Made by a program: the position numbers and the translations under genes | The notes under the pieces: model-generated | Database searches by the model: none | Seen by the model: only the letters and a program-made list of their open reading frames with translations | Told to the model about the DNA's origin: nothing | NCBI GenBank assembly: GCA_965223005.1 | Contig: CBDCVK010000002.1 | Coordinates: 416,001-480,000, forward strand | Reading direction: 5' to 3' | Source: Terriglobia bacterium | GTDB taxonomy: Bacteria > Acidobacteriota > Terriglobia > JAJPHL01 > JAPKYU01 | Length of the DNA stretch: 64,000 nucleotides | In this document: positions 1 to 64,000 of the stretch, one piece after another | How the letters are laid out: the number at the start of each line of letters is the position of its first letter | How positions within the stretch are numbered: position 1 is the stretch's first letter

Positions 1-56
1 TGCACTTTCCGCGTCGCAACTCTGGCCGCGCCGCAAGTCCGGCACTCCGCGCTGCT

Positions 57-512
57 ATGAAATGTCCGTTTTGCGGGTACCTGGAAGACAAGGTCGTGGA
101 TTCGCGCGAAAGCAAGGAGGGCGAAGCCATCCGCCGCCGCCGGGAGTGTCTCCAGTGCCAGCGCCGCTTCACCACCTACGAGCGTATTGACGAAATCCCC
201 TACATGGTGGTGAAGAAGGACGGGCGCCGGGAGAAGTTCGACCGGCAGAAGGTGCTGGCCGCCCTGCTGCGAGCCTCGGAGAAGCGCCCGGTCAGCATGG
301 GCAAGCTGGAGAACATCGTCAACGAGGCGGAAGCGCTGGTCATCGAATCGCCCGACCGGGAGCGCTCCACCTCAGAAATCGGCGAGTTGCTGATGGATCG
401 CCTGAAGAAGCTCGACAAGGTGGCTTACGTGCGCTTCGCTTCCGTCTACCTGGACTTCAAGGACATTCGCGAATTTATGACCGAACTGAAGGATCTCCTG
501 AAGACCAAGTAA
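57..512 (+). CDS. nrdR: Transcriptional repressor NrdR
   Basis: MKCPFC...RRRRECLQC Zn ribbon, RFTTYE motif and ATP-cone ([15 protein letters not shown]...YVRFASVY). Confidence 0.98.
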
Positions 513-551
513 GAGCCAGTCTGTTTCCCGCGTTAGCTACAAATGGAAGCG

Positions 552-590
552 GGCCGCGAGAGGACGCGCCGTGACGCATTCTCTCGGGCC
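552..590. terminator. Hairpin between convergent nrdR and peptidase genes
   Basis: GGCCGCGAGAG...CTCTCGGGCC inverted repeat; no clear U-tract. Confidence 0.35.
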
Positions 591-2066
591 TGGCAAGGAA
601 TACCTACTACTCACCCTTACAGGTCTTATTGCCTGACTTGCCCTTGCACTTATTCGAGCAGCACTGGTTGTCGAACTCACAGTCCGCGCCGGCTGGCAGG
701 AGAGTGCAGGCGCCGCCGGGTTCGTTCACCGTGACTGTAGTGTTTTTCGTGTCATTACCCGCATTATCGTCGCCGAAATTGTGGCTGGCCTCCAGAGTGT
801 GATTACCTGGAGTGGTGCTGAGCGTGGTAGCCCAGCTAAAGTTAAGTACGGTGGAAGCGCCGGCGTTCAGCGCGCCAGTCGGTTTGGTGTCGATGATTGT
901 CCCCTCGTCCTTGAGAGTCACATCCACACTGCCCACATCCTGGTTTCCGACGTTCTCCACGGTTACATCGACGGAGACCGGATCCCCCTGGACCACCGTG
1001 CTGGGTGTAGCGGTCACCGAAGTGATGACGATGTCAGTGACAGGCCCCGTCGGACCCACGCCGACCGCGACCCAGGCATCGGTGGTGGAGTCCAACTGCT
1101 GGGAGGCCGCGCCAAACATCGAACTGGCTACTGCTTCGGTGGCAGCACGGGCATCTGCCATCGTAGCGTTCGAGGACAATCCAATGAATGCCGGGAAGAA
1201 GATCTTCTCGGCGTCCGGCAAATCAATGCCCGCAACCGCGATCTCAGAGCCAGTGCAATGAGCCGAGTTGTGGGTCCCGGGAATAGCACAACTGGCATTG
1301 AGTCCGCCGTTCACCAGCAAGTAGTAGGCGTGGTTGGGGATGCCGCTGTTGGTGTGTACACCCCCGTTGTCGCCGCCGCCAACCTGGCGCTCGCTATAGT
1401 GGTCAGGATCCCCGTCTTCCTCCGGGTCAGCCATGTTGCGGTCGCCAGCAGCGCTGTCCGCGGGAAGGTAGATGTCCTCCCCGACCAACCAGTCCGCGGA
1501 TACGGTGGGATCCAGCCCGTTATCCTGGGCGTAGAACTCGGCGCTGTTGCCGAGGATATCGGAGAACGACTCGTTTAGAGCGCCCGACTCATTCAGGTAG
1601 ATCAGGCCGGAGGAACAGTCGGTTACTCCGTGCGTGGCCTCGTGGGCCACCACGTCGAGTCCACCGCTTAGCTGCCGGAATAGCGTGCCATCCCCGTCAC
1701 CGTAGAGGAGGAAGGCTCCGGTCCAATGCGCGTTGTTGTAATTCCTCAGGTAATGGGCAACCGACTCCATCGCCGGGTAACCGCAGTCTGCAATCCAATC
1801 CAACCCAAGGCCAAGTAAGTAATCGTCGGTCACCTTGGCGTAGTACTGGGCGTCGATCAAGGCCGGCTGGCCGGGTGACCGCCGGTTGTTCTTTACGAGG
1901 TTCCAGTGGTTGTCCGCGTCGGTGACGTAGTAGATATTGGGGTCCCTATTGCGGTAGTCGTAGGTTTTCTGGAGAGTGTCTCACCTTTAGTTGAAAGTCG
2001 AGCGGCGGTTCGCTGACCTGGTTCCGTAGAATCGGGTTGGGAAACTTTCTGGAAAGGGGAACCGCC

Positions 2067-3356
2067 GTGCAGAGAAGCTACCACATCCTAGGCCGGAGCG
2101 ATAGCCGAAGCTCCCGCAAACTGGCTGCCTACCTGGCTCGCCACGGGCAGTTTCTGCTGCCCTGGGTGGAGTTGATCGAACAATCGCGGTTAGCCGTCGA
2201 CGAGCTGATCGACGTGGTGGGTAGGGCGGCGATTGAAGCGGTGCTGGAGTTGTCGGCCGCGCAGGTGGCCGGTCCACGCCGTCAGGGCCGGCGGCGCCGT
2301 GGGGTAGGCTGGTATGGGCGCCAGCGGGGACGGGTGCGCCTGAAGGAGAGAAAGCTGGCCGTGCACAGGCCACGGCTCCGGCGGCCAGGCCGGGGAGCGG
2401 GGAAAGAAGTTCCCCTCCCGGCCTACGAAGCCATGCAGGAGGGCGAGGGTCTGGGGGCCCGGATGTTGGATATCTTGCTGCGGGGCGTCTCGACCCGGCA
2501 GTACCAGCGGGTGTTGCCGGAGATGGCGGACACCGTGGGTGTGTCGCGCTCCACGGTCAGCCGGGAAACGATGGAGGCTGCCGCAGCCGAGTTAGAACGT
2601 CTGTTGAACCGCCGCTTCGAGGAAGTAGAGTTGCTGATCCTCTACATCGACGGGATGGTGTTTGGCGACCATCACGTGATTGCGGCTGTGGGCGTGGATG
2701 CGGAAGGGCACAAGCACGTGCTGGGGATTCAGGAGGGGGCTACGGAGAACGCCGCGGCCGTCCAGGACTTGCTGGAAGGTTTAGTGCGGCGAGGGGTGCA
2801 GCCGGCCCAGAAACGGCTGTTTGTGATCGACGGCTCGAAGGCCTTGCGGGCGGCGATCCGCGCCGTGTTCGGGGCCGAGCAGCCGGTGCAGCGCTGCCGC
2901 GCCCACAAGTTGCGCAACGTCCTGGACCGGTTGCCGGAGCCAGAGCGGGACCAGGTGCGGGCGGCGATGCGGGCCGCCTGGCGGTTGGATCCGAAGACCG
3001 GCAGGGCCAAGCTGGAGAAGTTGGCCCAATGGTTGGAGCGAGATTGTCCGGCCGCGGCGGCCAGCTTGCGGGAGGGTCTGGAGGAATGTTTCACCATCAA
3101 CCGGCTGGGGCTTCCGGCTTCGCTGCATCGCTGTCTGGCCACCACCAATCTCATCGAGAGTCCGCAGGCGGGAGTGAGGTTGCGAACTCGCCGGGTGTGC
3201 CGCTGGCGGGATGCGGCCATGGTCCAGCGCTGGGTCGCCTCCAGCTTCCTGGCCACGGAGAAAAACTTCCGCCGCCTGATGGGGTACCAGGACCTGTGGA
3301 TGTTGAAAGCGATCCTCGAAGGATCAAAGTCGGCCACTCGACGGGAGGTGGCGTAG
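2067..3356 (+). CDS. IS256 (Mutator-like) DDE transposase
   Basis: GVSTR, YIDG, IDGSKAL, QRCRAH (CxxH) and TTNLIES motifs; GTG start at 2067 after a purine-rich RBS. Confidence 0.95.
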   Translation: MQRSYHILGRSDSRSSRKLAAYLARHGQFLLPWVELIEQSRLAVDELIDVVGRAAIEAVLELSAAQVAGPRRQGRRRRGVGWYGRQRGRVRLKERKLAVHRPRLRRPGRGAGKEVPLPAYEAMQEGEGLGARMLDILLRGVSTRQYQRVLPEMADTVGVSRSTVSRETMEAAAAELERLLNRRFEEVELLILYIDGMVFGDHHVIAAVGVDAEGHKHVLGIQEGATENAAAVQDLLEGLVRRGVQPAQKRLFVIDGSKALRAAIRAVFGAEQPVQRCRAHKLRNVLDRLPEPERDQVRAAMRAAWRLDPKTGRAKLEKLAQWLERDCPAAAASLREGLEECFTINRLGLPASLHRCLATTNLIESPQAGVRLRTRRVCRWRDAAMVQRWVASSFLATEKNFRRLMGYQDLWMLKAILEGSKSATRREVA

Positions 3357-3410
3357 TATGATGGCTCCGAACCGCCGCTACGAACTTTCAACTGAGTTCA
3401 GGACACCCTC

Positions 3411-4024
3411 GGGGATTCAGGAGGGGGCTACGGAGAACGCCGCGGCCGTCCAGGACTTGCTGGAAGGTTTAGTGCGGCGAGGGGTGCAGCCAGCCCAGAC
3501 GGCTGTTTGTGATCGACGGCTCGGCCTTCGATCCGCGCCGTGTTCGGGGCCGAGCAGCCGGTGCAGCGCTGCCGCGCCCACAAGTTGCGCAACGTCCTAG
3601 TTGCCGGAGCCAGAGCGGGACCAGGTGCGGGCGGCGATGCGGGCCGCCTGGCGGACCCAGGGAGCTGGAGAAGTTGGCCCAATGGTTGGAGCGAGATTGT
3701 CGCTTGCGGGAGGGTCTGGAGGAATGTTTCACCATCAACCGGCTGGGGCTTCCGGCTTCGCTGCATCGCTGTCGCCACCACCAATCTCATCGAGAGTCCG
3801 CAGGCGGGAGTGAGGTTGCGAACTCGCCGGGTGTGCCGCTGGCGGGATGCGGCCATGTCCAGCGCTGGGTCGCCTCCAGCTGGCCACGGAGAAAAACTTC
3901 CGCCGCCTGATGGGGTACCAGGACCTGTGGATGTTGAAAGCGATCCTCGAAGGATCAAAGTATGGCGTAGTATGATGGCTCCGAACCGCCGCTACGAACT
4001 TTCAACTGAGTTCAGGACACCCTC
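3411..4024 (+). repeat. Degenerate tandem copy of IS segment 2723-3410
   Basis: Colinear copy starting GGGGATTCAGGAGGGGGCTAC; 614 bp versus 688 bp; many short deletions, few substitutions. Confidence 0.93.
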
Positions 4025-4777
4025 GTTTTCTGTCGATTGTCGGTCTTTAGAATTTGGCCATTGGCGGCATCGATCCAGTGGAACCAGCGGCTGGCGAAGC
4101 TCCGAGTCTCCACCCGGTAGAAATAGCGGCCAGTTGTGGGGTTGATCAAAAGGTCGACCTTCCGCTGCCCCCCGGGCCCGAGGTCGCGATCCACAACTCG
4201 CCGGGCGCTGGCTTGCGTGAGGCCTACTGCGCCGGTGGGAACGATGTTGGGATAGTGAGCGCCGATCACCGTGGTGATGTTGCCGCCGTTATCCCTGTAC
4301 AGCGTAATCTGCCCACCTAAGACCTCAGCTCCCCCTGCTCCGAAGACCTGCTGATAACGCTCATAGGTGAGAAAATAGCGGGAGAGGTGGAACGTCTTTA
4401 CCAATTGCATGTCGCCGGGCACGGAAAAAGCGGCGGCTTTCTGTCCGCTCAGAGCCCGGAAGCCGCTGGCGTCCGGCCCCCCCTGCGCAACGGTCGTAGC
4501 TGGCAGGCCCAGCAGTAGGGCCATGACGAGCACTGCCGGGAGCCTAAGCGTGGCCTTCTTCATGAGATGCTATCTCCAGTTCTGGGGGGGGACTGTATAG
4601 TGTTGCCGATTCTATCGAGAATCCGCATTCTTGTCGATGTCGGGGCTATCCAGTTGTTGCTAAAGTGAAATTACTATCATCCCCGGGCTAATTCCGTCAA
4701 TGGTACCAAGGGGCCAGCAGTACTCCCAAGTAGTGCTCTCCCTTTTCCAGAGTGAAGGCGGGAAGCCCGAGGAATGG

Positions 4778-6208
4778 CTAGCGCAGCATCTCAGCCGAAG
4801 CCCTGGCAAACCGCAACACCAGGCCGGGGAAGATGCCCAAATAAAAAGTAGCCACCGCGGTCAAGCCCAGCACGAAGCTGATGCTGCCGGGGACGCGCTC
4901 GACTGGCGCCTCGGTGATCGGTTCGCGCATGTACATGACCACCACCACGCGCAGGTAGTAATAGGCGGCGATGGCGCTGTTGAGCACGCCCAAAACGGTG
5001 AGCCCCACCAGATCAGCATTGAGCGCGGCGCGGAAAATGTAGAACTTGCCAAAGAAGCCGCCGGTCAGCGGGATGCCAATCAGCGACAGCAAAAAAATGG
5101 TGAGCACAGCAGCCAGCGCCGGATGGCGGTGGCCCAGCCCCGTGTAGTCCTCGATGGTGGTGTAGCGCTCGCGCTCGCTGCCGAAGTGGCTCACCACCGC
5201 GAAGGCGCCCACGTTCATGGCGCAGTAGGCGGCCAGGTAGAACAGGACCGCGGCCACCCCCAGCTCCGAGCGCGCAGCGAAAGCCACCAGCATGTAGCCG
5301 GCATGGGCGATTGAGGAGTAGGCCAGCATGCGCTTGATGTTGCTTTGCACCAGCGCCGCCAGGTTACCCACGAACATGGAGAGCACGGCCGAGATCCACA
5401 ACAGCCAGAACCAACCCCCGGCCGGCTCCAGCGCCGTCAGAAACACGCGCAGGAACACGGCGAAAGCAGCAGCCTTCGGCCCGGCTGACATGAAGGCGGT
5501 GACCGGGGTGGGCGAGCCTTCATACACGTCCGGGGTCCAGACGTGGAACGGAGCGCTGGCCACCTTGAAGCCGAAGCCGACGAACATGAGCGCCGTCGCT
5601 ACGGCTACCAGCGGGCCCGCGCCCTGGCTCTCCAGTGACGCGCGGATGCCTGTCAGGTAGGTGGTGCCGGTAGCGCCGAAAATCAGGGCGATGCCGTACA
5701 GCAGGAAGGCGGTGGCAAACGAGCCCAGCAGGAAATATTTCAGCGCCGCCTCGCTGGACTTGGCCTCACCGGGGCGGAACCCGGCCAGGATGTAGGTGGC
5801 GATCGAGGAAATCTCCAGGCCCAGAAAGATCGTGATCAGCTCCACCGAGGCTGCCATCAGACACTGGCCGACAATCGAGAGCAGCACCAGCGCGTAATAT
5901 TCGCCGTGGTGGATCGCGTCGCGCTCCAGGTACTGGAAGGAGGAGAAGACCACCAGAATGCCGATCAGGATGAACAGGACGCGGAAGAAGATGGCGAACC
6001 AGTCGTTGACGATCTGGTCGCTGAAAGCCGGCCCCAAATAGCCCGTCTGTACGACTGCTCCGACCAGCGCCGCCAGCAGCCCGACCACGGCCACGTAGCC
6101 TAGCTTGCGCTTCTGGCGCACAAACGGCTCGGCCAGCATGATGGCGATGCCGAACACCGCCAGGACGGCTTCGGGCAGCAGGCGCAGAAGTTGGAGGCCG
6201 TAGTCCAT
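4778..6208 (-). CDS. nuoN: NADH-quinone oxidoreductase subunit N
   Basis: Antiporter-like subunit: EAALKYFLLGS, FKVASAPFHVWTPDVYEG, KRMLAYSSIAH. Confidence 0.97.
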   Translation of the reverse strand: MDYGLQLLRLLPEAVLAVFGIAIMLAEPFVRQKRKLGYVAVVGLLAALVGAVVQTGYLGPAFSDQIVNDWFAIFFRVLFILIGILVVFSSFQYLERDAIHHGEYYALVLLSIVGQCLMAASVELITIFLGLEISSIATYILAGFRPGEAKSSEAALKYFLLGSFATAFLLYGIALIFGATGTTYLTGIRASLESQGAGPLVAVATALMFVGFGFKVASAPFHVWTPDVYEGSPTPVTAFMSAGPKAAAFAVFLRVFLTALEPAGGWFWLLWISAVLSMFVGNLAALVQSNIKRMLAYSSIAHAGYMLVAFAARSELGVAAVLFYLAAYCAMNVGAFAVVSHFGSERERYTTIEDYTGLGHRHPALAAVLTIFLLSLIGIPLTGGFFGKFYIFRAALNADLVGLTVLGVLNSAIAAYYYLRVVVVMYMREPITEAPVERVPGSISFVLGLTAVATFYLGIFPGLVLRFARASAEMLR

Positions 6209-6210
6209 GT

Positions 6211-7815
6211 TCAGCGCTTCAATGTCTCAACTGCGGGCTCAACCGCTGGCTCAACTGCTGGCTCAACTGCTTGCTCAACCGCCGGCCCAACTGCCGGCTC
6301 AATCGGCAATGAATCAAGCAATAAAACGTGGTGACGCCCCGCATCGGCTTCTTTCAGAATCCGCTTGGTAGCGCCATCCATCTTGTTCATGAACATCGGC
6401 GAAGCGATCCCCATCCACAGCATCAATGCCAAAGCTGGCACCAGGACGAATTTTTCACGCAGGCTGGCGTCCGGCAGCGTCCGGTTCGCTTCCAGGGTGA
6501 CCTCGCCAAAGAAGACCCGCTGGTACATCCACAGCATGTAAGCAGCCGCCAAAATTACCCCAACGGCGGCCACGTAAGCGTAAAGCGGGCGCGCCTGGTA
6601 GGCGCCCAACAGCACCAGGAACTCGCCGACAAAGTTGTTGAGCATCGGCAGGCCGATGCTGGACAGCGTCGTGAACAGGAAGAAGCTGGAGAGCACCGGG
6701 AGGGGCGTGGCTAGGCCCCCAAACTCGCTGATCAGATGCGTGTGGCGCCGGTCGTAGAGCATGCCCGCCAGCAAGAACAGAGCGCCGGTCGAGACGCCGT
6801 GGTTCAGCATCTGGTAAACGGCGCCATCCAGCGCCTGTTGGTTGAAAGAGAAAATGCCTAGCACCACAAATCCCAGGTGGCTCACCGAACTATAGGCCAC
6901 CAACTTCTTCAGGTCGGGCTGCACCATGGCTACCAGCGCGCCGTAGATGATGCCGATCAGCGCGAGAACAACAATGGGCATAGCGAGCGCGCGTGAGGCT
7001 TCCGGGAGCAACGGCAAGCAGAAACGAGCCAGCCCGTAGGTGCCCATCTTCAGCAGCACCCCAGCCAGAATCACCGACCCGGCCGTGGGCGCTTCCACGT
7101 GCGCGTCCGGTAGCCACGTGTGTAGCGGAAACAGCGGAACCTTGATGGCGAAGGCCAGGAAAAACGCCAGGAACAGCCAGACCTGTTGCGAGCCCTGTAA
7201 GAGGAACTCGCCCTCCTGCATCCCGTCTAGAATCGTCGGGAGATCAAAAGTGCCGGTTGCGTTGTACAACCAGATGATGGCCACCAGCATCAGCACCGAG
7301 CCGGCGAAGGTGAACAGGAAGAATTTCACCGCCGCATAAACTCGCCGCTCGTGCCCCCACACCCCGATGATGAAGTACATGGGCACCAGCGAGACTTCCC
7401 AGAAGACGTAGAACAGAAACAGGTCCAGGGAAGCAAACACCCCGATCATGCCCGTCTCCAGAACCAGCAACAGAAAGAAGAACTCCTTCACCCGGGACTG
7501 GATCGAGCGCCAGGAAGCCAGCATGGAGATCGGGGTGAGGAAGGTGACCAACAGCACCAGCCAGAGGCTGAGGCCGTCCAATGCGATGTGGAAACGGATG
7601 GGCGGCGAAGCGATCCATGAGCGGTTCACTTCAAACTGCCAGCCCGCGTCCCCCGCTGTAAAATGAACGGCCAAGGGTAGCGAAAGCAGGAAGGTGAGCA
7701 GCGCGGCGCCGAGGGACAGCCGGCGGACCAGTTCCTTTTCACGGCCGGGCACGGCCAGCAGGGCCAGCGCGGCAGCCGCCGGTAGGAACAAGACTGTGAC
7801 CAGAAGCCAGCTCAT
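6211..7815 (-). CDS. nuoM: NADH-quinone oxidoreductase subunit M
   Basis: FYVFWE, KVPLFPLHTWLPDAHVEAP, DLKKLVAYSSVSH. Confidence 0.97.
   Translation of the reverse strand: MSWLLVTVLFLPAAAALALLAVPGREKELVRRLSLGAALLTFLLSLPLAVHFTAGDAGWQFEVNRSWIASPPIRFHIALDGLSLWLVLLVTFLTPISMLASWRSIQSRVKEFFFLLLVLETGMIGVFASLDLFLFYVFWEVSLVPMYFIIGVWGHERRVYAAVKFFLFTFAGSVLMLVAIIWLYNATGTFDLPTILDGMQEGEFLLQGSQQVWLFLAFFLAFAIKVPLFPLHTWLPDAHVEAPTAGSVILAGVLLKMGTYGLARFCLPLLPEASRALAMPIVVLALIGIIYGALVAMVQPDLKKLVAYSSVSHLGFVVLGIFSFNQQALDGAVYQMLNHGVSTGALFLLAGMLYDRRHTHLISEFGGLATPLPVLSSFFLFTTLSSIGLPMLNNFVGEFLVLLGAYQARPLYAYVAAVGVILAAAYMLWMYQRVFFGEVTLEANRTLPDASLREKFVLVPALALMLWMGIASPMFMNKMDGATKRILKEADAGRHHVLLLDSLPIEPAVGPAVEQAVEPAVEPAVEPAVETLKR
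6227..6302 (-). repeat. 12-bp tandem repeat (about 6 units) encoding a PAVE tail on NuoM
   Basis: TCAAC(T/C)GC(T/G/C)(G/T)GC units; protein EPAVGPAVEQAVEPAVEPAVEPAVE. Confidence 0.9.
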
Positions 7816-7816
7816 C

Positions 7817-9763
7817 CTATCTCGCCCACAAGCTCATAAAGCTGATAACGGCCAGCACGCCGATCACAACCCAGCCGGCGTAGCTGCGGATGTTGCCTGA
7901 CTGCACGCGCCGCACCGAAGCGCCCAGGCCGCGAGTACTGCTGGCCAAGCCATTCACCGCCCCGTCAATCACGGCCACATCCATGACCCGCCACAGGAAC
8001 CGGGTCGAGCCCACGACGAGAGGCCTCACGATGGCAGCCTGGTAGGCTTCATCTACGTAGTACTTGTTCAGCACCAGGCTGTAGAGCCTACCGGCGGCAT
8101 CGGCGGCACGCTGCGCCAGCGCCGGCCGCCGCACGTAAAGCAGGTAGGCCAGGCCAATGCCGGAGAGCCCGACCAGGATCGCCACCACCGTCAGCATCCG
8201 TTCCAGCCCGAGATGCTCGCCTGCCGCGGCCGCCGGAATCGCGCCGGCCGAAGTGCGGAAGACCGGCTCCAGAAAAGCTTCGAAGCGGTTGTGGCCGCCC
8301 AGGGCGTGCGGCCAGCCGATCCAGCCGCCAATCACCGAGAGCACTCCCAGGATCATCAGCGGCACGGTCATCGCTGGCGGCGACTCGTGGGGGTGGTGCG
8401 CGGCCTCGCTGCGCGCCTCCCCGTGGAACGTCAGGAAAAAGAGGCGGAAGACGTAGAACGCGGTCATCCCAGCGGTCACCGCACCCAGCAGCCAGAGAGC
8501 CCAATGCCCGTAGGCAGAAGCCGCCGGGGTGGTCTTCCACAGAATTTCGTCTTTGCTGAAGAAGCCGGCCGTCAGTGGGAAGCCCGAGATCGCCAGCGAG
8601 GCGGCCAGGAAGCTCCAGTAGGTGTAAGGCACAAAGCGCTTGAGCCCTCCCATGCGGCGGAGGTCTTGCTCGCCCCCCACTGCGTGAATGACGCTGCCTG
8701 CGCCCAGGAACAGCAGCGCCTTAAAAAAGGCGTGGGTAATCAGGTGGAAGATGCCGGCGCCGAAGGCAGCCACGCCGCAGGCCAGGAACATGTAGCCAAG
8801 CTGGCTGATGGTGGAGTAGGCCAGGACGCGCTTGATATCTGTCTGCACCAGTCCGATGGTTGCGGCAAAGAGCGCGGTCAGGCAGCCGATGAGGGCGACG
8901 GCAAATAAAGCCAGCGGCGCGTGCGTGAACAGCACGTGGGAGCGCGCGACCATGTAGACGCCGGCGGTCACCATGGTGGCGGCGTGAATCAGCGCGCTGA
9001 CCGGCGTGGGGCCCTCCATGGCGTCCGGCAGCCAGACGTAGAGTGGCAGCTGCGCCGACTTGCCGGTAGCCCCCACCAGCAGCAGCAGGCAAATCGCGGT
9101 GAGCATCCCTGGCGCGGCCACCGATTCCACTGGCATCTCTGCGGCCTGCCGAAAAACCCAGTCAAAATCCAGGCTGCCCAGTAGCCAGAACATGGTAATG
9201 AGCGCCAGGATGAAGCCGAAGTCGCCCACCCGGTTGACGAGGAACGCCTTCTTGCCGGCGTCGGCCGCAGATTTTCGAATGAAGAAAAAGCCGATCAAAA
9301 GGTAGGAGCACAGACCCACGCCTTCCCAACCGACGAACATCAGCAGGTAATTGCTGGCCAGGATCAGCGTGAGCATAAAAAACATGAACAGGTTCAGGTA
9401 GGCAAAGAAGCGGTAGTAGCCCTCTTCGTGCGCCATGTAGCCCACTGAGTAGATGTGGATGAGCAAACCCACGCCGGTCACCATCAGCATCATCACTGCG
9501 GAAAGCTGGTCGAGGTAGAGGGAAAAGTCCACCCGGAAGGCGCCGGCCACAATCCAGGTCGTGAGCCGTTCCAGTTCGGGTGTCGGATTTGGCTCGTACC
9601 AGAGGAAAAAGGTGCGGAAGGCCCAAACGCAGGAGAGGGCGGCGCTGCCGACGCCGACCGTGCTGACGAAGCGGCGGGAACGGCTGCGGCCAAGCAGGCC
9701 GTTTACAACCGCACCTAGCAGGGGCAGCAGCGGGATCAGCCAGAGGTGGTAAGAACCGGGCAA
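7817..9763 (-). CDS. nuoL: NADH-quinone oxidoreductase subunit L
   Basis: GKSAQLPLYVWLPDAMEGPTPVSALIHAATMV, HAFFKALLFL, long C-terminal helix. Confidence 0.97.
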   Translation of the reverse strand: MPGSYHLWLIPLLPLLGAVVNGLLGRSRSRRFVSTVGVGSAALSCVWAFRTFFLWYEPNPTPELERLTTWIVAGAFRVDFSLYLDQLSAVMMLMVTGVGLLIHIYSVGYMAHEEGYYRFFAYLNLFMFFMLTLILASNYLLMFVGWEGVGLCSYLLIGFFFIRKSAADAGKKAFLVNRVGDFGFILALITMFWLLGSLDFDWVFRQAAEMPVESVAAPGMLTAICLLLLVGATGKSAQLPLYVWLPDAMEGPTPVSALIHAATMVTAGVYMVARSHVLFTHAPLALFAVALIGCLTALFAATIGLVQTDIKRVLAYSTISQLGYMFLACGVAAFGAGIFHLITHAFFKALLFLGAGSVIHAVGGEQDLRRMGGLKRFVPYTYWSFLAASLAISGFPLTAGFFSKDEILWKTTPAASAYGHWALWLLGAVTAGMTAFYVFRLFFLTFHGEARSEAAHHPHESPPAMTVPLMILGVLSVIGGWIGWPHALGGHNRFEAFLEPVFRTSAGAIPAAAAGEHLGLERMLTVVAILVGLSGIGLAYLLYVRRPALAQRAADAAGRLYSLVLNKYYVDEAYQAAIVRPLVVGSTRFLWRVMDVAVIDGAVNGLASSTRGLGASVRRVQSGNIRSYAGWVVIGVLAVISFMSLWAR

Positions 9764-9784
9764 ACTCTTTGTTGCCTCTTCCGT

Positions 9785-9834
9785 GTAACGGCAAGCCTTA
9801 GCCTGCCGGATGGCGCCCTGAAGGCCGCCACCCC
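9785..9834. repeat. REP-like (GTAG-type) palindromic element, degenerate
   Basis: GTAACGGCAAGCCTTAGCCTGCC...GGCGCCCTGAAGGCCGCC aligns with the reverse complement of 16135-16188. Confidence 0.7.
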
Positions 9835-9835
9835 G

Positions 9836-10138
9836 TCAGAACTTCATCATCTCCAGATCGTCTACATTCAGCGAGTCGCGGTTGCGGAACACGGTGATGA
9901 TGATCGCCAGACCGACCGCAGCCTCGGCGGCGGCCACCACCATGACGAAGAACACAAAGACCTGGCCGCTGAGCTCCTCCAGCAGGTAAGAAAAGGCGAC
10001 GAAGCTGAGGTTTACCGCGTTCAGCATCAGCTCAATGGACATGAAAATGGTGATGATATTGCGCTTGAACAGAAATCCCGCCACCCCCAGCGCGAACAAC
10101 ACGGCGCTCAGCAGCAGGTACCAGGAGATGGGCACCAT
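9836..10138 (-). CDS. nuoK: NADH-quinone oxidoreductase subunit K
   Basis: [22 protein letters not shown]. Confidence 0.97.
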
Positions 10139-10149
10139 CAGCGTTTCCT

Positions 10150-10647
10150 CTATTGTTTCCTCTGGGCCAGCACTACCGCTCCCATGATCGCCACCAGGAT
10201 GAGCACCGAGGTGACCTCAAACGCCAGCAGGTACTCGTCAAACAGCAGCCTGCCGATGTCTCTTGTGCCTCCGACGAAGGTGCCGAAGGTCGACACTTGC
10301 GTGTACTCCCGGTGCAGCAGGCGCGCGAACTGGACCAGGAACAGCAGGATCAGCAAGACCAACGGCAGCCCCAAGAACCTCGCCAGCAACGACCGGTTCG
10401 TGCGCACCTCCTCGCCAGCGTTCAGCAGCATGATCACGAACACGAACAGCACCATGATGGCCCCGGCGTACACAATCACCTGCACCGCGGCGATAAACTC
10501 GGCGCCCAGCAGCAGGTAGAGCACGGCCAGAGCGCCCATGACGCCGATCAGCGACAGGGCGCTATAAATGGGATGGCGCGAGAGCAGCAGGTTCAGAGCC
10601 GCCCCTATGGCGATTCCGGCGAAAATCAGAAACAGCAGTTTTTCCAT
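10150..10647 (-). CDS. nuoJ: NADH-quinone oxidoreductase subunit J
   Basis: [31 protein letters not shown]. Confidence 0.96.
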
Positions 10648-10681
10648 TTCGCGCTTCCGTGATCTACGAAGATCTACGAAA

Positions 10682-11935
10682 TTAGGCCCGCAGCGCCACG
10701 ATGAGCCCGGTGATCAGAATATTGACCGCCGCCACCGGCAGCAGCAATTTCCAGCCAATGGTCATTAACTGGTCATAGCGGAAGCGCGGGATGCTCCACC
10801 GCACCCATATAAAAAACAAAAGGAAGACCAGCACTTTAGAGGAAAACCAGAACAGCGGTTCGGCCGCGCGCGCAAACCAGTCATTGAGAAAACCCAGCCC
10901 GATCCCCGCCAGCGCCAGACCCAGCGCCGCGACCACCAGCAACCCCAGGGATTGGCTGCTGACGGACTCGCTGGTCAGGATGGCGGCTTTTGTCCTGCGC
11001 AGCTTGCTCTCCACGGTCTTTCGCTGGAAGCTCCGTCCCACCGTCCACAGGATGGCGCCCGCGACACCCAACAGCACGACCAGAGGCACGTAGCGCAGCC
11101 CATCCCAGGGTAGGGGCCGCAGCCAGCCGCCGAAGAACAGGATGGTAGTCACCGCCGAGGCCGTCACCATGTGGGCGTATTCGGCGGTGAAAAACATGGC
11201 GAATTTCAGGCTGCTGTACTCGGTGTGAAAGCCGGCCACCAACTCGGTTTCCGCTTCCGCCAGGTCGAAGGGCAGACGGTTGGTTTCGGCGAAGGCCGCG
11301 GTGAGAAACGCAAAGAAAGCAATAGCTTGCGGCCAAATGTTCCACTTAGGGATGAAGCCCAGCCAAAAGCCTGACTGGCCATCGACGATGCCCCGCAGGC
11401 TCAGCGTTCCGGAGAGAATCAGCACGCCGATGACGGCAAAACTCATGGCCAGCTCGTAGCTGATCATCTGGGCTGAGCTGCGCAGACCGCCCAGCAACGA
11501 GTACTTGCTCCCGGAGGACCAGCCGGCCAGCGCCACGCCGTAGACCCCCAACGAGGTGACAGCCAGCACAAACAGCAGCCCAATGTTCAGGTCGGTAACC
11601 TGCATCCAGATCTTGTAGCCACCAATCTCCACCTGGGGACCGAAGGGGATGACGGCGATGGACATCAACGCCAGCGCCACCGCCAGGAAGGGCGCTAGGA
11701 AGTAAAGCGGCCGGTCCGCCTGAGCCGGCGTCGTGTCCTCCTTGAAGATGAATTTCAACACGTCGGCCAGCGGCTGCAAAAGCCCGTGGGGGCCGACGCG
11801 ATACGGGCCCCAGCGCGACTGAATGTGCGCGGCAACCTTGCGCTCGACCCAAACCACATAGGCCAGCAACGTCAGCAGGACAAACAGCACCACCGAGATT
11901 TTCAGTAACGTGACGATAAGGAAGGAGCCGCTCAT
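10682..11935 (-). CDS. nuoH: NADH-quinone oxidoreductase subunit H (long form)
   Basis: ERKVAAHIQSRWGP, LRSSAQMISYE, ETNRLPFDLAEAETELVAGFHTEYS, PRFRYDQ. Confidence 0.97.
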   Translation of the reverse strand: MSGSFLIVTLLKISVVLFVLLTLLAYVVWVERKVAAHIQSRWGPYRVGPHGLLQPLADVLKFIFKEDTTPAQADRPLYFLAPFLAVALALMSIAVIPFGPQVEIGGYKIWMQVTDLNIGLLFVLAVTSLGVYGVALAGWSSGSKYSLLGGLRSSAQMISYELAMSFAVIGVLILSGTLSLRGIVDGQSGFWLGFIPKWNIWPQAIAFFAFLTAAFAETNRLPFDLAEAETELVAGFHTEYSSLKFAMFFTAEYAHMVTASAVTTILFFGGWLRPLPWDGLRYVPLVVLLGVAGAILWTVGRSFQRKTVESKLRRTKAAILTSESVSSQSLGLLVVAALGLALAGIGLGFLNDWFARAAEPLFWFSSKVLVFLLFFIWVRWSIPRFRYDQLMTIGWKLLLPVAAVNILITGLIVALRA

Positions 11936-12048
11936 CCCCTAAGATATGCCTTGCGCCGGTCAGCTATGCTTTGCTCCGGGTTTCACCGGCCGCCGACCGA
12001 CTCCGCAAGCTCGCCGGCTCTGCATCGGCAAATCCGCCTGCAACGCTA

Positions 12049-14280
12049 CTACTCGCCCAAGCCCGGCGGATTCTTGTGCAGGTCTTTCTCCACCACAGAA
12101 TTGAGGGTGTTACTGTACCTGCCGAGGGTTCCCGAAGTAAACAGAGTGTCATTGGCTGAATAAATCAGCTCGGGCCGGGCACGGTGGGGCACCCGTCCGT
12201 CCAAGGGCAGAGCAGGAACGGCGCCGCCGGTTAGCAAGGTGGCCATCGGCAGGTCGTAGCCCTTCACCAGTTGCCGGATTTCTTCGAACACCTCTTCGTT
12301 CTGGATCGATCCCAGATCCACGCCCATTTCTTTGGCGATCAGGCCAAGGATTTCCAGGTCCGGCTTGGGGCCGTTGACGGTGAGCGCCTTTTGCAGCCGT
12401 TGCACCTCGCCGCAGGTATTGGTGACCGTGCCGGGAATCTCATAGGTGCTCGAGGCCGGCAGCACCACGTCGGCCCCCTCGGCAGTTTCCGTCAGGAACA
12501 GGTCCTGCACCACCAAGAACGTTCGGCCTGCCTCCAGGGGATAGCGCTTGACGGGATTGGCCCCGACGACGTAGAGCGCACCCACTTCGCCGCGCTGGGC
12601 TGCGGCCATCATTTCATCCAGCGCCAGCCCCGGCGCCTCCGGAACCAAGCCTTTCCAGCGCTCTTCCAAGCGCCTTCGGCCAGCCGTGTCGGCCACGGGC
12701 ACGTAGCCCGGCAGCAGGTCGGGGAACAACCCCATGTCGGCGGCGCCGCGCGAGTTGTTGTAGTCGGCCAGGGCGATGTAGCGCGTGCTCCCTTCCAAAG
12801 TATCTCCGAAGCGCACCAAGCGGGCGACGTCCGGGCCTTTCACCTCCGAGCCAAAGACCACCAACAGGTCCTTCTCCCCGCGGAGCTGCTCGCGGAAGCT
12901 ACTCCATGACTCGCGGTCTGCGCCGGCTGGCAACGCCTCGTCCCGACCACCGAGAAACTCCAGCGCCGGGCCTTCTTCGCCCCGCCGGATCAGCTGGAAG
13001 CCGCCCCCGGCCGCCGTCTGCCGCTCCAGTTTGATTCTCTGTCGGCTGATGACGAACAGCCGCCCGTGATTGAGCCGCACGTTGGTTCGGATATTCCAGG
13101 CGAGCAGCGGATGCTGGTCGGTGGGGTTGTTGCCAAGGAGCAGGATTGCTGGAGCAGTAAGCAGGTCGGTGGAGGTGGCCAGCGGTCGGGGCCCGTTCGA
13201 CCTCCCGTTGAGCGCGTCCATGAGCGCCGGGTAGTCGGCGCTGCGGCGATGGTCAATGTTGTTGGTGGCGAGCACCAGGCGGGCGAACTTCTGGAGGCAA
13301 TAGCCGGCTTCATTGCTGCTGTGGCTGGAGCCCACCACAGCAAACGCCTGGCCTCGGTTTCGAAGTTCCTGGAAGCGACCACCCACTGCGGCCAGCGCTT
13401 CCGCCCAGGAGACCGGCACCAGTGGGCCGCCCTTGCGCAGGAGGGGATCGGTGAGTCGCCCCGGGTGGTCGAGGAAGTCGTAGGCGTAGCGCCCCTTGAT
13501 GCACAGGAACTCGCCATTAATCCCGCTGTGGTCGCGGTTGTTGGCGCGCAGGATTCTGTTATTGCGCACGCTGAGCGTCGTCTTGCAGCCGTCTCCGCAG
13601 TGCGTGCAGATGGTGGGGACATAGCGGATTTCCCAGGGGCGCGCCTTGTGGCGGTAGGCCCCGCTGGTCAAAGCTCCGACCGGGCAGATGTCGATGCAGG
13701 CGCCGCACTCTTCGCACTCCAGGTGATTTCCCCGGTTGGGCGCGATCTCGGAATGCGCGCCGCGGTTCACCACTCCCAGCGCGCCCACGTCCATTCCCTC
13801 GTCGCAGACTCGCACGCAGCGGAAACACAGAATACAGCGCGGGGCGTCGAAGTAGACCACGGGCGACCACTGCTGTTCGTTGACGTGCAGCTTCTCCTCG
13901 CGGAAACGGCTTCCACCGGCGCCATAACGGAAGACCATGTCCTGCAATTCGCACTCGCCGCCCTTGTCGCACACTGGGCAGTCCAGCGGATGGTTGGTGA
14001 GCAGGAACTCCAGGGTGGATTTGCGCGCCAGCTTCACTTTTTCGGTGCTGGTGCGCACCACCATGCCTTCCCCTACTGGCACGGTGCAGGCGGTCTGCAG
14101 CTTGGGCGTCTTCTCGATTTCCACCATGCACATGCGGCAGGCGGCTTGGAGTGACAGCCCAGGGTAGTAACAAAACGAAGGGACCTCGATGCCCTCGCGT
14201 TTTGCAGCTTCAATCAGGAGGGTCCCCGCAGGCGCCTGAACCTGCCGGCCGTCAATTGTCAGGGTCACCAGGTCTGGCAT
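12049..14280 (-). CDS. nuoG: NADH-quinone oxidoreductase subunit G
   Basis: N1b (CY..ACRMC..C), N5 (HPLDCPVCDKGGEC), N4 (CILCFRC) and N7 (CTHCGDGC) Fe-S motifs plus a molybdopterin-oxidoreductase-like C-part. Confidence 0.96.
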   Translation of the reverse strand: MPDLVTLTIDGRQVQAPAGTLLIEAAKREGIEVPSFCYYPGLSLQAACRMCMVEIEKTPKLQTACTVPVGEGMVVRTSTEKVKLARKSTLEFLLTNHPLDCPVCDKGGECELQDMVFRYGAGGSRFREEKLHVNEQQWSPVVYFDAPRCILCFRCVRVCDEGMDVGALGVVNRGAHSEIAPNRGNHLECEECGACIDICPVGALTSGAYRHKARPWEIRYVPTICTHCGDGCKTTLSVRNNRILRANNRDHSGINGEFLCIKGRYAYDFLDHPGRLTDPLLRKGGPLVPVSWAEALAAVGGRFQELRNRGQAFAVVGSSHSSNEAGYCLQKFARLVLATNNIDHRRSADYPALMDALNGRSNGPRPLATSTDLLTAPAILLLGNNPTDQHPLLAWNIRTNVRLNHGRLFVISRQRIKLERQTAAGGGFQLIRRGEEGPALEFLGGRDEALPAGADRESWSSFREQLRGEKDLLVVFGSEVKGPDVARLVRFGDTLEGSTRYIALADYNNSRGAADMGLFPDLLPGYVPVADTAGRRRLEERWKGLVPEAPGLALDEMMAAAQRGEVGALYVVGANPVKRYPLEAGRTFLVVQDLFLTETAEGADVVLPASSTYEIPGTVTNTCGEVQRLQKALTVNGPKPDLEILGLIAKEMGVDLGSIQNEEVFEEIRQLVKGYDLPMATLLTGGAVPALPLDGRVPHRARPELIYSANDTLFTSGTLGRYSNTLNSVVEKDLHKNPPGLGE

Positions 14281-14284
14281 GGGG

Positions 14285-15568
14285 TTAGTGCTTCCCTTCG
14301 AACCGGCAGGGTCCGCCGTTCAAGTGGTCTTCAAATTCGTGGCGAAAGTGCTTCACGATGCTGATGGTGGGCATGGCCGCGGCGTCGCCCAGCGGGCAGA
14401 AGGTACGGCCCAGGATATTGTGGGCCAGCTCGCTGATCAGCTCAACGTCGCTCGAGACGCCCTCGCCGCGGTGGAGGCGTGCCAGCATCTTGTGTAGCCA
14501 GGTGGTCCCTTCGCGGCAGGGGATGCACCAGCCGCAGGACTCGTGGGCATAGAACTGCATGATTCGCAACGCCACCTGCACCATGCAGGTGTCCTCATCC
14601 ATCACCACCACGCCACCGGAGCCCAAAAAGGAGCCGAGCTTGGCCAACGAGTCAAAGTCCATGGGCGTGTCCAGATGCTCCTCCACTAGGATCGGGGTGG
14701 AGGAGCCGCCGGGAATCACCGCCTTGAGCCGCTTGCCGCCGGGAATACCGCCTCCGACTTCGTAGATCATCGTGCGCAGCGACATGCCCAGGGGTAGCTC
14801 GTAGACGCCCGGACTGTTGACGTGACCGCTGAGCGCGAACAGGCGGGTGCCGCCGTTCTTGGGCGTGCCCAGGCTGTGGAACCAGTCGCCACCGTGCAGG
14901 ATGATCGGCGGCACGGCTGCATACGTCTCCACGTTGTTGAGCACTGTGGGGCACTGATAGAGGCCCGCCACCGCCGGGAACGGCGGGCGGATGCGCGGGA
15001 TGCCGCGCTTGCCTTCCAGCGATTCCAGAAGCGCCGACTCCTCGCCGCACTCGTAGGCCCCGGCCCCGGTGTGGGTCGACAGCTCGAAGTTGAACCCGCT
15101 GCCCAGGATGTTCTTGCCCAGGAAGCCGCCCGCATAAGCCTCCTCGATAGCCCGGTCCATGATTTCGATCAAGTATCGATACTCGCCGCGAATGTAGATG
15201 TAGCCCTGCTGGGCGGTGACCGCCAGGCCGGCAATCAGTATCCCTTCAATGATGCCGTGCGGGTCGTACTCCATCAGCAGGCGGTCTTTGCAGGTGCCCG
15301 GTTCGCTTTCGTCGGCGTTGCAAACCACATACTTCGGCTTGGACGACTGGCGCGGCACGAAGCTCCACTTCATCCCCGCCGGAAAGCCCGCGCCGCCCCG
15401 GCCGCGCAGAGCCGATTTCTTCACCTCGTCCACAACGGCCTCCGGCGTCATCTCAACAGCCTTGCGCAGGGCCTGGTAGCCCTCGTGTGCCAGGTAGGTC
15501 TGGAGCGAGGCCGAATCCGGCAGCTCGAACCGCTTGCTGACCACCTTAACTTCTAGCGAGTGTCCCAT
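14285..15568 (-). CDS. nuoF: NADH-quinone oxidoreductase subunit F
   Basis: LRGRGGAGFPAG, NADESEPGT, GAGAYECGEE, ESCGWCIPCREG. Confidence 0.98.
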   Translation of the reverse strand: MGHSLEVKVVSKRFELPDSASLQTYLAHEGYQALRKAVEMTPEAVVDEVKKSALRGRGGAGFPAGMKWSFVPRQSSKPKYVVCNADESEPGTCKDRLLMEYDPHGIIEGILIAGLAVTAQQGYIYIRGEYRYLIEIMDRAIEEAYAGGFLGKNILGSGFNFELSTHTGAGAYECGEESALLESLEGKRGIPRIRPPFPAVAGLYQCPTVLNNVETYAAVPPIILHGGDWFHSLGTPKNGGTRLFALSGHVNSPGVYELPLGMSLRTMIYEVGGGIPGGKRLKAVIPGGSSTPILVEEHLDTPMDFDSLAKLGSFLGSGGVVVMDEDTCMVQVALRIMQFYAHESCGWCIPCREGTTWLHKMLARLHRGEGVSSDVELISELAHNILGRTFCPLGDAAAMPTISIVKHFRHEFEDHLNGGPCRFEGKH

Positions 15569-16079
15569 TGTTCCGAAGCTTTTCCATCAGTTCGTCAAAC
15601 TTTTCTGGAGTCATCTCATGGTAGAAGTCGTAATTCACCTGCAGCGCAGGCGCCCAGGAGCAGGCACCGATGCATTCCACTTCTTCCAGGGAGAACACCC
15701 CATCCGCGCTGGTCTGCTTGTGCTGGAGACCCAGCTTCCGCTGCGCGTGTTCGTAGAGACGGTAGGCGCCACGCAGCATGCAGGAGATGTTGGTGCAGAC
15801 CTGGACGTGATACTTGCCGGCCGGCTGGCGGCGCAGCATCGAGTAGTAGCTGATCACCTCCTCCACCTGCAGCTCACTCAGCTCCAGGCGGGCGGCGATT
15901 TCGATCTTTACCTCCGGGCTCAGGAAGCCCATCTCGTCCTGGGCCCAGAGCAGCATGGGGATCAGAGCCGAGCGCCGCACCGGATAGCGCGCCAGCAGCC
16001 GCTCAAACTGTCCTTCCAGTTGATCGCTGAAACGCATTCGGGTTGCTACCTGAACGCCGTTGCCGCTCGAGGAATGCAT
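15546..16079 (-). CDS. nuoE: NADH-quinone oxidoreductase subunit E
   Basis: 2Fe-2S ligands CTNISC...CIGAC; start may be the ATG at 16037. Confidence 0.95.
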   Translation of the reverse strand: MHSSSGNGVQVATRMRFSDQLEGQFERLLARYPVRRSALIPMLLWAQDEMGFLSPEVKIEIAARLELSELQVEEVISYYSMLRRQPAGKYHVQVCTNISCMLRGAYRLYEHAQRKLGLQHKQTSADGVFSLEEVECIGACSWAPALQVNYDFYHEMTPEKFDELMEKLRNNGTLARS

Positions 16080-16134
16080 GTCTTACAGGTTCCAGATGGC
16101 CGGCCCCAGACGGCCGGTTAAAGCCGGTCGCTAG

Positions 16135-16188
16135 GTAGCGGCGCCCTTCAAGACGACATCTTCTTGGCAGGCTGAAGCCTGCCGCTAC
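16135..16188. repeat. REP-like (GTAG-type) palindromic element
   Basis: GTAGCGGCGCCCTTCA...GGCAGGCTGAAGCCTGCCGCTAC: GTAG/CTAC termini with internal palindromes. Confidence 0.8.
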
Positions 16189-16200
16189 GCCGCGACTCCA

Positions 16201-17394
16201 CTACCGGTCAATCTCACCGAGCACGATGTCAATCGAGGCGATGCAGGCCACCACATCAGCGATCAACCGCCCCTCGACCATTTTCGGCAAGGCCCGCAGG
16301 TTGGCAAAGGAGGGCGCGCGCACATACATCCGGTAGGGATGGCTGGTGCCGTCGCTGACGACGTAGTAGACCATCATGCCCCGCGGCGATTCTACCGCCT
16401 GGTAAACCTCTCCCGGAGGGACGCGGAAGCCCTCGGTGACAATCTTAAAATGGTAAATGAGGGCCTCCATCTCCGTCTTCATCTTTTCCCGTTCCGGCAA
16501 CACAACATGCGGGACGTCGGCGATCACCGGACCTTCCGGCAAGCCTTCCAGCGCCTGATGCGCAATCTTAGTGCTCTCCCGCATCTCCTCCAGCCGCACC
16601 AGGTAGCGGGCATAGACGTCGCCCTCGGTCCGCACCGGCACCTGGAACTGGAACTGCTCGTACGAACTGTAAGGATTGCTCTTGCGCAGATCCCAGTCCA
16701 CGCCGCTGGCGCGCAGGATGGGGCCGGTGACCCCCAGGGCGATCGCGTCCTCGGCCGAGATGTAGCCAACCCCGCGGGTGCGGCCGATCCAGATACGGTT
16801 CTCGGTCAGCAGCGCCTCGTACTCGTCCATCCGGTCCGGGAAATAGGAGAGGAACTTGCGGACGCGGTCGAAGAAGCCCAGCGGCGGCGGCAGCGCTAAG
16901 CCGCCCACCCTAAAGTAGCTGGTCATCATCCGCTGCCCGGAGGCCATTTCGAAGATGCGAAGCAACTCCTCCCGCTCGCGGAAACAGTAGAGAAAAACGG
17001 AGGCCGCGCCGATGTCCAGGGCATGTGTTCCCAGCCAGACTAGGTGGCTGTTCAACCGGGTCAGCTCGTTCAGCAGCACCCGAAGCCACTGAGCGCGGGC
17101 CGGAACCTCCAGTCCCAGCAGCTTCTCCACCGCCAGCACGTAGCACAGGTTGTTGGTCAGCGGGCAAAGGTAGTCAATGCGGTCCGTCAGGGTGATGGCT
17201 TGCGAGTACGTCTTGCCTTCGGCGGTCTTTTCGATGCCCGTATGCAGGTACCCGATGTCGGGCACGCAACGCACCACGGTCTCTCCGTCCAGCTCCAGAA
17301 TCAGACGTAACACGCCGTGGGTGGAGGGGTGCTGCGGCCCCATGTTCAGGGTCATGGTCTGGGTGCCGGACGGCGGGCTGACGGTGGGAGGCAT
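16201..17394 (-). CDS. nuoD: NADH-quinone oxidoreductase subunit D
   Basis: NMGPQHPSTHGVLR, GYLHTGIEK, DRIDY, C-terminal DIVLGEIDR. Confidence 0.98.
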   Translation of the reverse strand: MPPTVSPPSGTQTMTLNMGPQHPSTHGVLRLILELDGETVVRCVPDIGYLHTGIEKTAEGKTYSQAITLTDRIDYLCPLTNNLCYVLAVEKLLGLEVPARAQWLRVLLNELTRLNSHLVWLGTHALDIGAASVFLYCFREREELLRIFEMASGQRMMTSYFRVGGLALPPPLGFFDRVRKFLSYFPDRMDEYEALLTENRIWIGRTRGVGYISAEDAIALGVTGPILRASGVDWDLRKSNPYSSYEQFQFQVPVRTEGDVYARYLVRLEEMRESTKIAHQALEGLPEGPVIADVPHVVLPEREKMKTEMEALIYHFKIVTEGFRVPPGEVYQAVESPRGMMVYYVVSDGTSHPYRMYVRAPSFANLRALPKMVEGRLIADVVACIASIDIVLGEIDR

Positions 17395-17862
17395 TTAGCG
17401 AATCCCCTCGATGGGGAAATCCTTGCGCAACGGATGGCCCTCCCAATCCTCCGGCATCAGAATGCGCGTGAGATTCGGATGGCCGCGGAAGCGCACTCCG
17501 AACAGGTCAAACACCTCTCGCTCGTACCAGTCAGCCGCCGGCCACACCGAAATCACCGAATCCACCCGCGGCTCTTGGCCTCCCACCTGCGCCACCAAAC
17601 GCAGGTGCTTGAACTCGGTGAGGCAGTACAGTTGGTAGACGAGGCGGAACCGAGGCTCGACCGGATACGCGTCAGTGGCTGTGATGCTGGCCAGTAGCTG
17701 GTAGCCGCGGGTGCGGAACCATTCGCAAGCAGCCGCAACCTTATTGGGGGCCACCTCCAAGGTCAGTTCTCCGCGATCGTCTCGCCCCCCGACTAGAATC
17801 GAGGGGTCGTACGCTTCGAGCGCCGCCGCCTCGGGGAACTGCTGGATCTGGTGGGGAACCAT
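17395..17862 (-). CDS. nuoC: NADH-quinone oxidoreductase subunit C
   Basis: WYEREVFDLFG...GHPNLTRILMPEDWEGHPLRKDFP. Confidence 0.97.
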   Translation of the reverse strand: MVPHQIQQFPEAAALEAYDPSILVGGRDDRGELTLEVAPNKVAAACEWFRTRGYQLLASITATDAYPVEPRFRLVYQLYCLTEFKHLRLVAQVGGQEPRVDSVISVWPAADWYEREVFDLFGVRFRGHPNLTRILMPEDWEGHPLRKDFPIEGIR

Positions 17863-18248
17863 TATTCACCAGGGCCCGCCTGAGACCAGTCCAGCGCGCC
17901 CTTCTTCCAGATGTAGACGAACCCGGAGAAGATGACGATCATGTAGATCACCATCTCCACGAATCCAAACAACTTCAACTCGCGCAAGATGACCGCCCAC
18001 GGGTAGAGAAATACGGCTTCCACGTCGAACAGGATGAACAGCATGGCCACCAGGTAAAACTTGACGCTGAACCGCTGGCGCGTATCGCCCACCGGCACCA
18101 TGCCCGACTCGTAGGGGGTGAGCTTGGCCGGTGTCGGAACGTGCCGCCCGATCAGTGAGGAAGCTGCCAGCATGCCCCCAGCAATGACGAATACGAAGAT
18201 GCCGTGCAATAGCACGGGGAAGTAGCTTTCCAAGTAGGTGCCCGTCAT
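17862..18248 (-). CDS. nuoA: NADH-quinone oxidoreductase subunit A
   Basis: KLTPYESG, KFYLVAMLFILFDVE, WKKGALDW; stop overlaps the nuoC start (TAATG). Confidence 0.97.
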   Translation of the reverse strand: MTGTYLESYFPVLLHGIFVFVIAGGMLAASSLIGRHVPTPAKLTPYESGMVPVGDTRQRFSVKFYLVAMLFILFDVEAVFLYPWAVILRELKLFGFVEMVIYMIVIFSGFVYIWKKGALDWSQAGPGE

Positions 18249-18323
18249 GGCATAATCCTGTGCCGCTCGTAGGAGACGTTAGGTATAATGGCGCCCCCCA
18301 AGAGCAGAGGCCTAAACCAGGGC

Positions 18324-18352
18324 ACTATACTGTTGGGCGAACAAATTTGCAA
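18324..18352 (-). promoter_or_regulatory. Sigma70-type promoter of the nuo operon
   Basis: TTGCAA-N17-TATAGT on the minus strand, about 75 bp upstream of nuoA. Confidence 0.6.
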
Positions 18353-18367
18353 GTTGGGGCCCGCGAG

Positions 18368-18970
18368 ATGATTTTCGGCTACAACACGGACGTCAAAGCG
18401 GGGGACACCGTTTACCACGTGCAGACAGAAGACCGCGGAGAAAAGCACCCAGTGATTGATTCGGTCATCTATAGGGGAGGCCGAATCGTGGATCGCCGCC
18501 GGACATCTTACCAGCCCGGCGAAACGAAAACGGAGCAACTGCAGGAGATGGTGAAGCGGCAGCACCGCGAACTGGTGGAAGCCATCCGGGGAGGGACGTA
18601 CGTGGAACCCGAGAAGCCTCCACCGCCGGCGCCGGCGAAACAGCCCGCTCCGGCCCCCGCCGCTCCGGCATCCCCGGCGCTGGAGCTGACCAACGCGCGC
18701 GACATCGTGCAAGACGGTCAGTTGCTGTTCCAGCTGCGGGTCCGAGACCGGGTCAACGGCCAGCCGCTTTCCGACGCCGTGGTCCACGCGGTGCTCGCCT
18801 CCGGCGAGGAACAGGAAACGCGCGGCGAGACCACCACATCGGCCGAGGGGATAGCCGAGATCCGCCTCGATCCCCCTGCGGCGGAGGAGGGAGTAGTACT
18901 GTTCCACGCCGCCGCCGGAGGGGCCTCCGAGGTTTTGAAGTTTCGGCTCCTGCGCCATCCCGAGGAGTAA
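18368..18970 (+). CDS. Conserved hypothetical protein (YHVQTED N-terminal domain, Pro/Ala linker, Ig-like C-terminal domain)
   Basis: FGYNTDVK..YHVQTEDRG..QHRELVEAIRGG, PPPPAPA linker, beta-rich C-domain; high-GC3 codon usage. Confidence 0.75.
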   Translation: MIFGYNTDVKAGDTVYHVQTEDRGEKHPVIDSVIYRGGRIVDRRRTSYQPGETKTEQLQEMVKRQHRELVEAIRGGTYVEPEKPPPPAPAKQPAPAPAAPASPALELTNARDIVQDGQLLFQLRVRDRVNGQPLSDAVVHAVLASGEEQETRGETTTSAEGIAEIRLDPPAAEEGVVLFHAAAGGASEVLKFRLLRHPEE

Positions 18971-18984
18971 GTTGGGGCGCGCAA

Positions 18985-19188
18985 GTGATTGCGATTTCCG
19001 TGAATGGGGAAGTTCGCTCGGTGCCGGAGGGTATCTCTCTGGATGCTCTGGTGCGCCTTCTGGAGCTCCCGGAGGATCGGGTGGCCATCGAGCACAATCG
19101 CGAAGTGGTCCACCGGGTCCGCTGGTCGGCGGTGCAGGTGGGTGAAGGCGACCAGGTGGAAATTGTACAGTTCGTGGGGGGCGGCTAG
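18985..19188 (+). CDS. thiS: Sulfur carrier protein ThiS
   Basis: 67 aa, VNGE start, VAIEHNREVV, C-terminal EIVQFVGGG. Confidence 0.93.
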   Translation: MIAISVNGEVRSVPEGISLDALVRLLELPEDRVAIEHNREVVHRVRWSAVQVGEGDQVEIVQFVGGG

Positions 19189-19245
19189 TCGGCCGGAGTC
19201 CTCCCAGGTGTTTCCGGATAGTTAACCCGAGATTGGTTTTTCTGC

Positions 19246-19285
19246 TTGACAGCTTTAACAGTGGCCAGCTAACTTGTTTCAAACA
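19246..19285 (+). promoter_or_regulatory. Promoter of the MerR-family gene with downstream palindrome
   Basis: TTGACA-N18-TAACTT followed by the palindrome TGTTTCAAACA (19275-19285). Confidence 0.45.
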
Positions 19286-19298
19286 CGGAGCTTAGAAA

Positions 19299-19799
19299 AT
19301 GTTCCGCTCGGACCAAAATTTCTCCAGCGAGGAAGTCGCCGTCCTGGCTCGTGTCACTCCCCGCCAACTGCAGTGGTGGGATGAGCGCGGAGTCGTTTCC
19401 CCCGAGCACCAGGGGCACCGGCGCCGCTATCGGCTGGAAGAGCTGATCGAAGTGTCGGTGATTGCCGAGTTGCGCACCAAGGGCTTTTCCCTGCAGAAGA
19501 TTCGCCGAGTGCTGCGGTTCCTGCACCGCGAGCTCGGGCGGCGCCTCTCCGACGTGCTGCGCCCCAGTTCCGAGTATCACCTGCTGACCGACGGTCGCAA
19601 CATCTTCCTGGAGGACAGCCAGCGCAAGATCGTGGACTTGCTGAAGAACTCGCGCCAGCCCGTCATCTCAGTCTGCATCAGTGACCAGGTGAGGCGCTTG
19701 GCGGCTGAGTTCAAGCAGGGAGACATGTTCCGCAAGCGGCCCGAGCGCGAGCTGCCGGTCCGCGGCACTGGCGCGCGGGGCCGCCGCCGCGAGGCCTGA
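19299..19799 (+). CDS. MerR-family transcriptional regulator
   Basis: FSSEEVA..VTPRQLQWWDERGVV..GHRRRY..LRTKGFSLQKIR MerR HTH. Confidence 0.9.
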   Translation: MFRSDQNFSSEEVAVLARVTPRQLQWWDERGVVSPEHQGHRRRYRLEELIEVSVIAELRTKGFSLQKIRRVLRFLHRELGRRLSDVLRPSSEYHLLTDGRNIFLEDSQRKIVDLLKNSRQPVISVCISDQVRRLAAEFKQGDMFRKRPERELPVRGTGARGRRREA

Positions 19800-19878
19800 A
19801 CCCCCCGCAACAGCCCAGGAAGAGATTCTTCGATCGCAGGAGGCCGGGCAGAGTCCTCAGGCGTTTCTACCCACCCGC

Positions 19879-20487
19879 TTAGTCGAGCTCGTTTAGGAAG
19901 TGGCCCAGTTTGTCTCGTTTGGTTTTCAGGTAGTTGCGGCGTAATCCATTGGCCTCGGCCTCGCAGGCGACGCGCTCCCGCACCCGGATGTCGGCCTCCT
20001 CCAGCGCCCGGACCTTGTGGGGGTTGTTGGAAAGCAGGCGGACGGCGCCCACTCCGAGGTGGCGCAAGATGGCGGCCGGCAAGGCGTAGTTGCGCAGGTC
20101 AGCGGCGAAGCCCAGGCGCCGGTTGGCCTCCACCGTGTCCACGCCATGGTCCTGCAGCTCATAGGCTTGCAGCTTGTTCATCAGGCCAATTCCGCGCCCT
20201 TCCTTGTGCTCGTAAATGAGCAGGCCGCAACCCTCGGCCGAGATGTTCTGGAGGGACAATTCGAGCTGGTCCCGGCAGTCGCAACGCAGTGAACCAAATA
20301 CGTCCCCGGTGAGGCATTGGGAATGAATCCGCACCAGGGGTGCTTCGGCCGACGCCGGCTCGCCCATGACCAATGCCACTGCGGCCTCGTCTCCTTGCCG
20401 AAACCCGAAAATTCGGAAACGCCCGTAGCGGGTGGGGAAATCCGCCTCTCCGACCTTTTGGACTGTCGCCGTGGGCTGTGCCTCCAT
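19879..20487 (-). CDS. ribA: GTP cyclohydrolase II
   Basis: VRIHSQCLTGDVFGSLRCDC, EGRGIGL, DLRNY, LLSNNPHK, YLKTKRDKLGH. Confidence 0.96.
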   Translation of the reverse strand: MEAQPTATVQKVGEADFPTRYGRFRIFGFRQGDEAAVALVMGEPASAEAPLVRIHSQCLTGDVFGSLRCDCRDQLELSLQNISAEGCGLLIYEHKEGRGIGLMNKLQAYELQDHGVDTVEANRRLGFAADLRNYALPAAILRHLGVGAVRLLSNNPHKVRALEEADIRVRERVACEAEANGLRRNYLKTKRDKLGHFLNELD

Positions 20488-20596
20488 GCTCGTTCGCCAT
20501 TATAATGCATGCAGCGTGAATTGAGCCGGGCCGGGATTGAATCCGGAAGGCCGAGCCGCTGGGTCTGGCCCGGTATCGGCTGACTCACAACCTGCG

Positions 20597-21958
20597 ATGG
20601 GTTTGGAATCTCAACAGCAACTGCTGGTCACACTGCTGGTAAAAGTTGGCGTCGTGGCTTCCCTGGCCAGCATCCTGGTGCGCTCCGGGGCGTTCAAAGC
20701 GCTGCTGTTCCGGGAACGGCGTGCCCTGGCTCAGAGCCTGCAGCTGGGATTGTTCTTAGGGGTGGCCTTTGGACTGGGAGTGGCCGTGCGGGTCATCCTG
20801 AAGTACAAGGCGCCGGATTTGAGCGTGGAAGGCACCCTGCTGGCCGGCTTGCTGGGCGGCCATCTAGCGGGGGCCGTGGCCGGGGCCCTGGTGGCGCTGC
20901 CCGCTTTGCTCAATGGCCAGTTTGTGGCCCTGCCCTTGTTTGTGATCGTCGGCGTGCTGGGCGGGGTGGCCCGCCGCCTCTCCCCGGAAGTGGAAGAGAT
21001 CTGGCACTTCTCTCCGTTTGTGGATATGAACATCTACCGTTGGTACCGGTACCGCTTCGGCAAGCCCCGCGGCGACTGGCAGATGATGTTCTTCCTTTTT
21101 ATTGTTGCGCTTCAAGCCGGCTGCCTGCTGCTCGGTCGCGCCTCCGAGGGGCGTCTGTATTACCTGGACCCGGTCAACAACCTGCTGTTCTACCTCGACT
21201 CGGCCAACAACCTGCTGAAGGTGGCCATCGTCTTCGCCAGCATTGCTTGTGTGGCTATCCCGATCAAGATCTGGAACAACACCCGTAACGAGATCATGCT
21301 GGAGGAGCACCGCCGCCTGCTGGTGGAAGCGCGTATGGACGCCCTCACCAGCCAGATGCATCCCCACTTCTTGTTCAATGCTTTGAATTCCATCTCTTCG
21401 CTGACCCGGCTGGATCCGGAACTGGCTCGCCGGATGATTCAGAAGCTCTCCAACATCCTGCGACGGCTGCTGCGCCGCCAGGAGACGTTCGCCTCGCTCA
21501 GCGAGGAGCTTGCCTTCGTTGACGACTACCTCGATATCGAGGTCGTGCGTTTCGGCGACGAGAAGTTGCAGATTGTCAAAGAACTGGACCCGGAGACGCT
21601 GGAGATGCAGCTGCCCAGCATGATCCTGCAGCCCATCGTGGAGAACAGCATCCGGCACGGGCTCAGCCCGCGGCTGGCGGGCGGGGTGGTGCGGATTCAC
21701 AGCACGTACCGCGATGGCCGGCTGCTGCTGGAGGTGGAAGACAACGGCGTCGGGATGCTGAGCGAGACCCTGGCCCAGGCGGCCGGTTGCGGTATCGGCC
21801 TCAGCAACGTCCAGGAACGCCTCCGGGTGCTCTACGGCACCGACTTCGGATTCCGCATTAATTCCCAGCCGGGGCGGGGAACTCGGGTTGAGATTGAACT
21901 GCCCGAAGTCGCCATGCCGGCGACGGCAACGCGTTCCCTGGCGCCGGGGGCCGACTGA
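20597..21958 (+). CDS. LytS-type membrane sensor histidine kinase
   Basis: Multiple TM helices, ALTSQMHPHFLFNALN, LQPIVENSIRHG, EDNGVG, GIGLSNV. Confidence 0.93.
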   Translation: MGLESQQQLLVTLLVKVGVVASLASILVRSGAFKALLFRERRALAQSLQLGLFLGVAFGLGVAVRVILKYKAPDLSVEGTLLAGLLGGHLAGAVAGALVALPALLNGQFVALPLFVIVGVLGGVARRLSPEVEEIWHFSPFVDMNIYRWYRYRFGKPRGDWQMMFFLFIVALQAGCLLLGRASEGRLYYLDPVNNLLFYLDSANNLLKVAIVFASIACVAIPIKIWNNTRNEIMLEEHRRLLVEARMDALTSQMHPHFLFNALNSISSLTRLDPELARRMIQKLSNILRRLLRRQETFASLSEELAFVDDYLDIEVVRFGDEKLQIVKELDPETLEMQLPSMILQPIVENSIRHGLSPRLAGGVVRIHSTYRDGRLLLEVEDNGVGMLSETLAQAAGCGIGLSNVQERLRVLYGTDFGFRINSQPGRGTRVEIELPEVAMPATATRSLAPGAD

Positions 21959-22067
21959 AGTTCAGGACGTAGTAGGTTGCGCGTTATGGCGTCGTGCCGG
22001 GGGGCGCGGCGGTCGTTCGCGCCGGGTTCCCCGTGTGGCTCCTGGTACCTTGCTCGTCCTCGACTGA

Positions 22068-22097
22068 TTGACTGAGGGTGTTGGGCCTCGATACGAT
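22068..22097 (+). promoter_or_regulatory. tRNA-Glu promoter
   Basis: TTGACT-N18-TACGAT ending 10 nt before the tRNA. Confidence 0.55.
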
Positions 22098-22107
22098 AGG
22101 CAAACTG

Positions 22108-22185
22108 GTCCCTATCGTCTAGCCCGGCCTAGGACATCGCCCTTTCAAGGCGGAAACGCGGGTTCGAATCCCGCTGGGGACACCA
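22108..22185 (+). tRNA. tRNA-Glu (anticodon TTC)
   Basis: Acceptor GTCCCTA/TGGGGAC, anticodon arm TCGCC-CTTTCAA-GGCGG, GGTTCGAATCC T-loop, encoded CCA. Confidence 0.97.
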
Positions 22186-22576
22186 CTCCTACTCCTACAC
22201 TTACGGGTTCTGGCTCCGGCAGGCTGGCAGGCCCGGTATCGCCCTGGTAACAAACTGTACCGAAAACCGTGTCCAAGCCTCGAACCGCTTCGGCCGGGAA
22301 AGCCGTTTCTTCCGATTCGCTTTCCCGCGGGGTTAGGCCTGGCACCAGTCCTTCGTGTGGGATGCTTCGGTTCCGCATACTCAAACCTTCACGGAGCCTG
22401 TTTTACGTGGAATTTCCGATTTGATTTCGCCCCTCGCCCAAGAGCATACGCCAGCCGCCCTGCCGACTCAAGCGCATCTCCAACGACGTCGGCTGGCTCA
22501 AGGGTTCTTTCTTTCCATTCTGTTCGCTTCAGGAGGATCGGCGAGACGGTTCAAGACTAGGAGAGAGGAATAGCTG

Positions 22577-23857
22577 TTACCAAGCTACAAGCGCATTCTC
22601 AAAGAGCCGGGCAAGCTCCTCTCGCCCGGCCTGGCGTGGCGACAATTTGGTGACGCGATGTTGGGGCAGTGTCCCTTCAACCAGCTTGGGGATGTCATCC
22701 GAACCGTATCCCAGTGCCTTCAACCCGTTCGGGACTTTCAGGCGGTTCATGAAAAAAGTGATCTGATCAGCCAGGATCTTTCCTGCATCCGCCGCATTCG
22801 CTCGAGAGACATCCGCCCCCAGCAGCTCTGCGGCCCGCAGGTGACGCTCCGGGCAGGCCTGCGCCGTAAAGCGGAACACCGCCGGAGAGTTCAGAATCAC
22901 GGAAATGCCGTGTGGCACCAGAGGGTGATCTATCACGTAGCCATCAGGACGAAAGTCGCGCACCATCCCTGAAACCGAGTAAGACATGCCGTGCGGCAAG
23001 TGGACGCCTGCGTTTCCGAATCCGATGCCAGCGTAGGAAGCCGCAAGCAACATCTGGGCGCGTGCTTCCTCGTCGCTCGGATCTTCGACCGCTCGAGGCA
23101 AGTAGCGCGAGACCATTCGCAGTGCTTCGAGGGCCCAGATGTCACTAATCGGATTGGAACCTTGATAGGCAGGGCGAAGGACGGGGCGCTCCGGCAAGGG
23201 GCGCTGATGAAACGGCACTGCTGTATATGACTCGACAGCGTGACTCAGCACGTCCAGCCCTGCCGAAGCGGCAACCTGTGGAGGCAATGTTCGAGTGTTG
23301 TCAGGGTCGAGCAGGCCGAGCATGGGCTTTAAGCGGCGGTCCGCAATCCCGGTCTTGGCATGCAACTTCGCTAAGTCGAAGATCGCCACTCCGGTTGTCT
23401 CGCTGCCGGTGCCGGCCGTGGTTGGGACCGCGATCAGCGGCTTCAAAGAGCCGGGAACCGGCATCCCCTTGCCAAGGGGAAGATTCACATAGTCCAGAAA
23501 ATCTGAAGGTGGGTAAGTGGAGTAGAGATTCGCCGCTTTGGCCGTGTCGATAGTGGACCCGCCGCCCACTGCAACGAAGCCTTCGAACCTTCCCCTGCTT
23601 GCAAACTCAATCGCGCCTTTGAAAGATTCATCGGTTGGTTCAATGCAAACCAGGTCGAACAAGCTGAATTCAACCTTGTTGTCGTTCAAAGACTGGAGAA
23701 CCCGGGCCACTGGGGGTAACTTCCCCAACACCGGGTCCGTGAGCACCATCACCCGCTTTACTTTCATTTCGAGGAGATCCATGCCAATCTCCCGAGTGAC
23801 TCCCCGGCCAAACCGGATGCTGGAAGTTGCCATTTCGAACGCGGTTTCTTGGGTCAT
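22577..23857 (-). CDS. Hydroxyacid-oxoacid transhydrogenase (HOT/ADHFE1-like, iron-containing ADH family)
   Basis: GGGSTIDTAK, PTTAGTGSETT, DVLSHAVESYT, RPAYQGSNPISD, GNAGVHLPHGMSY. Confidence 0.92.
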   Translation of the reverse strand: MTQETAFEMATSSIRFGRGVTREIGMDLLEMKVKRVMVLTDPVLGKLPPVARVLQSLNDNKVEFSLFDLVCIEPTDESFKGAIEFASRGRFEGFVAVGGGSTIDTAKAANLYSTYPPSDFLDYVNLPLGKGMPVPGSLKPLIAVPTTAGTGSETTGVAIFDLAKLHAKTGIADRRLKPMLGLLDPDNTRTLPPQVAASAGLDVLSHAVESYTAVPFHQRPLPERPVLRPAYQGSNPISDIWALEALRMVSRYLPRAVEDPSDEEARAQMLLAASYAGIGFGNAGVHLPHGMSYSVSGMVRDFRPDGYVIDHPLVPHGISVILNSPAVFRFTAQACPERHLRAAELLGADVSRANAADAGKILADQITFFMNRLKVPNGLKALGYGSDDIPKLVEGTLPQHRVTKLSPRQAGREELARLFENALVAW

Positions 23858-24163
23858 GAAGCCAGCCCTTTTGCAGCGTTCAACCTGAGTCTTTGCGTTA
23901 CAGGTGGACGGGTACGATCACCTACAAGAGCAATGTTGCAAGCCTAACATATGCTCGTCACACTTCTGACCGTGGCTTGCTGCTCGCTGGTACCGAACTC
24001 GTAGCATCCTACCATGTCGAAAGACGAATCGCGGGTAGCCGATCGTAACAGTCCCATCCCCGCGCCGGCGACCTTCATCAGTTACAAGAACCACAAGTGT
24101 GTGCGATGATGAATCGCCTCAGCGACGGGTCAGAAGCGCGGGGCGCCTGAGAGGAGAGGCTCG

Positions 24164-25240
24164 ATGAATCTCGGCGTCTTTATGATGCCATTGCATCCAC
24201 CGGAGAAGCAGCGCACGCTATGCTTCGAGGAAGATATCGAGCTGGTAGTTCGCGCCGACGAGCTGGGATTCTCCGAGGCCTGGATTGGGCAGCACCACAC
24301 GCTGGCCTGGGAGCCAATTCCCTCCAGTGACGTGTTCATCGCCAACCTGCTGCCCCGGACCAAGAACATTCGGCTTGGTCCCGGGGTGACCATCGTCCCC
24401 CAGCATCATCCCGCAAACGTAGCCGTCCGGCTCGCTTTGTTGGACCACTTGTCGCGGGGACGGCTGAATTGTGCTTTCGGACAGGGCGGCGTACCGACCG
24501 ATCACGAGTTGTTCAACCTGCCGGACCCCAAGACGCAGGGGCTCATGACCTTGGAAGGCATCGATATGGTTCTGAATTTGTGGCGGGCCGAAGCCCCTTT
24601 CGATTTCCGTGGCCAATTCTGGCGCATCCGGATTGAGAACCCCAACCGTGAACTGGACAGCGGCACCCTGTTGAAACCCTATCAGAAGCCGCACCCGCCT
24701 ATCGCGATGAGTGTGATCAAGGGTCAGTCCATGGCGGCTCAGACGGCTGGGTGCCGGGGCTACATGATGCTCAGCACGAACATGGTGCCCATTTCCACCT
24801 TGACCAGTCACTGGAGGGTCTACTGCGCCGGAGCAGAGCAAGCGGGCCGTCCAGCGCCCAGCCGCTCCCTTTGGCATGTGGCGCGAAGCATCTACGTCGC
24901 CGAGACGGACTCGGAAGCCTGGGAGCATGCCCGGACCGGCACCTTTGCCCGTTCGTTCGCCTACCTGATCCAGCTGCTAAAATCTGCCAACATGCTGAAC
25001 GTCTTCAAGAGCGATCCGGACATGCCGGACTGCGAAGTCACCTCGGAGTATGTGCTGAAAAATCTGTGCGTCATCGGCAGTCCGGGCAGTTGTATCCGCC
25101 AGCTCCAGCAAGCATGGGAACAGACCGGCGGCTTCGGCACCCTGCTGATGATCGCCCACGACTGGGATGATAAGCCGAAGTGGCTGCGCTCGATGGACCT
25201 CCTGGCCAAACACGTGGTGCCGGTGCTTCCCGCAATCTGA
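24164..25240 (+). CDS. LLM-class flavin-dependent oxidoreductase (luciferase-like monooxygenase)
   Basis: LGVFMMPLHP, GFSEAWIGQHH, LDHLSRGR, PYQKPHPPI. Confidence 0.92.
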   Translation: MNLGVFMMPLHPPEKQRTLCFEEDIELVVRADELGFSEAWIGQHHTLAWEPIPSSDVFIANLLPRTKNIRLGPGVTIVPQHHPANVAVRLALLDHLSRGRLNCAFGQGGVPTDHELFNLPDPKTQGLMTLEGIDMVLNLWRAEAPFDFRGQFWRIRIENPNRELDSGTLLKPYQKPHPPIAMSVIKGQSMAAQTAGCRGYMMLSTNMVPISTLTSHWRVYCAGAEQAGRPAPSRSLWHVARSIYVAETDSEAWEHARTGTFARSFAYLIQLLKSANMLNVFKSDPDMPDCEVTSEYVLKNLCVIGSPGSCIRQLQQAWEQTGGFGTLLMIAHDWDDKPKWLRSMDLLAKHVVPVLPAI

Positions 25241-25313
25241 GGATCGGCGGAATTATGACTACGAAGTTAGAATTGGGAACCCGATTATAGGGACATCGAT
25301 TGGAGTTGGGGAC

Positions 25314-26483
25314 GTGGAAAAGCAATTGCATGGGGGCGTTGGACGCTTGAGGCCCCCTCATGCGCTGTTTCCCGCCGCTTGCCTACTAACGGTCTGGCTG
25401 CTGTCGGGTACGGACAAAGCGCAACCGCTGAAGCAGACAGACGTTTTCGTCAGCGGCGCCGACGGCTACCTTTCCTATCGCATCCCGGCTCTAGTTGCCA
25501 CCAACCGAGGCACGCTTCTGGCTTTCTCCGAAGCCGAACGGCGGAACCCCGGCCCCGCGGATCACGGCGATATCGATCTGGTTCTCAAGCGATCCACGGA
25601 CGGCGGTCACAGCTGGAGTCGACAACAGGTCGTTTATGCCGAAGGTGGCAGCAAAAACATCACGATTGGAAACCCCGCTCCAGTGGTCGACCGCGACAAC
25701 GGCATTGTCTGGTTGGCGTTCTGCCGCAATAACAGGGACGTCTTTATCACCCAAAGCCAAGACGATGGGAAGACATGGGTGGAACCGAGGCGCATCACCC
25801 AGGATGTGAAGAAACCGGATTGGGACTGGTATGCGACCGGACCGGGGAGCGGAATCCAGTTGCGCTCCGGACCGAACAAGGGCCGTCTTGTGATTCCTTG
25901 TGATCACATCGTGGGCGCATGGCATAGGGACATGGAGACGAAGGGACGCTCTCATGTCATTTATTCCGATGATCACGGCAAGACGTGGAAGCCTGGGCAG
26001 GGCACCGATTACGCGATGAACGAAAGCACAATCGTCGAGCTGGTCGACGGTACTTTGATGTTAAACATGCGCAGCTATCGTGGAAAGAATCGCCGGGCGG
26101 TAGCCATCAGCAAAGATGGCGGCCTCAGTTGGTCGGCGAGCAGCGATGATGCAACGCTGGTCGAAGCCGTCTGCCAGGCCAGTATTCTTCGTTATACTTG
26201 GCCGGAGCAGAACGGGAAGAGTCGAATCTTGTTTTCCAATCCCGCCAGCACGACTCGCGACCATGTGACGGTGCGTCTCAGCTACGATGACGGCAAAACA
26301 TGGCCGATCTCGAAGCTGCTCCATGAGGGCCCCTCAGCCTACTCGAATCTGGCCGTGTTGTCGGATGGGTCGATCGCCTGTCTTTACGAGCGCGGTGCCC
26401 AACAACCCTACGAAACAATCACTTTTGCACGATTTGCGCTCGACTGGTTGACCGATGGAAAAGATACGCTGGCTCTCCCTTAA
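25314..26483 (+). CDS. Secreted sialidase-family glycoside hydrolase (GH33)
   Basis: YRIP motif, five Asp-boxes (SxDGGxSW/SxDDGKTW), SAYSNL..LYERG; start estimated at GTG 25314. Confidence 0.9.
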   Translation: MEKQLHGGVGRLRPPHALFPAACLLTVWLLSGTDKAQPLKQTDVFVSGADGYLSYRIPALVATNRGTLLAFSEAERRNPGPADHGDIDLVLKRSTDGGHSWSRQQVVYAEGGSKNITIGNPAPVVDRDNGIVWLAFCRNNRDVFITQSQDDGKTWVEPRRITQDVKKPDWDWYATGPGSGIQLRSGPNKGRLVIPCDHIVGAWHRDMETKGRSHVIYSDDHGKTWKPGQGTDYAMNESTIVELVDGTLMLNMRSYRGKNRRAVAISKDGGLSWSASSDDATLVEAVCQASILRYTWPEQNGKSRILFSNPASTTRDHVTVRLSYDDGKTWPISKLLHEGPSAYSNLAVLSDGSIACLYERGAQQPYETITFARFALDWLTDGKDTLALP

Positions 26484-26590
26484 CTGAGAATCTTTCCTGG
26501 ATGATCAAAGAATCCTCCTTAAAATAATCCTCCCGAAGTAGGGGAGATTCATCAATACGCTGACATTTGTGACGAGGGCGACGGGTCGCG

Positions 26591-28300
26591 TCATCTCTTC
26601 GCATCTGTCTCTACGACCCGGTAGGCTGCTGAGCCGACAGTGTCTGTCGGACCGGTGAAGCCTGGTCCTCCTGCTGCAACGTAGCCCCGGCTGGCTCCGT
26701 TCTTTTCGGGACTGACCCAGAAGGCGTACAGACTGCCCTTTCTTAGGTGAAAACGGAACCGCACTGGTGTGCCCGCCACGGTAGACAGATCCTTGGCCCC
26801 TTTCCAAGTGACGCGCTGAAGCGTCTTGTCGGCCGTCACGGCTACGCAGTTTTGGCGGTTAAGCGGCTCGATAACTTTGCCATCTGCACCAAGGACCTCG
26901 ACACGCAGCTCTCCGCCGTCAGCATCGGCGTTGACGAACAGGTACTTGCCCGTGAATCGCACAGGTCTTGTGGTCAGCACACCTGGAGCCTTGCCCGCGT
27001 CCATTGACGCAAAGCCGTCACGCCGTAGCATGGCTAGACCCGTACTGGCCCTTCCGTCCCAATACTCCGCCGACCGGTTACGGCCGCTCATGTAGAAGTA
27101 GAGCTTGTCTCCGACCACCAAGCAACCGCCCCCAGCAGACTGCACGTTGCCCCAGTTCCAATCTCCGTCTTTCTCCGTGACCCTCAAGAAACGTCGGCGG
27201 TCGGGGCGATACCAGTGAAACCCATCCCGGCTGAACCCGAGCAAGACCTCGTTTCGTTTTTGGATTCTGAGCCGAGCGCATTCCCGGTTGGGCGGCCCCT
27301 GATGAACGGTAAACAGTCCGAGCATCAGGCTTTCATAGGCAACAGCGTCCAGGTTGTAGAGCTGCGGCTTGATCTTGGGGAACTTGGGGTGGTGCGGATC
27401 AAGCCTGTCGGCGCCCACCCAGAGGACCTTGTCCTCGTCTTTCCAATTCAATCCCGCTACCGGATTTGAGTGCTCTCGGTAGGCGCGTGACCGTCCCAGG
27501 GGGGAGCTGGATTTTAAGTTGATCCGCAGACTGTAGACCCACACCTTGCGGAAGGGGTTGTAGAAGACGGTCGTCCTGTCACCGATTTTCGGGGAGGTCG
27601 CCAAGGGCTCGGACCAGTGGATCCCGTCCGGCGAACAGCGCAGCGTTAGCCGCCATCCTTTCTGGCTTGCCGTGGCGAACATCTTGTATCGGCAGCTGGA
27701 GTCCTTTTCCTCGTGGTCCAACCAGACCGTGCTCGAATCCCGGTTGTGCGTTAACGTAATGTTGGTACCCTCTTCGACATTGAGCGCAGGTTTGTCCCAG
27801 TGGATCCCGTCCTTGCTTGTGGCGTAGCTAGTGGTCCGCAGGTATCCGCCGGTGTACCACATCTTGAAGAGCCCGTCTGCGGGATCATGCCAAACGCCGT
27901 CGCTGTAAACCGCCGCGAAGGGAACTGTGTCCTTCTGTTCCCCCGGCTGGTCGCTGTAAATCGGCTCGAAGGGAGGTCTTCCTTTCTGCTCCCACGGTCT
28001 GTCATAAGTCACGACAGGGTTTTCGGGATGGTACTCGGGGAGGTGAAACGTCCGTTTGAGCGTGGTCTGTTCGATGAGGAAATCGTCCACGAAGAGTTGG
28101 CGGCCAACGTCTATGGGAACGACTTCCGGCGGCGCCTCAAGATACGGTACGCGCATTGGTTCACGCGTGAGGGTGCCGTAGTTCGGTGGCCAATCCTTGG
28201 GAAGCTTTATCCCATTGTAGAGGTCCTCCGCTTCCCCGAAGACGGACAACACCAAACCAAAAAGGATGAGAATCGAACAGTGCTTTACATACTTAGTCAT
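26591..28300 (-). CDS. Secreted five-bladed beta-propeller glycosidase (GH32/GH43-like)
   Basis: Signal peptide, GRQLFVDD, repeated SxDGxHW, LRRDGFASM, C-terminal beta-sandwich. Confidence 0.8.
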   Translation of the reverse strand: MTKYVKHCSILILFGLVLSVFGEAEDLYNGIKLPKDWPPNYGTLTREPMRVPYLEAPPEVVPIDVGRQLFVDDFLIEQTTLKRTFHLPEYHPENPVVTYDRPWEQKGRPPFEPIYSDQPGEQKDTVPFAAVYSDGVWHDPADGLFKMWYTGGYLRTTSYATSKDGIHWDKPALNVEEGTNITLTHNRDSSTVWLDHEEKDSSCRYKMFATASQKGWRLTLRCSPDGIHWSEPLATSPKIGDRTTVFYNPFRKVWVYSLRINLKSSSPLGRSRAYREHSNPVAGLNWKDEDKVLWVGADRLDPHHPKFPKIKPQLYNLDAVAYESLMLGLFTVHQGPPNRECARLRIQKRNEVLLGFSRDGFHWYRPDRRRFLRVTEKDGDWNWGNVQSAGGGCLVVGDKLYFYMSGRNRSAEYWDGRASTGLAMLRRDGFASMDAGKAPGVLTTRPVRFTGKYLFVNADADGGELRVEVLGADGKVIEPLNRQNCVAVTADKTLQRVTWKGAKDLSTVAGTPVRFRFHLRKGSLYAFWVSPEKNGASRGYVAAGGPGFTGPTDTVGSAAYRVVETDAKR

Positions 28301-28505
28301 GAGACTCACCGCTTTCTTACTTCGTGTGGGCTTCGACACGGCCAGGGGGTTGGAAAGATTCTTTCGAAATACCAAACCCGCGAGAGAGCATCTTAGGCCG
28401 CTCCTGCGGGCAAGTCAATCGAGGGGCATACTGCCGCTGACATTTTTTCTGGTGACCGTAGGTGCTCGCAATACCCAGCACGAAGGCGTGCGCAGCTTAC
28501 CGGGA

Positions 28506-29636
28506 CTACCGCACAGGAGGGAAGCCTAGCGCGGCCTTCATCACATGGAACACGTCAGTATTGGAGAGGAAGCCGCGGATCCGCTCGGCCCCGGGGCCGT
28601 CGGCGGCCACCATCACTTCTTCAGCGGTATGGCGGCCTCCGACGATCTGGACGTGAGACAGGACGTCGTCGCCGATCTTTGCCTCCGTCAGGCGCAGGTC
28701 GTAGGAATGGTCAGCGGTCACCACCAGCAGCGTCTGACGTGGATCGGTCAGGGCCCGGGCGCGCCGGGCGCTGCGGTCCAGGCGCAGCGTGTTGTCCAGC
28801 GTCTCACGGGCGCTGTTCTGGTGGCTGTTCCATTCCACCATCAGGAAATAGCCGCGGGGATTCCGGGAGAGAAGAGAAATCGCCTTTTCCACCACTGCCT
28901 CCGGTTCGTACAGGCAGGGAAACAGCGCCAGCACCTTGCCGTCCTTGTTCGGCTGGACCGCCAGGAACTCTTCCGGAGTTGGCGCGTAGTGGTAACCGCG
29001 GGTGCGCATTTCGGCGATCAGGTCGCGCCCATCGTTGCGCTCGCCGCCCGCGGTTCGCGGCAGGAATGACTCGCGGCCCACACCGACCAGCACATCCACG
29101 CCGTCGCCGAAGCGTGGCGTCAGCAACTGCGCGGCGATCTCGGTCTCTTTCGAGCGGTCATTCACGTGCGCGTAGCAGACGGCGGGCGTTGCACCAGTGA
29201 TCCTGTCGTTGGTCACCAGACCGGTTGAGAGGCCGCGCTCTTCGGCATACTCCAGCAGCGTTTTTAGTACCGGGCCGTCTTTTTTTCCGCGCACCAAGCC
29301 TTGCGGACCCTGGCTGATGACCCCATTCAGCGTTTTGCTTCCGGTCATCAGTGCCGTCATCCCCGCGGCCGAGTCGGTCACCCACGAATCGGCCGAAGAA
29401 GTGTCTGACAGGCCGAGGTGGGGCAGCGACTGGATGAAGAGCGCGCGGCTGTGCTGGTGTCCGTAAATGCTGGCGGTGTTAATGGTGGAAAGCCCCATGC
29501 CGTCGCCCACAAACAGCACCAGGTTCCGGGCCCTCTTCGGGGAAGGCGGGGGCGCAGCGAGTCGTGGCTCGCGGAAGAGAAACGATCCCGCGAGCACCAG
29601 GAAAACCAAAACTGCTGCTCTATTTCGTTTCATCAT
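28506..29636 (-). CDS. Alkaline phosphatase (PhoA family), secreted
   Basis: LFVGDGMG, VTDSAA (catalytic Ser), ATPA, VTADHS, HTAEEV. Confidence 0.9.
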   Translation of the reverse strand: MMKRNRAAVLVFLVLAGSFLFREPRLAAPPPSPKRARNLVLFVGDGMGLSTINTASIYGHQHSRALFIQSLPHLGLSDTSSADSWVTDSAAGMTALMTGSKTLNGVISQGPQGLVRGKKDGPVLKTLLEYAEERGLSTGLVTNDRITGATPAVCYAHVNDRSKETEIAAQLLTPRFGDGVDVLVGVGRESFLPRTAGGERNDGRDLIAEMRTRGYHYAPTPEEFLAVQPNKDGKVLALFPCLYEPEAVVEKAISLLSRNPRGYFLMVEWNSHQNSARETLDNTLRLDRSARRARALTDPRQTLLVVTADHSYDLRLTEAKIGDDVLSHVQIVGGRHTAEEVMVAADGPGAERIRGFLSNTDVFHVMKAALGFPPVR

Positions 29637-29758
29637 TCCTCCACGAGTCCGTATCTGGGTGTCCCGGTGTATCTCAGACGCCACGATCGGTTCGTCCCGA
29701 ATTTCCCATCTGAGCTTCCCTTTGGCCAAAAAGCATACACAGCTGCAACCTAGTCAAT

Positions 29759-30520
29759 CTAGCTCGTGGAACCTCGCTGGGCTTTTTGCTGTCCCATGCG
29801 TTGATGTGCGATCTCTAGTAGGTTCCCAATTTGCGCCCCCTTCGAGTACGTTACAAGTCCCCAATGAAAGGCCAGCTTGTAACCCTTGATGGGATGCTCG
29901 CTGTTCCAGCGATCCGCCATCTCATACAAACGTTCGACGACCATTTGGGCCTTCTGCTCGCGAACCCCAAGCATCAGCACCACGAATTCATCCTTGCCGT
30001 AGCGGATGAGCGTGTCCGAACCGCGAAAGTTTTTCTTGAGGAGTTCGGCAAACCCCTCAAGGACCCGGTCACCTGTAGAGTGCCCCAGAGATCGAAAGCC
30101 ATTCAATTTGAACATCACGAGCGTTAGGCTTATTTCCGGTATGCGCTCGACCCAGCGGATTTCCTTGGAGACTCGCTGGTCCAGATACTGTTGATTCAAG
30201 AGACCTGTCAATGGATCTACCAGCGAAAGGTCTTTAGCTCCCACTTGGCCTGCCAGCTGCTTTCGGGCGTCGAAGATGAGGTTCCGCTTCTTGCGAGCAT
30301 TCAGGCTGAAATGAATGCTCCCAACGATGAAGACGAGGCAGAGTAGAGGCAAGTACCACTCTTTCCATCGGTAGAGGCCCAAGCTCGCCCTCCAATGGGG
30401 TAGCGCTGCAATGAGCAACGCCACCCCCGTGGCCAAGACAAACGCGAGAGCGGTGCCTTGGAGTCGAAGCTCCTGGTTTTCCAAAGTCCTCATTTGGTGA
30501 CGGAGTTCCTCAGGTTTCAT
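29759..30520 (-). CDS. Membrane-anchored degenerate GGDEF-domain protein
   Basis: Two TM helices, DPLTGLLN, GHSTGDRVL, RYGKDEF; FKLNGF replaces the DxDxFK motif. Confidence 0.85.
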   Translation of the reverse strand: MKPEELRHQMRTLENQELRLQGTALAFVLATGVALLIAALPHWRASLGLYRWKEWYLPLLCLVFIVGSIHFSLNARKKRNLIFDARKQLAGQVGAKDLSLVDPLTGLLNQQYLDQRVSKEIRWVERIPEISLTLVMFKLNGFRSLGHSTGDRVLEGFAELLKKNFRGSDTLIRYGKDEFVVLMLGVREQKAQMVVERLYEMADRWNSEHPIKGYKLAFHWGLVTYSKGAQIGNLLEIAHQRMGQQKAQRGSTS

Positions 30521-30917
30521 GTGAATCCTTTTCTAGTATCTAGTACGACAAATCGGAAGAAGAGGCAGCACCACCTCTCGCCGGCCATCCTACGCCCGGT
30601 CGGGAGGCGAGTCAACGTGGTGAGCTGGCCAGTCGCCCCGCTGGGCTTTCGCCTGGCCCCAGGACTAGAGTCCAACCGGCCATCCGCACTGGTGCTGTCG
30701 GCAGCTTCGGCCGCGACTACACTCTGCGCTTCCCTCCCGTGGCTCCGTCACCGTGGCCTTGTCCGCCTGGCTGCCGTGATCCCCAGCCGGTGCTCGGCGG
30801 GCTGGGGACAAGTTGCGGTGTCCCAGCGATACGTATACTTCTTCGCCTCAAGCCTTGCATCGGGCCTTCGAGCTGTTGGAAAAGATAAACTTCCAGGCTG
30901 CCAGAGGCTCAAAACCG

Positions 30918-30946
30918 TTGCTAGCCCCTGCAGATTTCTCTACACT
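30918..30946 (+). promoter_or_regulatory. tRNA-Ile2 promoter
   Basis: TTGCTA-N17-TACACT. Confidence 0.55.
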
Positions 30947-30974
30947 TGCAAAAGGGATGTCTGTAAGTCATTGA

Positions 30975-31051
30975 GGGCCCGTAGCTCAGCCGGTTAGAGC
31001 GGCGGACTCATAATCCGTTGGTCGCTGGTTCGAATCCAGCCGGGCCCACCA
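30975..31051 (+). tRNA. tRNA with CAT anticodon, most likely tRNA-Ile2 (lysidine)
   Basis: GGGCCCG/CGGGCCC acceptor, anticodon loop CTCATAA, GGTTCGAATCC, CCA; overall sequence resembles ileX-type tRNAs; lacks initiator features (C1 mismatch, 3 GC pairs). Confidence 0.9.
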
Positions 31052-31803
31052 ACGATCTTTTTGGATGTGAATAACTTGGGTGGGATTTACCTGAGAGGCA
31101 CTGCACCACGATTGTACAGAGCGTCCGAAAACTGTCCGAGTTCTGCCGAGGTCTCTCACCGAATGCTCCCGATGGCTGCCTGCTGGGTGATCGTCACCAC
31201 GCTCGCGGTTTCTAACAAGAGAACCAAACCGAGAGATACTCTCTTGACCACAACATCCATCGTACTACTCCGTGCCGAGCTAGACTACCACGCAAACTGG
31301 CGTACATAGTTTGAGCCCCTGTAGCAGCGTTTCCGCACTGTGGCTCGTGGAGGCACCGTCGGCCGCGCCTTTGTCGCTCGCAGCCGCTTCGTCCAATAAG
31401 TGCCTTCAGCTACCTCCTTGTCATCGGGAATACCGGATAAGTCCTGACTAACGGGCTAGCGTCTATCAATCCCGGTTTCACTTGGCCGTATAGTCGGCTA
31501 TTCGGACAAGTGACCCTCTCCCAGAATGCCCTCTTTGCCCGTTTTCCTGCGCCGCCCCGCACGTTCTAGCCTCCTCGCCTGCCTCGCCAGTGTCCGAACA
31601 GGCTCCAGGCAAACAAGCCACCTCAAAAAAGCCCTCCCCGCACGCAATCCAACCTCGGCGGGTGCGCAGGTACTGGACCGTAGGAGAGGTAGGGGGTCGT
31701 CGAAGCTTGCAAGGTACCCCCGCAGGGGGGGCAGGGACGTTTCAGCCGACAAAGAATCGGAAGACCAGGCGCGTGCCCGATGAGAAGTCTGTTCTGCGAG
31801 GAG

Positions 31804-33099
31804 TTAGCTCGCAACCTCCAGATCCCACCCAAAGCCGGGATCGTCCGAGGGACGCGTGTAGATGCCTTCGGGACCGCGGCTCAACAGGTTGTCCTCTTCG
31901 TAGCGCTCATAGACTACCGCTGGGCCACCGGGCGGTGGCATCCCTCCTCGGGAGAACTCCGCCCAGGGGGTGTTCGGCGTCGCCATGATGTAGTGCACCG
32001 CGTCACGCTGGCCGCCGCTGTGGGGAATGACCGGGATGTCGTAGGCCGCAGCCAGCGCCCCGATCCGCCGTAGCTCGGTCAACCCTCCGCACCAATGGAC
32101 GTCCGGCTGCCAGATCTCGGAGGCATCGTGTTCGAGCAGCTGCCGAAACCCATACCGCGTATACTCGTGCTCGCCTGTGACGATGCGCGTGGAGCGAATC
32201 AGCTTCCGCAGCCGCCCCATTCCTTCGTAGTCGTGAGGGAGCAAGCACTCCTCCAACCAATAGACCCGATAGGGCTCGAACGCTTCGGCCAATTCGAGTG
32301 TATACCGCTCGGTCAGCGCCATCCAGCAGTCCATCATGACTTCGCCGTCGCGTCCAACCGCCTCCCTGGCACGCTTCACCAGCGCCACGTTCTTGCGAAT
32401 CCCCGCTTTGCCGTCCACCGGACCATACGGCAGCGCCAGCTTGAGCTTCGTATATCCGAACTCGGCATGCTGCTCGATATCATTCCCCGTGCAGTAGGCC
32501 GGGATGCGGGCTTTGGTCTCACCACCGAGAAGTTTGTAAACAGGCAGTCCCCAAACTTTCCCGGCGAGGTCCCAGAGGGCTAGGTCCACCCCGCTGATTG
32601 CGTGCAGAACGGCTCCCTTGCGCCCGTAGAACATCGTCGAGCGCCACAGGATGTCCCACAGACGCTCGACGTTGAGCGGGTTTTCTCCAAGCAGAAGTTT
32701 CACTAGGTGACCCCCGATGAAGGGTCCGGCTCCGGGACCTCCTGGAGCCAGCCCACTCACACCTTGGTTGGTGCCGATCTCGACCCACACTCGCCCCAGC
32801 CGCTCATCGTCGGGCCCAAACAAAGAACGAGACGGCTTGTACTTGGGGTAGATCGACATCGGGCTGGCGATTTCTTCTGTCTCTCGTCGTAGCCGCGCGG
32901 TCCAGGAGTTGGGGTCCGGCGTATAGGTTGGGACGGGGCGTTTGGGCCGCACTTTGACCAGGCGGACGCTGGTGATTCTCAGATCACCGTCGTTTTGAGG
33001 CCACGGCAGAGGCTCGGGCTCGGCGCGGCTCACCTCCGGGCAGATCAGCTGGGACACAACCCCCCCAACGGCACATCGAAGCCAGTCTCTTCGTTTCAT
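31804..33099 (-). CDS. Enolase-superfamily L-rhamnonate dehydratase-like enzyme with twin-arginine N-terminus
   Basis: IASPMSIYPKY, YGRKG, AISGVDLALWDL, MMDCWM, WLEE, TGEHEYT, QPDV.WCGG, VIPH; N-terminus MKRRDWL. Confidence 0.88.
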   Translation of the reverse strand: MKRRDWLRCAVGGVVSQLICPEVSRAEPEPLPWPQNDGDLRITSVRLVKVRPKRPVPTYTPDPNSWTARLRRETEEIASPMSIYPKYKPSRSLFGPDDERLGRVWVEIGTNQGVSGLAPGGPGAGPFIGGHLVKLLLGENPLNVERLWDILWRSTMFYGRKGAVLHAISGVDLALWDLAGKVWGLPVYKLLGGETKARIPAYCTGNDIEQHAEFGYTKLKLALPYGPVDGKAGIRKNVALVKRAREAVGRDGEVMMDCWMALTERYTLELAEAFEPYRVYWLEECLLPHDYEGMGRLRKLIRSTRIVTGEHEYTRYGFRQLLEHDASEIWQPDVHWCGGLTELRRIGALAAAYDIPVIPHSGGQRDAVHYIMATPNTPWAEFSRGGMPPPGGPAVVYERYEEDNLLSRGPEGIYTRPSDDPGFGWDLEVAS

Positions 33100-33298
33100 A
33101 TCGCTCCTCGCTCAAGATAGGGACCCAACCAGGCCCACTATAGGTAAATTTTCAGACGGAAGGCACACAGGCACCTGGACCGGCCGGAGTGCAACCACCA
33201 GAGTCACGGGGCAACCATGAGAGCAGGCTACGCCACAGAAGGTGTAGGTTGGGTCGCCTATCAGTGGCGCAGCCAGGGGGTAATGTAGAGATGCGCGG

Positions 33299-33327
33299 AG
33301 TGTAGTCGCGCCGGCTTGGGTTGTCAA
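33299..33327 (-). promoter_or_regulatory. Near-consensus sigma70 promoter upstream of the dehydratase gene
   Basis: TTGACA-N17-TACACT, implying a leader of about 190 nt. Confidence 0.7.
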
Positions 33328-33463
33328 CGGCAGCAGCGCAGCCCACGCACGTCAGGGGCGTAATATCACCCTGCTCCAGGCGTCTGGGAAGATGCTAGGG
33401 AGACACTTGTTAAACGCAGTGCTCGAATGGGGGAGGCACGCTTTCAGTGAGAGCGGAAACCTG

Positions 33464-34399
33464 TCACGGCTTGGGCCGGATGCGGAACGGCCTGGATTCC
33501 GGCTGGTCCCAACCGAGCTTGTTCATTAGCTCGGTCAGGCGAGACCGAACCCACTCTTGAGGCTCCCTCTGGTCGGTCAGTTCGCTGTAGACCCAAGCTG
33601 CCTCGTCCAGCATTCCGTTCTCTTCGTAAAGAAACGCCAGCAGGAAGCGCGGCCCGTTGTCGGCGGGATTTTCCTGCAAAGCTCGGCGCAAGTTGCTTTC
33701 GGTGGCGCGGACCCGCTCGGCCTCCTCCCTCAGCAGCACCCGGAAGTAAGAGTTGGCTTCGGTCAGCGGTTCTTCGCCCTTCCGAGCAGTCACCCGCCAC
33801 CAATATTTCTCGCCCCAGGCTAGGGCTTGGGAATCGGCCGGGTACTGTACCTCAGTTGAGGAAACGCTCTGGCGCCAGAGAATGCGCTCTTCGCGGTCCA
33901 TCAACTTGACCTCGTAAGTGTCGGCGTTGTTCACCGGAACCCAGCGGAACCTGGGCTGGAGGCTGGCAATGTTGGTGCGCGAAGGAGAGCGCAGCGGCGA
34001 GATCGGTGCCCGCAGACGCATCATGGCGGACTCCATCTGGCTGGCCCCAGCCAGCGTCAGATTGGCGGGCAGGCGGCAAGAGGGCACCTCGCGCGCGTTC
34101 CCAAGCTTGCCTTTGCGCACCTTCACCGAAGTCGCCTCGAACTGGACGTCAGCGTTGGCCAGAACCTTGGCAGCGCTCGATTCGGGACAGAACAGGAAGG
34201 CGGCCTCAGAACTCTTGCCGGTCAGGACACGGTCGCCGGCCGCAATCAAGTCGGCAGTCCGCGCTGGAACTGGGCTCTTCTGTCCCGCTCTCACGATTTG
34301 TACGTTGCCTGACACCGTGGAAAGTATCCCCACCGGGGCTGCGGCCTGCGCGGCAGCGCAAAGACACAGAAGCGCGGTTACAGTCCGACAGATCATCAC
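33464..34399 (-). CDS. Secreted FecR-like/Ig-like (DUF928-like)/TPR-like protein
   Basis: Signal peptide AxA, VSGNVQI..GDRVLTGKSSEA (FecR-like), PRFRW..Y..YWWRV Ig/FN3-like segment, helical C-tail LYEENGMLDEA. Confidence 0.65.
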   Translation of the reverse strand: MMICRTVTALLCLCAAAQAAAPVGILSTVSGNVQIVRAGQKSPVPARTADLIAAGDRVLTGKSSEAAFLFCPESSAAKVLANADVQFEATSVKVRKGKLGNAREVPSCRLPANLTLAGASQMESAMMRLRAPISPLRSPSRTNIASLQPRFRWVPVNNADTYEVKLMDREERILWRQSVSSTEVQYPADSQALAWGEKYWWRVTARKGEEPLTEANSYFRVLLREEAERVRATESNLRRALQENPADNGPRFLLAFLYEENGMLDEAAWVYSELTDQREPQEWVRSRLTELMNKLGWDQPESRPFRIRPKP

Positions 34400-34473
34400 T
34401 CACCACCTTTTAACCGGAATTTCCGGCTTCTAACTTCGTAGAGAATCATGGCCGCATACCTAGGAATCCCCGG

Positions 34474-34791
34474 TCAAGGTTTCAGGAAAACGGTCAGCAG
34501 TTTGATCGCGACGCCTTTTTTCAGCGACCCTTGGATCGGCTTGACTCGTACCACCTCCGCCTGCTGCGGCCGTTCCAACGATGGGTTTGAGGGGTCGTAG
34601 GGAAATACAACCTCCGTTGTCATTCCCGGTTGGTATTCGCCGAAAGCCTCGAAAAAGATTCCGGTGCGGGTCAAATTCTTGACAGTCCCCACTTGCGCGG
34701 ACTGGTAGATATCCTTGAACTTGACGTGGATCTTGACCTCGTTGGTGACCCGATACCGTTGCCGCCGCTCGGGTCCCTCACGTTTAGGCAT
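34474..34791 (-). CDS. Stand-alone PilZ-domain protein
   Basis: ERRQRYR (RxxxR), NLTRTG (D/NxSxxG variant), AEVVRV..GVAIK. Confidence 0.8.
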   Translation of the reverse strand: MPKREGPERRQRYRVTNEVKIHVKFKDIYQSAQVGTVKNLTRTGIFFEAFGEYQPGMTTEVVFPYDPSNPSLERPQQAEVVRVKPIQGSLKKGVAIKLLTVFLKP

Positions 34792-35309
34792 GCCAGGCTT
34801 CTGCCGCGAGTCGCGACAGGCGCATGTGAGTCTATCAGTCCAATTGACCTGGGTTCCATCCTTCCTAGCATCCCCGCTCATTGCCCGTTTCCTCTTTGCA
34901 GGACAGCGCTGCCATGGCCTGGGCCCTGTCGGTGCATAACAGCGTCTATCTAAACGCAGCAGTCTCAAGCAGCCAATAGGCTAGCAGTTACATTTTGCTT
35001 GGTACCTTTGCACTAGAAGGCGCACGCCCGACAGGGGGAGATCAGGATAGGATGGCGGAGCGTCAAATCTCTCAGCAAATAGTGGAACGGCGTCGCCGAA
35101 CCCTTAATCGGGGACTTACCTAAAAGTAAGGGTACAGGCCGTTAGTGCGCCTATAACGCACCACCCGCAGTCCCTGGAGTTGTTCGCAACGTTGACGCCG
35201 TGGTAACCTGTTGGTTTGTATGACCAAAATTCTGGATTACGAGTTGAGATCATACATGCAGTCTGGTTGCAGGTCCTAATCCCAGGCTGATTTGACGAAT
35301 CCCTTGACG

Positions 35310-36743
35310 ATGGCGGCACAACCACGGACGCTGTTTGACAGGATTTGGGAGAGTCACGTCGTCTTCCAGGAGCCCGACTGCCCGGCGCTGCTCTACATTG
35401 ACCTTCACCTGGTTCACGAGGTTACGTCACCGCAGGCCTTCCAGGGCCTGCGGGAGCGTGGCGTGCGCGTGAGGCAGCCAGCACGGACGGTGGCCACGGC
35501 GGACCACAGCGTCCCTACCACCGACCGCTCGCTGCCCATCGTCGACGCCATGGCGGCACGGCAGGTCGCCCAATTGGAGGAGAATTGCCGCGAGTTCGGG
35601 ATCACTTACTACGGGCTGGACAGTCGTCATCAGGGCATCGTGCACATCATTGGGCCGGAGCTGGGGCTGACCCGGCCGGGCATTACCGTGGTGTGCGGCG
35701 ACAGCCACACCTCCACCCATGGCGCCTTCGGCGCGCTGGCCTTTGGCATCGGCACCAGTGAAGTGGAACACGTGCTGGCGACCCAGTGCTTGTTGCAGAG
35801 CCGGCCACGCACCATGGAAATCCAGGTGGACGGAGCGCTGCCTCCCGGGGTGACCGCAAAGGACATCATCCTGGCCGTGATCGGGCGCATCGGAGTGGGC
35901 GGTGGCGCCGGGCACGTGCTCGAATACACCGGCAGTGCCATCCGCTCTCTGTCCATGGAAGAGCGCATGACCGTATGTAACATGTCCATCGAGGGTGGAG
36001 CGCGCGCGGGCATGGTCGCGCCGGACGACACGACTTTGCAGTACATGTGCGGGCGGCCCTTTGCCCCGCAGGCGGCGGCGTGGGATGCGGCCGTAGAAAC
36101 CTGGCGCAAGCTGACTACTGATGCCGGCGCTCGCTATGACGCCTCGGTTATCCTGGACGCCCGCCGGCTGGAGCCGATGATTACCTACGGAACCAATCCG
36201 GGCATGTCCTTGCCGGTCACCGCGCCAGTGCCGGAGCCGAACGCGCTTACTGACACCGCGCAGCGTGGGGCGCTGGAGAAAGCTCTTAGCTACATGGCTC
36301 TCCCGCCGGGCCGCCCGCTGCTTGGCCACCCGCTGGACGTGGTGTTCATTGGCAGTTGCACGAATTCCCGCATCAGCGACCTGCGCGCCGCCGCGCGCCT
36401 GTTGCGAGGTCGCAAGGTGAACCCGCGGCTGCGAGTGCTGGTGGTACCTGGCTCGCAGCAGGTCAAGAGGGAGGCCGAAGACGAAGGGCTGGCCGAACTG
36501 TTCCGCCGGGCAGGCTGCGAATGGCGCGAGCCGGGCTGCAGCATGTGCATCGCCATGAACGGCGACGAATTGAAGCCTGGCGAGTACTGCGTCAGCACCA
36601 GCAACCGAAATTTTGAAGGGCGCCAGGGCAAGCGCGGCCGCACCTTCCTGGCCAGCCCACTGACGGCCGCTGCCTGCGCGCTGACCGGTGTGATTACCGA
36701 CGCACGCACTCTATTTGAGACCGGCGCCAGAAAGGGGAACTAG
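35310..36743 (+). CDS. leuC: 3-isopropylmalate dehydratase large subunit
   Basis: [49 protein letters not shown]. Confidence 0.98.
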
Positions 36744-36770
36744 CTCGGCCAGAGCAGGGAACTAGCACGA

Positions 36771-37358
36771 ATGGAACCGTTCACGACCTTTACCGGCCGC
36801 CTGGCCCCGTTGCCGATCCGTGATGTGGACACCGACCAGATCATCCCGGCGCGCTTTCTGAAGGGCACTGTCAAGTCGGGCATGGGAGCGTACCTGTTCT
36901 GCGACTGGCGCCACGACGAGGAAGGCAAGCCACGGCCAGATTTCATCCTGAACCAGCCGCAGGCATACGGGGCTCAGGTGTTGCTGGCCGGGCACAACTT
37001 CGGCTGCGGCAGCTCGCGCGAACACGCGCCCTGGGCCCTGCTCGACTTCGGCTTCCGCGCCGTCATCAGCACCTCGTTCGGCGATATCTTCGGCGCCAAT
37101 TCGCTGAAGAACGGGCTGCTGCCGGTCGTGGTGGATCCGGCGACACACGCCGCGCTGCTGACGCGCGTCACCAAGGACCCTGGCGCGCAGGTCACCATTG
37201 ACTTGGCCTCGCAAACCTTGACGCTGCCCGACGGCTCGGCCGTCAGCTTCCCCATAGACAACTTCTCCAGGCAATGCCTGCTGGCCGGCGTGGACCAGCT
37301 AGGCTACATCCTCAAGTACCAGGATAAGATCGCCGCCTACGAGCGTGACCGCGCCTAG
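36771..37358 (+). CDS. leuD: 3-isopropylmalate dehydratase small subunit
   Basis: [28 protein letters not shown]. Confidence 0.98.
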
Positions 37359-37464
37359 GCTCGATAGAGCACTCATCCTTCCCCCCAACAAATGGCTTCT
37401 CCAGGGGAAGCTGGAAGCGGGCGGGGTCTTGCGCACCTGCCTTGCCGCAGGGTACCTTGGTAAG

Positions 37465-38001
37465 ATGAGACTGCTGGCAGTTCTGTCGGCCGCAATACTG
37501 TGGCTTGCACCGTTCGTAGCCCCGACACCACGCGCTCAAGAAGAAGAGATCTTGATACCCGGCAAGCGGATGGTGCGTGCCGTGCAGTTCCCTTATGATC
37601 TGGACGTCAAGTTCACCCTCTTCTCCACTGGCCGGCTGGAGGGAATTTCAGGAAAAGCCGAAGTCAAGCGCGGCAAGCAGGAAGTCCAGGTGAAGGTGGA
37701 GCTGGGGAAAGGGCCGCCCGCCAGCCAACTCGGGGCCCAGTATCGCGGCTACGTGGTGTGGGCACTCACCCCGGGGGGTGAGTTCGTAAAGCTGGGCGCG
37801 CTGCAACGCAAAGGGAAACTGCAGACCACCACCACGCGGCCCGCCTTCGGCATCGTGGTCAGCGCGGAAGCTGACCTGCAGACCACTTCGCTCACCGTGC
37901 CCGTGCTGGAAAGCGGCTATCCCAGGGGCAAGCGCCGCATCTACCCCATGAAGCGCGTCTACTACACGCCCGCGTCAACCAACCAGCAGGCCGGGCCCTG
38001 A
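37465..38001 (+). CDS. Secreted hypothetical protein resembling the N-terminal domain of acidobacterial OmpA-family proteins
   Basis: Signal peptide; YVVWALTPGGEFVKLG..TTTRPAFGIVVSAE; no OmpA C-domain. Confidence 0.6.
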   Translation: MRLLAVLSAAILWLAPFVAPTPRAQEEEILIPGKRMVRAVQFPYDLDVKFTLFSTGRLEGISGKAEVKRGKQEVQVKVELGKGPPASQLGAQYRGYVVWALTPGGEFVKLGALQRKGKLQTTTTRPAFGIVVSAEADLQTTSLTVPVLESGYPRGKRRIYPMKRVYYTPASTNQQAGP

Positions 38002-38283
38002 GGCCTCTAGAGGACCTGTGCGAAATTGAACATTCATGAGATGGGTTCAAGAGACTGGCGCTGAACTCCCAGCTTTGCGACCTAGGCATACCATGGGATT
38101 CGGCTCCATTACCGTCACATCGTGAAATTGACCCGGGGGCCATGATTTGCTTATAAGGTTTGCTTATTCTGGCCCGGCTGGGAGTTCGTTCTGACTGAAT
38201 TTCCCCCAACCACGCCTGCCGACCGTCCGGCCGCTCCTGCACCTCGCCGCAATCCGGGCCGCAGTCCGGGCCGCCGTCCGGGA

Positions 38284-39096
38284 ATGCTGTGGCTGATGCT
38301 ATTTGCGGCCGCCCTGGTGCTAGTGCCGTTTCTGTTCTGGCATGGCACCTGGTTTGGCCGAAGCCTCACCGACGCGCAGATTGGCGAGTACTTGGACAAT
38401 CCGGAGAAGCCGCGGCGCATCCAGCACGCGCTGTCGCAAATCGCCGACCGTATCGTCGTCGGCGACCCTTCAATGGCGCAGTGGTATCCGCGCGTGGTGG
38501 CGCTGGCGTCCAGCCCTGTGGCGGAGATCCGGGTGACCGCCGGCTGGGTGATGGGCCAGGACAACCGGTCCCAGCAATTCCATCAGGCGCTGGTACAGTT
38601 GATGCAGGATCCGGAGCCGATGGTTCGGCGTAACGCGGCACTGTCTCTGGTGCGCTTCGGCGACGGGCGCGGCAAGCCGGTCCTGGTCCAGATGCTGCAG
38701 CCCCTCACCATCACGGCCCCGCGCGCCGGAGTCCTGTCTCTGCGCCAAAAAGAGCAGGATGCAGTGGATGTGGGCTCGCTGCTAGCGCGCGTTTCAGGAG
38801 ACGCTGGCGAGCCGGTCGACGTGCGCTCGCCTGTGGCCGGCCAGATCAGACGCCGCCTGCAGGAGGATGGTGCGCGGGTGGCTGCGGGTGAGCCGGTCTT
38901 TGAGCTGGAGTCTTCGGCCGAGCAGGTTTGGGAGGCGCTGCGGGCGCTCTACCTGGTTGGCGGTCCCGAAGACCTGCCGGATGTAGAGCGCTTTTCGCTG
39001 CCCCGGACTGACATGCCGGAGAGGGTGCGGCAGCAGGCCCGCATTACGGCACAGGCCATTCGCCGCCGGGCCCGCTCCGGGCCATCAGCCCGCTAG
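38284..39096 (+). CDS. Membrane-anchored HEAT-repeat protein with inserted biotinyl/lipoyl-like domain
   Basis: N-terminal TM, DPEPMVRRNAALSL HEAT repeats, ITAPRAG..VRSPVAGQI..GEPVFEL; frame is open back to CTG 38191. Confidence 0.8.
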   Translation: MLWLMLFAAALVLVPFLFWHGTWFGRSLTDAQIGEYLDNPEKPRRIQHALSQIADRIVVGDPSMAQWYPRVVALASSPVAEIRVTAGWVMGQDNRSQQFHQALVQLMQDPEPMVRRNAALSLVRFGDGRGKPVLVQMLQPLTITAPRAGVLSLRQKEQDAVDVGSLLARVSGDAGEPVDVRSPVAGQIRRRLQEDGARVAAGEPVFELESSAEQVWEALRALYLVGGPEDLPDVERFSLPRTDMPERVRQQARITAQAIRRRARSGPSAR

Positions 39097-39446
39097 ATTT
39101 TCATCTTAATGCCGTTTGCCGTTTCCCACTCAGCCAGGGGCACCATGTCAATGGCGTCCCAGGGACAGCCGTCCAGGAAGGTACCGTCGGGGCCCTTGCT
39201 GACACATTTTTTGCAGCCAATGCAGAGGAATGGGTCCACTTCGATGCGGCCAAAGGGCGGGTGGTCCTCGTCGGGAACCCAATACATGCAGTCTTCCACC
39301 GGGCAGTAGTCCACGCAGGCGGGCGAGCCGGCGCAGCCGGTGCAGAGCTCGTTGATAATGGCCAGCTCCCGCGGCATTTTCTTCCGCGGGGTGTTAATTC
39401 CCTGCGATTTGGGTTCCTGCTTGATGACCTCAGTCGTCTCCGCCAT
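39093..39446 (-). CDS. 2x[4Fe-4S] dicluster ferredoxin-like protein
   Basis: CTGCAGSPAC..CP and CIGCKKC...GCPWDAI. Confidence 0.9.
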   Translation of the reverse strand: MAETTEVIKQEPKSQGINTPRKKMPRELAIINELCTGCAGSPACVDYCPVEDCMYWVPDEDHPPFGRIEVDPFLCIGCKKCVSKGPDGTFLDGCPWDAIDMVPLAEWETANGIKMKI

Positions 39447-39559
39447 AGTCCGGTTCTTTGTCATGATAGCGTGCCGCCCTGCCGTTGTCTATCCGAAACT
39501 CGCCGCTCGGATCACGCCAGGATTCTTTCGCGGTGTGCCGGCCGGAGCCGCTGTTTTTC

Positions 39560-39597
39560 CCAATGCCATTTCTCATTGCCAATGACATTTCTCATTG
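39560..39597. repeat. Two tandem 19-bp palindromic repeats
   Basis: CCAATGCCATTTCTCATTG CCAATGACATTTCTCATTG. Confidence 0.85.
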
Positions 39598-39632
39598 AAT
39601 GAAACGTGCCAGCGGCTTACCCTTCTGGCAGT

Positions 39633-39699
39633 CGGTATCGTTTTGGAAAGGCGTATCGGTCCGAAGGGCGTATCGGTCCGAAAGGAATATCGGGCGGCC
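39633..39699 (+). repeat. 17-bp tandem repeats (2 near-perfect, 2 degenerate) before the SBBP gene
   Basis: GCGTATCGGTCCGAAGG GCGTATCGGTCCGAAAG plus flanking TATCG units. Confidence 0.8.
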
Positions 39700-42690
39700 A
39701 TGCGAAAATCCTCCTCGTATCAACGTATCGCACGCGGAGCTGAAGACTGCCCAATTGCCCTGCAAACGCTTGCTTTGTTCGTGTTGTCCGCATTGGCCCT
39801 GGGGCTATTACGATTTGGATCCGATCCTGCTCTCCGGCGAGAAACGGAGTGGGGCGCGATTGCCGCTGTCTCCTCAACGAAGCCCGGACAGGAGCAATCT
39901 ACGGCCTTCAATCGGCAGCCGGCAATTGAGGTGGCCTACGGCAACCTCCCGTTGAGTTTTGAACCAAACGAGGGCCAGACCAACAGCCAGGTGGAGTTCC
40001 TGTCCCGCGGCCGCGGCTACACACTGTTCTTGACGGCAACCGAGGCAGTGTTGTCTTTACGCAAGCACGCCGCACCGAAGGCCAATAGGGGTGAGGACAG
40101 CGAGGACACGAGTGGCGCCGTGCTGCGCATGAAATTGCTCGGGGCCAACCCCTCGCCACGGGTGACTGGGCTGGAGGAGCTACCGGGCAAGGGTCACTAC
40201 TTCATCGGCAATGACCCGGCCAAGTGGCGCACGAACGTTCCGACCTACGCCAAGGTGAAGTACGAGGACGTCTATCCCGGCGTGGATTTGGTTTACTACG
40301 GCAACCAGGGCCAACTGGAGTACGACCTGATTGTTGCTCCCGGGTCCGATCCTGGGGCCATCTGTCTCGCCTTCGGGGGCGAAGACGAACTGGAAATAGA
40401 TGTTCAAGGCGATCTGGTGCTTCATGCCGGCGGAAGTCAAATCCGTCTGCAGAAACCGCTGGTCTATCAGGAGACGGGTGAAATCCGGCAGGAGACGGAT
40501 GGGATCCGGCAAGAAATCTCCGCGGCCTATGTGCTCAACGCCAGGCGCCAGGTCGGCTTCGAGGTGGGCACGTATGATGCCGATAAGCCGCTCATCATTG
40601 ATCCGGTGCTGAGCTACTCGACCTATCTCGGCGGCACTGCCATTGACCGGGGCTTCGGCATCGCCGTGGATGGCGCCGGCAACGCTTATGTGACGGGCGG
40701 GAGCAGTTCGATCAACTTTCCCGTATTAAATCCCTTCCAGGCTCTTTTCCCTGGGGGCGCGGTAGACGCTTTTGTGACGAAGTTGAATGCCACAGGCTCG
40801 GCGCTCGTCTACTCCACCTACCTGGGCGGCGAAGGCGATGAACAAGGCTTCGACATCAAGGTGGACGACTCCGGCAACGCCTATGTGACAGGACAGACCG
40901 ATTCGACCGACTTCCCCACGGCCGGTCCCATCCAGGTGGTGAACCGCGGTTTAAGCGACGCCTTCGTGACGAAATTGAATGCCGCAGGCAATGAGCTGGT
41001 TTACTCCACCTACCTGGGTGGTAGTTCCTCCGATTTTGGCTTCGGCATCTCCTTAGACGACTCCGGCAACGCCTACGTGACAGGACAGACCGATTCGACC
41101 GACTTCCCCACGGCCCTTCCCATCCAGTCTGCGAACGGCGCTTTAGGCGATGCCTTTGTGGCGAAATTGAATGCCGCAGGCAACGTTCTCCGGTACTCCA
41201 CCTACCTGGGCGGCAATGGCAACGATTGTGGTTTCAGAATCGCCGTAGACGCCTCCGGCAACGCCTACGTGCACGGTGACACGACTTCGACAAACTTCCC
41301 CACGGCGAATCCATTCCAGTCCACAAGGCGCGGGGCCTCGGATGCCTTCGTAACGAAACTGAACGAGTCCGCCAATGCCCTCGTTTACTCCACCTACCTG
41401 GGGGGCAATGGCAACGAGCTTGGCTTCGGCATTGCCGTAGACGCCTCCGGCAACGCCTACGTCACGGGCGTTACGGATTCGAGTGATTTCCCCACGGCCA
41501 GTCCCATTCAGCCCGCTTTCGACGGCGGCCTAGCCGACGCGTTCGTTACGAAATTGAATGCCGCAGGCGGCGCTCTCCTCTATTCCACTTACCTGGGAGG
41601 CGTCGCGACCGACGCTGGCTTCGCCATCGCCCTAGACGCGTCCGGCAACGCCCATGTGACAGGACGGACCGATTCGGTCGACTTTCCCACAGTGAGTCCT
41701 GCCCAGGCAGCTTTCGGCGGTGGCCTCGAAGACGCCTTTGTGACAAAGTTGAATGTCACTGGCTCGGCAATGGTCTACTCCACCTACCTGGGCGGCGATG
41801 GCGATGACCAAGGCGGCGACATTGCCGTGGACGCCTCTGGAAACGCCTACGTCACGGGGAATACCGGTTCAACTGACTTCCCTACGGCGAACCCCTTTCA
41901 GCCCAGTAACGCCGGAAGCGAAAACGCTTTCATTGCCAAGCTTACGGAACTGCCCTCGGTGCCTCCAACCCTGCCGGCCAACTCCGTGGTCAACGGCGCC
42001 AGCTTCCGGGCGGCCACGGACCCCAATGGAGCCATCGCCCCGGGCGCAATTGTGGCCATCTTCGGAACGGACCTGGCGAGCGATATCCTGCTGGCGGGTG
42101 AAGTACCACTTCCCACGACGCTGGGGGATACCAGCGTGACTTTTGACGATGTAGCTGCCCCGCTGTTTTTCGTCTCCGGCACGCAGATCAATGCGCAGGT
42201 TCCCTTTGAGCTATCGCCGGGGGCAGGGACGGTCACGGTGCAGGTGAAGCGAGGCAGTGAGGCAAGCGCCGCGCAGCTGATCGCGCTCGCGGCCGTATCG
42301 CCGGGGATTTTTACGCTCAACCAGCAGGGCACCGGCCCTGGCGCGATCCTTCACGCGGAAAACTTCCAGCCGGTCAACGAAAGCGCCCCGGCCCGGCCGG
42401 GCGAGTTCCTGCTGGTCTTTTGCACGGGGCTTGGTCCGGTGCAGCCCGAAGTCCAGTCAGGCGAGGTTGCCCCGAATATTCCACCGCTGGCGGAGACGAT
42501 CAGTACACCGCTGGTGAACATTGCCGGCATAGCCGCCGCCGTGACCTTCTCCGGCCTTGCTCCGGGATTCGTAGGACTCTACCAGATGAACGTGCAGGTA
42601 CCTGCGGGCGTCCCTTCGGGTACGCAATCGGTTGAAGTCATCATCAACAACGTCCCGGGCAGCGCCGAGGTCACCATCGCTGTCGAGTAG
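39700..42690 (+). CDS. Cell-surface SBBP beta-propeller repeat protein with Solibacter-type (TIGR03437-like) C-terminal domain
   Basis: LPLSFEPNEGQ N-domain, seven YSTYLGG..IAVD.SGNAYVTG.T.S.DFP repeats, VVNGASF..QINAQVP..PGFVGLYQMNVQVP. Confidence 0.92.
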   Translation: MRKSSSYQRIARGAEDCPIALQTLALFVLSALALGLLRFGSDPALRRETEWGAIAAVSSTKPGQEQSTAFNRQPAIEVAYGNLPLSFEPNEGQTNSQVEFLSRGRGYTLFLTATEAVLSLRKHAAPKANRGEDSEDTSGAVLRMKLLGANPSPRVTGLEELPGKGHYFIGNDPAKWRTNVPTYAKVKYEDVYPGVDLVYYGNQGQLEYDLIVAPGSDPGAICLAFGGEDELEIDVQGDLVLHAGGSQIRLQKPLVYQETGEIRQETDGIRQEISAAYVLNARRQVGFEVGTYDADKPLIIDPVLSYSTYLGGTAIDRGFGIAVDGAGNAYVTGGSSSINFPVLNPFQALFPGGAVDAFVTKLNATGSALVYSTYLGGEGDEQGFDIKVDDSGNAYVTGQTDSTDFPTAGPIQVVNRGLSDAFVTKLNAAGNELVYSTYLGGSSSDFGFGISLDDSGNAYVTGQTDSTDFPTALPIQSANGALGDAFVAKLNAAGNVLRYSTYLGGNGNDCGFRIAVDASGNAYVHGDTTSTNFPTANPFQSTRRGASDAFVTKLNESANALVYSTYLGGNGNELGFGIAVDASGNAYVTGVTDSSDFPTASPIQPAFDGGLADAFVTKLNAAGGALLYSTYLGGVATDAGFAIALDASGNAHVTGRTDSVDFPTVSPAQAAFGGGLEDAFVTKLNVTGSAMVYSTYLGGDGDDQGGDIAVDASGNAYVTGNTGSTDFPTANPFQPSNAGSENAFIAKLTELPSVPPTLPANSVVNGASFRAATDPNGAIAPGAIVAIFGTDLASDILLAGEVPLPTTLGDTSVTFDDVAAPLFFVSGTQINAQVPFELSPGAGTVTVQVKRGSEASAAQLIALAAVSPGIFTLNQQGTGPGAILHAENFQPVNESAPARPGEFLLVFCTGLGPVQPEVQSGEVAPNIPPLAETISTPLVNIAGIAAAVTFSGLAPGFVGLYQMNVQVPAGVPSGTQSVEVIINNVPGSAEVTIAVE

Positions 42691-42708
42691 TCAGCAAGCA
42701 GAAGGCAG

Positions 42709-43647
42709 CTACAACGGTTGCCAGCCGGAGCCCTGGTGGTCGAAATGGAAGCCCGCTGGGTGCAGCACCTCTGCCAAAATCTCCAGGGATTCGGCCAAGC
42801 GCGGGCTGGGGCGGTTGAAATACTGGTTGCCGTCAGTCAGGTAGACGCGCCGGTTACGCACCGCCTGCAACTGTCCCCAACCCGGCTTCCCGGTCAGCGC
42901 GGGCATTTCGTGGCGTGACCGCTGGATGTCAAAGCCGCAGGGCAGAACGACAATTACCTCGGGGTCGGCTTCCCGCAACTGCTCCCAGCTCATCCAGGGG
43001 GAATGCTTACCGGCCTCGCCGAACAGGTTCACACCGCCGGCCATCTGGACCAACTCGGGCATCCAGTCGCCGGCGGCCATCAGTGGCTCGATCCACTCGA
43101 TGCAGGCAACCGTAGGTCGTGCGGCTAGCGTGCGTGCTTTCTCGGCGATCGCAGCCATCCGCTGCTGAAGTCGGTCGGCCAACTCTGCCCCGCTCGCCGG
43201 CGCACCCAGCGCCTCCGCCACGCGCTGCACGTCGGCCCACAGGTCGGTCAGCGCGTTCGGCTCCAGTGAGACCAACCGTGGGAGCGGGCCCTGCTGCGGG
43301 CCGGAATCCAGCCACTCGCACATCGCCTGTTCCACGTCCCGCAGGCTAACGGCGCAGACTTCGCACTGGGTTTGGGTGATGATCAGGTCGGGCTGAAGCT
43401 GCTTCAGCAGGTCGGCATCCACCCGATACGCCGACAATCCATCTTGCAAGATGCGTTTTACCTGCTGGTCAATTGCCTGGCTGGAAGCCTGAGGGTTGAG
43501 CTTCGGTGCGGTGCAGACTGGCAGCTGCTCGACTGAGGGGGGGAAGTCGCACTCGTGTGAGCGCCCCACCAGTCGGTGCTGGAAGCCAAGCGCACAAACA
43601 ATTTCTGTGCTACTAGCAATCAGAGAGACGACGCGTTGTGTGGACAT
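42709..43647 (-). CDS. BtuF/TroA-like (cobalamin-binding-protein family) protein without signal peptide
   Basis: RVVSLIASSTEIVCALG, GRSHECDFP, PDLIITQ, YFNRPSPRL. Confidence 0.85.
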   Translation of the reverse strand: MSTQRVVSLIASSTEIVCALGFQHRLVGRSHECDFPPSVEQLPVCTAPKLNPQASSQAIDQQVKRILQDGLSAYRVDADLLKQLQPDLIITQTQCEVCAVSLRDVEQAMCEWLDSGPQQGPLPRLVSLEPNALTDLWADVQRVAEALGAPASGAELADRLQQRMAAIAEKARTLAARPTVACIEWIEPLMAAGDWMPELVQMAGGVNLFGEAGKHSPWMSWEQLREADPEVIVVLPCGFDIQRSRHEMPALTGKPGWGQLQAVRNRRVYLTDGNQYFNRPSPRLAESLEILAEVLHPAGFHFDHQGSGWQPL

Positions 43648-43780
43648 AATGGCGCGAGCGCCGAAAGCAGCTCGTCGTGAAGAAGAATAGCAAGCACAGC
43701 GGGCAATGCAAGCGGCGCATCGCCCTCCGGTCCTTCTTACCGGCGGACAGCAATTCTGCCCATCGTGCTAGAATGAGGGT

Positions 43781-44620
43781 GTGGAGTCATCCCTCAACGT
43801 CACTCTGCAAACCTACGAAGGGCCTCTCGACCTGCTGTTGGACCTGATCCGAAAGCAGGAGCTGGACATCTACGACATCCCGATCGCCCAGATCACCGCC
43901 CAATATCTGGACTACATCCACCGACTGCAGGAGCTGGACATTGACGTGGCCGGTGAGTTCATCTACATGGCGGCCACGCTCATCCACATCAAATCCAGAA
44001 TGCTGTTGCCGCCCGACCCGACCCTGCCGCCCGAGCAGCAGGAGGACCCGCGCCAGGAGCTGGTGGACCAGCTACTGGAACATGAGAAGTTCAAGCAAGC
44101 GGCGCAGATGCTGCAAGAAAAGCAGATGTTGGAGGCGGCAACTTGGTCCAACCCGGCGCTAAAGGCGTTCGCTGACGATTCCGAAGAGCCGGGCTTGGCG
44201 GTAAACCTGTTCGATCTGGTGAAGACCTTCCAGCAGGTGTTGGAGCGGGCGCGCACCCGACCCCAGCTGGACATCGAACCAGAGGAAGTTAGCCTTGCCC
44301 AGATGATCCAATGGCTGCGCGACCGCCTGGCTCAAGCCCGCGGTTCGCTGGCGCTGGGCGAGTTGTTTGACCTGTTCCCTGCGCGCCGTGCACTGATTAC
44401 TTTGTTCCTAGCCATCCTGGAGATGGTGCGCCTTCAGGCCATTGTCCTGCGCCAGAAAGAAGCCTTTGGCGAGATTCTCCTACGCCGCCACCGCGGCTTC
44501 GCTCGCCTCTATTCGGCCGAGCCGGTGGAACAGCTGCTGGGGAAGCCGGTTCTGGAGGGAGAGGATTTGCCCCAGGGTAGCTCCCCCTCGCACGCACAGG
44601 CGGCCAAACCGCAAGACTAG
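43781..44620 (+). CDS. scpA: Segregation and condensation protein A
   Basis: YEGPLDLLLDLI, AATLIHIKSRMLLP, LFLAILEM. Confidence 0.96.
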   Translation: MESSLNVTLQTYEGPLDLLLDLIRKQELDIYDIPIAQITAQYLDYIHRLQELDIDVAGEFIYMAATLIHIKSRMLLPPDPTLPPEQQEDPRQELVDQLLEHEKFKQAAQMLQEKQMLEAATWSNPALKAFADDSEEPGLAVNLFDLVKTFQQVLERARTRPQLDIEPEEVSLAQMIQWLRDRLAQARGSLALGELFDLFPARRALITLFLAILEMVRLQAIVLRQKEAFGEILLRRHRGFARLYSAEPVEQLLGKPVLEGEDLPQGSSPSHAQAAKPQD

Positions 44621-44623
44621 CGT

Positions 44624-45181
44624 ATGGATTGGAAGCCTGTGATTGAAGCGATCATTTACGCGGCCGAGGAGCCGGTTACGGTGGAGCAGATCACCGCTGC
44701 CCTGAGCCAGGGAGCGATTGAGGATTTCCCAGGGAAAGAGGAAATCCGCCCCGCGATTGAGGAGCTGATTGCCGAATACCGGAGCGACGGGCGTGGGATC
44801 GAGATCAAACAGGTGGCGGGTGGCTACAAAATGGCCACCAAACCGGAACACCACGAAGCGGTGCGGCAGTTCGTCAAGGCACTGAAGCTGCCGATGCGGC
44901 TGTCGCTGGCAGCTCTGGAGACGCTGGCGGTCGTCGCCTACCGCCAGCCGGTGACGCTGCCCGAAATCCAGGAGGTGCGCGGGGTCAACGCCTCGGCCGT
45001 CGTCAAGACCTTGCTGGAGAAAAAGTTGGTTACCACGGCGGGGCGCAAGGACGTGATCGGTCGGCCGATTCTGTATCGCACGACACGCGATTTCCTGTTC
45101 CAATTTGGGCTCAAGGACCTGAGCGAACTGCCAAGCCTAAAGGAGTTTGAGGAGCTGAACCGAGCCGCCATAGCCGGATAA
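44624..45181 (+). CDS. scpB: Segregation and condensation protein B
   Basis: LSLAALETLAVVAYRQPVT, RGVN, GRPILYRTT..FL..FGL..L.ELP. Confidence 0.96.
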   Translation: MDWKPVIEAIIYAAEEPVTVEQITAALSQGAIEDFPGKEEIRPAIEELIAEYRSDGRGIEIKQVAGGYKMATKPEHHEAVRQFVKALKLPMRLSLAALETLAVVAYRQPVTLPEIQEVRGVNASAVVKTLLEKKLVTTAGRKDVIGRPILYRTTRDFLFQFGLKDLSELPSLKEFEELNRAAIAG

Positions 45182-45275
45182 GGAAGCTCCCGCTGTCGCG
45201 CCTCGGCTTTCGGAGCATGGCGCCTTCCAGGGACACGTGGTCGGTGGTGTCTAGCACTTGTTGATTAAGGTGTTA

Positions 45276-46055
45276 ATGCAGGAGCGACTGCAAAAAGTTC
45301 TCTCCCGCGCCGGCATCACCAGCCGGCGCAAGGCGGAGCAGTACATCCTCGAAGGACGCGTCACCGTCAACGGGGCGGTGATCCGCGAGCTGGGTTCCAA
45401 GGCCGATATCGGGCGCGATCATGTGAAGGTGGACGGGCGCCTGGTGCGCTTGCCCCGGCGGCAGTTCTACTTGATGCTGAACAAGCCCCGCGGCTACGTC
45501 ACCACCATGTTCGATCCCCAGGGTCGGCGGAAAGTGACCGACCTGCTGCGAGGTATTCCAACACGTGTCTACCCGGTCGGGCGCCTGGATTACCACTCCG
45601 AGGGCCTGCTGCTGTTCACCAACGACGGCGAGTTCGCCAATCTGATTATGTCCGCCAGCGCTCACGTGCCCAAGACCTATTGGGTCAAGGTCGACGGGCG
45701 GCTGGCGCCGGCTGAACTGGAGAAACTGCGCCGGGGCGGGTGGCTAGGCGGCCGGTTGACGGCGCCGGCCAAGATTCGTTCGCTGCGCGATACCTCCAAC
45801 CCTTGGTATGAAGTTGAGCTGATCGAAGGCCGTCAGAACCAGATCCGTCGCATGTTCGGCAGCGTTGGCCACCTGGTGGAAAAGCTGAAGCGCGTCCAAA
45901 TCGGTTTCCTGAAGCTGGACGACTTGCCGATGGGGGAATACCGGAGTCTGACGCCGCGGGAAGTGGAACGCTTTCGGCGCATTCTGCCCGGGAAGGCAGC
46001 GGCGCGGGGACGGGCCCACCAAGAAGGTAGCCGGGCGAGCAGCGCCGCCGTCTAA
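45276..46055 (+). CDS. rluB: 23S rRNA pseudouridine synthase (RluB/RsuA family)
   Basis: S4 domain ERLQK..SRRKAE, GRLD catalytic motif, EGRQNQIRRM; follows scpAB. Confidence 0.9.
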   Translation: MQERLQKVLSRAGITSRRKAEQYILEGRVTVNGAVIRELGSKADIGRDHVKVDGRLVRLPRRQFYLMLNKPRGYVTTMFDPQGRRKVTDLLRGIPTRVYPVGRLDYHSEGLLLFTNDGEFANLIMSASAHVPKTYWVKVDGRLAPAELEKLRRGGWLGGRLTAPAKIRSLRDTSNPWYEVELIEGRQNQIRRMFGSVGHLVEKLKRVQIGFLKLDDLPMGEYRSLTPREVERFRRILPGKAAARGRAHQEGSRASSAAV

Positions 46056-46126
46056 GGGCCGGAAGGCCTCACCACCGAGGGCAGTTTACTGCTGCGAGGG
46101 TGAGGCCATGTTCGCCTAGGAAAAGC

Positions 46127-46534
46127 ATGCGCAACCTGGACCTGGAGATTGACGAAATCCTCAGCAGCTGTCGCACGATCGCCGTGATCGGGCTCTCCGG
46201 CAAACCTCACAGGCCCAGCTTCGGTGTGTCGGAATACATGCAGCGCGCCGGGTACCGCATTATTCCCGTCAACCCACACGAAACCCAAGTGCTGGGAGAG
46301 AAAAGCTATGCCCGCCTGGAAGATGTGCCGGAAAAGGTGGACCTGGTGAACATCTTCCGTCGCTCAGAGCACGCGGGGTCCATCGTGGATTCTGCTATCC
46401 GCATCGGCGCCCGCGCCGTTTGGATGCAGGAGGGCGTCGAAGATCCGGAAGCCGCCGAGCGAGCCCGCCGCGCTGGCTTGCTGGTGGTGATGGACCACTG
46501 CACGCTCAAGGAGCACCGCAAGCGCCAGCGCTGA
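46127..46534 (+). CDS. CoA-binding domain protein (YccU-like)
   Basis: IAVIGLS..RPS, IIPVNP, VNIFRRS, VWMQEG, VMDHC. Confidence 0.92.
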   Translation: MRNLDLEIDEILSSCRTIAVIGLSGKPHRPSFGVSEYMQRAGYRIIPVNPHETQVLGEKSYARLEDVPEKVDLVNIFRRSEHAGSIVDSAIRIGARAVWMQEGVEDPEAAERARRAGLLVVMDHCTLKEHRKRQR

Positions 46535-46575
46535 ACAACCCCCTCTACGCGGTCCTCCCTGAAAGGTGTAGGAGT

Positions 46576-47376
46576 TCAGGCAGACACCGGCCCGCCCTTG
46601 CTGCCCTTCATTTTCTGAAACGCGGTCTGAAACGTGGCGACGATCCGGTTCATTCCCTGCAACACGACGGCGCCATCTGAGCCGAGACCCACAAACGAAA
46701 AACCGCTGTCAACGGTTTCCTGGACTTCCTCCTCCCGCGCCAGCAAAATCCCTGCCGCCTTGCCTGCCCGGCGGCAGGCCTCGACCACTCTTGCCTTGGC
46801 CGCGCGCATGTCAGGATGGGCGAGCTGGCGCGGGACGCCCAGGCTGACGCTCAGGTCCAGTGGACCGACGAATAGCACGTCCACGCCGTCGACCGCTGCG
46901 ATCTCCTCGACCGACTCCAGTGCCTGGCGAGTTTCGATCTGGGCTGCAAGCAGCAACTGGTCGTTGGCGGAGCGAAAGTAGGCGTCAAAGTCGGCACCAA
47001 ATGCGGACGCCCGGTTCGAGGAGGCCACGCCCCGCGTCCCCTGCGGCGGGAAGCGCCTGGCGGCGACTGCGCGCCGGGCTTCCTCGGCGGAATTCACCCA
47101 CGGCACCATCACGCCGGAAGCTCCCAGGTCGAGCACTCGCTTGAACCACACCAGGTCATTCCACGGCACGCGCACCAGCGGTACGGTCGTGGTGCCTTCC
47201 AGGGCCTGCAATTGAAATAGCAGATTCTGGCGGTCGCCGGCACCATGCTCGAGGTCAATCACGACCCAATCCAGCCCAGCTCGCCCGGCGATTTCCGCCG
47301 TCAGGCTGGAACCCAGATTGAGGAAGGTGCCAGCCAGCAACTCTCCACGCAACGCTCTTTCACGTATCCATTTCAC
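46576..47376 (-). CDS. HpcH/HpaI class II aldolase (GarL/RhmA family)
   Basis: IDLEHG, LVRVP, RFPPQGTRG, QIET, LFVGPLDLS; GTG start after GGAGG. Confidence 0.92.
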   Translation of the reverse strand: MKWIRERALRGELLAGTFLNLGSSLTAEIAGRAGLDWVVIDLEHGAGDRQNLLFQLQALEGTTTVPLVRVPWNDLVWFKRVLDLGASGVMVPWVNSAEEARRAVAARRFPPQGTRGVASSNRASAFGADFDAYFRSANDQLLLAAQIETRQALESVEEIAAVDGVDVLFVGPLDLSVSLGVPRQLAHPDMRAAKARVVEACRRAGKAAGILLAREEEVQETVDSGFSFVGLGSDGAVVLQGMNRIVATFQTAFQKMKGSKGGPVSA

Positions 47377-47566
47377 AGCGCCCTCCAGACGATTCGCGCT
47401 GGTCAACATGCCCGATCGGTGCCGTCTTGTCAACCCAGGGTTTTAACGACTCCGACGCAATGGGCCTTTGGTTTGTCAGATCGTGGGTGGAAGAAAGCAT
47501 CCACGGATTGGAGCCGGTGGCTGGTCCTACGTTCCAGATTTCTAAACGCGCTGTAGTGTCGGGAAT

Positions 47567-48610
47567 TCACCCGGTGGATGAATGAGACTGGGTCGCTGCC
47601 TTTCTTTTTCTGAAAGAAGCTCGGAGATTGGATTGGGATAGAACTCCTTGATTGACAATCCAGCGTGGAAGCTTGCCCTTCAGAACGTCCGCCATTTGCG
47701 TCGCCGCAGTTTCCTGCAATTCCTGCAAGGATTCCTCCGAATAGAAGGAGGCGTGCGGGGTGGCAATGATCTTCGGATGCCGCAGCAACGGCGAGTCGGG
47801 TGGCGGCGGCTCCTGAGGATAGACGTCAAGGGCGGCCCCTGCAATCAGCCCTTCGTCTAGAGCCTGGATCAACGCGGAGCCGTCTATGACCTCACCGCGA
47901 CAGGTGTTGACCAGGAAGGCGGTGGGCTTCATTTTTCGAAAGGTCTCGAGTCTCATCAAGTTCCGGGTTTGCGGGAGCAGGGGTACGTGGAGGGAAATGA
48001 AATCACTGCTTGCTAGCAGTTCCTCCAACGCAACCGCCTTCACCTTGCGCTCCAGGGAGGCAGGCACAGGGACCACGTCATAAACCAGGGTTTGCATACC
48101 CAACCCGGAAGCCTTCTGAAACAACGTCCTGCCAATCTGACCAAAGCCGACGATGCCCAGGGTCTTTCCCCGGATGCGATAGATGGGCGCCTGGGCTCTA
48201 AGGTTGTACACCCCAGCTTTGTTGGAGCTGTCGAAAGCCGCGACTTTGCGTGCGCAGGCCAGAATCAGGGACAGGGCGTGCTCGGCGACCTCATCCCGGC
48301 AATAGCTGGGAACGTTGGTCACCACAATGCCGTGCTCCGTGGCACACGGAACATCGATGTTGTCCAGACCGATGCCGTAGCGGGCGATGGCCAGACATCC
48401 GGTGGCCTGTTCAATCACTCGCCGAGTGACCGGCTTCCAACAGGTCAGGATGCCGGTCGCCTCGGGCGCCAGCGCCATTAGCTCTTCCTCGGAGCCGGTC
48501 CTTGCCTCCACTAGGCTCGCGTTCACGCGTCCCAGGATTTGTTGTTCCAGGTCCAGGGTTGGCCACGCATAATCTGTGACCAATACTTTTCGTAAGGTCT
48601 TTTGTTTCAT
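47567..48610 (-). CDS. D-2-hydroxyacid dehydrogenase (CtBP/SerA-like)
   Basis: RYGIGLDNID, GIVGFGQIG, NTCRG, LDV..EP, TPHAS. Confidence 0.92.
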   Translation of the reverse strand: MKQKTLRKVLVTDYAWPTLDLEQQILGRVNASLVEARTGSEEELMALAPEATGILTCWKPVTRRVIEQATGCLAIARYGIGLDNIDVPCATEHGIVVTNVPSYCRDEVAEHALSLILACARKVAAFDSSNKAGVYNLRAQAPIYRIRGKTLGIVGFGQIGRTLFQKASGLGMQTLVYDVVPVPASLERKVKAVALEELLASSDFISLHVPLLPQTRNLMRLETFRKMKPTAFLVNTCRGEVIDGSALIQALDEGLIAGAALDVYPQEPPPPDSPLLRHPKIIATPHASFYSEESLQELQETAATQMADVLKGKLPRWIVNQGVLSQSNLRASFRKRKAATQSHSSTG

Positions 48611-48619
48611 CTATTCCTT

Positions 48620-49096
48620 TTACGATTCATTCCCGCCCATCTGCTCGCTGAGATAGTTGTCGAGTCCAACCTCACTGATCAAGTGGAGCTGGGTTTCCAA
48701 AAAGTCCACGTGTGTTTCCTCGTTCTCGAGAAGTTGCTGGATCAGATCGCGGGAGCCGTTATCGCCTTGCTGGCGGCAGATCTGGATGCCTTCGTTGTAG
48801 CGGCGGACTGCGTCAATTTCAAGCGCCAGGTCGTTTTCCAGCTGCTTTTGGACAGTTTCGCCAATCTTGATCTTGAAAAAAGTCATGTTGGGCACCGCTT
48901 CCACGAACAGGATGCGCTCGATCAACTTCTCGGCGTGCTTCATCTCATCAATGGCTTCCTTCTTGGTAACCTCGGAGAGACGATGGTATCCCCAGTTCTC
49001 GCACATCTCCGCGTGGACGAAATACTGGTTAATCGCGGTCAACTCCGCCTTCAGCGCCTCTTGTAACACCTCAATAACTTTGGCATTTCCTTTCAT
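48620..49096 (-). CDS. bfr: Bacterioferritin
   Basis: MKG, ELTAINQYFVH, DEMKHA (heme Met), EETHVDFLETQ. Confidence 0.96.
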   Translation of the reverse strand: MKGNAKVIEVLQEALKAELTAINQYFVHAEMCENWGYHRLSEVTKKEAIDEMKHAEKLIERILFVEAVPNMTFFKIKIGETVQKQLENDLALEIDAVRRYNEGIQICRQQGDNGSRDLIQQLLENEETHVDFLETQLHLISEVGLDNYLSEQMGGNES

Positions 49097-49175
49097 CGGC
49101 GAACCATTCTCCTTTCCTAAAGAGTGCCCGATGGCTGCTTAGCCCTGCCTGGAAGGTACTCTAACACAGCCACGT

Positions 49176-50516
49176 TCAGCGTTTGGCGGTTTTGCGGCGT
49201 TGGCGGATCTGCAGCAGCCTCTGGCGGAATTGCGCCTCCAGTCCTTCGCTGCTCGGAGTGTAGTATTGGCGGCCGGCCAGGTTCTCGGGCAAGCAGGGCA
49301 TGTCCGGGGCTACCCGCTCCTCCAGGTCGTGGGCATACTGGTAGCCTTTGCCGTAGCCGAACTGCTGCATCAACGGGGTGGCGGCATTGCGCAAATGGAG
49401 GGGGACCGGCTCGGCCACCGTCCGCTCCACGTCCTGCCGCACGGCGTTGTAGCCGGCGTACAGCGCGTTGGACTTGGGCGCTAGTGCCAGATACACGGCG
49501 GCCTCGGCCAGCGCCAGGTTTCCCTCGGGCATCCCCACGAAGTGCACCGCTTGCATGGCAGACACCGTCACTGGCAGCGCCTGCGGATCGGCCATCCCGA
49601 TGTCTTCGCTGGCCATGCGAATCAGGCGGCGCGCCAGGTAGAGCGGATCCTCGCCCGCTTCCAGCATCCGCGCCAGCCAGTAAATGGCTGCATCCGGATC
49701 GCTATTGCGCACCGACTTGTGCAAGGCCGAGATCAGGTTGTAGTGCTGCTCGCCCGCCTTGTCATAGGGCAGCACCTTGCGCTGGAGGGCATCCGAGACA
49801 ATTTGGGACGACACGGTGATCCGACCCTCGGGCCCGGCTGGAGTGGCCAGCACCGCCGCCTCCAGGGCGTTGTAGGCAGCGCGGGCGTCGCCGTCGGAAA
49901 AAACCGCGATCTGGTGTAGCAGCTCTTCGGAGATTTCCGCACTCAGCTTCCCAAGGCCGCGCCGCTCATCGCCCAGCGCCCGTCGCAGCAACACCAGGAT
50001 TTCCTCCACGCGCAGCGGGTTCAGCGCGTACACCCGGCTGCGGGAGAGCAGGGCCGAGATCACCTCAAACGATGGATTCTCCGTGGTCGCCCCGATCAGG
50101 ATGATGTCGCCCTTCTCTACGTACGGCAGGAAGGCGTCCTGCTGGGCCTTGTTGAAGCGATGGATTTCATCTATGAACAGGATGGTGCGGTGCCCGTGCC
50201 GGCGAGCGCGCTCGGCTTCCACCATGACCGCCTTGATTTCCTTGATCCCGCTCAAGACCGCGCTGAAATTGACGAACTGGCTCTGACTCAACTGGGCCAT
50301 CACGCGAGCCAGCGTAGTCTTGCCCGAGCCGGGTGGCCCCCAGAAGATCACCGAGGACACCTGGTCTTTCTCAATCTGGGTGCGTAGCGGCTTGCCGGGG
50401 GCCAGGATCTGCTCCTGGCCTACGATCTCCTCCAGCGACTCCGGACGCATGCGGTCGGCCATCGGCCGCGGCTTCTGGCGCTCCAGGTCTTCGTCGAGTT
50501 GTCGAAACAAGCCCAT
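49176..50516 (-). CDS. rarA: Replication-associated recombination protein A (RarA/MgsA)
   Basis: [50 protein letters not shown]. Confidence 0.97.
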
Positions 50517-50578
50517 CGCTGGAATTGCCTGACGGTTTCAGCAGTTCGTTAGCGCCACTCCCCTCATGATTCAAGGGG

Positions 50579-51391
50579 TCAGCCAGAGGTACCGCGGGCG
50601 GCGGCGGCCCGGTAAAGAAAGATGCCGGCGGCCACGGCGGCATTTAACGACTCCACCCTCGACGCGTGGGGAATCGACACCGGGTGGGCTGCAGCCAGAA
50701 TCGGCCCGGGTATCCCGGTGCCTTCCGACCCGATGGCCACCGCTAGCGGGCTGCGGAAATCCACTTCGTCCAACGGCTGGCGCGCTCCGGCGACGGCCGC
50801 GTACAGACACACACCGTGGCGGCGGAGCAACTCCAGTGCCCGGCCATAGCTCAACCCATGCCGGTGGGGCAGGCGGAACGCCGAGCCGGCCGAAGCCCGC
50901 AACAGCTTGGGGTTCTCTGGACGCACGCTTCCCTGCAACAGCAGCGCGCCGGTCGCCCCGAAGGCCTCGGCGGTGCGTATTAGAGTGCCGGCGTTCCCAG
51001 GATCCTGCACCCCGGCCAGAACCACGACCAGTGCAGGCGCGGGGTTGAATAGCTGCTCTGAGAGCCACGACCGAGGTTGCACCAACGCTGCCACTCCCTG
51101 GGCGGACGGCGTGACTGAAATGCTTTCGAAGACCCTGGCGGCCACCCGACACATCGGCGGTCTGGTGCCGTGGTGATCCAGCAGCCGGCACAACTGAGCT
51201 TCAGCTGCCTCGGTAAAGAAAACTTGCTGGACAGGCACCCCGCTGCTGAGCGCTTCTTCCAGTAGGTGGAAGGTGTCTATCGCCAGGAACCCTTCCGGCG
51301 TCCGCTCACCACGTGCCAACGCCTGGCGCAGCTTTTTCACTTGCTGGTTGTGGCAGCTCTGAATCGGCTGCGTCGTGGCCGGGGCGTGCAT
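50579..51391 (-). CDS. TrmH/SpoU-family RNA 2'-O-methyltransferase
   Basis: VQDPGNAGTLIRTA, IGSEGTG, ESLNAAVAAGI. Confidence 0.93.
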   Translation of the reverse strand: MHAPATTQPIQSCHNQQVKKLRQALARGERTPEGFLAIDTFHLLEEALSSGVPVQQVFFTEAAEAQLCRLLDHHGTRPPMCRVAARVFESISVTPSAQGVAALVQPRSWLSEQLFNPAPALVVVLAGVQDPGNAGTLIRTAEAFGATGALLLQGSVRPENPKLLRASAGSAFRLPHRHGLSYGRALELLRRHGVCLYAAVAGARQPLDEVDFRSPLAVAIGSEGTGIPGPILAAAHPVSIPHASRVESLNAAVAAGIFLYRAAAARGTSG

Positions 51392-51531
51392 GCTCTTATT
51401 CTAGCTGCAAGCGGAGCATCGAGCCCAGCTGCCGGGTCGACCAGTTGCCGGGGCGAGAGGATGCCCGGTGGCACCCGGGCGCGGCATTCAGTAAATTCTG
51501 GCAGTAAATTCCAGCCAGTCAGCCGCAAGCG

Positions 51532-52566
51532 CTAGTCGGCCGCGCGGTGGGAGTGGCGGTAGTGGGCGGCCAGCAGGTCGCGGCCAAAGTCGCCTTGGAA
51601 ATCGCGCCAGACCGAGTGAATGTGGTTGGCGTCGTTCTGTATGTTGTCGTATTCGATCAGGAACGTGGGGCCCTGGATCCGGTAATAGTGCGGTTGCCCG
51701 CTTTCCGAGCCTCCGGCCCAGGCAAAATGAACTTTCTCCAGCCCGGCCTCGCGAAGGCGATCCATCCGGGCCTGGGCCAGTTCCGCAGGCATATTGCTGG
51801 CGTACTCCTCCAGTATTGCGGTGAGCAGCTCTTTCTGTTTCGTGTCCATTAGGGTCACTGTCAACCCCTTAGGAGAGCCGATCTTGACCCGGCTGTCGGC
51901 GCGAGTCAGGATGTCTCGCGGAGCAGTGCGGTCAATCACGGCGATCGCGTATCGCTTGTGGTCGAGCAGCTTCAACAGCTCCCGCGCCAGATCTTCTTCG
52001 CGCGCCAGCGTGCGCAGGCCCTTCCTCGAGCCCTGCTTGACCTCTGCCGGGTTCGCGCCGAAAAATGATGGCGCCCAGGCGATCGGCTGGCCGCTGACCA
52101 GCGTGAAATTTAACGACAGGTGATGTCCTTCCACCCGCCAGCCCCAGGTGGCTGCCTCGGAAGGGTCACCAAAGACACTGAAGAAATAGAGTGCCGAATC
52201 GCGCCCCGGACCCTGGCCCTGCTCCTGATCGTGCAGGATCTTTTCCAGGCTCATAATGGTGATGGCCTTCAGGTAGCCGCGCCGGCTCAGTCCGGCGCTG
52301 AGCAGAGCGTGCGCCAAGTAGCGCTGCGAGGCGTCCATGTCCTTGAATGCCATCCCATTGCGGGTCCGGGGAATATAGTGCCAGTTGGTGCGTTCCTCGG
52401 TTTCAAACGGGAAGACCGCCTTAGCCCTTTGCTCCGCGGACAACGAGGCCAGGAAGTTGTTAGCCGCACTGGCCATCACCTCGCCGGGCCCGCCGCGGTA
52501 GTAAGCCCCCAGGAGGACACCGGCGCAGAGCAATACACCAGCCACTCGCGCCAATTTCTGCTTCAT
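51532..52566 (-). CDS. DUF3500-domain secreted protein
   Basis: Signal peptide, WHYIP, WGWRVEGHHLSLN, YYRIQGP.FLIEYDN, NHIHSVWRD. Confidence 0.88.
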   Translation of the reverse strand: MKQKLARVAGVLLCAGVLLGAYYRGGPGEVMASAANNFLASLSAEQRAKAVFPFETEERTNWHYIPRTRNGMAFKDMDASQRYLAHALLSAGLSRRGYLKAITIMSLEKILHDQEQGQGPGRDSALYFFSVFGDPSEAATWGWRVEGHHLSLNFTLVSGQPIAWAPSFFGANPAEVKQGSRKGLRTLAREEDLARELLKLLDHKRYAIAVIDRTAPRDILTRADSRVKIGSPKGLTVTLMDTKQKELLTAILEEYASNMPAELAQARMDRLREAGLEKVHFAWAGGSESGQPHYYRIQGPTFLIEYDNIQNDANHIHSVWRDFQGDFGRDLLAAHYRHSHRAAD

Positions 52567-52701
52567 GACCCGCTACCCTTTCTTTCGTCGCGATTATAGA
52601 CTGGATTTCAATGCCCGTCCTTCTTTTTTGCCCTTCAAATCTGGCCTTTGTGCTCTTCAATTCTGAGGCATGGCGAAATTGGAACGGCAACGGCAAGAGC
52701 G

Positions 52702-52728
52702 CTTGCGCCACCGCGACGGCGGCGCAAG
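52702..52728 (-). terminator. GC-rich hairpin after the anti-sigma gene
   Basis: CTTGCGCC..CCG-CGA-CGG..GGCGCAAG; weak U-tract. Confidence 0.45.
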
Positions 52729-52752
52729 AGGTGCCCTCGTGAAAAATCGGGG

Positions 52753-53427
52753 CTAGCCCTTCACCAAGATGTTACTGAAGTTGAAGACGGCCTTTCCATC
52801 GCGGGGACGGCCGAAAGAGGTAGCCGGGTCGAATCGGGTAAACAGAAGGAAGTTGCGCAGCTTGGCGATTAGGGCCGGGTCATGGGGTCCGTTCAACACG
52901 CGAAAATCCGCCACGTCGCCCTGCTTGTCTACATAGATCTCGACGAACAACCCTGGCTCGCCAGCACTGAAGCTGAAAGGCGCCATGGATTTCAGCCGGG
53001 GCCCGGTGCTCAGACGCAGCGGGACATCATCGGTGAACGCCAAGGTGGGGATGGCGAGGCTGTGAATTAAGATGCCGAACAGCACCAGTGCCGAACACAA
53101 GCCCGCCACAGCGGGAATGGCTACCGGTTCCATCAGGTTTCGTAACCGCACCATCAGCTGGTTGGCGAAGTGCGAATGGGTCTGCTGGGAGAGTCGCACT
53201 CTCAGGGCCAGGGCCAGATCGGGCGGAGGAGTCACACGGTGGACAACGCGTAACACCTTTTTCAGGTGAACCAGTTGGAGCCACTCCGTGGCGCAGGTCC
53301 GGCAGGCGTCGAGATGCTGCCGCAGTCGGACTGAGCGGTTTGCGTCCAGCGCATCATCGGCGAGCGCGGAGAGATCCGCGCGAACCTCGGGGCACTTCAG
53401 GCACTCACTCGTGCGGGTACTTTCCAT
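52753..53427 (-). CDS. Zinc-binding anti-sigma factor (zf-HC2) with TM helix and TonB-C-like periplasmic domain
   Basis: HLDACRTC (HxxxCxxC), TM, EIYVDKQGDV..FDPATSFGRP; overlaps the sigma gene. Confidence 0.88.
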   Translation of the reverse strand: MESTRTSECLKCPEVRADLSALADDALDANRSVRLRQHLDACRTCATEWLQLVHLKKVLRVVHRVTPPPDLALALRVRLSQQTHSHFANQLMVRLRNLMEPVAIPAVAGLCSALVLFGILIHSLAIPTLAFTDDVPLRLSTGPRLKSMAPFSFSAGEPGLFVEIYVDKQGDVADFRVLNGPHDPALIAKLRNFLLFTRFDPATSFGRPRDGKAVFNFSNILVKG

Positions 53428-54098
53428 GGCGTGGTCCTTTGCGAGCCCGTTTCTCCGAGTTCCTGGCAGGGCTCAGCGCGTTCCAGGTAGTGCGACAGCT
53501 TGGAGCGCAAAGCCTCGCGGCCCCGTGCCAACCTGGATTTTACGGTACCGACCCGAACCTCCAACACTTTGGCAATCTCTTCATAGCTCAGCTCTTCGAT
53601 GTCGCGCAGTACCACCGGGGCGCGGAACGCGAGTGGCACTTCCGCCAGAGCGCATTCCACGGCGGCGCGCAGTTCTGCGCCCGCGACCTGCTCGTAAGGC
53701 GACGGAGAGTTATCCACTAACTGGCAACCCAGGCTAGCTTGCTCACCTTCCTCCCCAGTGGATACCGGAGAAACATCCAGGGAAAGTTCGCGCCACCGGT
53801 GGCGTCGCCACCACCGCCGCTGGTTCGACGCTTCGTTCACGGCGATGCGGTAGATCCAGGTTTTCAGAGAACAATCCCCCTTGAAGCCTCGCAGGCCACG
53901 GAAGACCTTCAGGAAAACCTGCTGGACCGTGTCGGATGCATCACTGGGGTCACGGAGAAGCTGATAGACCAGATTGTAGACGGGCGCTTGGTACCGGGAG
54001 AACAGCCAAGCAAACGCTCTCTCGGAGTTTTCGTGTATGCCGGCCAGGAACTCGGCGTCTTCGCCGGTCAGCGGCCACGGGCTGGTCCATTCGGCCAA
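53397..54098 (-). CDS. ECF sigma factor (RpoE-like)
   Basis: DASDTVQQVFLK, TWIYRIAVN, LSYEEIA..GTVKSRLARGR; TTG start 54098 after GGAG (frame open to 54158). Confidence 0.95.
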   Translation of the reverse strand: MAEWTSPWPLTGEDAEFLAGIHENSERAFAWLFSRYQAPVYNLVYQLLRDPSDASDTVQQVFLKVFRGLRGFKGDCSLKTWIYRIAVNEASNQRRWWRRHRWRELSLDVSPVSTGEEGEQASLGCQLVDNSPSPYEQVAGAELRAAVECALAEVPLAFRAPVVLRDIEELSYEEIAKVLEVRVGTVKSRLARGREALRSKLSHYLERAEPCQELGETGSQRTTPWKVPARVSA

Positions 54099-54209
54099 TG
54101 CCGTCTCTCCCAGCAATTCTTCTCTCTTTACTCTAGCATCTCCGAGGGCGGAGTACAACTCAGCGGTAACGCTCCAGCCTCTTCCTGCCGACTTGCGCCC
54201 TCTTTCTAA

Positions 54210-54236
54210 TAGACCCCAAACGAGCCAAAAGGTTCC
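54210..54236 (-). promoter_or_regulatory. ECF (sigmaE-type) autoregulatory promoter
   Basis: GGAACC-N16-GTCTA upstream of the ECF sigma gene. Confidence 0.7.
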
Positions 54237-54283
54237 CGACTTCGGGAGCGAAAATCCGATGTTGGCACAGCAAGAAGGGCGTA

Positions 54284-55234
54284 TCAGGAGGTAGCGGTGC
54301 CGGCGGGCCTGAACACAACCCAGCGGTTACGCCCCGTGCGCTTGGCAGTGTAGAGAGCCTGGTCGGCGGAATCCAGCAGGTGCTCGAAGGGGCCCTCCCG
54401 AATCACTTCGGTGCCCGCGAGGCCAATACTGATAGTCACTTTGGTCGTGGTATTCCCCTGGGTGAACGGCTCGCGTTCGATCGACGTGCGGAGCCGCTCG
54501 GCCAGCATTTGTGCGGTGGCCAGGTCGGTATTGGGTGCCACCAGGATGAATTCCTCGCCCCCGTATCGGGCCAGCAGGTCCGAGCGGCGGGTGGCCTCTT
54601 TGAGGCGCTCGGCAATGGTTTTCAGCACGTGGTCCCCGAACATGTGGCCGTAGGTGTCATTAATGGATTTGAAATGATCCACGTCCAGCATGAAGCAGAT
54701 CAGCGCCTGCCCGTACCGCCGTGCCTCCTCGAAGAAGTGCTGCACGACCGTGAAGAAGTAGTGCTGGTTATAGAGGCCGGTAATCTGATCGGTGACGGCG
54801 AGCTGCTCCAGCCGTGAGTAAGCCTCAGCCAGCTCGCTCTGCTTGTTTTCCAGCTCGAGGTTCAGCTGGGTGATTTCGCCTAGCAGTTCCAGGTCAGCCG
54901 TCTTGTTGCGACCCACGGCCCCCACCAGGTGCAAGTCTTCCAGGTCCATGCGGCACAGCGAGTAGTGCACCGGGTGAATTCTGCCGTCGGGGGCTTTGTG
55001 AACTACCTCGAGCTGGCGGGCGCCGGAATCCGCAGCCGCCAGAGCCTCCTGGAGTCGCGGCCCGGACTCCTCGTTCACCAGGGAGACAAAATCCAACCCT
55101 TTCGGCTCGGCGCCTTCCAGAAAAGCGTTTCGAAAGGCCCGGTTGGCAAACACAACGCGGCCCTGCAGGTCCAGGGTAATCAGGTAGTCCGTGGCCGCGT
55201 TGACAAAAGCCACGGTCAAAGATTCGGGGTCCAT
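54284..55234 (-). CDS. PAS-coiled coil-GGDEF diguanylate cyclase
   Basis: PAS, TDQITGLYN, DVDHFKSINDTYGH, RRSD I-site, RYGGEEF. Confidence 0.94.
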   Translation of the reverse strand: MDPESLTVAFVNAATDYLITLDLQGRVVFANRAFRNAFLEGAEPKGLDFVSLVNEESGPRLQEALAAADSGARQLEVVHKAPDGRIHPVHYSLCRMDLEDLHLVGAVGRNKTADLELLGEITQLNLELENKQSELAEAYSRLEQLAVTDQITGLYNQHYFFTVVQHFFEEARRYGQALICFMLDVDHFKSINDTYGHMFGDHVLKTIAERLKEATRRSDLLARYGGEEFILVAPNTDLATAQMLAERLRTSIEREPFTQGNTTTKVTISIGLAGTEVIREGPFEHLLDSADQALYTAKRTGRNRWVVFRPAGTATS

Positions 55235-55484
55235 CGCGCAGGCCCTCCCGCAGCGCCCGCTATACAGCGCCAGTTATACAGCGACCGCGGCTGGGCTGGC
55301 AAGTGCCCTCTTCCAAAATTTCAACGGACCAGGCCGGCTTCCTGCGTCCCTTTGCAATGGACGCGGAGGGCGAACGAGACGCGGCAAGAGTCGCCTCCCT
55401 GGTTGTGAAGAAGGCCTTGCGCGCTGGGAGGCGAAAAATGCATGCGCCAGCTGGTCATTCCGCAATATAATTGGGTATTCACCG

Positions 55485-56660
55485 ATGCCGGAACCCCCCA
55501 ATTTTTCCACCATTGGCGAGGCGGTCGAAGAGGTGCAGGCCGGACGGATGGTGGTGGTGGTGGACGATGAAGATCGCGAGAACGAAGGCGATCTGACTCT
55601 GGCCGCTGAAAAAGTCACTCCAGCAACCATCAACTTCATGGCCCGCTATGGCCGGGGCCTGGTCTGCTTAACGTTGACCGAAGAGCGGCTGGATTACTTA
55701 CGGATTCCACGGATGGTGGAGAAGAACACGTCACCGCACGGGACCGCTTTCTGCGAAACGATTGACGCCCGCCACGGAATCAGCACCGGCATTTCCGCGC
55801 AGGACCGAGCTACAACCGTCCTGGCAGCCATCTCCCCGACCACGCAGCCGGCCGATCTGGTTCGGCCCGGGCACGTGTTCCCGCTGCGGGCGCGGCGCGG
55901 CGGTGTGCTGGTGCGCGCCGGCCAAACTGAGGCCAGCGTAGACCTGGCTCGTCTGGCCGGTCTGATTCCCTCTGGGGTCATCTGCGAGGTGATGAATGAC
56001 GACGGCACCATGGCCCGCGTGCCCCATCTGGTCGAATTTTGCCGGAAGCACGGGTTGAAGATGATCACGGTGGCTGACCTGATCCGCTATCGCCTCCGCA
56101 ACGAGCGCTCAGTGCGTCGTGTCGGCGAAGCGGCCCTCGTCAACCGATATGGGGAATTCCGGGTGATCGCCTATCAATCGGAACTGGACGGGGAAGTGCA
56201 CGTGGCCCTGGTGAAGGGGGATGTGGGGCCTCAGGAAGAGGTGTTAGTGCGTGTGCACTCGCGCTGCCTGGCGGGCGACCTGTTCGGCTCCTCGGCCTGC
56301 GACTGCGGCGGGCTGGTAGAGGCAGCTTTGGCCCGCATCGCCGAGGAGGGCAGCGGCGTGTTGCTCTACCTGCACAATACCCGCCCCGGCTTCCACGTTG
56401 AGCCCCTGGAAGACGGCCGCGGGTTGCTGGTCTTCCACGGGCGCGAATTCCGCCAGCCCAGCGAACTGGCCCACGATCGCCGCATCCAGTACGAGTCCGG
56501 CATCGGGGCGCAAATACTCTCAGACCTGAGCCTTCGCAATATCCGCTTGCTCACCAACCGCCCACGCAAGGTAGCAGCCCTGGAAGGCTACGGCATCCGG
56601 ATCGTCGAACAGGTTCCGCTGGCGATGGAAAAACCCGCCAGCCGCCGGAAATCGCTTTAG
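55485..56660 (+). CDS. ribB: DHBP synthase fused to a degenerate GTP cyclohydrolase II domain (RibBX-like)
   Basis: [34 protein letters not shown]; C-domain lacks EGRGIG and DxRxY. Confidence 0.9.
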
Positions 56661-56767
56661 CCTAGGGAGATGACTGCGCGCTACTTCTATTCTTGGCTAC
56701 TAATACTTTTTCGACTGTTGGACGATCCAGTCAGATCAACCAGGTTCACCCAATCCCCAACCCCGTT

Positions 56768-56797
56768 TTGACAAATCGCCTTGTCTCCCGTTACCTT
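56768..56797 (+). promoter_or_regulatory. Sigma70-type promoter for the TPR-ASPIC gene
   Basis: TTGACA-N18-TACCTT. Confidence 0.45.
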
Positions 56798-56912
56798 TGT
56801 CTTGGGGCCGGTTGAAGCTGAAAGGGCAGGGCAGACGAAAGCATCAGTAAGGGGATGCGTGCAGCGGCCTGATCCGGAGTAAAGAGGATGCGGGATCAGG
56901 CGGGAACGAATT

Positions 56913-59846
56913 ATGAAACAAGTTGTGAAGGGACTTGTGGCTGCCAGCTTCCTCCTGTTCTTCGGGCAGGCAGCTGATGTAGCGCAGCAGGTGCAAAGGG
57001 CTCGGCGGCTGGGCCAGGCCTACTACGAGGAGGGAAACTACCCGGCGGCCACTGAGCAGTTCCGGAGCGTGCTGCGCGCCCAACCGGGGGCCGGTGCGTT
57101 TGCAGATCACTTCAACCTGGGGCTGGCGCTGATTGGAGTCCAGGACGAAGAAGGGGCGCTGGCGGCTCTGGAGACGGCGCGGCAGATGAATCCCGGCTCG
57201 CCGGCGCCCTTGTATGGGCTGGCCATTCTCTACAAACACCGGGGACGTTTCCAGAAAGCGCTGGAATACTTCGAGCGTGCAGAAAAGGCCGGCGCCTCCG
57301 ACATTGCCACTCTGTTCAACACCGGTGTGGTCCTGATGTCGCAGGGTCGTCTGGAGGAAGCTCTGGGCTACTTCCAGCGCGTGCTGGATCGTGGCATTGA
57401 TTTTGGGCCGGGCTGGTACCTTTCAGCTGAATACCGCACGTCGCGCCTGCTGCGGCGGCTGGGTCGAGCCGAAGAAGCCACGCGCGTACTCCGCCGTTGG
57501 CAGGAGCACCGGAAGCAGCGGGGCGAGCCAGTCCAGACGGCTGCCATGCTGGAGCTAGGGCCGCTGGCCATTCCCCAGATCCCGGCCGAGGCTGCGCCGG
57601 CGCGCCGGAAGGTCGCTGCACCGGCTTTCGCCGCTCACGCTCCCCATCCGGCGTCCGATTTCCCGGTGGTCGAAACCTACACCGTTGTCTTCGACTACGA
57701 TGTGGACGGTGACCTGGATCGCCTCCTGATTCCGGCAGAATGCGGCCGCCCCCGCCTGGAGAGGAATAACGGCGCCGACGCGGCCGGCCAAGATACGTTT
57801 TCCGATATCACCAGCGCCGCTCAGGTTGTGGTTCCGGGCGACAAGCAAGTGTGTGGCGCGGCAGTTGCGGATTTCGACAACGATGACGACACCGACATCG
57901 CTGTCGCAGGCCCGGACGGCGCCTGGCTATTCTCCAACCTGCGGGGAGGCAAGTTTGGCGTATCGGCGCCGTTTGCCCAGGCCAAGGGAACAGCGGTGGC
58001 CACCGCAGACCTGGACGCGGACGGTGCCTTTGACTTGGTCTTTGGTTCCTCCGAAGGTGTTTCGGTGTGGTGGAATCGGGGCAGCCTGCTCGCGGAGATC
58101 GAGGGTGCAAAGGGCCCGTTCGCGCTGGGCGATCTGAATGGAGATGGGCTTCAGGATCTTGCGACGGTCGAGGTCTCGGAGAAAGGCAAAGCCCGTCTCC
58201 GCTTCTGGCTGAATTCAGCGGGACGGCGCTTCCAGCAGCGTGCCGGTCCCCCGCTGCCCGACGCAGTCACTGCCTTGAAAACACTGTACCTGCGCGAGGG
58301 AAAGCTCTCCCTGCTGGGGCGCGCCGAAAAGGGCCAGGTGTGGAAGCTGGACCGCGTGTCCCCGCAAACCCACTGGCTGCACCTCAACCTGGAGGGCGTG
58401 CGCAGTAACAAGACGGGAGTGGGGGCCGTGGTGGAGGTGAAGGCCGGCAATTTCTACGCGCGCGCCGTAGTCGGCGCCGAGCCGCTGACGATCGAGACTG
58501 GCGAGTTGAAGCGCGTGGACGTGGTGCGCGTCACCTGGCCCAACGGCATCGTACAGAACGTGATCGAAACCCCCACCAATCGCGCCGTGCGCGTGGCCGA
58601 GCAGGACCGGCTGGCCAGCTCCTGCCCGTTTCTTTACCTCTGGGACGGCAACGAATTCCGCTATTTCGGCGAGGTCTTGAGCATCACCCCACTGGGCGAG
58701 CCGGACGGGCGCGGCGGCTTCATTCTGCCCGGCTCGCACGAGAATGTCTTCTTGCCGGGGCAGCTGATGCGGGCGCGGGATGGCCGCTATGTCTTCCAAT
58801 TTACCGAAGAGCTGCGCGAAGCCGTCTACCTTGATGGCGTACGATTGGTGGCGCTGGACTATCCTACAGGCCTGCGGGCCTTTGTGGACGAGGCCTATCG
58901 CGGCGCCCCGTCGGACATCGCTCCGGTCGTGCTGGCGGATGTGAAGCCGGTTCCCTCCCGGCGGGAGCCAGCAGAACCCAGCCCAACAGAACCTAGCAAG
59001 GAAGTGTTACCCGGCTTGGTCGAGCCGTACGCCGAATACTTGGAGTTGCCGCCCGGCGCCGACTTCCTGGTGCTGCGCGGCTGGACCTACTGGATGGATT
59101 CCAACGTCGCCACGGCCGCCAGCCAAAATCCGCTGCGCGTGGCCGTGCCCCCGCGGCTGGAGGCGCGCCGGCCCGACGGCACCTGGCAAACCGTGGTGGC
59201 GGATCTGGGCTTGCCTTCCGGCCGAAGCCGCTTCGTGCTGGCTGACTTGCGTGACCGGCTGGACTTTGCCTGGCCAGAGAGCCGGGAAGCCACGCCACTC
59301 CCGCTGCGCATCGTCACCAACTTACGCGTTTCCTGGGATGAAATCCTGGCGGGCAAGCTGGCCGGAAGCCCGCGCCGGATCGAGCGCCGGGCGCAGGCCG
59401 CGGACTTGCATTACCGGGGCTTCTCGTTTCCGACGATTTCGCCCACGCGAAGCGCGGCGGATGATTACGACTACTCGCGGCTGATGGCCGGGGCACCCTG
59501 GAGTGCGATTTCCGGGCGCTACACCCGCTACGGGAATGTCCTGCCTCTGGTAGGGGCCGAAGATGACCGGCTTGTCGTCCTGGCGGCAGGCGACGAGTTG
59601 ACTCTGGAATTTTCTGCTGCCTTTCCCCCTCTGCCCGACGGCTGGCAGCGCGACTTCGTTCTGGAGCTTTCCGGCTGGGTTAAGGCAGGGGAATTCAACA
59701 CGGCAAGTTCGGGGCGTGTCGAACCGCTGCCATTTCGGGGTATGAAACAGTATCCCTACAACGCGGTCTCCACGGCCGGCTGGCAGCGGCGCTGGCTCAC
59801 GCGGCGTCCCTTGCCGCACCTCCTACCTCTGGCTCCCGCCTACTAG
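56913..59846 (+). CDS. Secreted TPR + FG-GAP/VCBS repeat + ASPIC/UnbV (CRTAC1-like) protein
   Basis: Signal peptide, TPRs, DYDVDGDLD/DFDNDDDTD/DLNGDGLQD Ca-binding repeats, SNKTGVGAVVEV..VTWPNG, SSCPFLYLWDG. Confidence 0.88.
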   Translation: MKQVVKGLVAASFLLFFGQAADVAQQVQRARRLGQAYYEEGNYPAATEQFRSVLRAQPGAGAFADHFNLGLALIGVQDEEGALAALETARQMNPGSPAPLYGLAILYKHRGRFQKALEYFERAEKAGASDIATLFNTGVVLMSQGRLEEALGYFQRVLDRGIDFGPGWYLSAEYRTSRLLRRLGRAEEATRVLRRWQEHRKQRGEPVQTAAMLELGPLAIPQIPAEAAPARRKVAAPAFAAHAPHPASDFPVVETYTVVFDYDVDGDLDRLLIPAECGRPRLERNNGADAAGQDTFSDITSAAQVVVPGDKQVCGAAVADFDNDDDTDIAVAGPDGAWLFSNLRGGKFGVSAPFAQAKGTAVATADLDADGAFDLVFGSSEGVSVWWNRGSLLAEIEGAKGPFALGDLNGDGLQDLATVEVSEKGKARLRFWLNSAGRRFQQRAGPPLPDAVTALKTLYLREGKLSLLGRAEKGQVWKLDRVSPQTHWLHLNLEGVRSNKTGVGAVVEVKAGNFYARAVVGAEPLTIETGELKRVDVVRVTWPNGIVQNVIETPTNRAVRVAEQDRLASSCPFLYLWDGNEFRYFGEVLSITPLGEPDGRGGFILPGSHENVFLPGQLMRARDGRYVFQFTEELREAVYLDGVRLVALDYPTGLRAFVDEAYRGAPSDIAPVVLADVKPVPSRREPAEPSPTEPSKEVLPGLVEPYAEYLELPPGADFLVLRGWTYWMDSNVATAASQNPLRVAVPPRLEARRPDGTWQTVVADLGLPSGRSRFVLADLRDRLDFAWPESREATPLPLRIVTNLRVSWDEILAGKLAGSPRRIERRAQAADLHYRGFSFPTISPTRSAADDYDYSRLMAGAPWSAISGRYTRYGNVLPLVGAEDDRLVVLAAGDELTLEFSAAFPPLPDGWQRDFVLELSGWVKAGEFNTASSGRVEPLPFRGMKQYPYNAVSTAGWQRRWLTRRPLPHLLPLAPAY

Positions 59847-59930
59847 GCTGAGAGATGGCCTGAGCGATGGAATGAGAGATGGAATGATTGGTCCAAAATC
59901 GAAAGAGACATTTCCCTGCAGCTGACGCTT

Positions 59931-60255
59931 TCACTTCCAGGCAGCGGCCCTGGCCTGGAGGAACTCGTCCAGCATCTGCCGAACTTCCGTCTTTACCCCC
60001 ATGAACTCCACTCCCATGCCGACTTCCGGATCTACATAACGCACCACGCACTCGATTTCCGGTATCTCATGGACCATAGCGATGAAGACTTGCTCTGCGA
60101 ACCGGGCGGGTTTGTTTGTGAGCACATAGCAGCCCCCAACACTCATGTTGCTTACCGTACCGTTGCCGGTCTTGCTCTCGCCGCGCCATTGCGCCACGAG
60201 CGGCGGCCGGAGGCTAAGCCCGCGGATATCTGCGCAGTTCCTTAGCGTCAGGCAC
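59931..60255 (-). pseudogene. Stand-alone PilZ protein with one frameshift (or sequencing error)
   Basis: The frame from GTG 60255 gives ELRRYPR then a stop; another frame gives NMSVGG..VVRY..GMGVEF; removing one base in CCC 60219-60221 gives a 107-aa PilZ. Confidence 0.8.
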
Positions 60256-60367
60256 GGGAACCCCATTCTATCGGGTTTCTCTCGGCGAAAGCTATGGCTG
60301 TGCGCGGGCTGACTGTCACAAGCGTTTGGCTTGCGGGCCTGCGGGTGCCGGGGGCATCATAGCCGCC

Positions 60368-60781
60368 ATGAAATTCCACACCGAATACCTGACGTTCCAC
60401 ACGCAACAACGCCGGGAATACATCAACATCACCGCCCAGGTACAAAAGGCACTGGGGGAAAGCGGCATCCGGGAAGGGATCGCGCTGGTTTCCGCCATGC
60501 ACATTACTGCCGCCGTGTACGTCAACGACGCCGAGGAGGGCCTGATCCAGGACATTGACGAATGGCTGGACCGGCTGGCGCCCTACCGGCGTGATTACCG
60601 CCATCACCGCACCGGAGAGGACAACGGCGACGCGCACCTGAAGAACCTGCTCATCCACCACCAGGTGCTGCTGCCCGTCACCGCGGGCAAGCTGGACCTG
60701 GGGCCCTGGCAGCAGGTCTACTACGCCGAGTTCGATGGCCAGCGGCGCAAGCGGCTGATCATCAAAATCCTGGGGGAATAG
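60368..60781 (+). CDS. yjbQ: YjbQ-family secondary thiamine-phosphate synthase-like protein
   Basis: [32 protein letters not shown]. Confidence 0.93.
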
Positions 60782-60844
60782 ACGCGGGTCTCGCGGGGCC
60801 GGGGCTGCCCGATACGCTACACTCACGCCTGCTCTGGCGAACGC

Positions 60845-61390
60845 TTAGCTAATCTCTCGGATCCGCGATTGGAGCTGCTTCAAATCAATTGGTTTGAACA
60901 GGTACGGGCAGCCGGATTCCTGCAGGAAGCGGAGCGTTTTCTCGCTCTGGTCGCCCGTCAGGAAGAGGACCTTGTCCGTGTAGTCGGGCAGATAGACTGC
61001 CAAGAAGCGGTACAGGCTGCGCCCGTCGAAACCGGGCATGAGAATGTCAGAGACAATGGCGTCGAAGTCCGCGGCCTGCAGCTTCTGGACGGCTTGGTCG
61101 GCGGAAATGGCAGTTTCCACCACGTAGTCGTCTGAGTGCAGCATCATCTGGAGCACCTGCAGGGTGTGCCGATCGTCGTCAATCACCAACAGGCGGCGAG
61201 GCGCGGCCTCGCGTCTCGGTTGAGGCTCCCGGCGGCTCGGCAGCGTTAACTTCCAGGACGTCTCTTGCCCGCACTGTTCGCACGGCACCTGCACTGTGCC
61301 TTCGGCCAGCAGCAACGCAAAATCGGTTTCATTCAGGGGGAGGACTTGTTCGGTTGCGCACTGTTCACAAGAGAGCATACAGGCTGGCAT
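60845..61390 (-). CDS. Response regulator: N-terminal Zn ribbon plus C-terminal receiver domain
   Basis: CEQC..CEQC..W, then LLVIDDD, SDILMPGFDG, FLTG, FKPID. Confidence 0.88.
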   Translation of the reverse strand: MPACMLSCEQCATEQVLPLNETDFALLLAEGTVQVPCEQCGQETSWKLTLPSRREPQPRREAAPRRLLVIDDDRHTLQVLQMMLHSDDYVVETAISADQAVQKLQAADFDAIVSDILMPGFDGRSLYRFLAVYLPDYTDKVLFLTGDQSEKTLRFLQESGCPYLFKPIDLKQLQSRIREIS

Positions 61391-61418
61391 TGCAGTGAAC
61401 CCTCGTGGGTGCTGGAGA

Positions 61419-63491
61419 TCAGGACGGTTTCTGCCAGGCGTAGACGTCGCGGTTGTCCACCTGCCTGGGTACCTGCACAAAATCTTCCCGGCTCGCCAGG
61501 CTCCGGTACACATCTCCGGACACCCACAGGCTGTCCACTGCCGCGTACTTTTGCAGGTGCCCCGCTACGTCAATGGTCTCATCGCTGATATCTTCCAGGG
61601 GCTTGGTATCGGGCACCATCACCTCACCCGCGTTCAGGCCGCAGCGGACATGGAACTTGATTCGGAGTTGGTGGACGTCGCGGTTGAACCAGTCCAGTTC
61701 CACCAAGAGCTTGCGGGCCATCGTCGAGGCATCCTCTACTGATGGAAAGCAGCTCATTACCCCGTCAGGGGTCCAGGCCACCTTGTAGGCGCGGTATTCG
61801 TGGAACAGGTGCTCCAGGAATTTCTTGTACTCGGTGAAAGCGTGTTCCACCACAATCTTGTCTTCGCCCAGCTTCATCTTCGTGGAGCCGACGACGTCAA
61901 TGGAAAGAAAGGCCAGTTCCTTTTTCACCTCGCCCAGGATGCGCTTGGCAGCGGCGTAGTCGCGCAGCAGCGACATCCGGGAGGCATCGCGCCCCACTCC
62001 GGCGCCGGCCTGGCCTGGCCGGCCGCCACTGATGTGGGCGCCACCAGTAGCAACGGCCGGGCGGGTCAGCAGCGGCTTGCGGAGCCACGACTCCAGCCCT
62101 TCCACGCGCCCAATTGCCACCTGCGCCACGATGTAAGTGAGCAGTGCCAGTCCGATCAGCAGGAAGTTGAAGTTCTGGTAGGTCAGGTCTACGTTGATCA
62201 CGCCGTAGGCGAAGGCCAACAGCGGGTCAATGGCTTCGTGCAGCCAGCGAACTGGGGTTAGACCGCGGACGCGCTCGGGGCGGAACAGGGGCAGCGTGAA
62301 CAAGGCTACGCAGCCCATGGCGTAGACGATAGCGACCAAACCCAGGCCTTTGCGAAGTACGGACAGTCCGGTGCAGGCCCCCAGGCGCCAGGCGCGCTCT
62401 GCAGGGGAAACCGCGGCGTGCCTGGCAACCGAGGGGGTAAAGGCACCTGAATCGCGCGCAGGCGGCGCCGGCTGGGGAGCCACCGCCGGAGCAGGCACGG
62501 CCACCGTGGCGACCCCGCCGGGCGGGGTCACGGCCGGTGTTGCCGCCTGGGGAGTCGGCGGCACCAGTTCGCTCAATTTCTCTGCAGGCGGCGCTGTCAC
62601 CTGGAGATCCCGGCCCGGCTGCATCACCACCGTGCCGCTCCAATCCCGACCGCTGTCAATTTGCTGCTTCATGGCCCGCAAGTCGACTAGCAGGCGCACC
62701 GCATTCTGGTAGCGCTGCTCCCGGTTCTTCTCCAAACACTTGGCGATCACGCCTCCCAGCGTGGGCGAGACGTCCGGATTGACGTCGGTCGCGGAGGGAC
62801 ATGGCTGGTTCAAGATCTTGGCCAGCACGACGTTGGGGGAACCGCCGCTAAAGGGCAGCTTGCCGGTGGCCATCTCAAAGAGCACCACTCCGGTCGAGTA
62901 GATATCGGTGCGGGCATCCAGATCGGCTCCCAGCGCCTGTTCTGGTGACATGTGACTGATGGTGCCCATCACCATGCCGGCGCTGGTGCGGAAGGCATCG
63001 TGGGCCTGCGCTCCCGCCTTCTCGACCATCTTGGCCAGGCCGAAGTCCAAGATCTTCACCTGGCCCCGGTCCGTCACCATGATGTTTTCTGACTTGATGT
63101 CGCGGTGGATAATGGCTTTTTCGTCGGCCAAGCTCAGCGCGTCGACGAGCTGGATGGCAATTTCCAGCAACTGGCGGGGGGGCAGCGGCCCTTGTTTGAG
63201 CATGTCTTTCAGGGTCTTGCCTTCGACGAACTCCATCACCAGATAACGCAAGTCGTCCTTGACTCCGAACTCGTAGATGGTGGTGATGTTCGCGTGCTGC
63301 AGCTTGGAGGCTGTCTTGGCTTCGCGCAGGAAGCGGCCCAAGGACTCCTCGTCGCGCTGGGCCTGGGGTGGCAGGATCTTGATGGCCACCGGGCGGTCCA
63401 GGTTCGTGTCATCGGCCCGGTAGACGACACCCATGCCGCCTTCTCCCAGTTTGCCCACGATTTTGAAGTGCGAGAGGGTCTCCCCGATCAT
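61419..63491 (-). CDS. Hanks-type Ser/Thr kinase-Pro/Ala linker-YggT-like TM hairpin-class III nucleotide cyclase-like fusion
   Basis: GEGGMG, VAIK, HRDIKSEN, DFG, SPE; two TM segments; SIDVVGST, TPDGVMSCF, VRCGLNAGEV, TIDVAGHLQ. Confidence 0.88.
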   Translation of the reverse strand: MIGETLSHFKIVGKLGEGGMGVVYRADDTNLDRPVAIKILPPQAQRDEESLGRFLREAKTASKLQHANITTIYEFGVKDDLRYLVMEFVEGKTLKDMLKQGPLPPRQLLEIAIQLVDALSLADEKAIIHRDIKSENIMVTDRGQVKILDFGLAKMVEKAGAQAHDAFRTSAGMVMGTISHMSPEQALGADLDARTDIYSTGVVLFEMATGKLPFSGGSPNVVLAKILNQPCPSATDVNPDVSPTLGGVIAKCLEKNREQRYQNAVRLLVDLRAMKQQIDSGRDWSGTVVMQPGRDLQVTAPPAEKLSELVPPTPQAATPAVTPPGGVATVAVPAPAVAPQPAPPARDSGAFTPSVARHAAVSPAERAWRLGACTGLSVLRKGLGLVAIVYAMGCVALFTLPLFRPERVRGLTPVRWLHEAIDPLLAFAYGVINVDLTYQNFNFLLIGLALLTYIVAQVAIGRVEGLESWLRKPLLTRPAVATGGAHISGGRPGQAGAGVGRDASRMSLLRDYAAAKRILGEVKKELAFLSIDVVGSTKMKLGEDKIVVEHAFTEYKKFLEHLFHEYRAYKVAWTPDGVMSCFPSVEDASTMARKLLVELDWFNRDVHQLRIKFHVRCGLNAGEVMVPDTKPLEDISDETIDVAGHLQKYAAVDSLWVSGDVYRSLASREDFVQVPRQVDNRDVYAWQKPS

Positions 63492-63705
63492 CCGCGCACA
63501 CCTTGCCCCGGCTTCTGTCTGCTCATCATACACGGAAGCCGTGAATCTAGAAGAGCTCTTTCTGGGTACCCCGGTTGCCTAGACTCGGCACCCGTGCGTT
63601 GGAACGGCGAGCGAGAGGATCTTCGTTTGCATCCCTGCTGGGCCGCCCGCGCCGGCCGGACGTTGGACAGGCGCCCTGCGCGCCAAGTCCCCGTTTGCTG
63701 TCCGG

Positions 63706-64000
63706 TTAGGCCACCGCTGGCGCAGGCTGCCGGGTCGGGGAGGCGGGCGGCCTCGGCTCCTGCGGGCTCAGAGCCAGGTCGATGACTTCGTCAATTGTCT
63801 TAACGTAGTGGACGGTAAGGCCTTCCAGTTGAGTGGGCTTGAGGTCTTCTTCGACGTTGATTTGGTTTTCGCGAGGCAACACAACCTCGGTAATCCCGGC
63901 TCGCTTGGCGGCCAGCACCTTCTCCTTGATACCACCCACTGGCAGGACCAGGCCGCTGAGGGTGATCTCGCCGGTCATCGCCACGTTGGGACGGACGCGT
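63706..64000 (-). CDS. lon: Lon protease, C-terminal protease domain (5' part outside the window)
   Basis: [29 protein letters not shown]. Confidence 0.95.

Follow-up and report, generated by a model that had tools for sequence, protein, structure and literature searches.

A Hanks-type kinase joined to a membrane hairpin and a variant class III cyclase-fold domain in a Terriglobia bacterium

cAMP and cGMP are made chiefly by class III cyclases, for which a set of six catalytic residues is taken to be diagnostic. What, then, is to be made of a protein whose class III-like domain retains both metal aspartates, has replaced other members of the diagnostic set, and is carried behind a protein kinase and a pair of membrane helices? 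Such a protein is encoded within the window studied here, the whole 64,000-nucleotide stretch of Terriglobia DNA that we analysed. The original prediction described it as a kinase, a Pro/Ala/Thr linker, a YggT-like two-helix hairpin and a cyclase fold, and put it forward as a candidate new system. Pfam, the translation, hydropathy and Foldseek together bear out that four-part anatomy, and we are highly confident both of it and of the protein's membership in a widespread family of membrane-anchored signalling proteins. The function of the cyclase-fold domain (CHD) is a matter for the more graded argument developed below. The gene comes from a soil bacterium.

Anatomy and neighbourhood of the gene

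The open reading frame occupies 61419..63533 on the minus strand, and translation from the ATG at 63491 to the stop codon at 61419-61421 gives 690 residues (Table 1). This start agrees with the homologue consensus MIG..G.Y.I..KLGEGGMG and with the 690-residue closest relative, P0002. The kinase had been called intact and proves to be so: Pfam Pkinase (PF00069) matches residues 10-262 with an E-value of 2.5e-51 and 175 bits, against a curated cut-off of 31.7, and every catalytic motif is present (GEGGMG at residue 16, VAIK at 35, HRDIKSEN at 129, DFG at 149 and SPE at 182). Its dN/dS is 0.14-0.26, and the Pro/Ala/Thr linker that follows is the fastest-evolving part of the protein (0.43-0.63). 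The TOMM system kinase/cyclase fusion (TIGR03903) is likewise a bacterial Hanks kinase joined to a cyclase-type domain, but the match of our protein to that 1267-residue model covers the kinase part only (residues 34-275), and its 139.7 bits fall far short of the 705.75 that the model requires. The two hydrophobic segments beyond the linker have Kyte-Doolittle means of 1.86 and 1.72. Their even number and the charge bias around them suggest that the kinase and the CHD both lie in the cytoplasm, which fits the placement originally proposed. Between the membrane and the CHD, the helix of residues 500-521 is well conserved, R505 being shared by 89% of relatives and L519 by 95%.

Table 1. Coordinates of the gene, its parts and its immediate neighbours in the window
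Feature	Position	Strand	Evidence
Whole gene: kinase, linker, membrane hairpin and variant CHD	61419..63491	-	ORF list and translation
Hanks-type Ser/Thr kinase domain, residues 10-262	62706..63464	-	Pfam Pkinase and catalytic motifs
Pro/Ala/Thr-rich linker, about residues 290-380	62352..62624	-	Translation
Membrane helix 1, residues 381-403	62283..62351	-	Hydropathy and AlphaFold2 helix, pLDDT >90
Loop and helix containing WLHEAIDPLLAF (residues 416-427 = 62211-62246)	62163..62282	-	AlphaFold2, hhalign register
Membrane helix 2, residues 444-466	62094..62162	-	Hydropathy and AlphaFold2 helix
Gly/Ala-rich flexible linker, residues 467-499	61995..62093	-	pLDDT <50, fragment residues 113-127
Conserved helix entering the cyclase-fold domain, residues 500-521	61929..61994	-	AlphaFold2 helix, fragment residues 131-152
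Variant class III CHD, residues 522-690 (residues noted: D532, D576, K540, K570, R616, E633, D634, D637, D641, H645, K648, D679)	61422..61928	-	Foldseek, profile and AC5 C2 alignments, conservation
Downstream Zn-ribbon receiver gene, 181 aa, 28 nt past the stop	60845..61390	-	Pfam Response_reg, E 8.5e-18
lon 3' end, 214 nt upstream (context only)	63706..64000	-	Pfam Lon_C, E 1.8e-25

The suggestion that the gene is encoded with lon and a Zn-ribbon receiver fared differently for the two neighbours. A Lon C-terminus was matched in none of 80 related loci, and lon is rejected as a conserved partner. The receiver gene, whose product combines a Zn-ribbon-like CxxC...CxxC segment at the N-terminus with a receiver domain that retains the canonical acidic pair, Asp, Thr and Lys, has orthologues 13-44 nt downstream in three related loci (L004, L005 and L010) and also follows the gene in L006; it is absent after the gene in L001-L003, so that it holds as a companion in the closest subclade and fails as a family-wide partner. 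Clustering of 1903 neighbour ORFs and a Pfam scan of 128 immediate neighbours revealed no universal neighbour, only lineage-specific synteny; the Pfam scan covered 128 of 137 ORFs, the nine left out being long, mostly TPR-type proteins. Recurrent neighbours include Hist_deacetyl, upstream in nine loci, and CysS in eight, both in Bacteroidota, Chlorobi and Ignavibacteria, followed by an NAD-epimerase in five Gemmatimonadota loci and by UDP-GlcNAc 2-epimerase, GT2 and LMWPc in three each. No RNA element, riboswitches included, was matched by Rfam at E<=1 in 59500-64000, and a promoter and terminator scan near the gene gave hits at chance level only.

The class III fold and its remodelled pocket

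AlphaFold2 models the CHD with a pLDDT of 92, and a Foldseek comparison of this model with the PDB returned 185 matches at E<=0.001, the top ones listed all being class III cyclases, among them Spirulina CyaC (1wc1, E 9e-10) and Mycobacterium tuberculosis Rv1900c (1ybu, TMt 0.82). Together with a profile match to the S. pomeroyi cyclase 3mr7 (E 3.4e-8), which also supplied a residue alignment, this settles the fold in favour of what had been claimed from the letters. At the level of Pfam the assignment is borderline: Guanylate_cyc (PF00211) gives 20.3 bits for the whole protein against a cut-off of 21.9, rising to 22.3 bits for the C-terminal fragment alone, and is reached at E<=0.01 by 58 of 113 relatives.

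Class III catalytic domains (such as 1wc1, 1ybu, Mycobacterium avium Ma1120 and 3mr7) align with the CHD at the metal aspartates, along the R.G.(H/N).G strand and in the N.A.R helix, and it is within this shared frame that the differences stand out. D532 (in SIDVVGST) and D576 (in TPDG) align with the metal-binding aspartates of 3mr7 and Ma1120, Pro575 replaces the glycine of the aligned cyclases, and DVAGH (residues 641-645, 61557-61571) stands in place of N.A.R, all as first read from the sequence. Alignments to 3mr7 and to AC5 C2 put Asp641 at the canonical Asn, His645 at the transition-state Arg and Asp679 at the phosphate-binding Lys, and D637 occupies the place of a conserved Gly. The original prediction also saw no evident substrate-selecting Lys or Glu; the residue pair that specifies the substrate in class III cyclases is Lys/Asp for ATP and Glu/Cys for GTP. 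This is right in so far as Ala572 occupies the place of the canonical Lys, but K570, conserved in 89% of relatives, lies two residues earlier, E633 is present, and position 634, the canonical purine-specifying Asp, is Asp in our protein. The last position is variable in the family (among 256 relatives E 163, K 24, Q 21, D 12 and R 8), whereas the replacements of Asn, Arg, both Lys and both Gly by Asp641, His645, Asp679, Ala572, Pro575 and Asp637 are fixed family-wide.

How fixed they are can be judged from 256 non-redundant relatives, in which D532 is kept in 253, D576 in 251, K540 in 252, R616 in 253, D641 in 253 and H645 in 248, and position 679 is Asp in 244. Arg never occurs at position 645, and Asn occurs at 641 once. 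Because D532, D576, D641 and H645 are found together in 246 of the 256, and because the dN/dS of the CHD against four orthologues is about 0.2 (0.18-0.24), the substitutions are conserved, as had been supposed, and do not reflect decay; the altered catalytic residues have changed alike in hundreds of species. The active-site-like pocket has thus been remodelled in a fixed way, and all domains of the protein are intact. The protein is neither a canonical adenylate or guanylate cyclase nor a Pycsar cyclase.

Several known systems approach this combination. A CHD with both aspartates but without the Asn/Arg side presumably resembles the C1 half of mammalian cyclases; no second, C2-like partner is encoded in the window. 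Animal receptor guanylyl cyclases consist of an extracellular sensor, a pseudokinase domain, a helix and a canonical class III cyclase, and they too unite a kinase-type and a class III-type domain in a single membrane protein, where a helical stretch precedes the cyclase; here, by contrast, it is the kinase that is intact and the cyclase that is altered, a hairpin lies in between and there is no extracellular domain. The DUF2652 cyclase-like proteins are likewise a divergent, formerly overlooked class III subgroup in which, in the available text of their description (PMC4886424), the metal aspartates are kept and specificity and transition-state residues are altered. The same text describes them as cytosolic, free of membrane segments and retaining the Arg, and scans of our protein and its relatives gave no match to Pfam DUF2652; we therefore reject identity with that family. 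A characterised relative was also sought in LadC of Legionella pneumophila, whose inactive variant is given as N430A/R434A in a review (PMC12370740). LadC must then have the canonical Asn and Arg, and it too was set aside.

The membrane hairpin and the family core

YggT is a near-universal membrane protein family whose known members, to our knowledge, have no soluble domain, and the proposed resemblance of our hairpin to it stands for the family and much less clearly for this copy. AlphaFold2 builds the region as three helices with a pLDDT of about 92, in which the two membrane helices flank a middle helix (fragment residues 43-62) that contains WLHEAIDPLLAF and that falls, in the hhalign register, on the 'EPLL...P..GG.D.SP' stretch of YggT. 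The shared feature with the YggT/YlmG/Ycf19 family is a pair of membrane helices around a short helix opening with a (D/E)PLL-type turn. The P..GG.D.SP motif is missing from our protein, which has VDLTYQNFN before helix 2 where the short relatives carry PT.I.GG.D. Its own segment (residues 365-505) does not match Pfam YGGT (PF02325) at E<=0.1; the model matches 9 of 113 relatives, the best being L042 at 37.6 bits, and among 76 hairpin segments it matches 5, a single one of which exceeds the cut-off. In profile comparisons with hhalign the window clade aligns to the short relatives at Prob 95.9 (E 5e-9), and these in turn align to E. coli-type YggT at Prob 87.7 (E 3.4e-6); the profile of YggT was narrow (Neff 1.4), since a search with E. 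coli YggT had only enterobacterial sequences, at 78-100% identity, among the matches listed. Direct comparison of the window clade with YggT gave E 0.046, no better than reversed-sequence controls (E 0.0078-0.64). Support for homology to YggT is thus transitive, running through these profile comparisons and the Pfam matches in relatives; it holds for the family and is weak for this copy. Foldseek with the hairpin alone found nothing at E<=0.001. The best low-rmsd matches, at non-significant E-values of 2.8 and 6.8, were the 101-residue chains 7vcf_H and 7xzi_D of the Chlamydomonas TOC-TIC complex. The structure 7vcf is reported to contain YlmG in the available text of PMC13399175, and sequence comparison did not tie either chain to YlmG.

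The hairpin and the CHD travel together. A search at E<=1e-3 gave 932 cluster representatives, with relatives in at least 475 genome stretches from many phyla, and the core unit is a hairpin-CHD protein of about 330 residues, itself spread over many phyla. Among the best 80 of the at least 475 loci, the ORF lacks a kinase in 56, bears one N-terminally in 14 and C-terminally in five, and is truncated in the other five. In the tree the N-terminal fusions group as a single clade (support 0.896) of 75 tips, of which 63 have the kinase, and the 21 tips with a C-terminal kinase all lie outside it; at another locus (L067) the kinase is encoded by the next gene. The kinase is an add-on to the core, placed N-terminally in Terriglobia and C-terminally in other lineages, and has been joined to it at least twice independently. 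Its catalytic motifs are retained in 105-109 of 115 N-terminal fusions and in all 28 C-terminal ones. One relative, P0212, has an additional C-terminal MshEN domain, which is a c-di-GMP receptor domain. As for the claim of a new system, the protein represents one of several architectures in a large family that has been annotated automatically, and our literature search found no study of it; some members are named 'serine/threonine protein kinase/class 3 adenylate cyclase' by their sources.

What the variant domain may do

Since most relatives consist of the hairpin and the CHD alone, no domain other than the CHD is a candidate for the output. Our tentative preference is for a dimeric signalling enzyme, anchored in the membrane and coupled to the kinase, whose nucleotide chemistry is altered; the claim of an active enzyme with such chemistry we make at somewhat less than even confidence. 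The CHD would dimerise as do class III cyclases, whose active site is formed by a head-to-tail dimer, with the hairpin probably contributing. The metal/triphosphate side of the pocket (D532, D576, the GST loop, K540 and R616) appears to be kept and the opposite side (Ala572, with K570 nearby, Asp641, His645 and Asp679) to be rebuilt, and for that reason the domain would still bind a metal-nucleotide and convert it by a changed mechanism, with cAMP and cGMP less likely as products than they would be for an ordinary cyclase. Cues from the membrane or envelope would reach the CHD dimer through the hairpin. Being part of the same dimer, the kinase may be switched by the same movement or may phosphorylate the flexible linkers or the CHD as a form of tuning, and the co-transcribed Zn-ribbon receiver would be a likely downstream partner in this subclade. 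The MshEN fusion fits such an arrangement, given that MshEN is a c-di-GMP receptor and would serve as the input to a CHD output. A more specific version, in which a membrane or envelope cue read by the hairpin controls the synthesis of some nucleotide that is neither cAMP nor cGMP, or another metal-dependent nucleotidyl transfer, and in which this output is wired directly in Terriglobia to Ser/Thr phosphorylation and the Zn-ribbon receiver, seems to us rather unlikely as a whole.

We regard it as nearly as likely that the CHD is a pseudo-cyclase that senses a ligand. Its acidic, His-containing and non-catalytic pocket, located at the dimer interface, would bind a cation, metal or small cytoplasmic ligand, or the domain would just enforce dimerisation, and the fused kinase would be switched in this way; where the core stands alone, the CHD would control the activity of the YggT-like membrane module, whatever that may be. 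The positions of the canonical Lys, Arg and Lys are Ala572, His645 and Asp679, and D637, in place of Gly, and D641 add negative charge; the rebuilt side of the pocket would consequently be strongly acidic, which, judged from the residues, argues against canonical nucleoside triphosphate binding. Bacterial Hanks kinases usually carry fused sensor or interaction domains, and a kinase found at either end of the core or in a neighbouring gene fits a switch driven by dimerisation. A cyclic-nucleotide-binding protein, the expected receptor of a cyclase product, lies beside a family member in only one of the 128 immediate neighbour ORFs (L040). YggT-family proteins, moreover, act within membranes together with partners, as YlmG does when bound to Tic20 in the available text of PMC13399175. 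Against all this, a mere ligand sensor has no obvious need of the metal aspartates, the GST loop, K540 and R616, which are kept at 91-99%; the stand-alone forms of about 330 residues would be left with no recognisable output domain, and the MshEN fusion would possess two sensors and zero output.

Considerably less probable, and in our view unlikely, is the reading implied by the automatic annotation, namely that the CHD is an ordinary second-messenger cyclase that makes cAMP or cGMP despite its substitutions, with the kinase merely regulatory. The source names say as much, and the class III fold with its metal aspartates, the Asp at the adenine-specifying position 634, K570 two residues from the canonical Lys and the cNMP-binding protein adjoining L040 could all be cited for it. 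Loss of the Asn need not be fatal, as Rv1900c has His in its place and is nonetheless an active cyclase, according to the available text of PMC4886424. However, none of the 256 relatives has the transition-state Arg and only one has the Asn, position 634 drifts through the family with Asp in only 12, the phosphate Lys has become Asp679, and the Pfam match to Guanylate_cyc is borderline. Finally, Pycsar uses variant class III cyclases with unusual specificity, and an anti-phage module of that type, with a pyrimidine cyclase signalling to an effector, has in its favour that analogy and weak PycC matches in two stand-alone relatives (E 3.5e-3 and 5e-3), but we consider it extremely improbable and reject it, along with other defence readings: PADLOC finds no PycC match in our protein and assigns it generic kinase models only, its neighbours are housekeeping or lineage-specific genes with no conserved effector, the surrounding window has the look of ordinary chromosome, containing a complex I operon and similar genes and no defence-island context, and the family is vertically conserved within Terriglobia.

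For the annotation of these proteins, the labels 'protein kinase' and 'class 3 adenylate cyclase' are probably misleading as far as the cyclase part is concerned. There is a large bacterial family in which the metal side of the class III pocket is kept while Asp, His and Asp are fixed in place of Asn, Arg and Lys; its members combine a YggT-type hairpin and a signalling domain, and the repeated fusion of Hanks kinases implies a link between Ser/Thr phosphorylation and the hairpin-CHD module. If the more specific version of the enzyme reading set out above is true, class III cyclase chemistry would gain a new branch, and a YggT-type membrane domain its first signalling role.

Domain layout and the cyclase-homology pocket

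The most probable start codon is the ATG at 63491, for a protein of 690 residues: the closest relative (database protein P0002) is 690 aa long and the homologue consensus opens MIG..G.Y.I..KLGEGGMG. The original prediction had the coordinates and domain anatomy right: the open reading frame, a kinase with its full set of catalytic motifs, the linker, the two helices and the C-terminal cyclase-homology domain (CHD) were all seen. The helix bearing WLHEAIDPLLAF sits between the two hydrophobic helices. An AlphaFold2 model of residues 370-690, made with 112 relatives, has a mean pLDDT of 92.1 and drops below 50 solely at fragment residues 113-127.

Features of the kinase-CHD protein (residues) and genes of the window (nucleotides)
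Feature	Location	Evidence or conservation
Open reading frame	61419..63533 (-)	ORF list
Protein kinase domain	10-262	Pfam, E 2.5e-51
Pro/Ala/Thr-rich linker	about 290-380	
Membrane helices	381-403 and 444-466	hydrophobic
Flexible Gly/Ala linker	between membrane helix 2 and 500-521	
Conserved helix	500-521	directly before C-terminal CHD
Guanylate_cyc, borderline	526-673	Pfam, 20.3 bits vs cut-off 21.9
Metal Asp 1	D532	kept in 253/256
Metal Asp 2	D576	kept in 251/256
Gly preceding metal Asp 2	P575	95% of 256
Substrate Lys position	A572	A/T/S among relatives
Purine-specifying Asp position	D634	varies: E 163, K 24, Q 21, D 12, R 8 of 256
Conserved Gly of D(I/V)(W/F)G	D637	93% of 256
Transition-state Asn position	D641	253/256
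Transition-state Arg position	H645	248/256
Phosphate-binding Lys position	D679	244/256
UPF0047 (YjbQ-like) gene	60326-60781 (+)	E 9.2e-39
192-aa ORF	60248-60826 (-)	no Pfam match
Small PilZ gene	59931-60266 (-)	syntenic in L006
PAS-GGDEF gene	54284-55234 (-)	
GGDEF gene	29762-30520 (-)	
977-aa TPR / FG-GAP / ASPIC-type protein	56913-59846 (+)	
Mutator-family transposase gene	2037-3353 (+)	Pfam Transposase_mut, E 2.3e-39
Stand-alone RibA	19882-20487 (-)	
Fused RibBA	55191-56660 (+)	
1031-aa protein	39595-42687 (+)	DUF7948 + five SBBP beta-propeller repeats

The proposed cyclase fold was borne out. The model had 185 PDB matches in Foldseek (E<=0.001); those listed at the top are all class III cyclases, among them CyaC 1wc1 (E 9e-10), RhGC, Ma1120 and Rv1900c 1ybu (TMt 0.82), and the CHD family profile matches 3mr7 at E 3.4e-8. 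Judged by sequence and predicted structure, the C-terminal domain has the class III cyclase fold, and its pocket departs from the canonical one in a fixed way. Residue equivalences come from alignments to 3mr7, Ma1120 and the C2 domain of mammalian AC5, and conservation was counted in 256 non-redundant relatives; part of the canonical role assignments is general knowledge of class III cyclases. The roles are also summarised in passages of PMC4886424. D532, D576, D641 and H645 co-occur in 246 of the 256 relatives, among which the canonical Arg at 645 is found in none and the canonical Asn at 641 in one. K570, two residues ahead of the substrate Lys position, is kept in 89%, and K540 (252/256), R616 (253/256), E633 (91%), Q647 and K648 are also near-invariant. 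In the ESM Atlas the fragment's neighbours are 'hypothetical protein' clusters (scores 0.98 and 0.97) with no Pfam family in common.

Decay of the CHD can be rejected: pocket residues are fixed in the family, and dN/dS (Nei-Gojobori, our own script; dS is saturated in distant pairs) is 0.24 against the close relative L006 (dS 0.22) and 0.18-0.24 against loci L001, L004 and L010. Values for the kinase are 0.14-0.26, and the linker and hairpin evolve faster (0.36-0.63).

Family spread, kinase fusions and the hairpin

When residues 370-690 were used in a word-indexed search, 213 of 8000 scored proteins matched at E<=1e-3; the matches listed are mostly 660-710 aa with Pkinase, and their names include Acidobacteria, Terriglobales and Koribacter, some being 'serine/threonine protein kinase/class 3 adenylate cyclase'. 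Exhaustive searching of cluster representatives gave 932 at E<=1e-3, of which 507 reached E<=1e-10 and 135 reached E<=1e-30, those listed being mostly 300-420 aa with the domain C-terminal, and a genome scan confirmed at least 475 of 585 pattern matches. The best 80 of these at least 475 genomic matches (L001-L080), on which all locus-level counts and neighbourhoods are based, come from Acidobacteriota, Elusimicrobiota, Bacteroidota, Gemmatimonadota, Nitrospirota, Syntrophaceae, Chlorobiaceae, Ignavibacteriales, Verrucomicrobia, Planctomycetia, Chlamydiales, Bradyrhizobium, Methylocystis, Polaromonas and Legionella steigerwaltii. Their host ORF carries the kinase N-terminally in 14, C-terminally in 5 and not at all in 56, with a contig end cutting 5; for 266 database proteins the corresponding counts are 100, 23 and 143, the last including fragments. 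At L067 (Planctomycetia) a kinase-TPR gene directly follows the hairpin-CHD gene.

In a FastTree of 256 CHDs (midpoint-rooted, single domain, some 'no kinase' tips being fragments), the N-terminal fusions all sit in one 75-tip clade (support 0.896), 63 with kinase and 12 without, the latter including genuinely short genes in long contigs (L014, L016). Because none of the 21 C-terminal-kinase tips falls within this clade, the kinase joined the hairpin-CHD core at least twice. Rare variants add an MshEN domain, which we take to be c-di-GMP-binding, at the C-terminus (P0212) or a weak AAA-type N-terminus (P0254).

The predicted likeness of the hairpin to YggT holds for the family but not directly for the window's copy. 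Pfam YGGT has no match to the latter at E<=0.1; it matches 2 of 42 representatives (P0142, 28.1 bits against a cut-off of 27; P0130, 24 bits), 9 of 113 relatives in the family alignment at E<=0.01 (best 1.6e-8) and 5 of 76 hairpin segments at E<=0.1 (L042, 37.6 bits). With hhalign on our own alignments, the window clade aligns to short relatives that have no BLAST link to it (Prob 95.9, E 5e-9, 112 columns), and these align to E. coli-type YggT (Prob 87.7, E 3.4e-6, 83 columns), whose alignment has a Neff of 1.4 because the search for YggT relatives listed enterobacterial sequences alone. The C-terminal-kinase group gives Prob 27 against YggT (E 6.7e-4, 43 columns) and the window clade, compared directly, Prob 1.2 (E 0.046, 46 columns); this last alignment has the register originally proposed, but scores no better than reversed-sequence controls (Prob <=5, E 0.0078-0.64). 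Ahead of helix 2 the short relatives have PT.I.GG.D and the window VDLTYQNFN. Foldseek of the hairpin model alone (pLDDT 91.8) against the PDB found nothing at E<=0.001; among low-rmsd matches, 101-residue chains of Chlamydomonas TOC-TIC entries, candidate YlmG, ranked best. Of these, 7vcf_H gave TMq 0.57, rmsd 3.1 and E 6.8, whilst for 7xzi_D the values were TMq 0.45, rmsd 4.0 and E 2.8. A passage of PMC13399175 places YlmG, a two-helix YGGT-family protein, in entry 7vcf. On these sequence comparisons the family hairpin is YggT-related and the window copy a diverged member, linked transitively only.

Genomic neighbourhood

The window's other genes are those of ordinary chromosomal DNA, among them NrdR, an ECF sigma factor, the complex I operon and aconitase-type genes; no Rfam elements were found near the kinase-CHD gene. 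Although lon ends 214 nt upstream, the idea that the two are encoded together fails across the family, the Lon C-terminus lying near none of the 80 related loci. The proposed Zn-ribbon receiver partner begins 28 nt past the stop (181 aa, CxxC...CxxC and a receiver domain with canonical residues). L004, L005 and L010 have its orthologue at a downstream distance of 13-44 nt and L006 has one too, but L001-L003 and more distant loci have none. L006, a Terriglobia MAG, has in common with the window the receiver (94%), UPF0047 (97%) and PilZ (88%) genes, which points to a Terriglobia-type acidobacterium as the window's source. The minus-strand 192-aa ORF between the receiver and PilZ genes overlaps the UPF0047 gene and is most likely a shadow of this real plus-strand gene.

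Among neighbours of the best 80 loci no family-wide conserved partner gene was found. Eight loci (L009:1091-4042 and 7 other Terriglobales) encode a large TPR protein of ~960-985 aa ~2.8 kb upstream of their kinase-cyclase gene, and the 977-aa TPR-type protein is near the window's gene. In one clade (L034, L065, L068, L072, L075) the family gene is directly flanked by a low-molecular-weight phosphatase (LMWPc) gene upstream and a DUF4760 gene downstream, with a C-terminal kinase in four of five loci (L068 has none), which suggests a kinase-phosphatase pairing. In Bacteroidota, Chlorobi and Ignavibacteria, a histone-deacetylase-family gene stands directly ahead of the stand-alone hairpin-cyclase gene on the same strand (12 loci by sequence clustering, median gap 51 nt; Pfam confirms nine: L024, L044, L047, L048, L070, L071, L073, L078, L079). 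Immediate neighbours elsewhere are genes for NAD-dependent epimerase (L037, L039, L043, L050, L080), UDP-GlcNAc 2-epimerase (L054, L060, L074) and family-2 glycosyltransferase (L014, L046, L063); as raw counts taken without a background rate, these sugar-nucleotide/polysaccharide neighbours in several phyla are suggestive of an envelope link.

The window also holds c-di-GMP-type genes (PAS-GGDEF, GGDEF and PilZ), two GTP cyclohydrolase II genes (the called RibBA ORF has about 100 residues ahead of its DHBP synthase domain), and a transposase gene adjoining an M4 peptidase gene, whose catalytic-domain Pfam match opens at residue 2, model position 66 of 145.

Readings of the remodelled domain

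Any reading starts from what is demonstrated: the kinase is intact, a membrane hairpin is present, the remodelled cyclase-fold pocket is conserved and association with a kinase recurs. As the original prediction held, kinase and CHD would both be cytoplasmic, because there are two membrane helices with positively biased flanks (K+R vs D+E, 2.2 vs 0.67 ahead of helix 1 and 7.65 vs 5.6 after helix 2); dimerisation may occur as in class III cyclases. The pocket retains its metal/triphosphate side, and its opposite side is acidic with a His. We tentatively favour a CHD that would still be catalytic with changed chemistry, because the stand-alone forms lack any other output domain, the two metal Asps hardly vary and the MshEN fusion can naturally be read as an input joined to a CHD output. 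Nearly as likely is a pseudo-cyclase that would sense a ligand or cation and switch the kinase or membrane module, since three basic catalytic residues are gone and cyclic-nucleotide receptors are not nearby (one cNMP-binding gene among 128 neighbours, at L040). Ordinary cAMP or cGMP synthesis by the CHD is unlikely, and a Pycsar-type defence role, with no PycC match and generic kinase matches alone from PADLOC, is very improbable.

A literature search turned up no study of a YggT-cyclase protein or of the kinase-hairpin-CHD fusion. Class III cyclases with a membrane anchor, fusions of kinase and cyclase, and divergent families resembling cyclases have all been described, so the family belongs within known kinds; what appears new here is a large subfamily marked by its YggT-type anchor and by fixed Asp/His/Asp substitutions.
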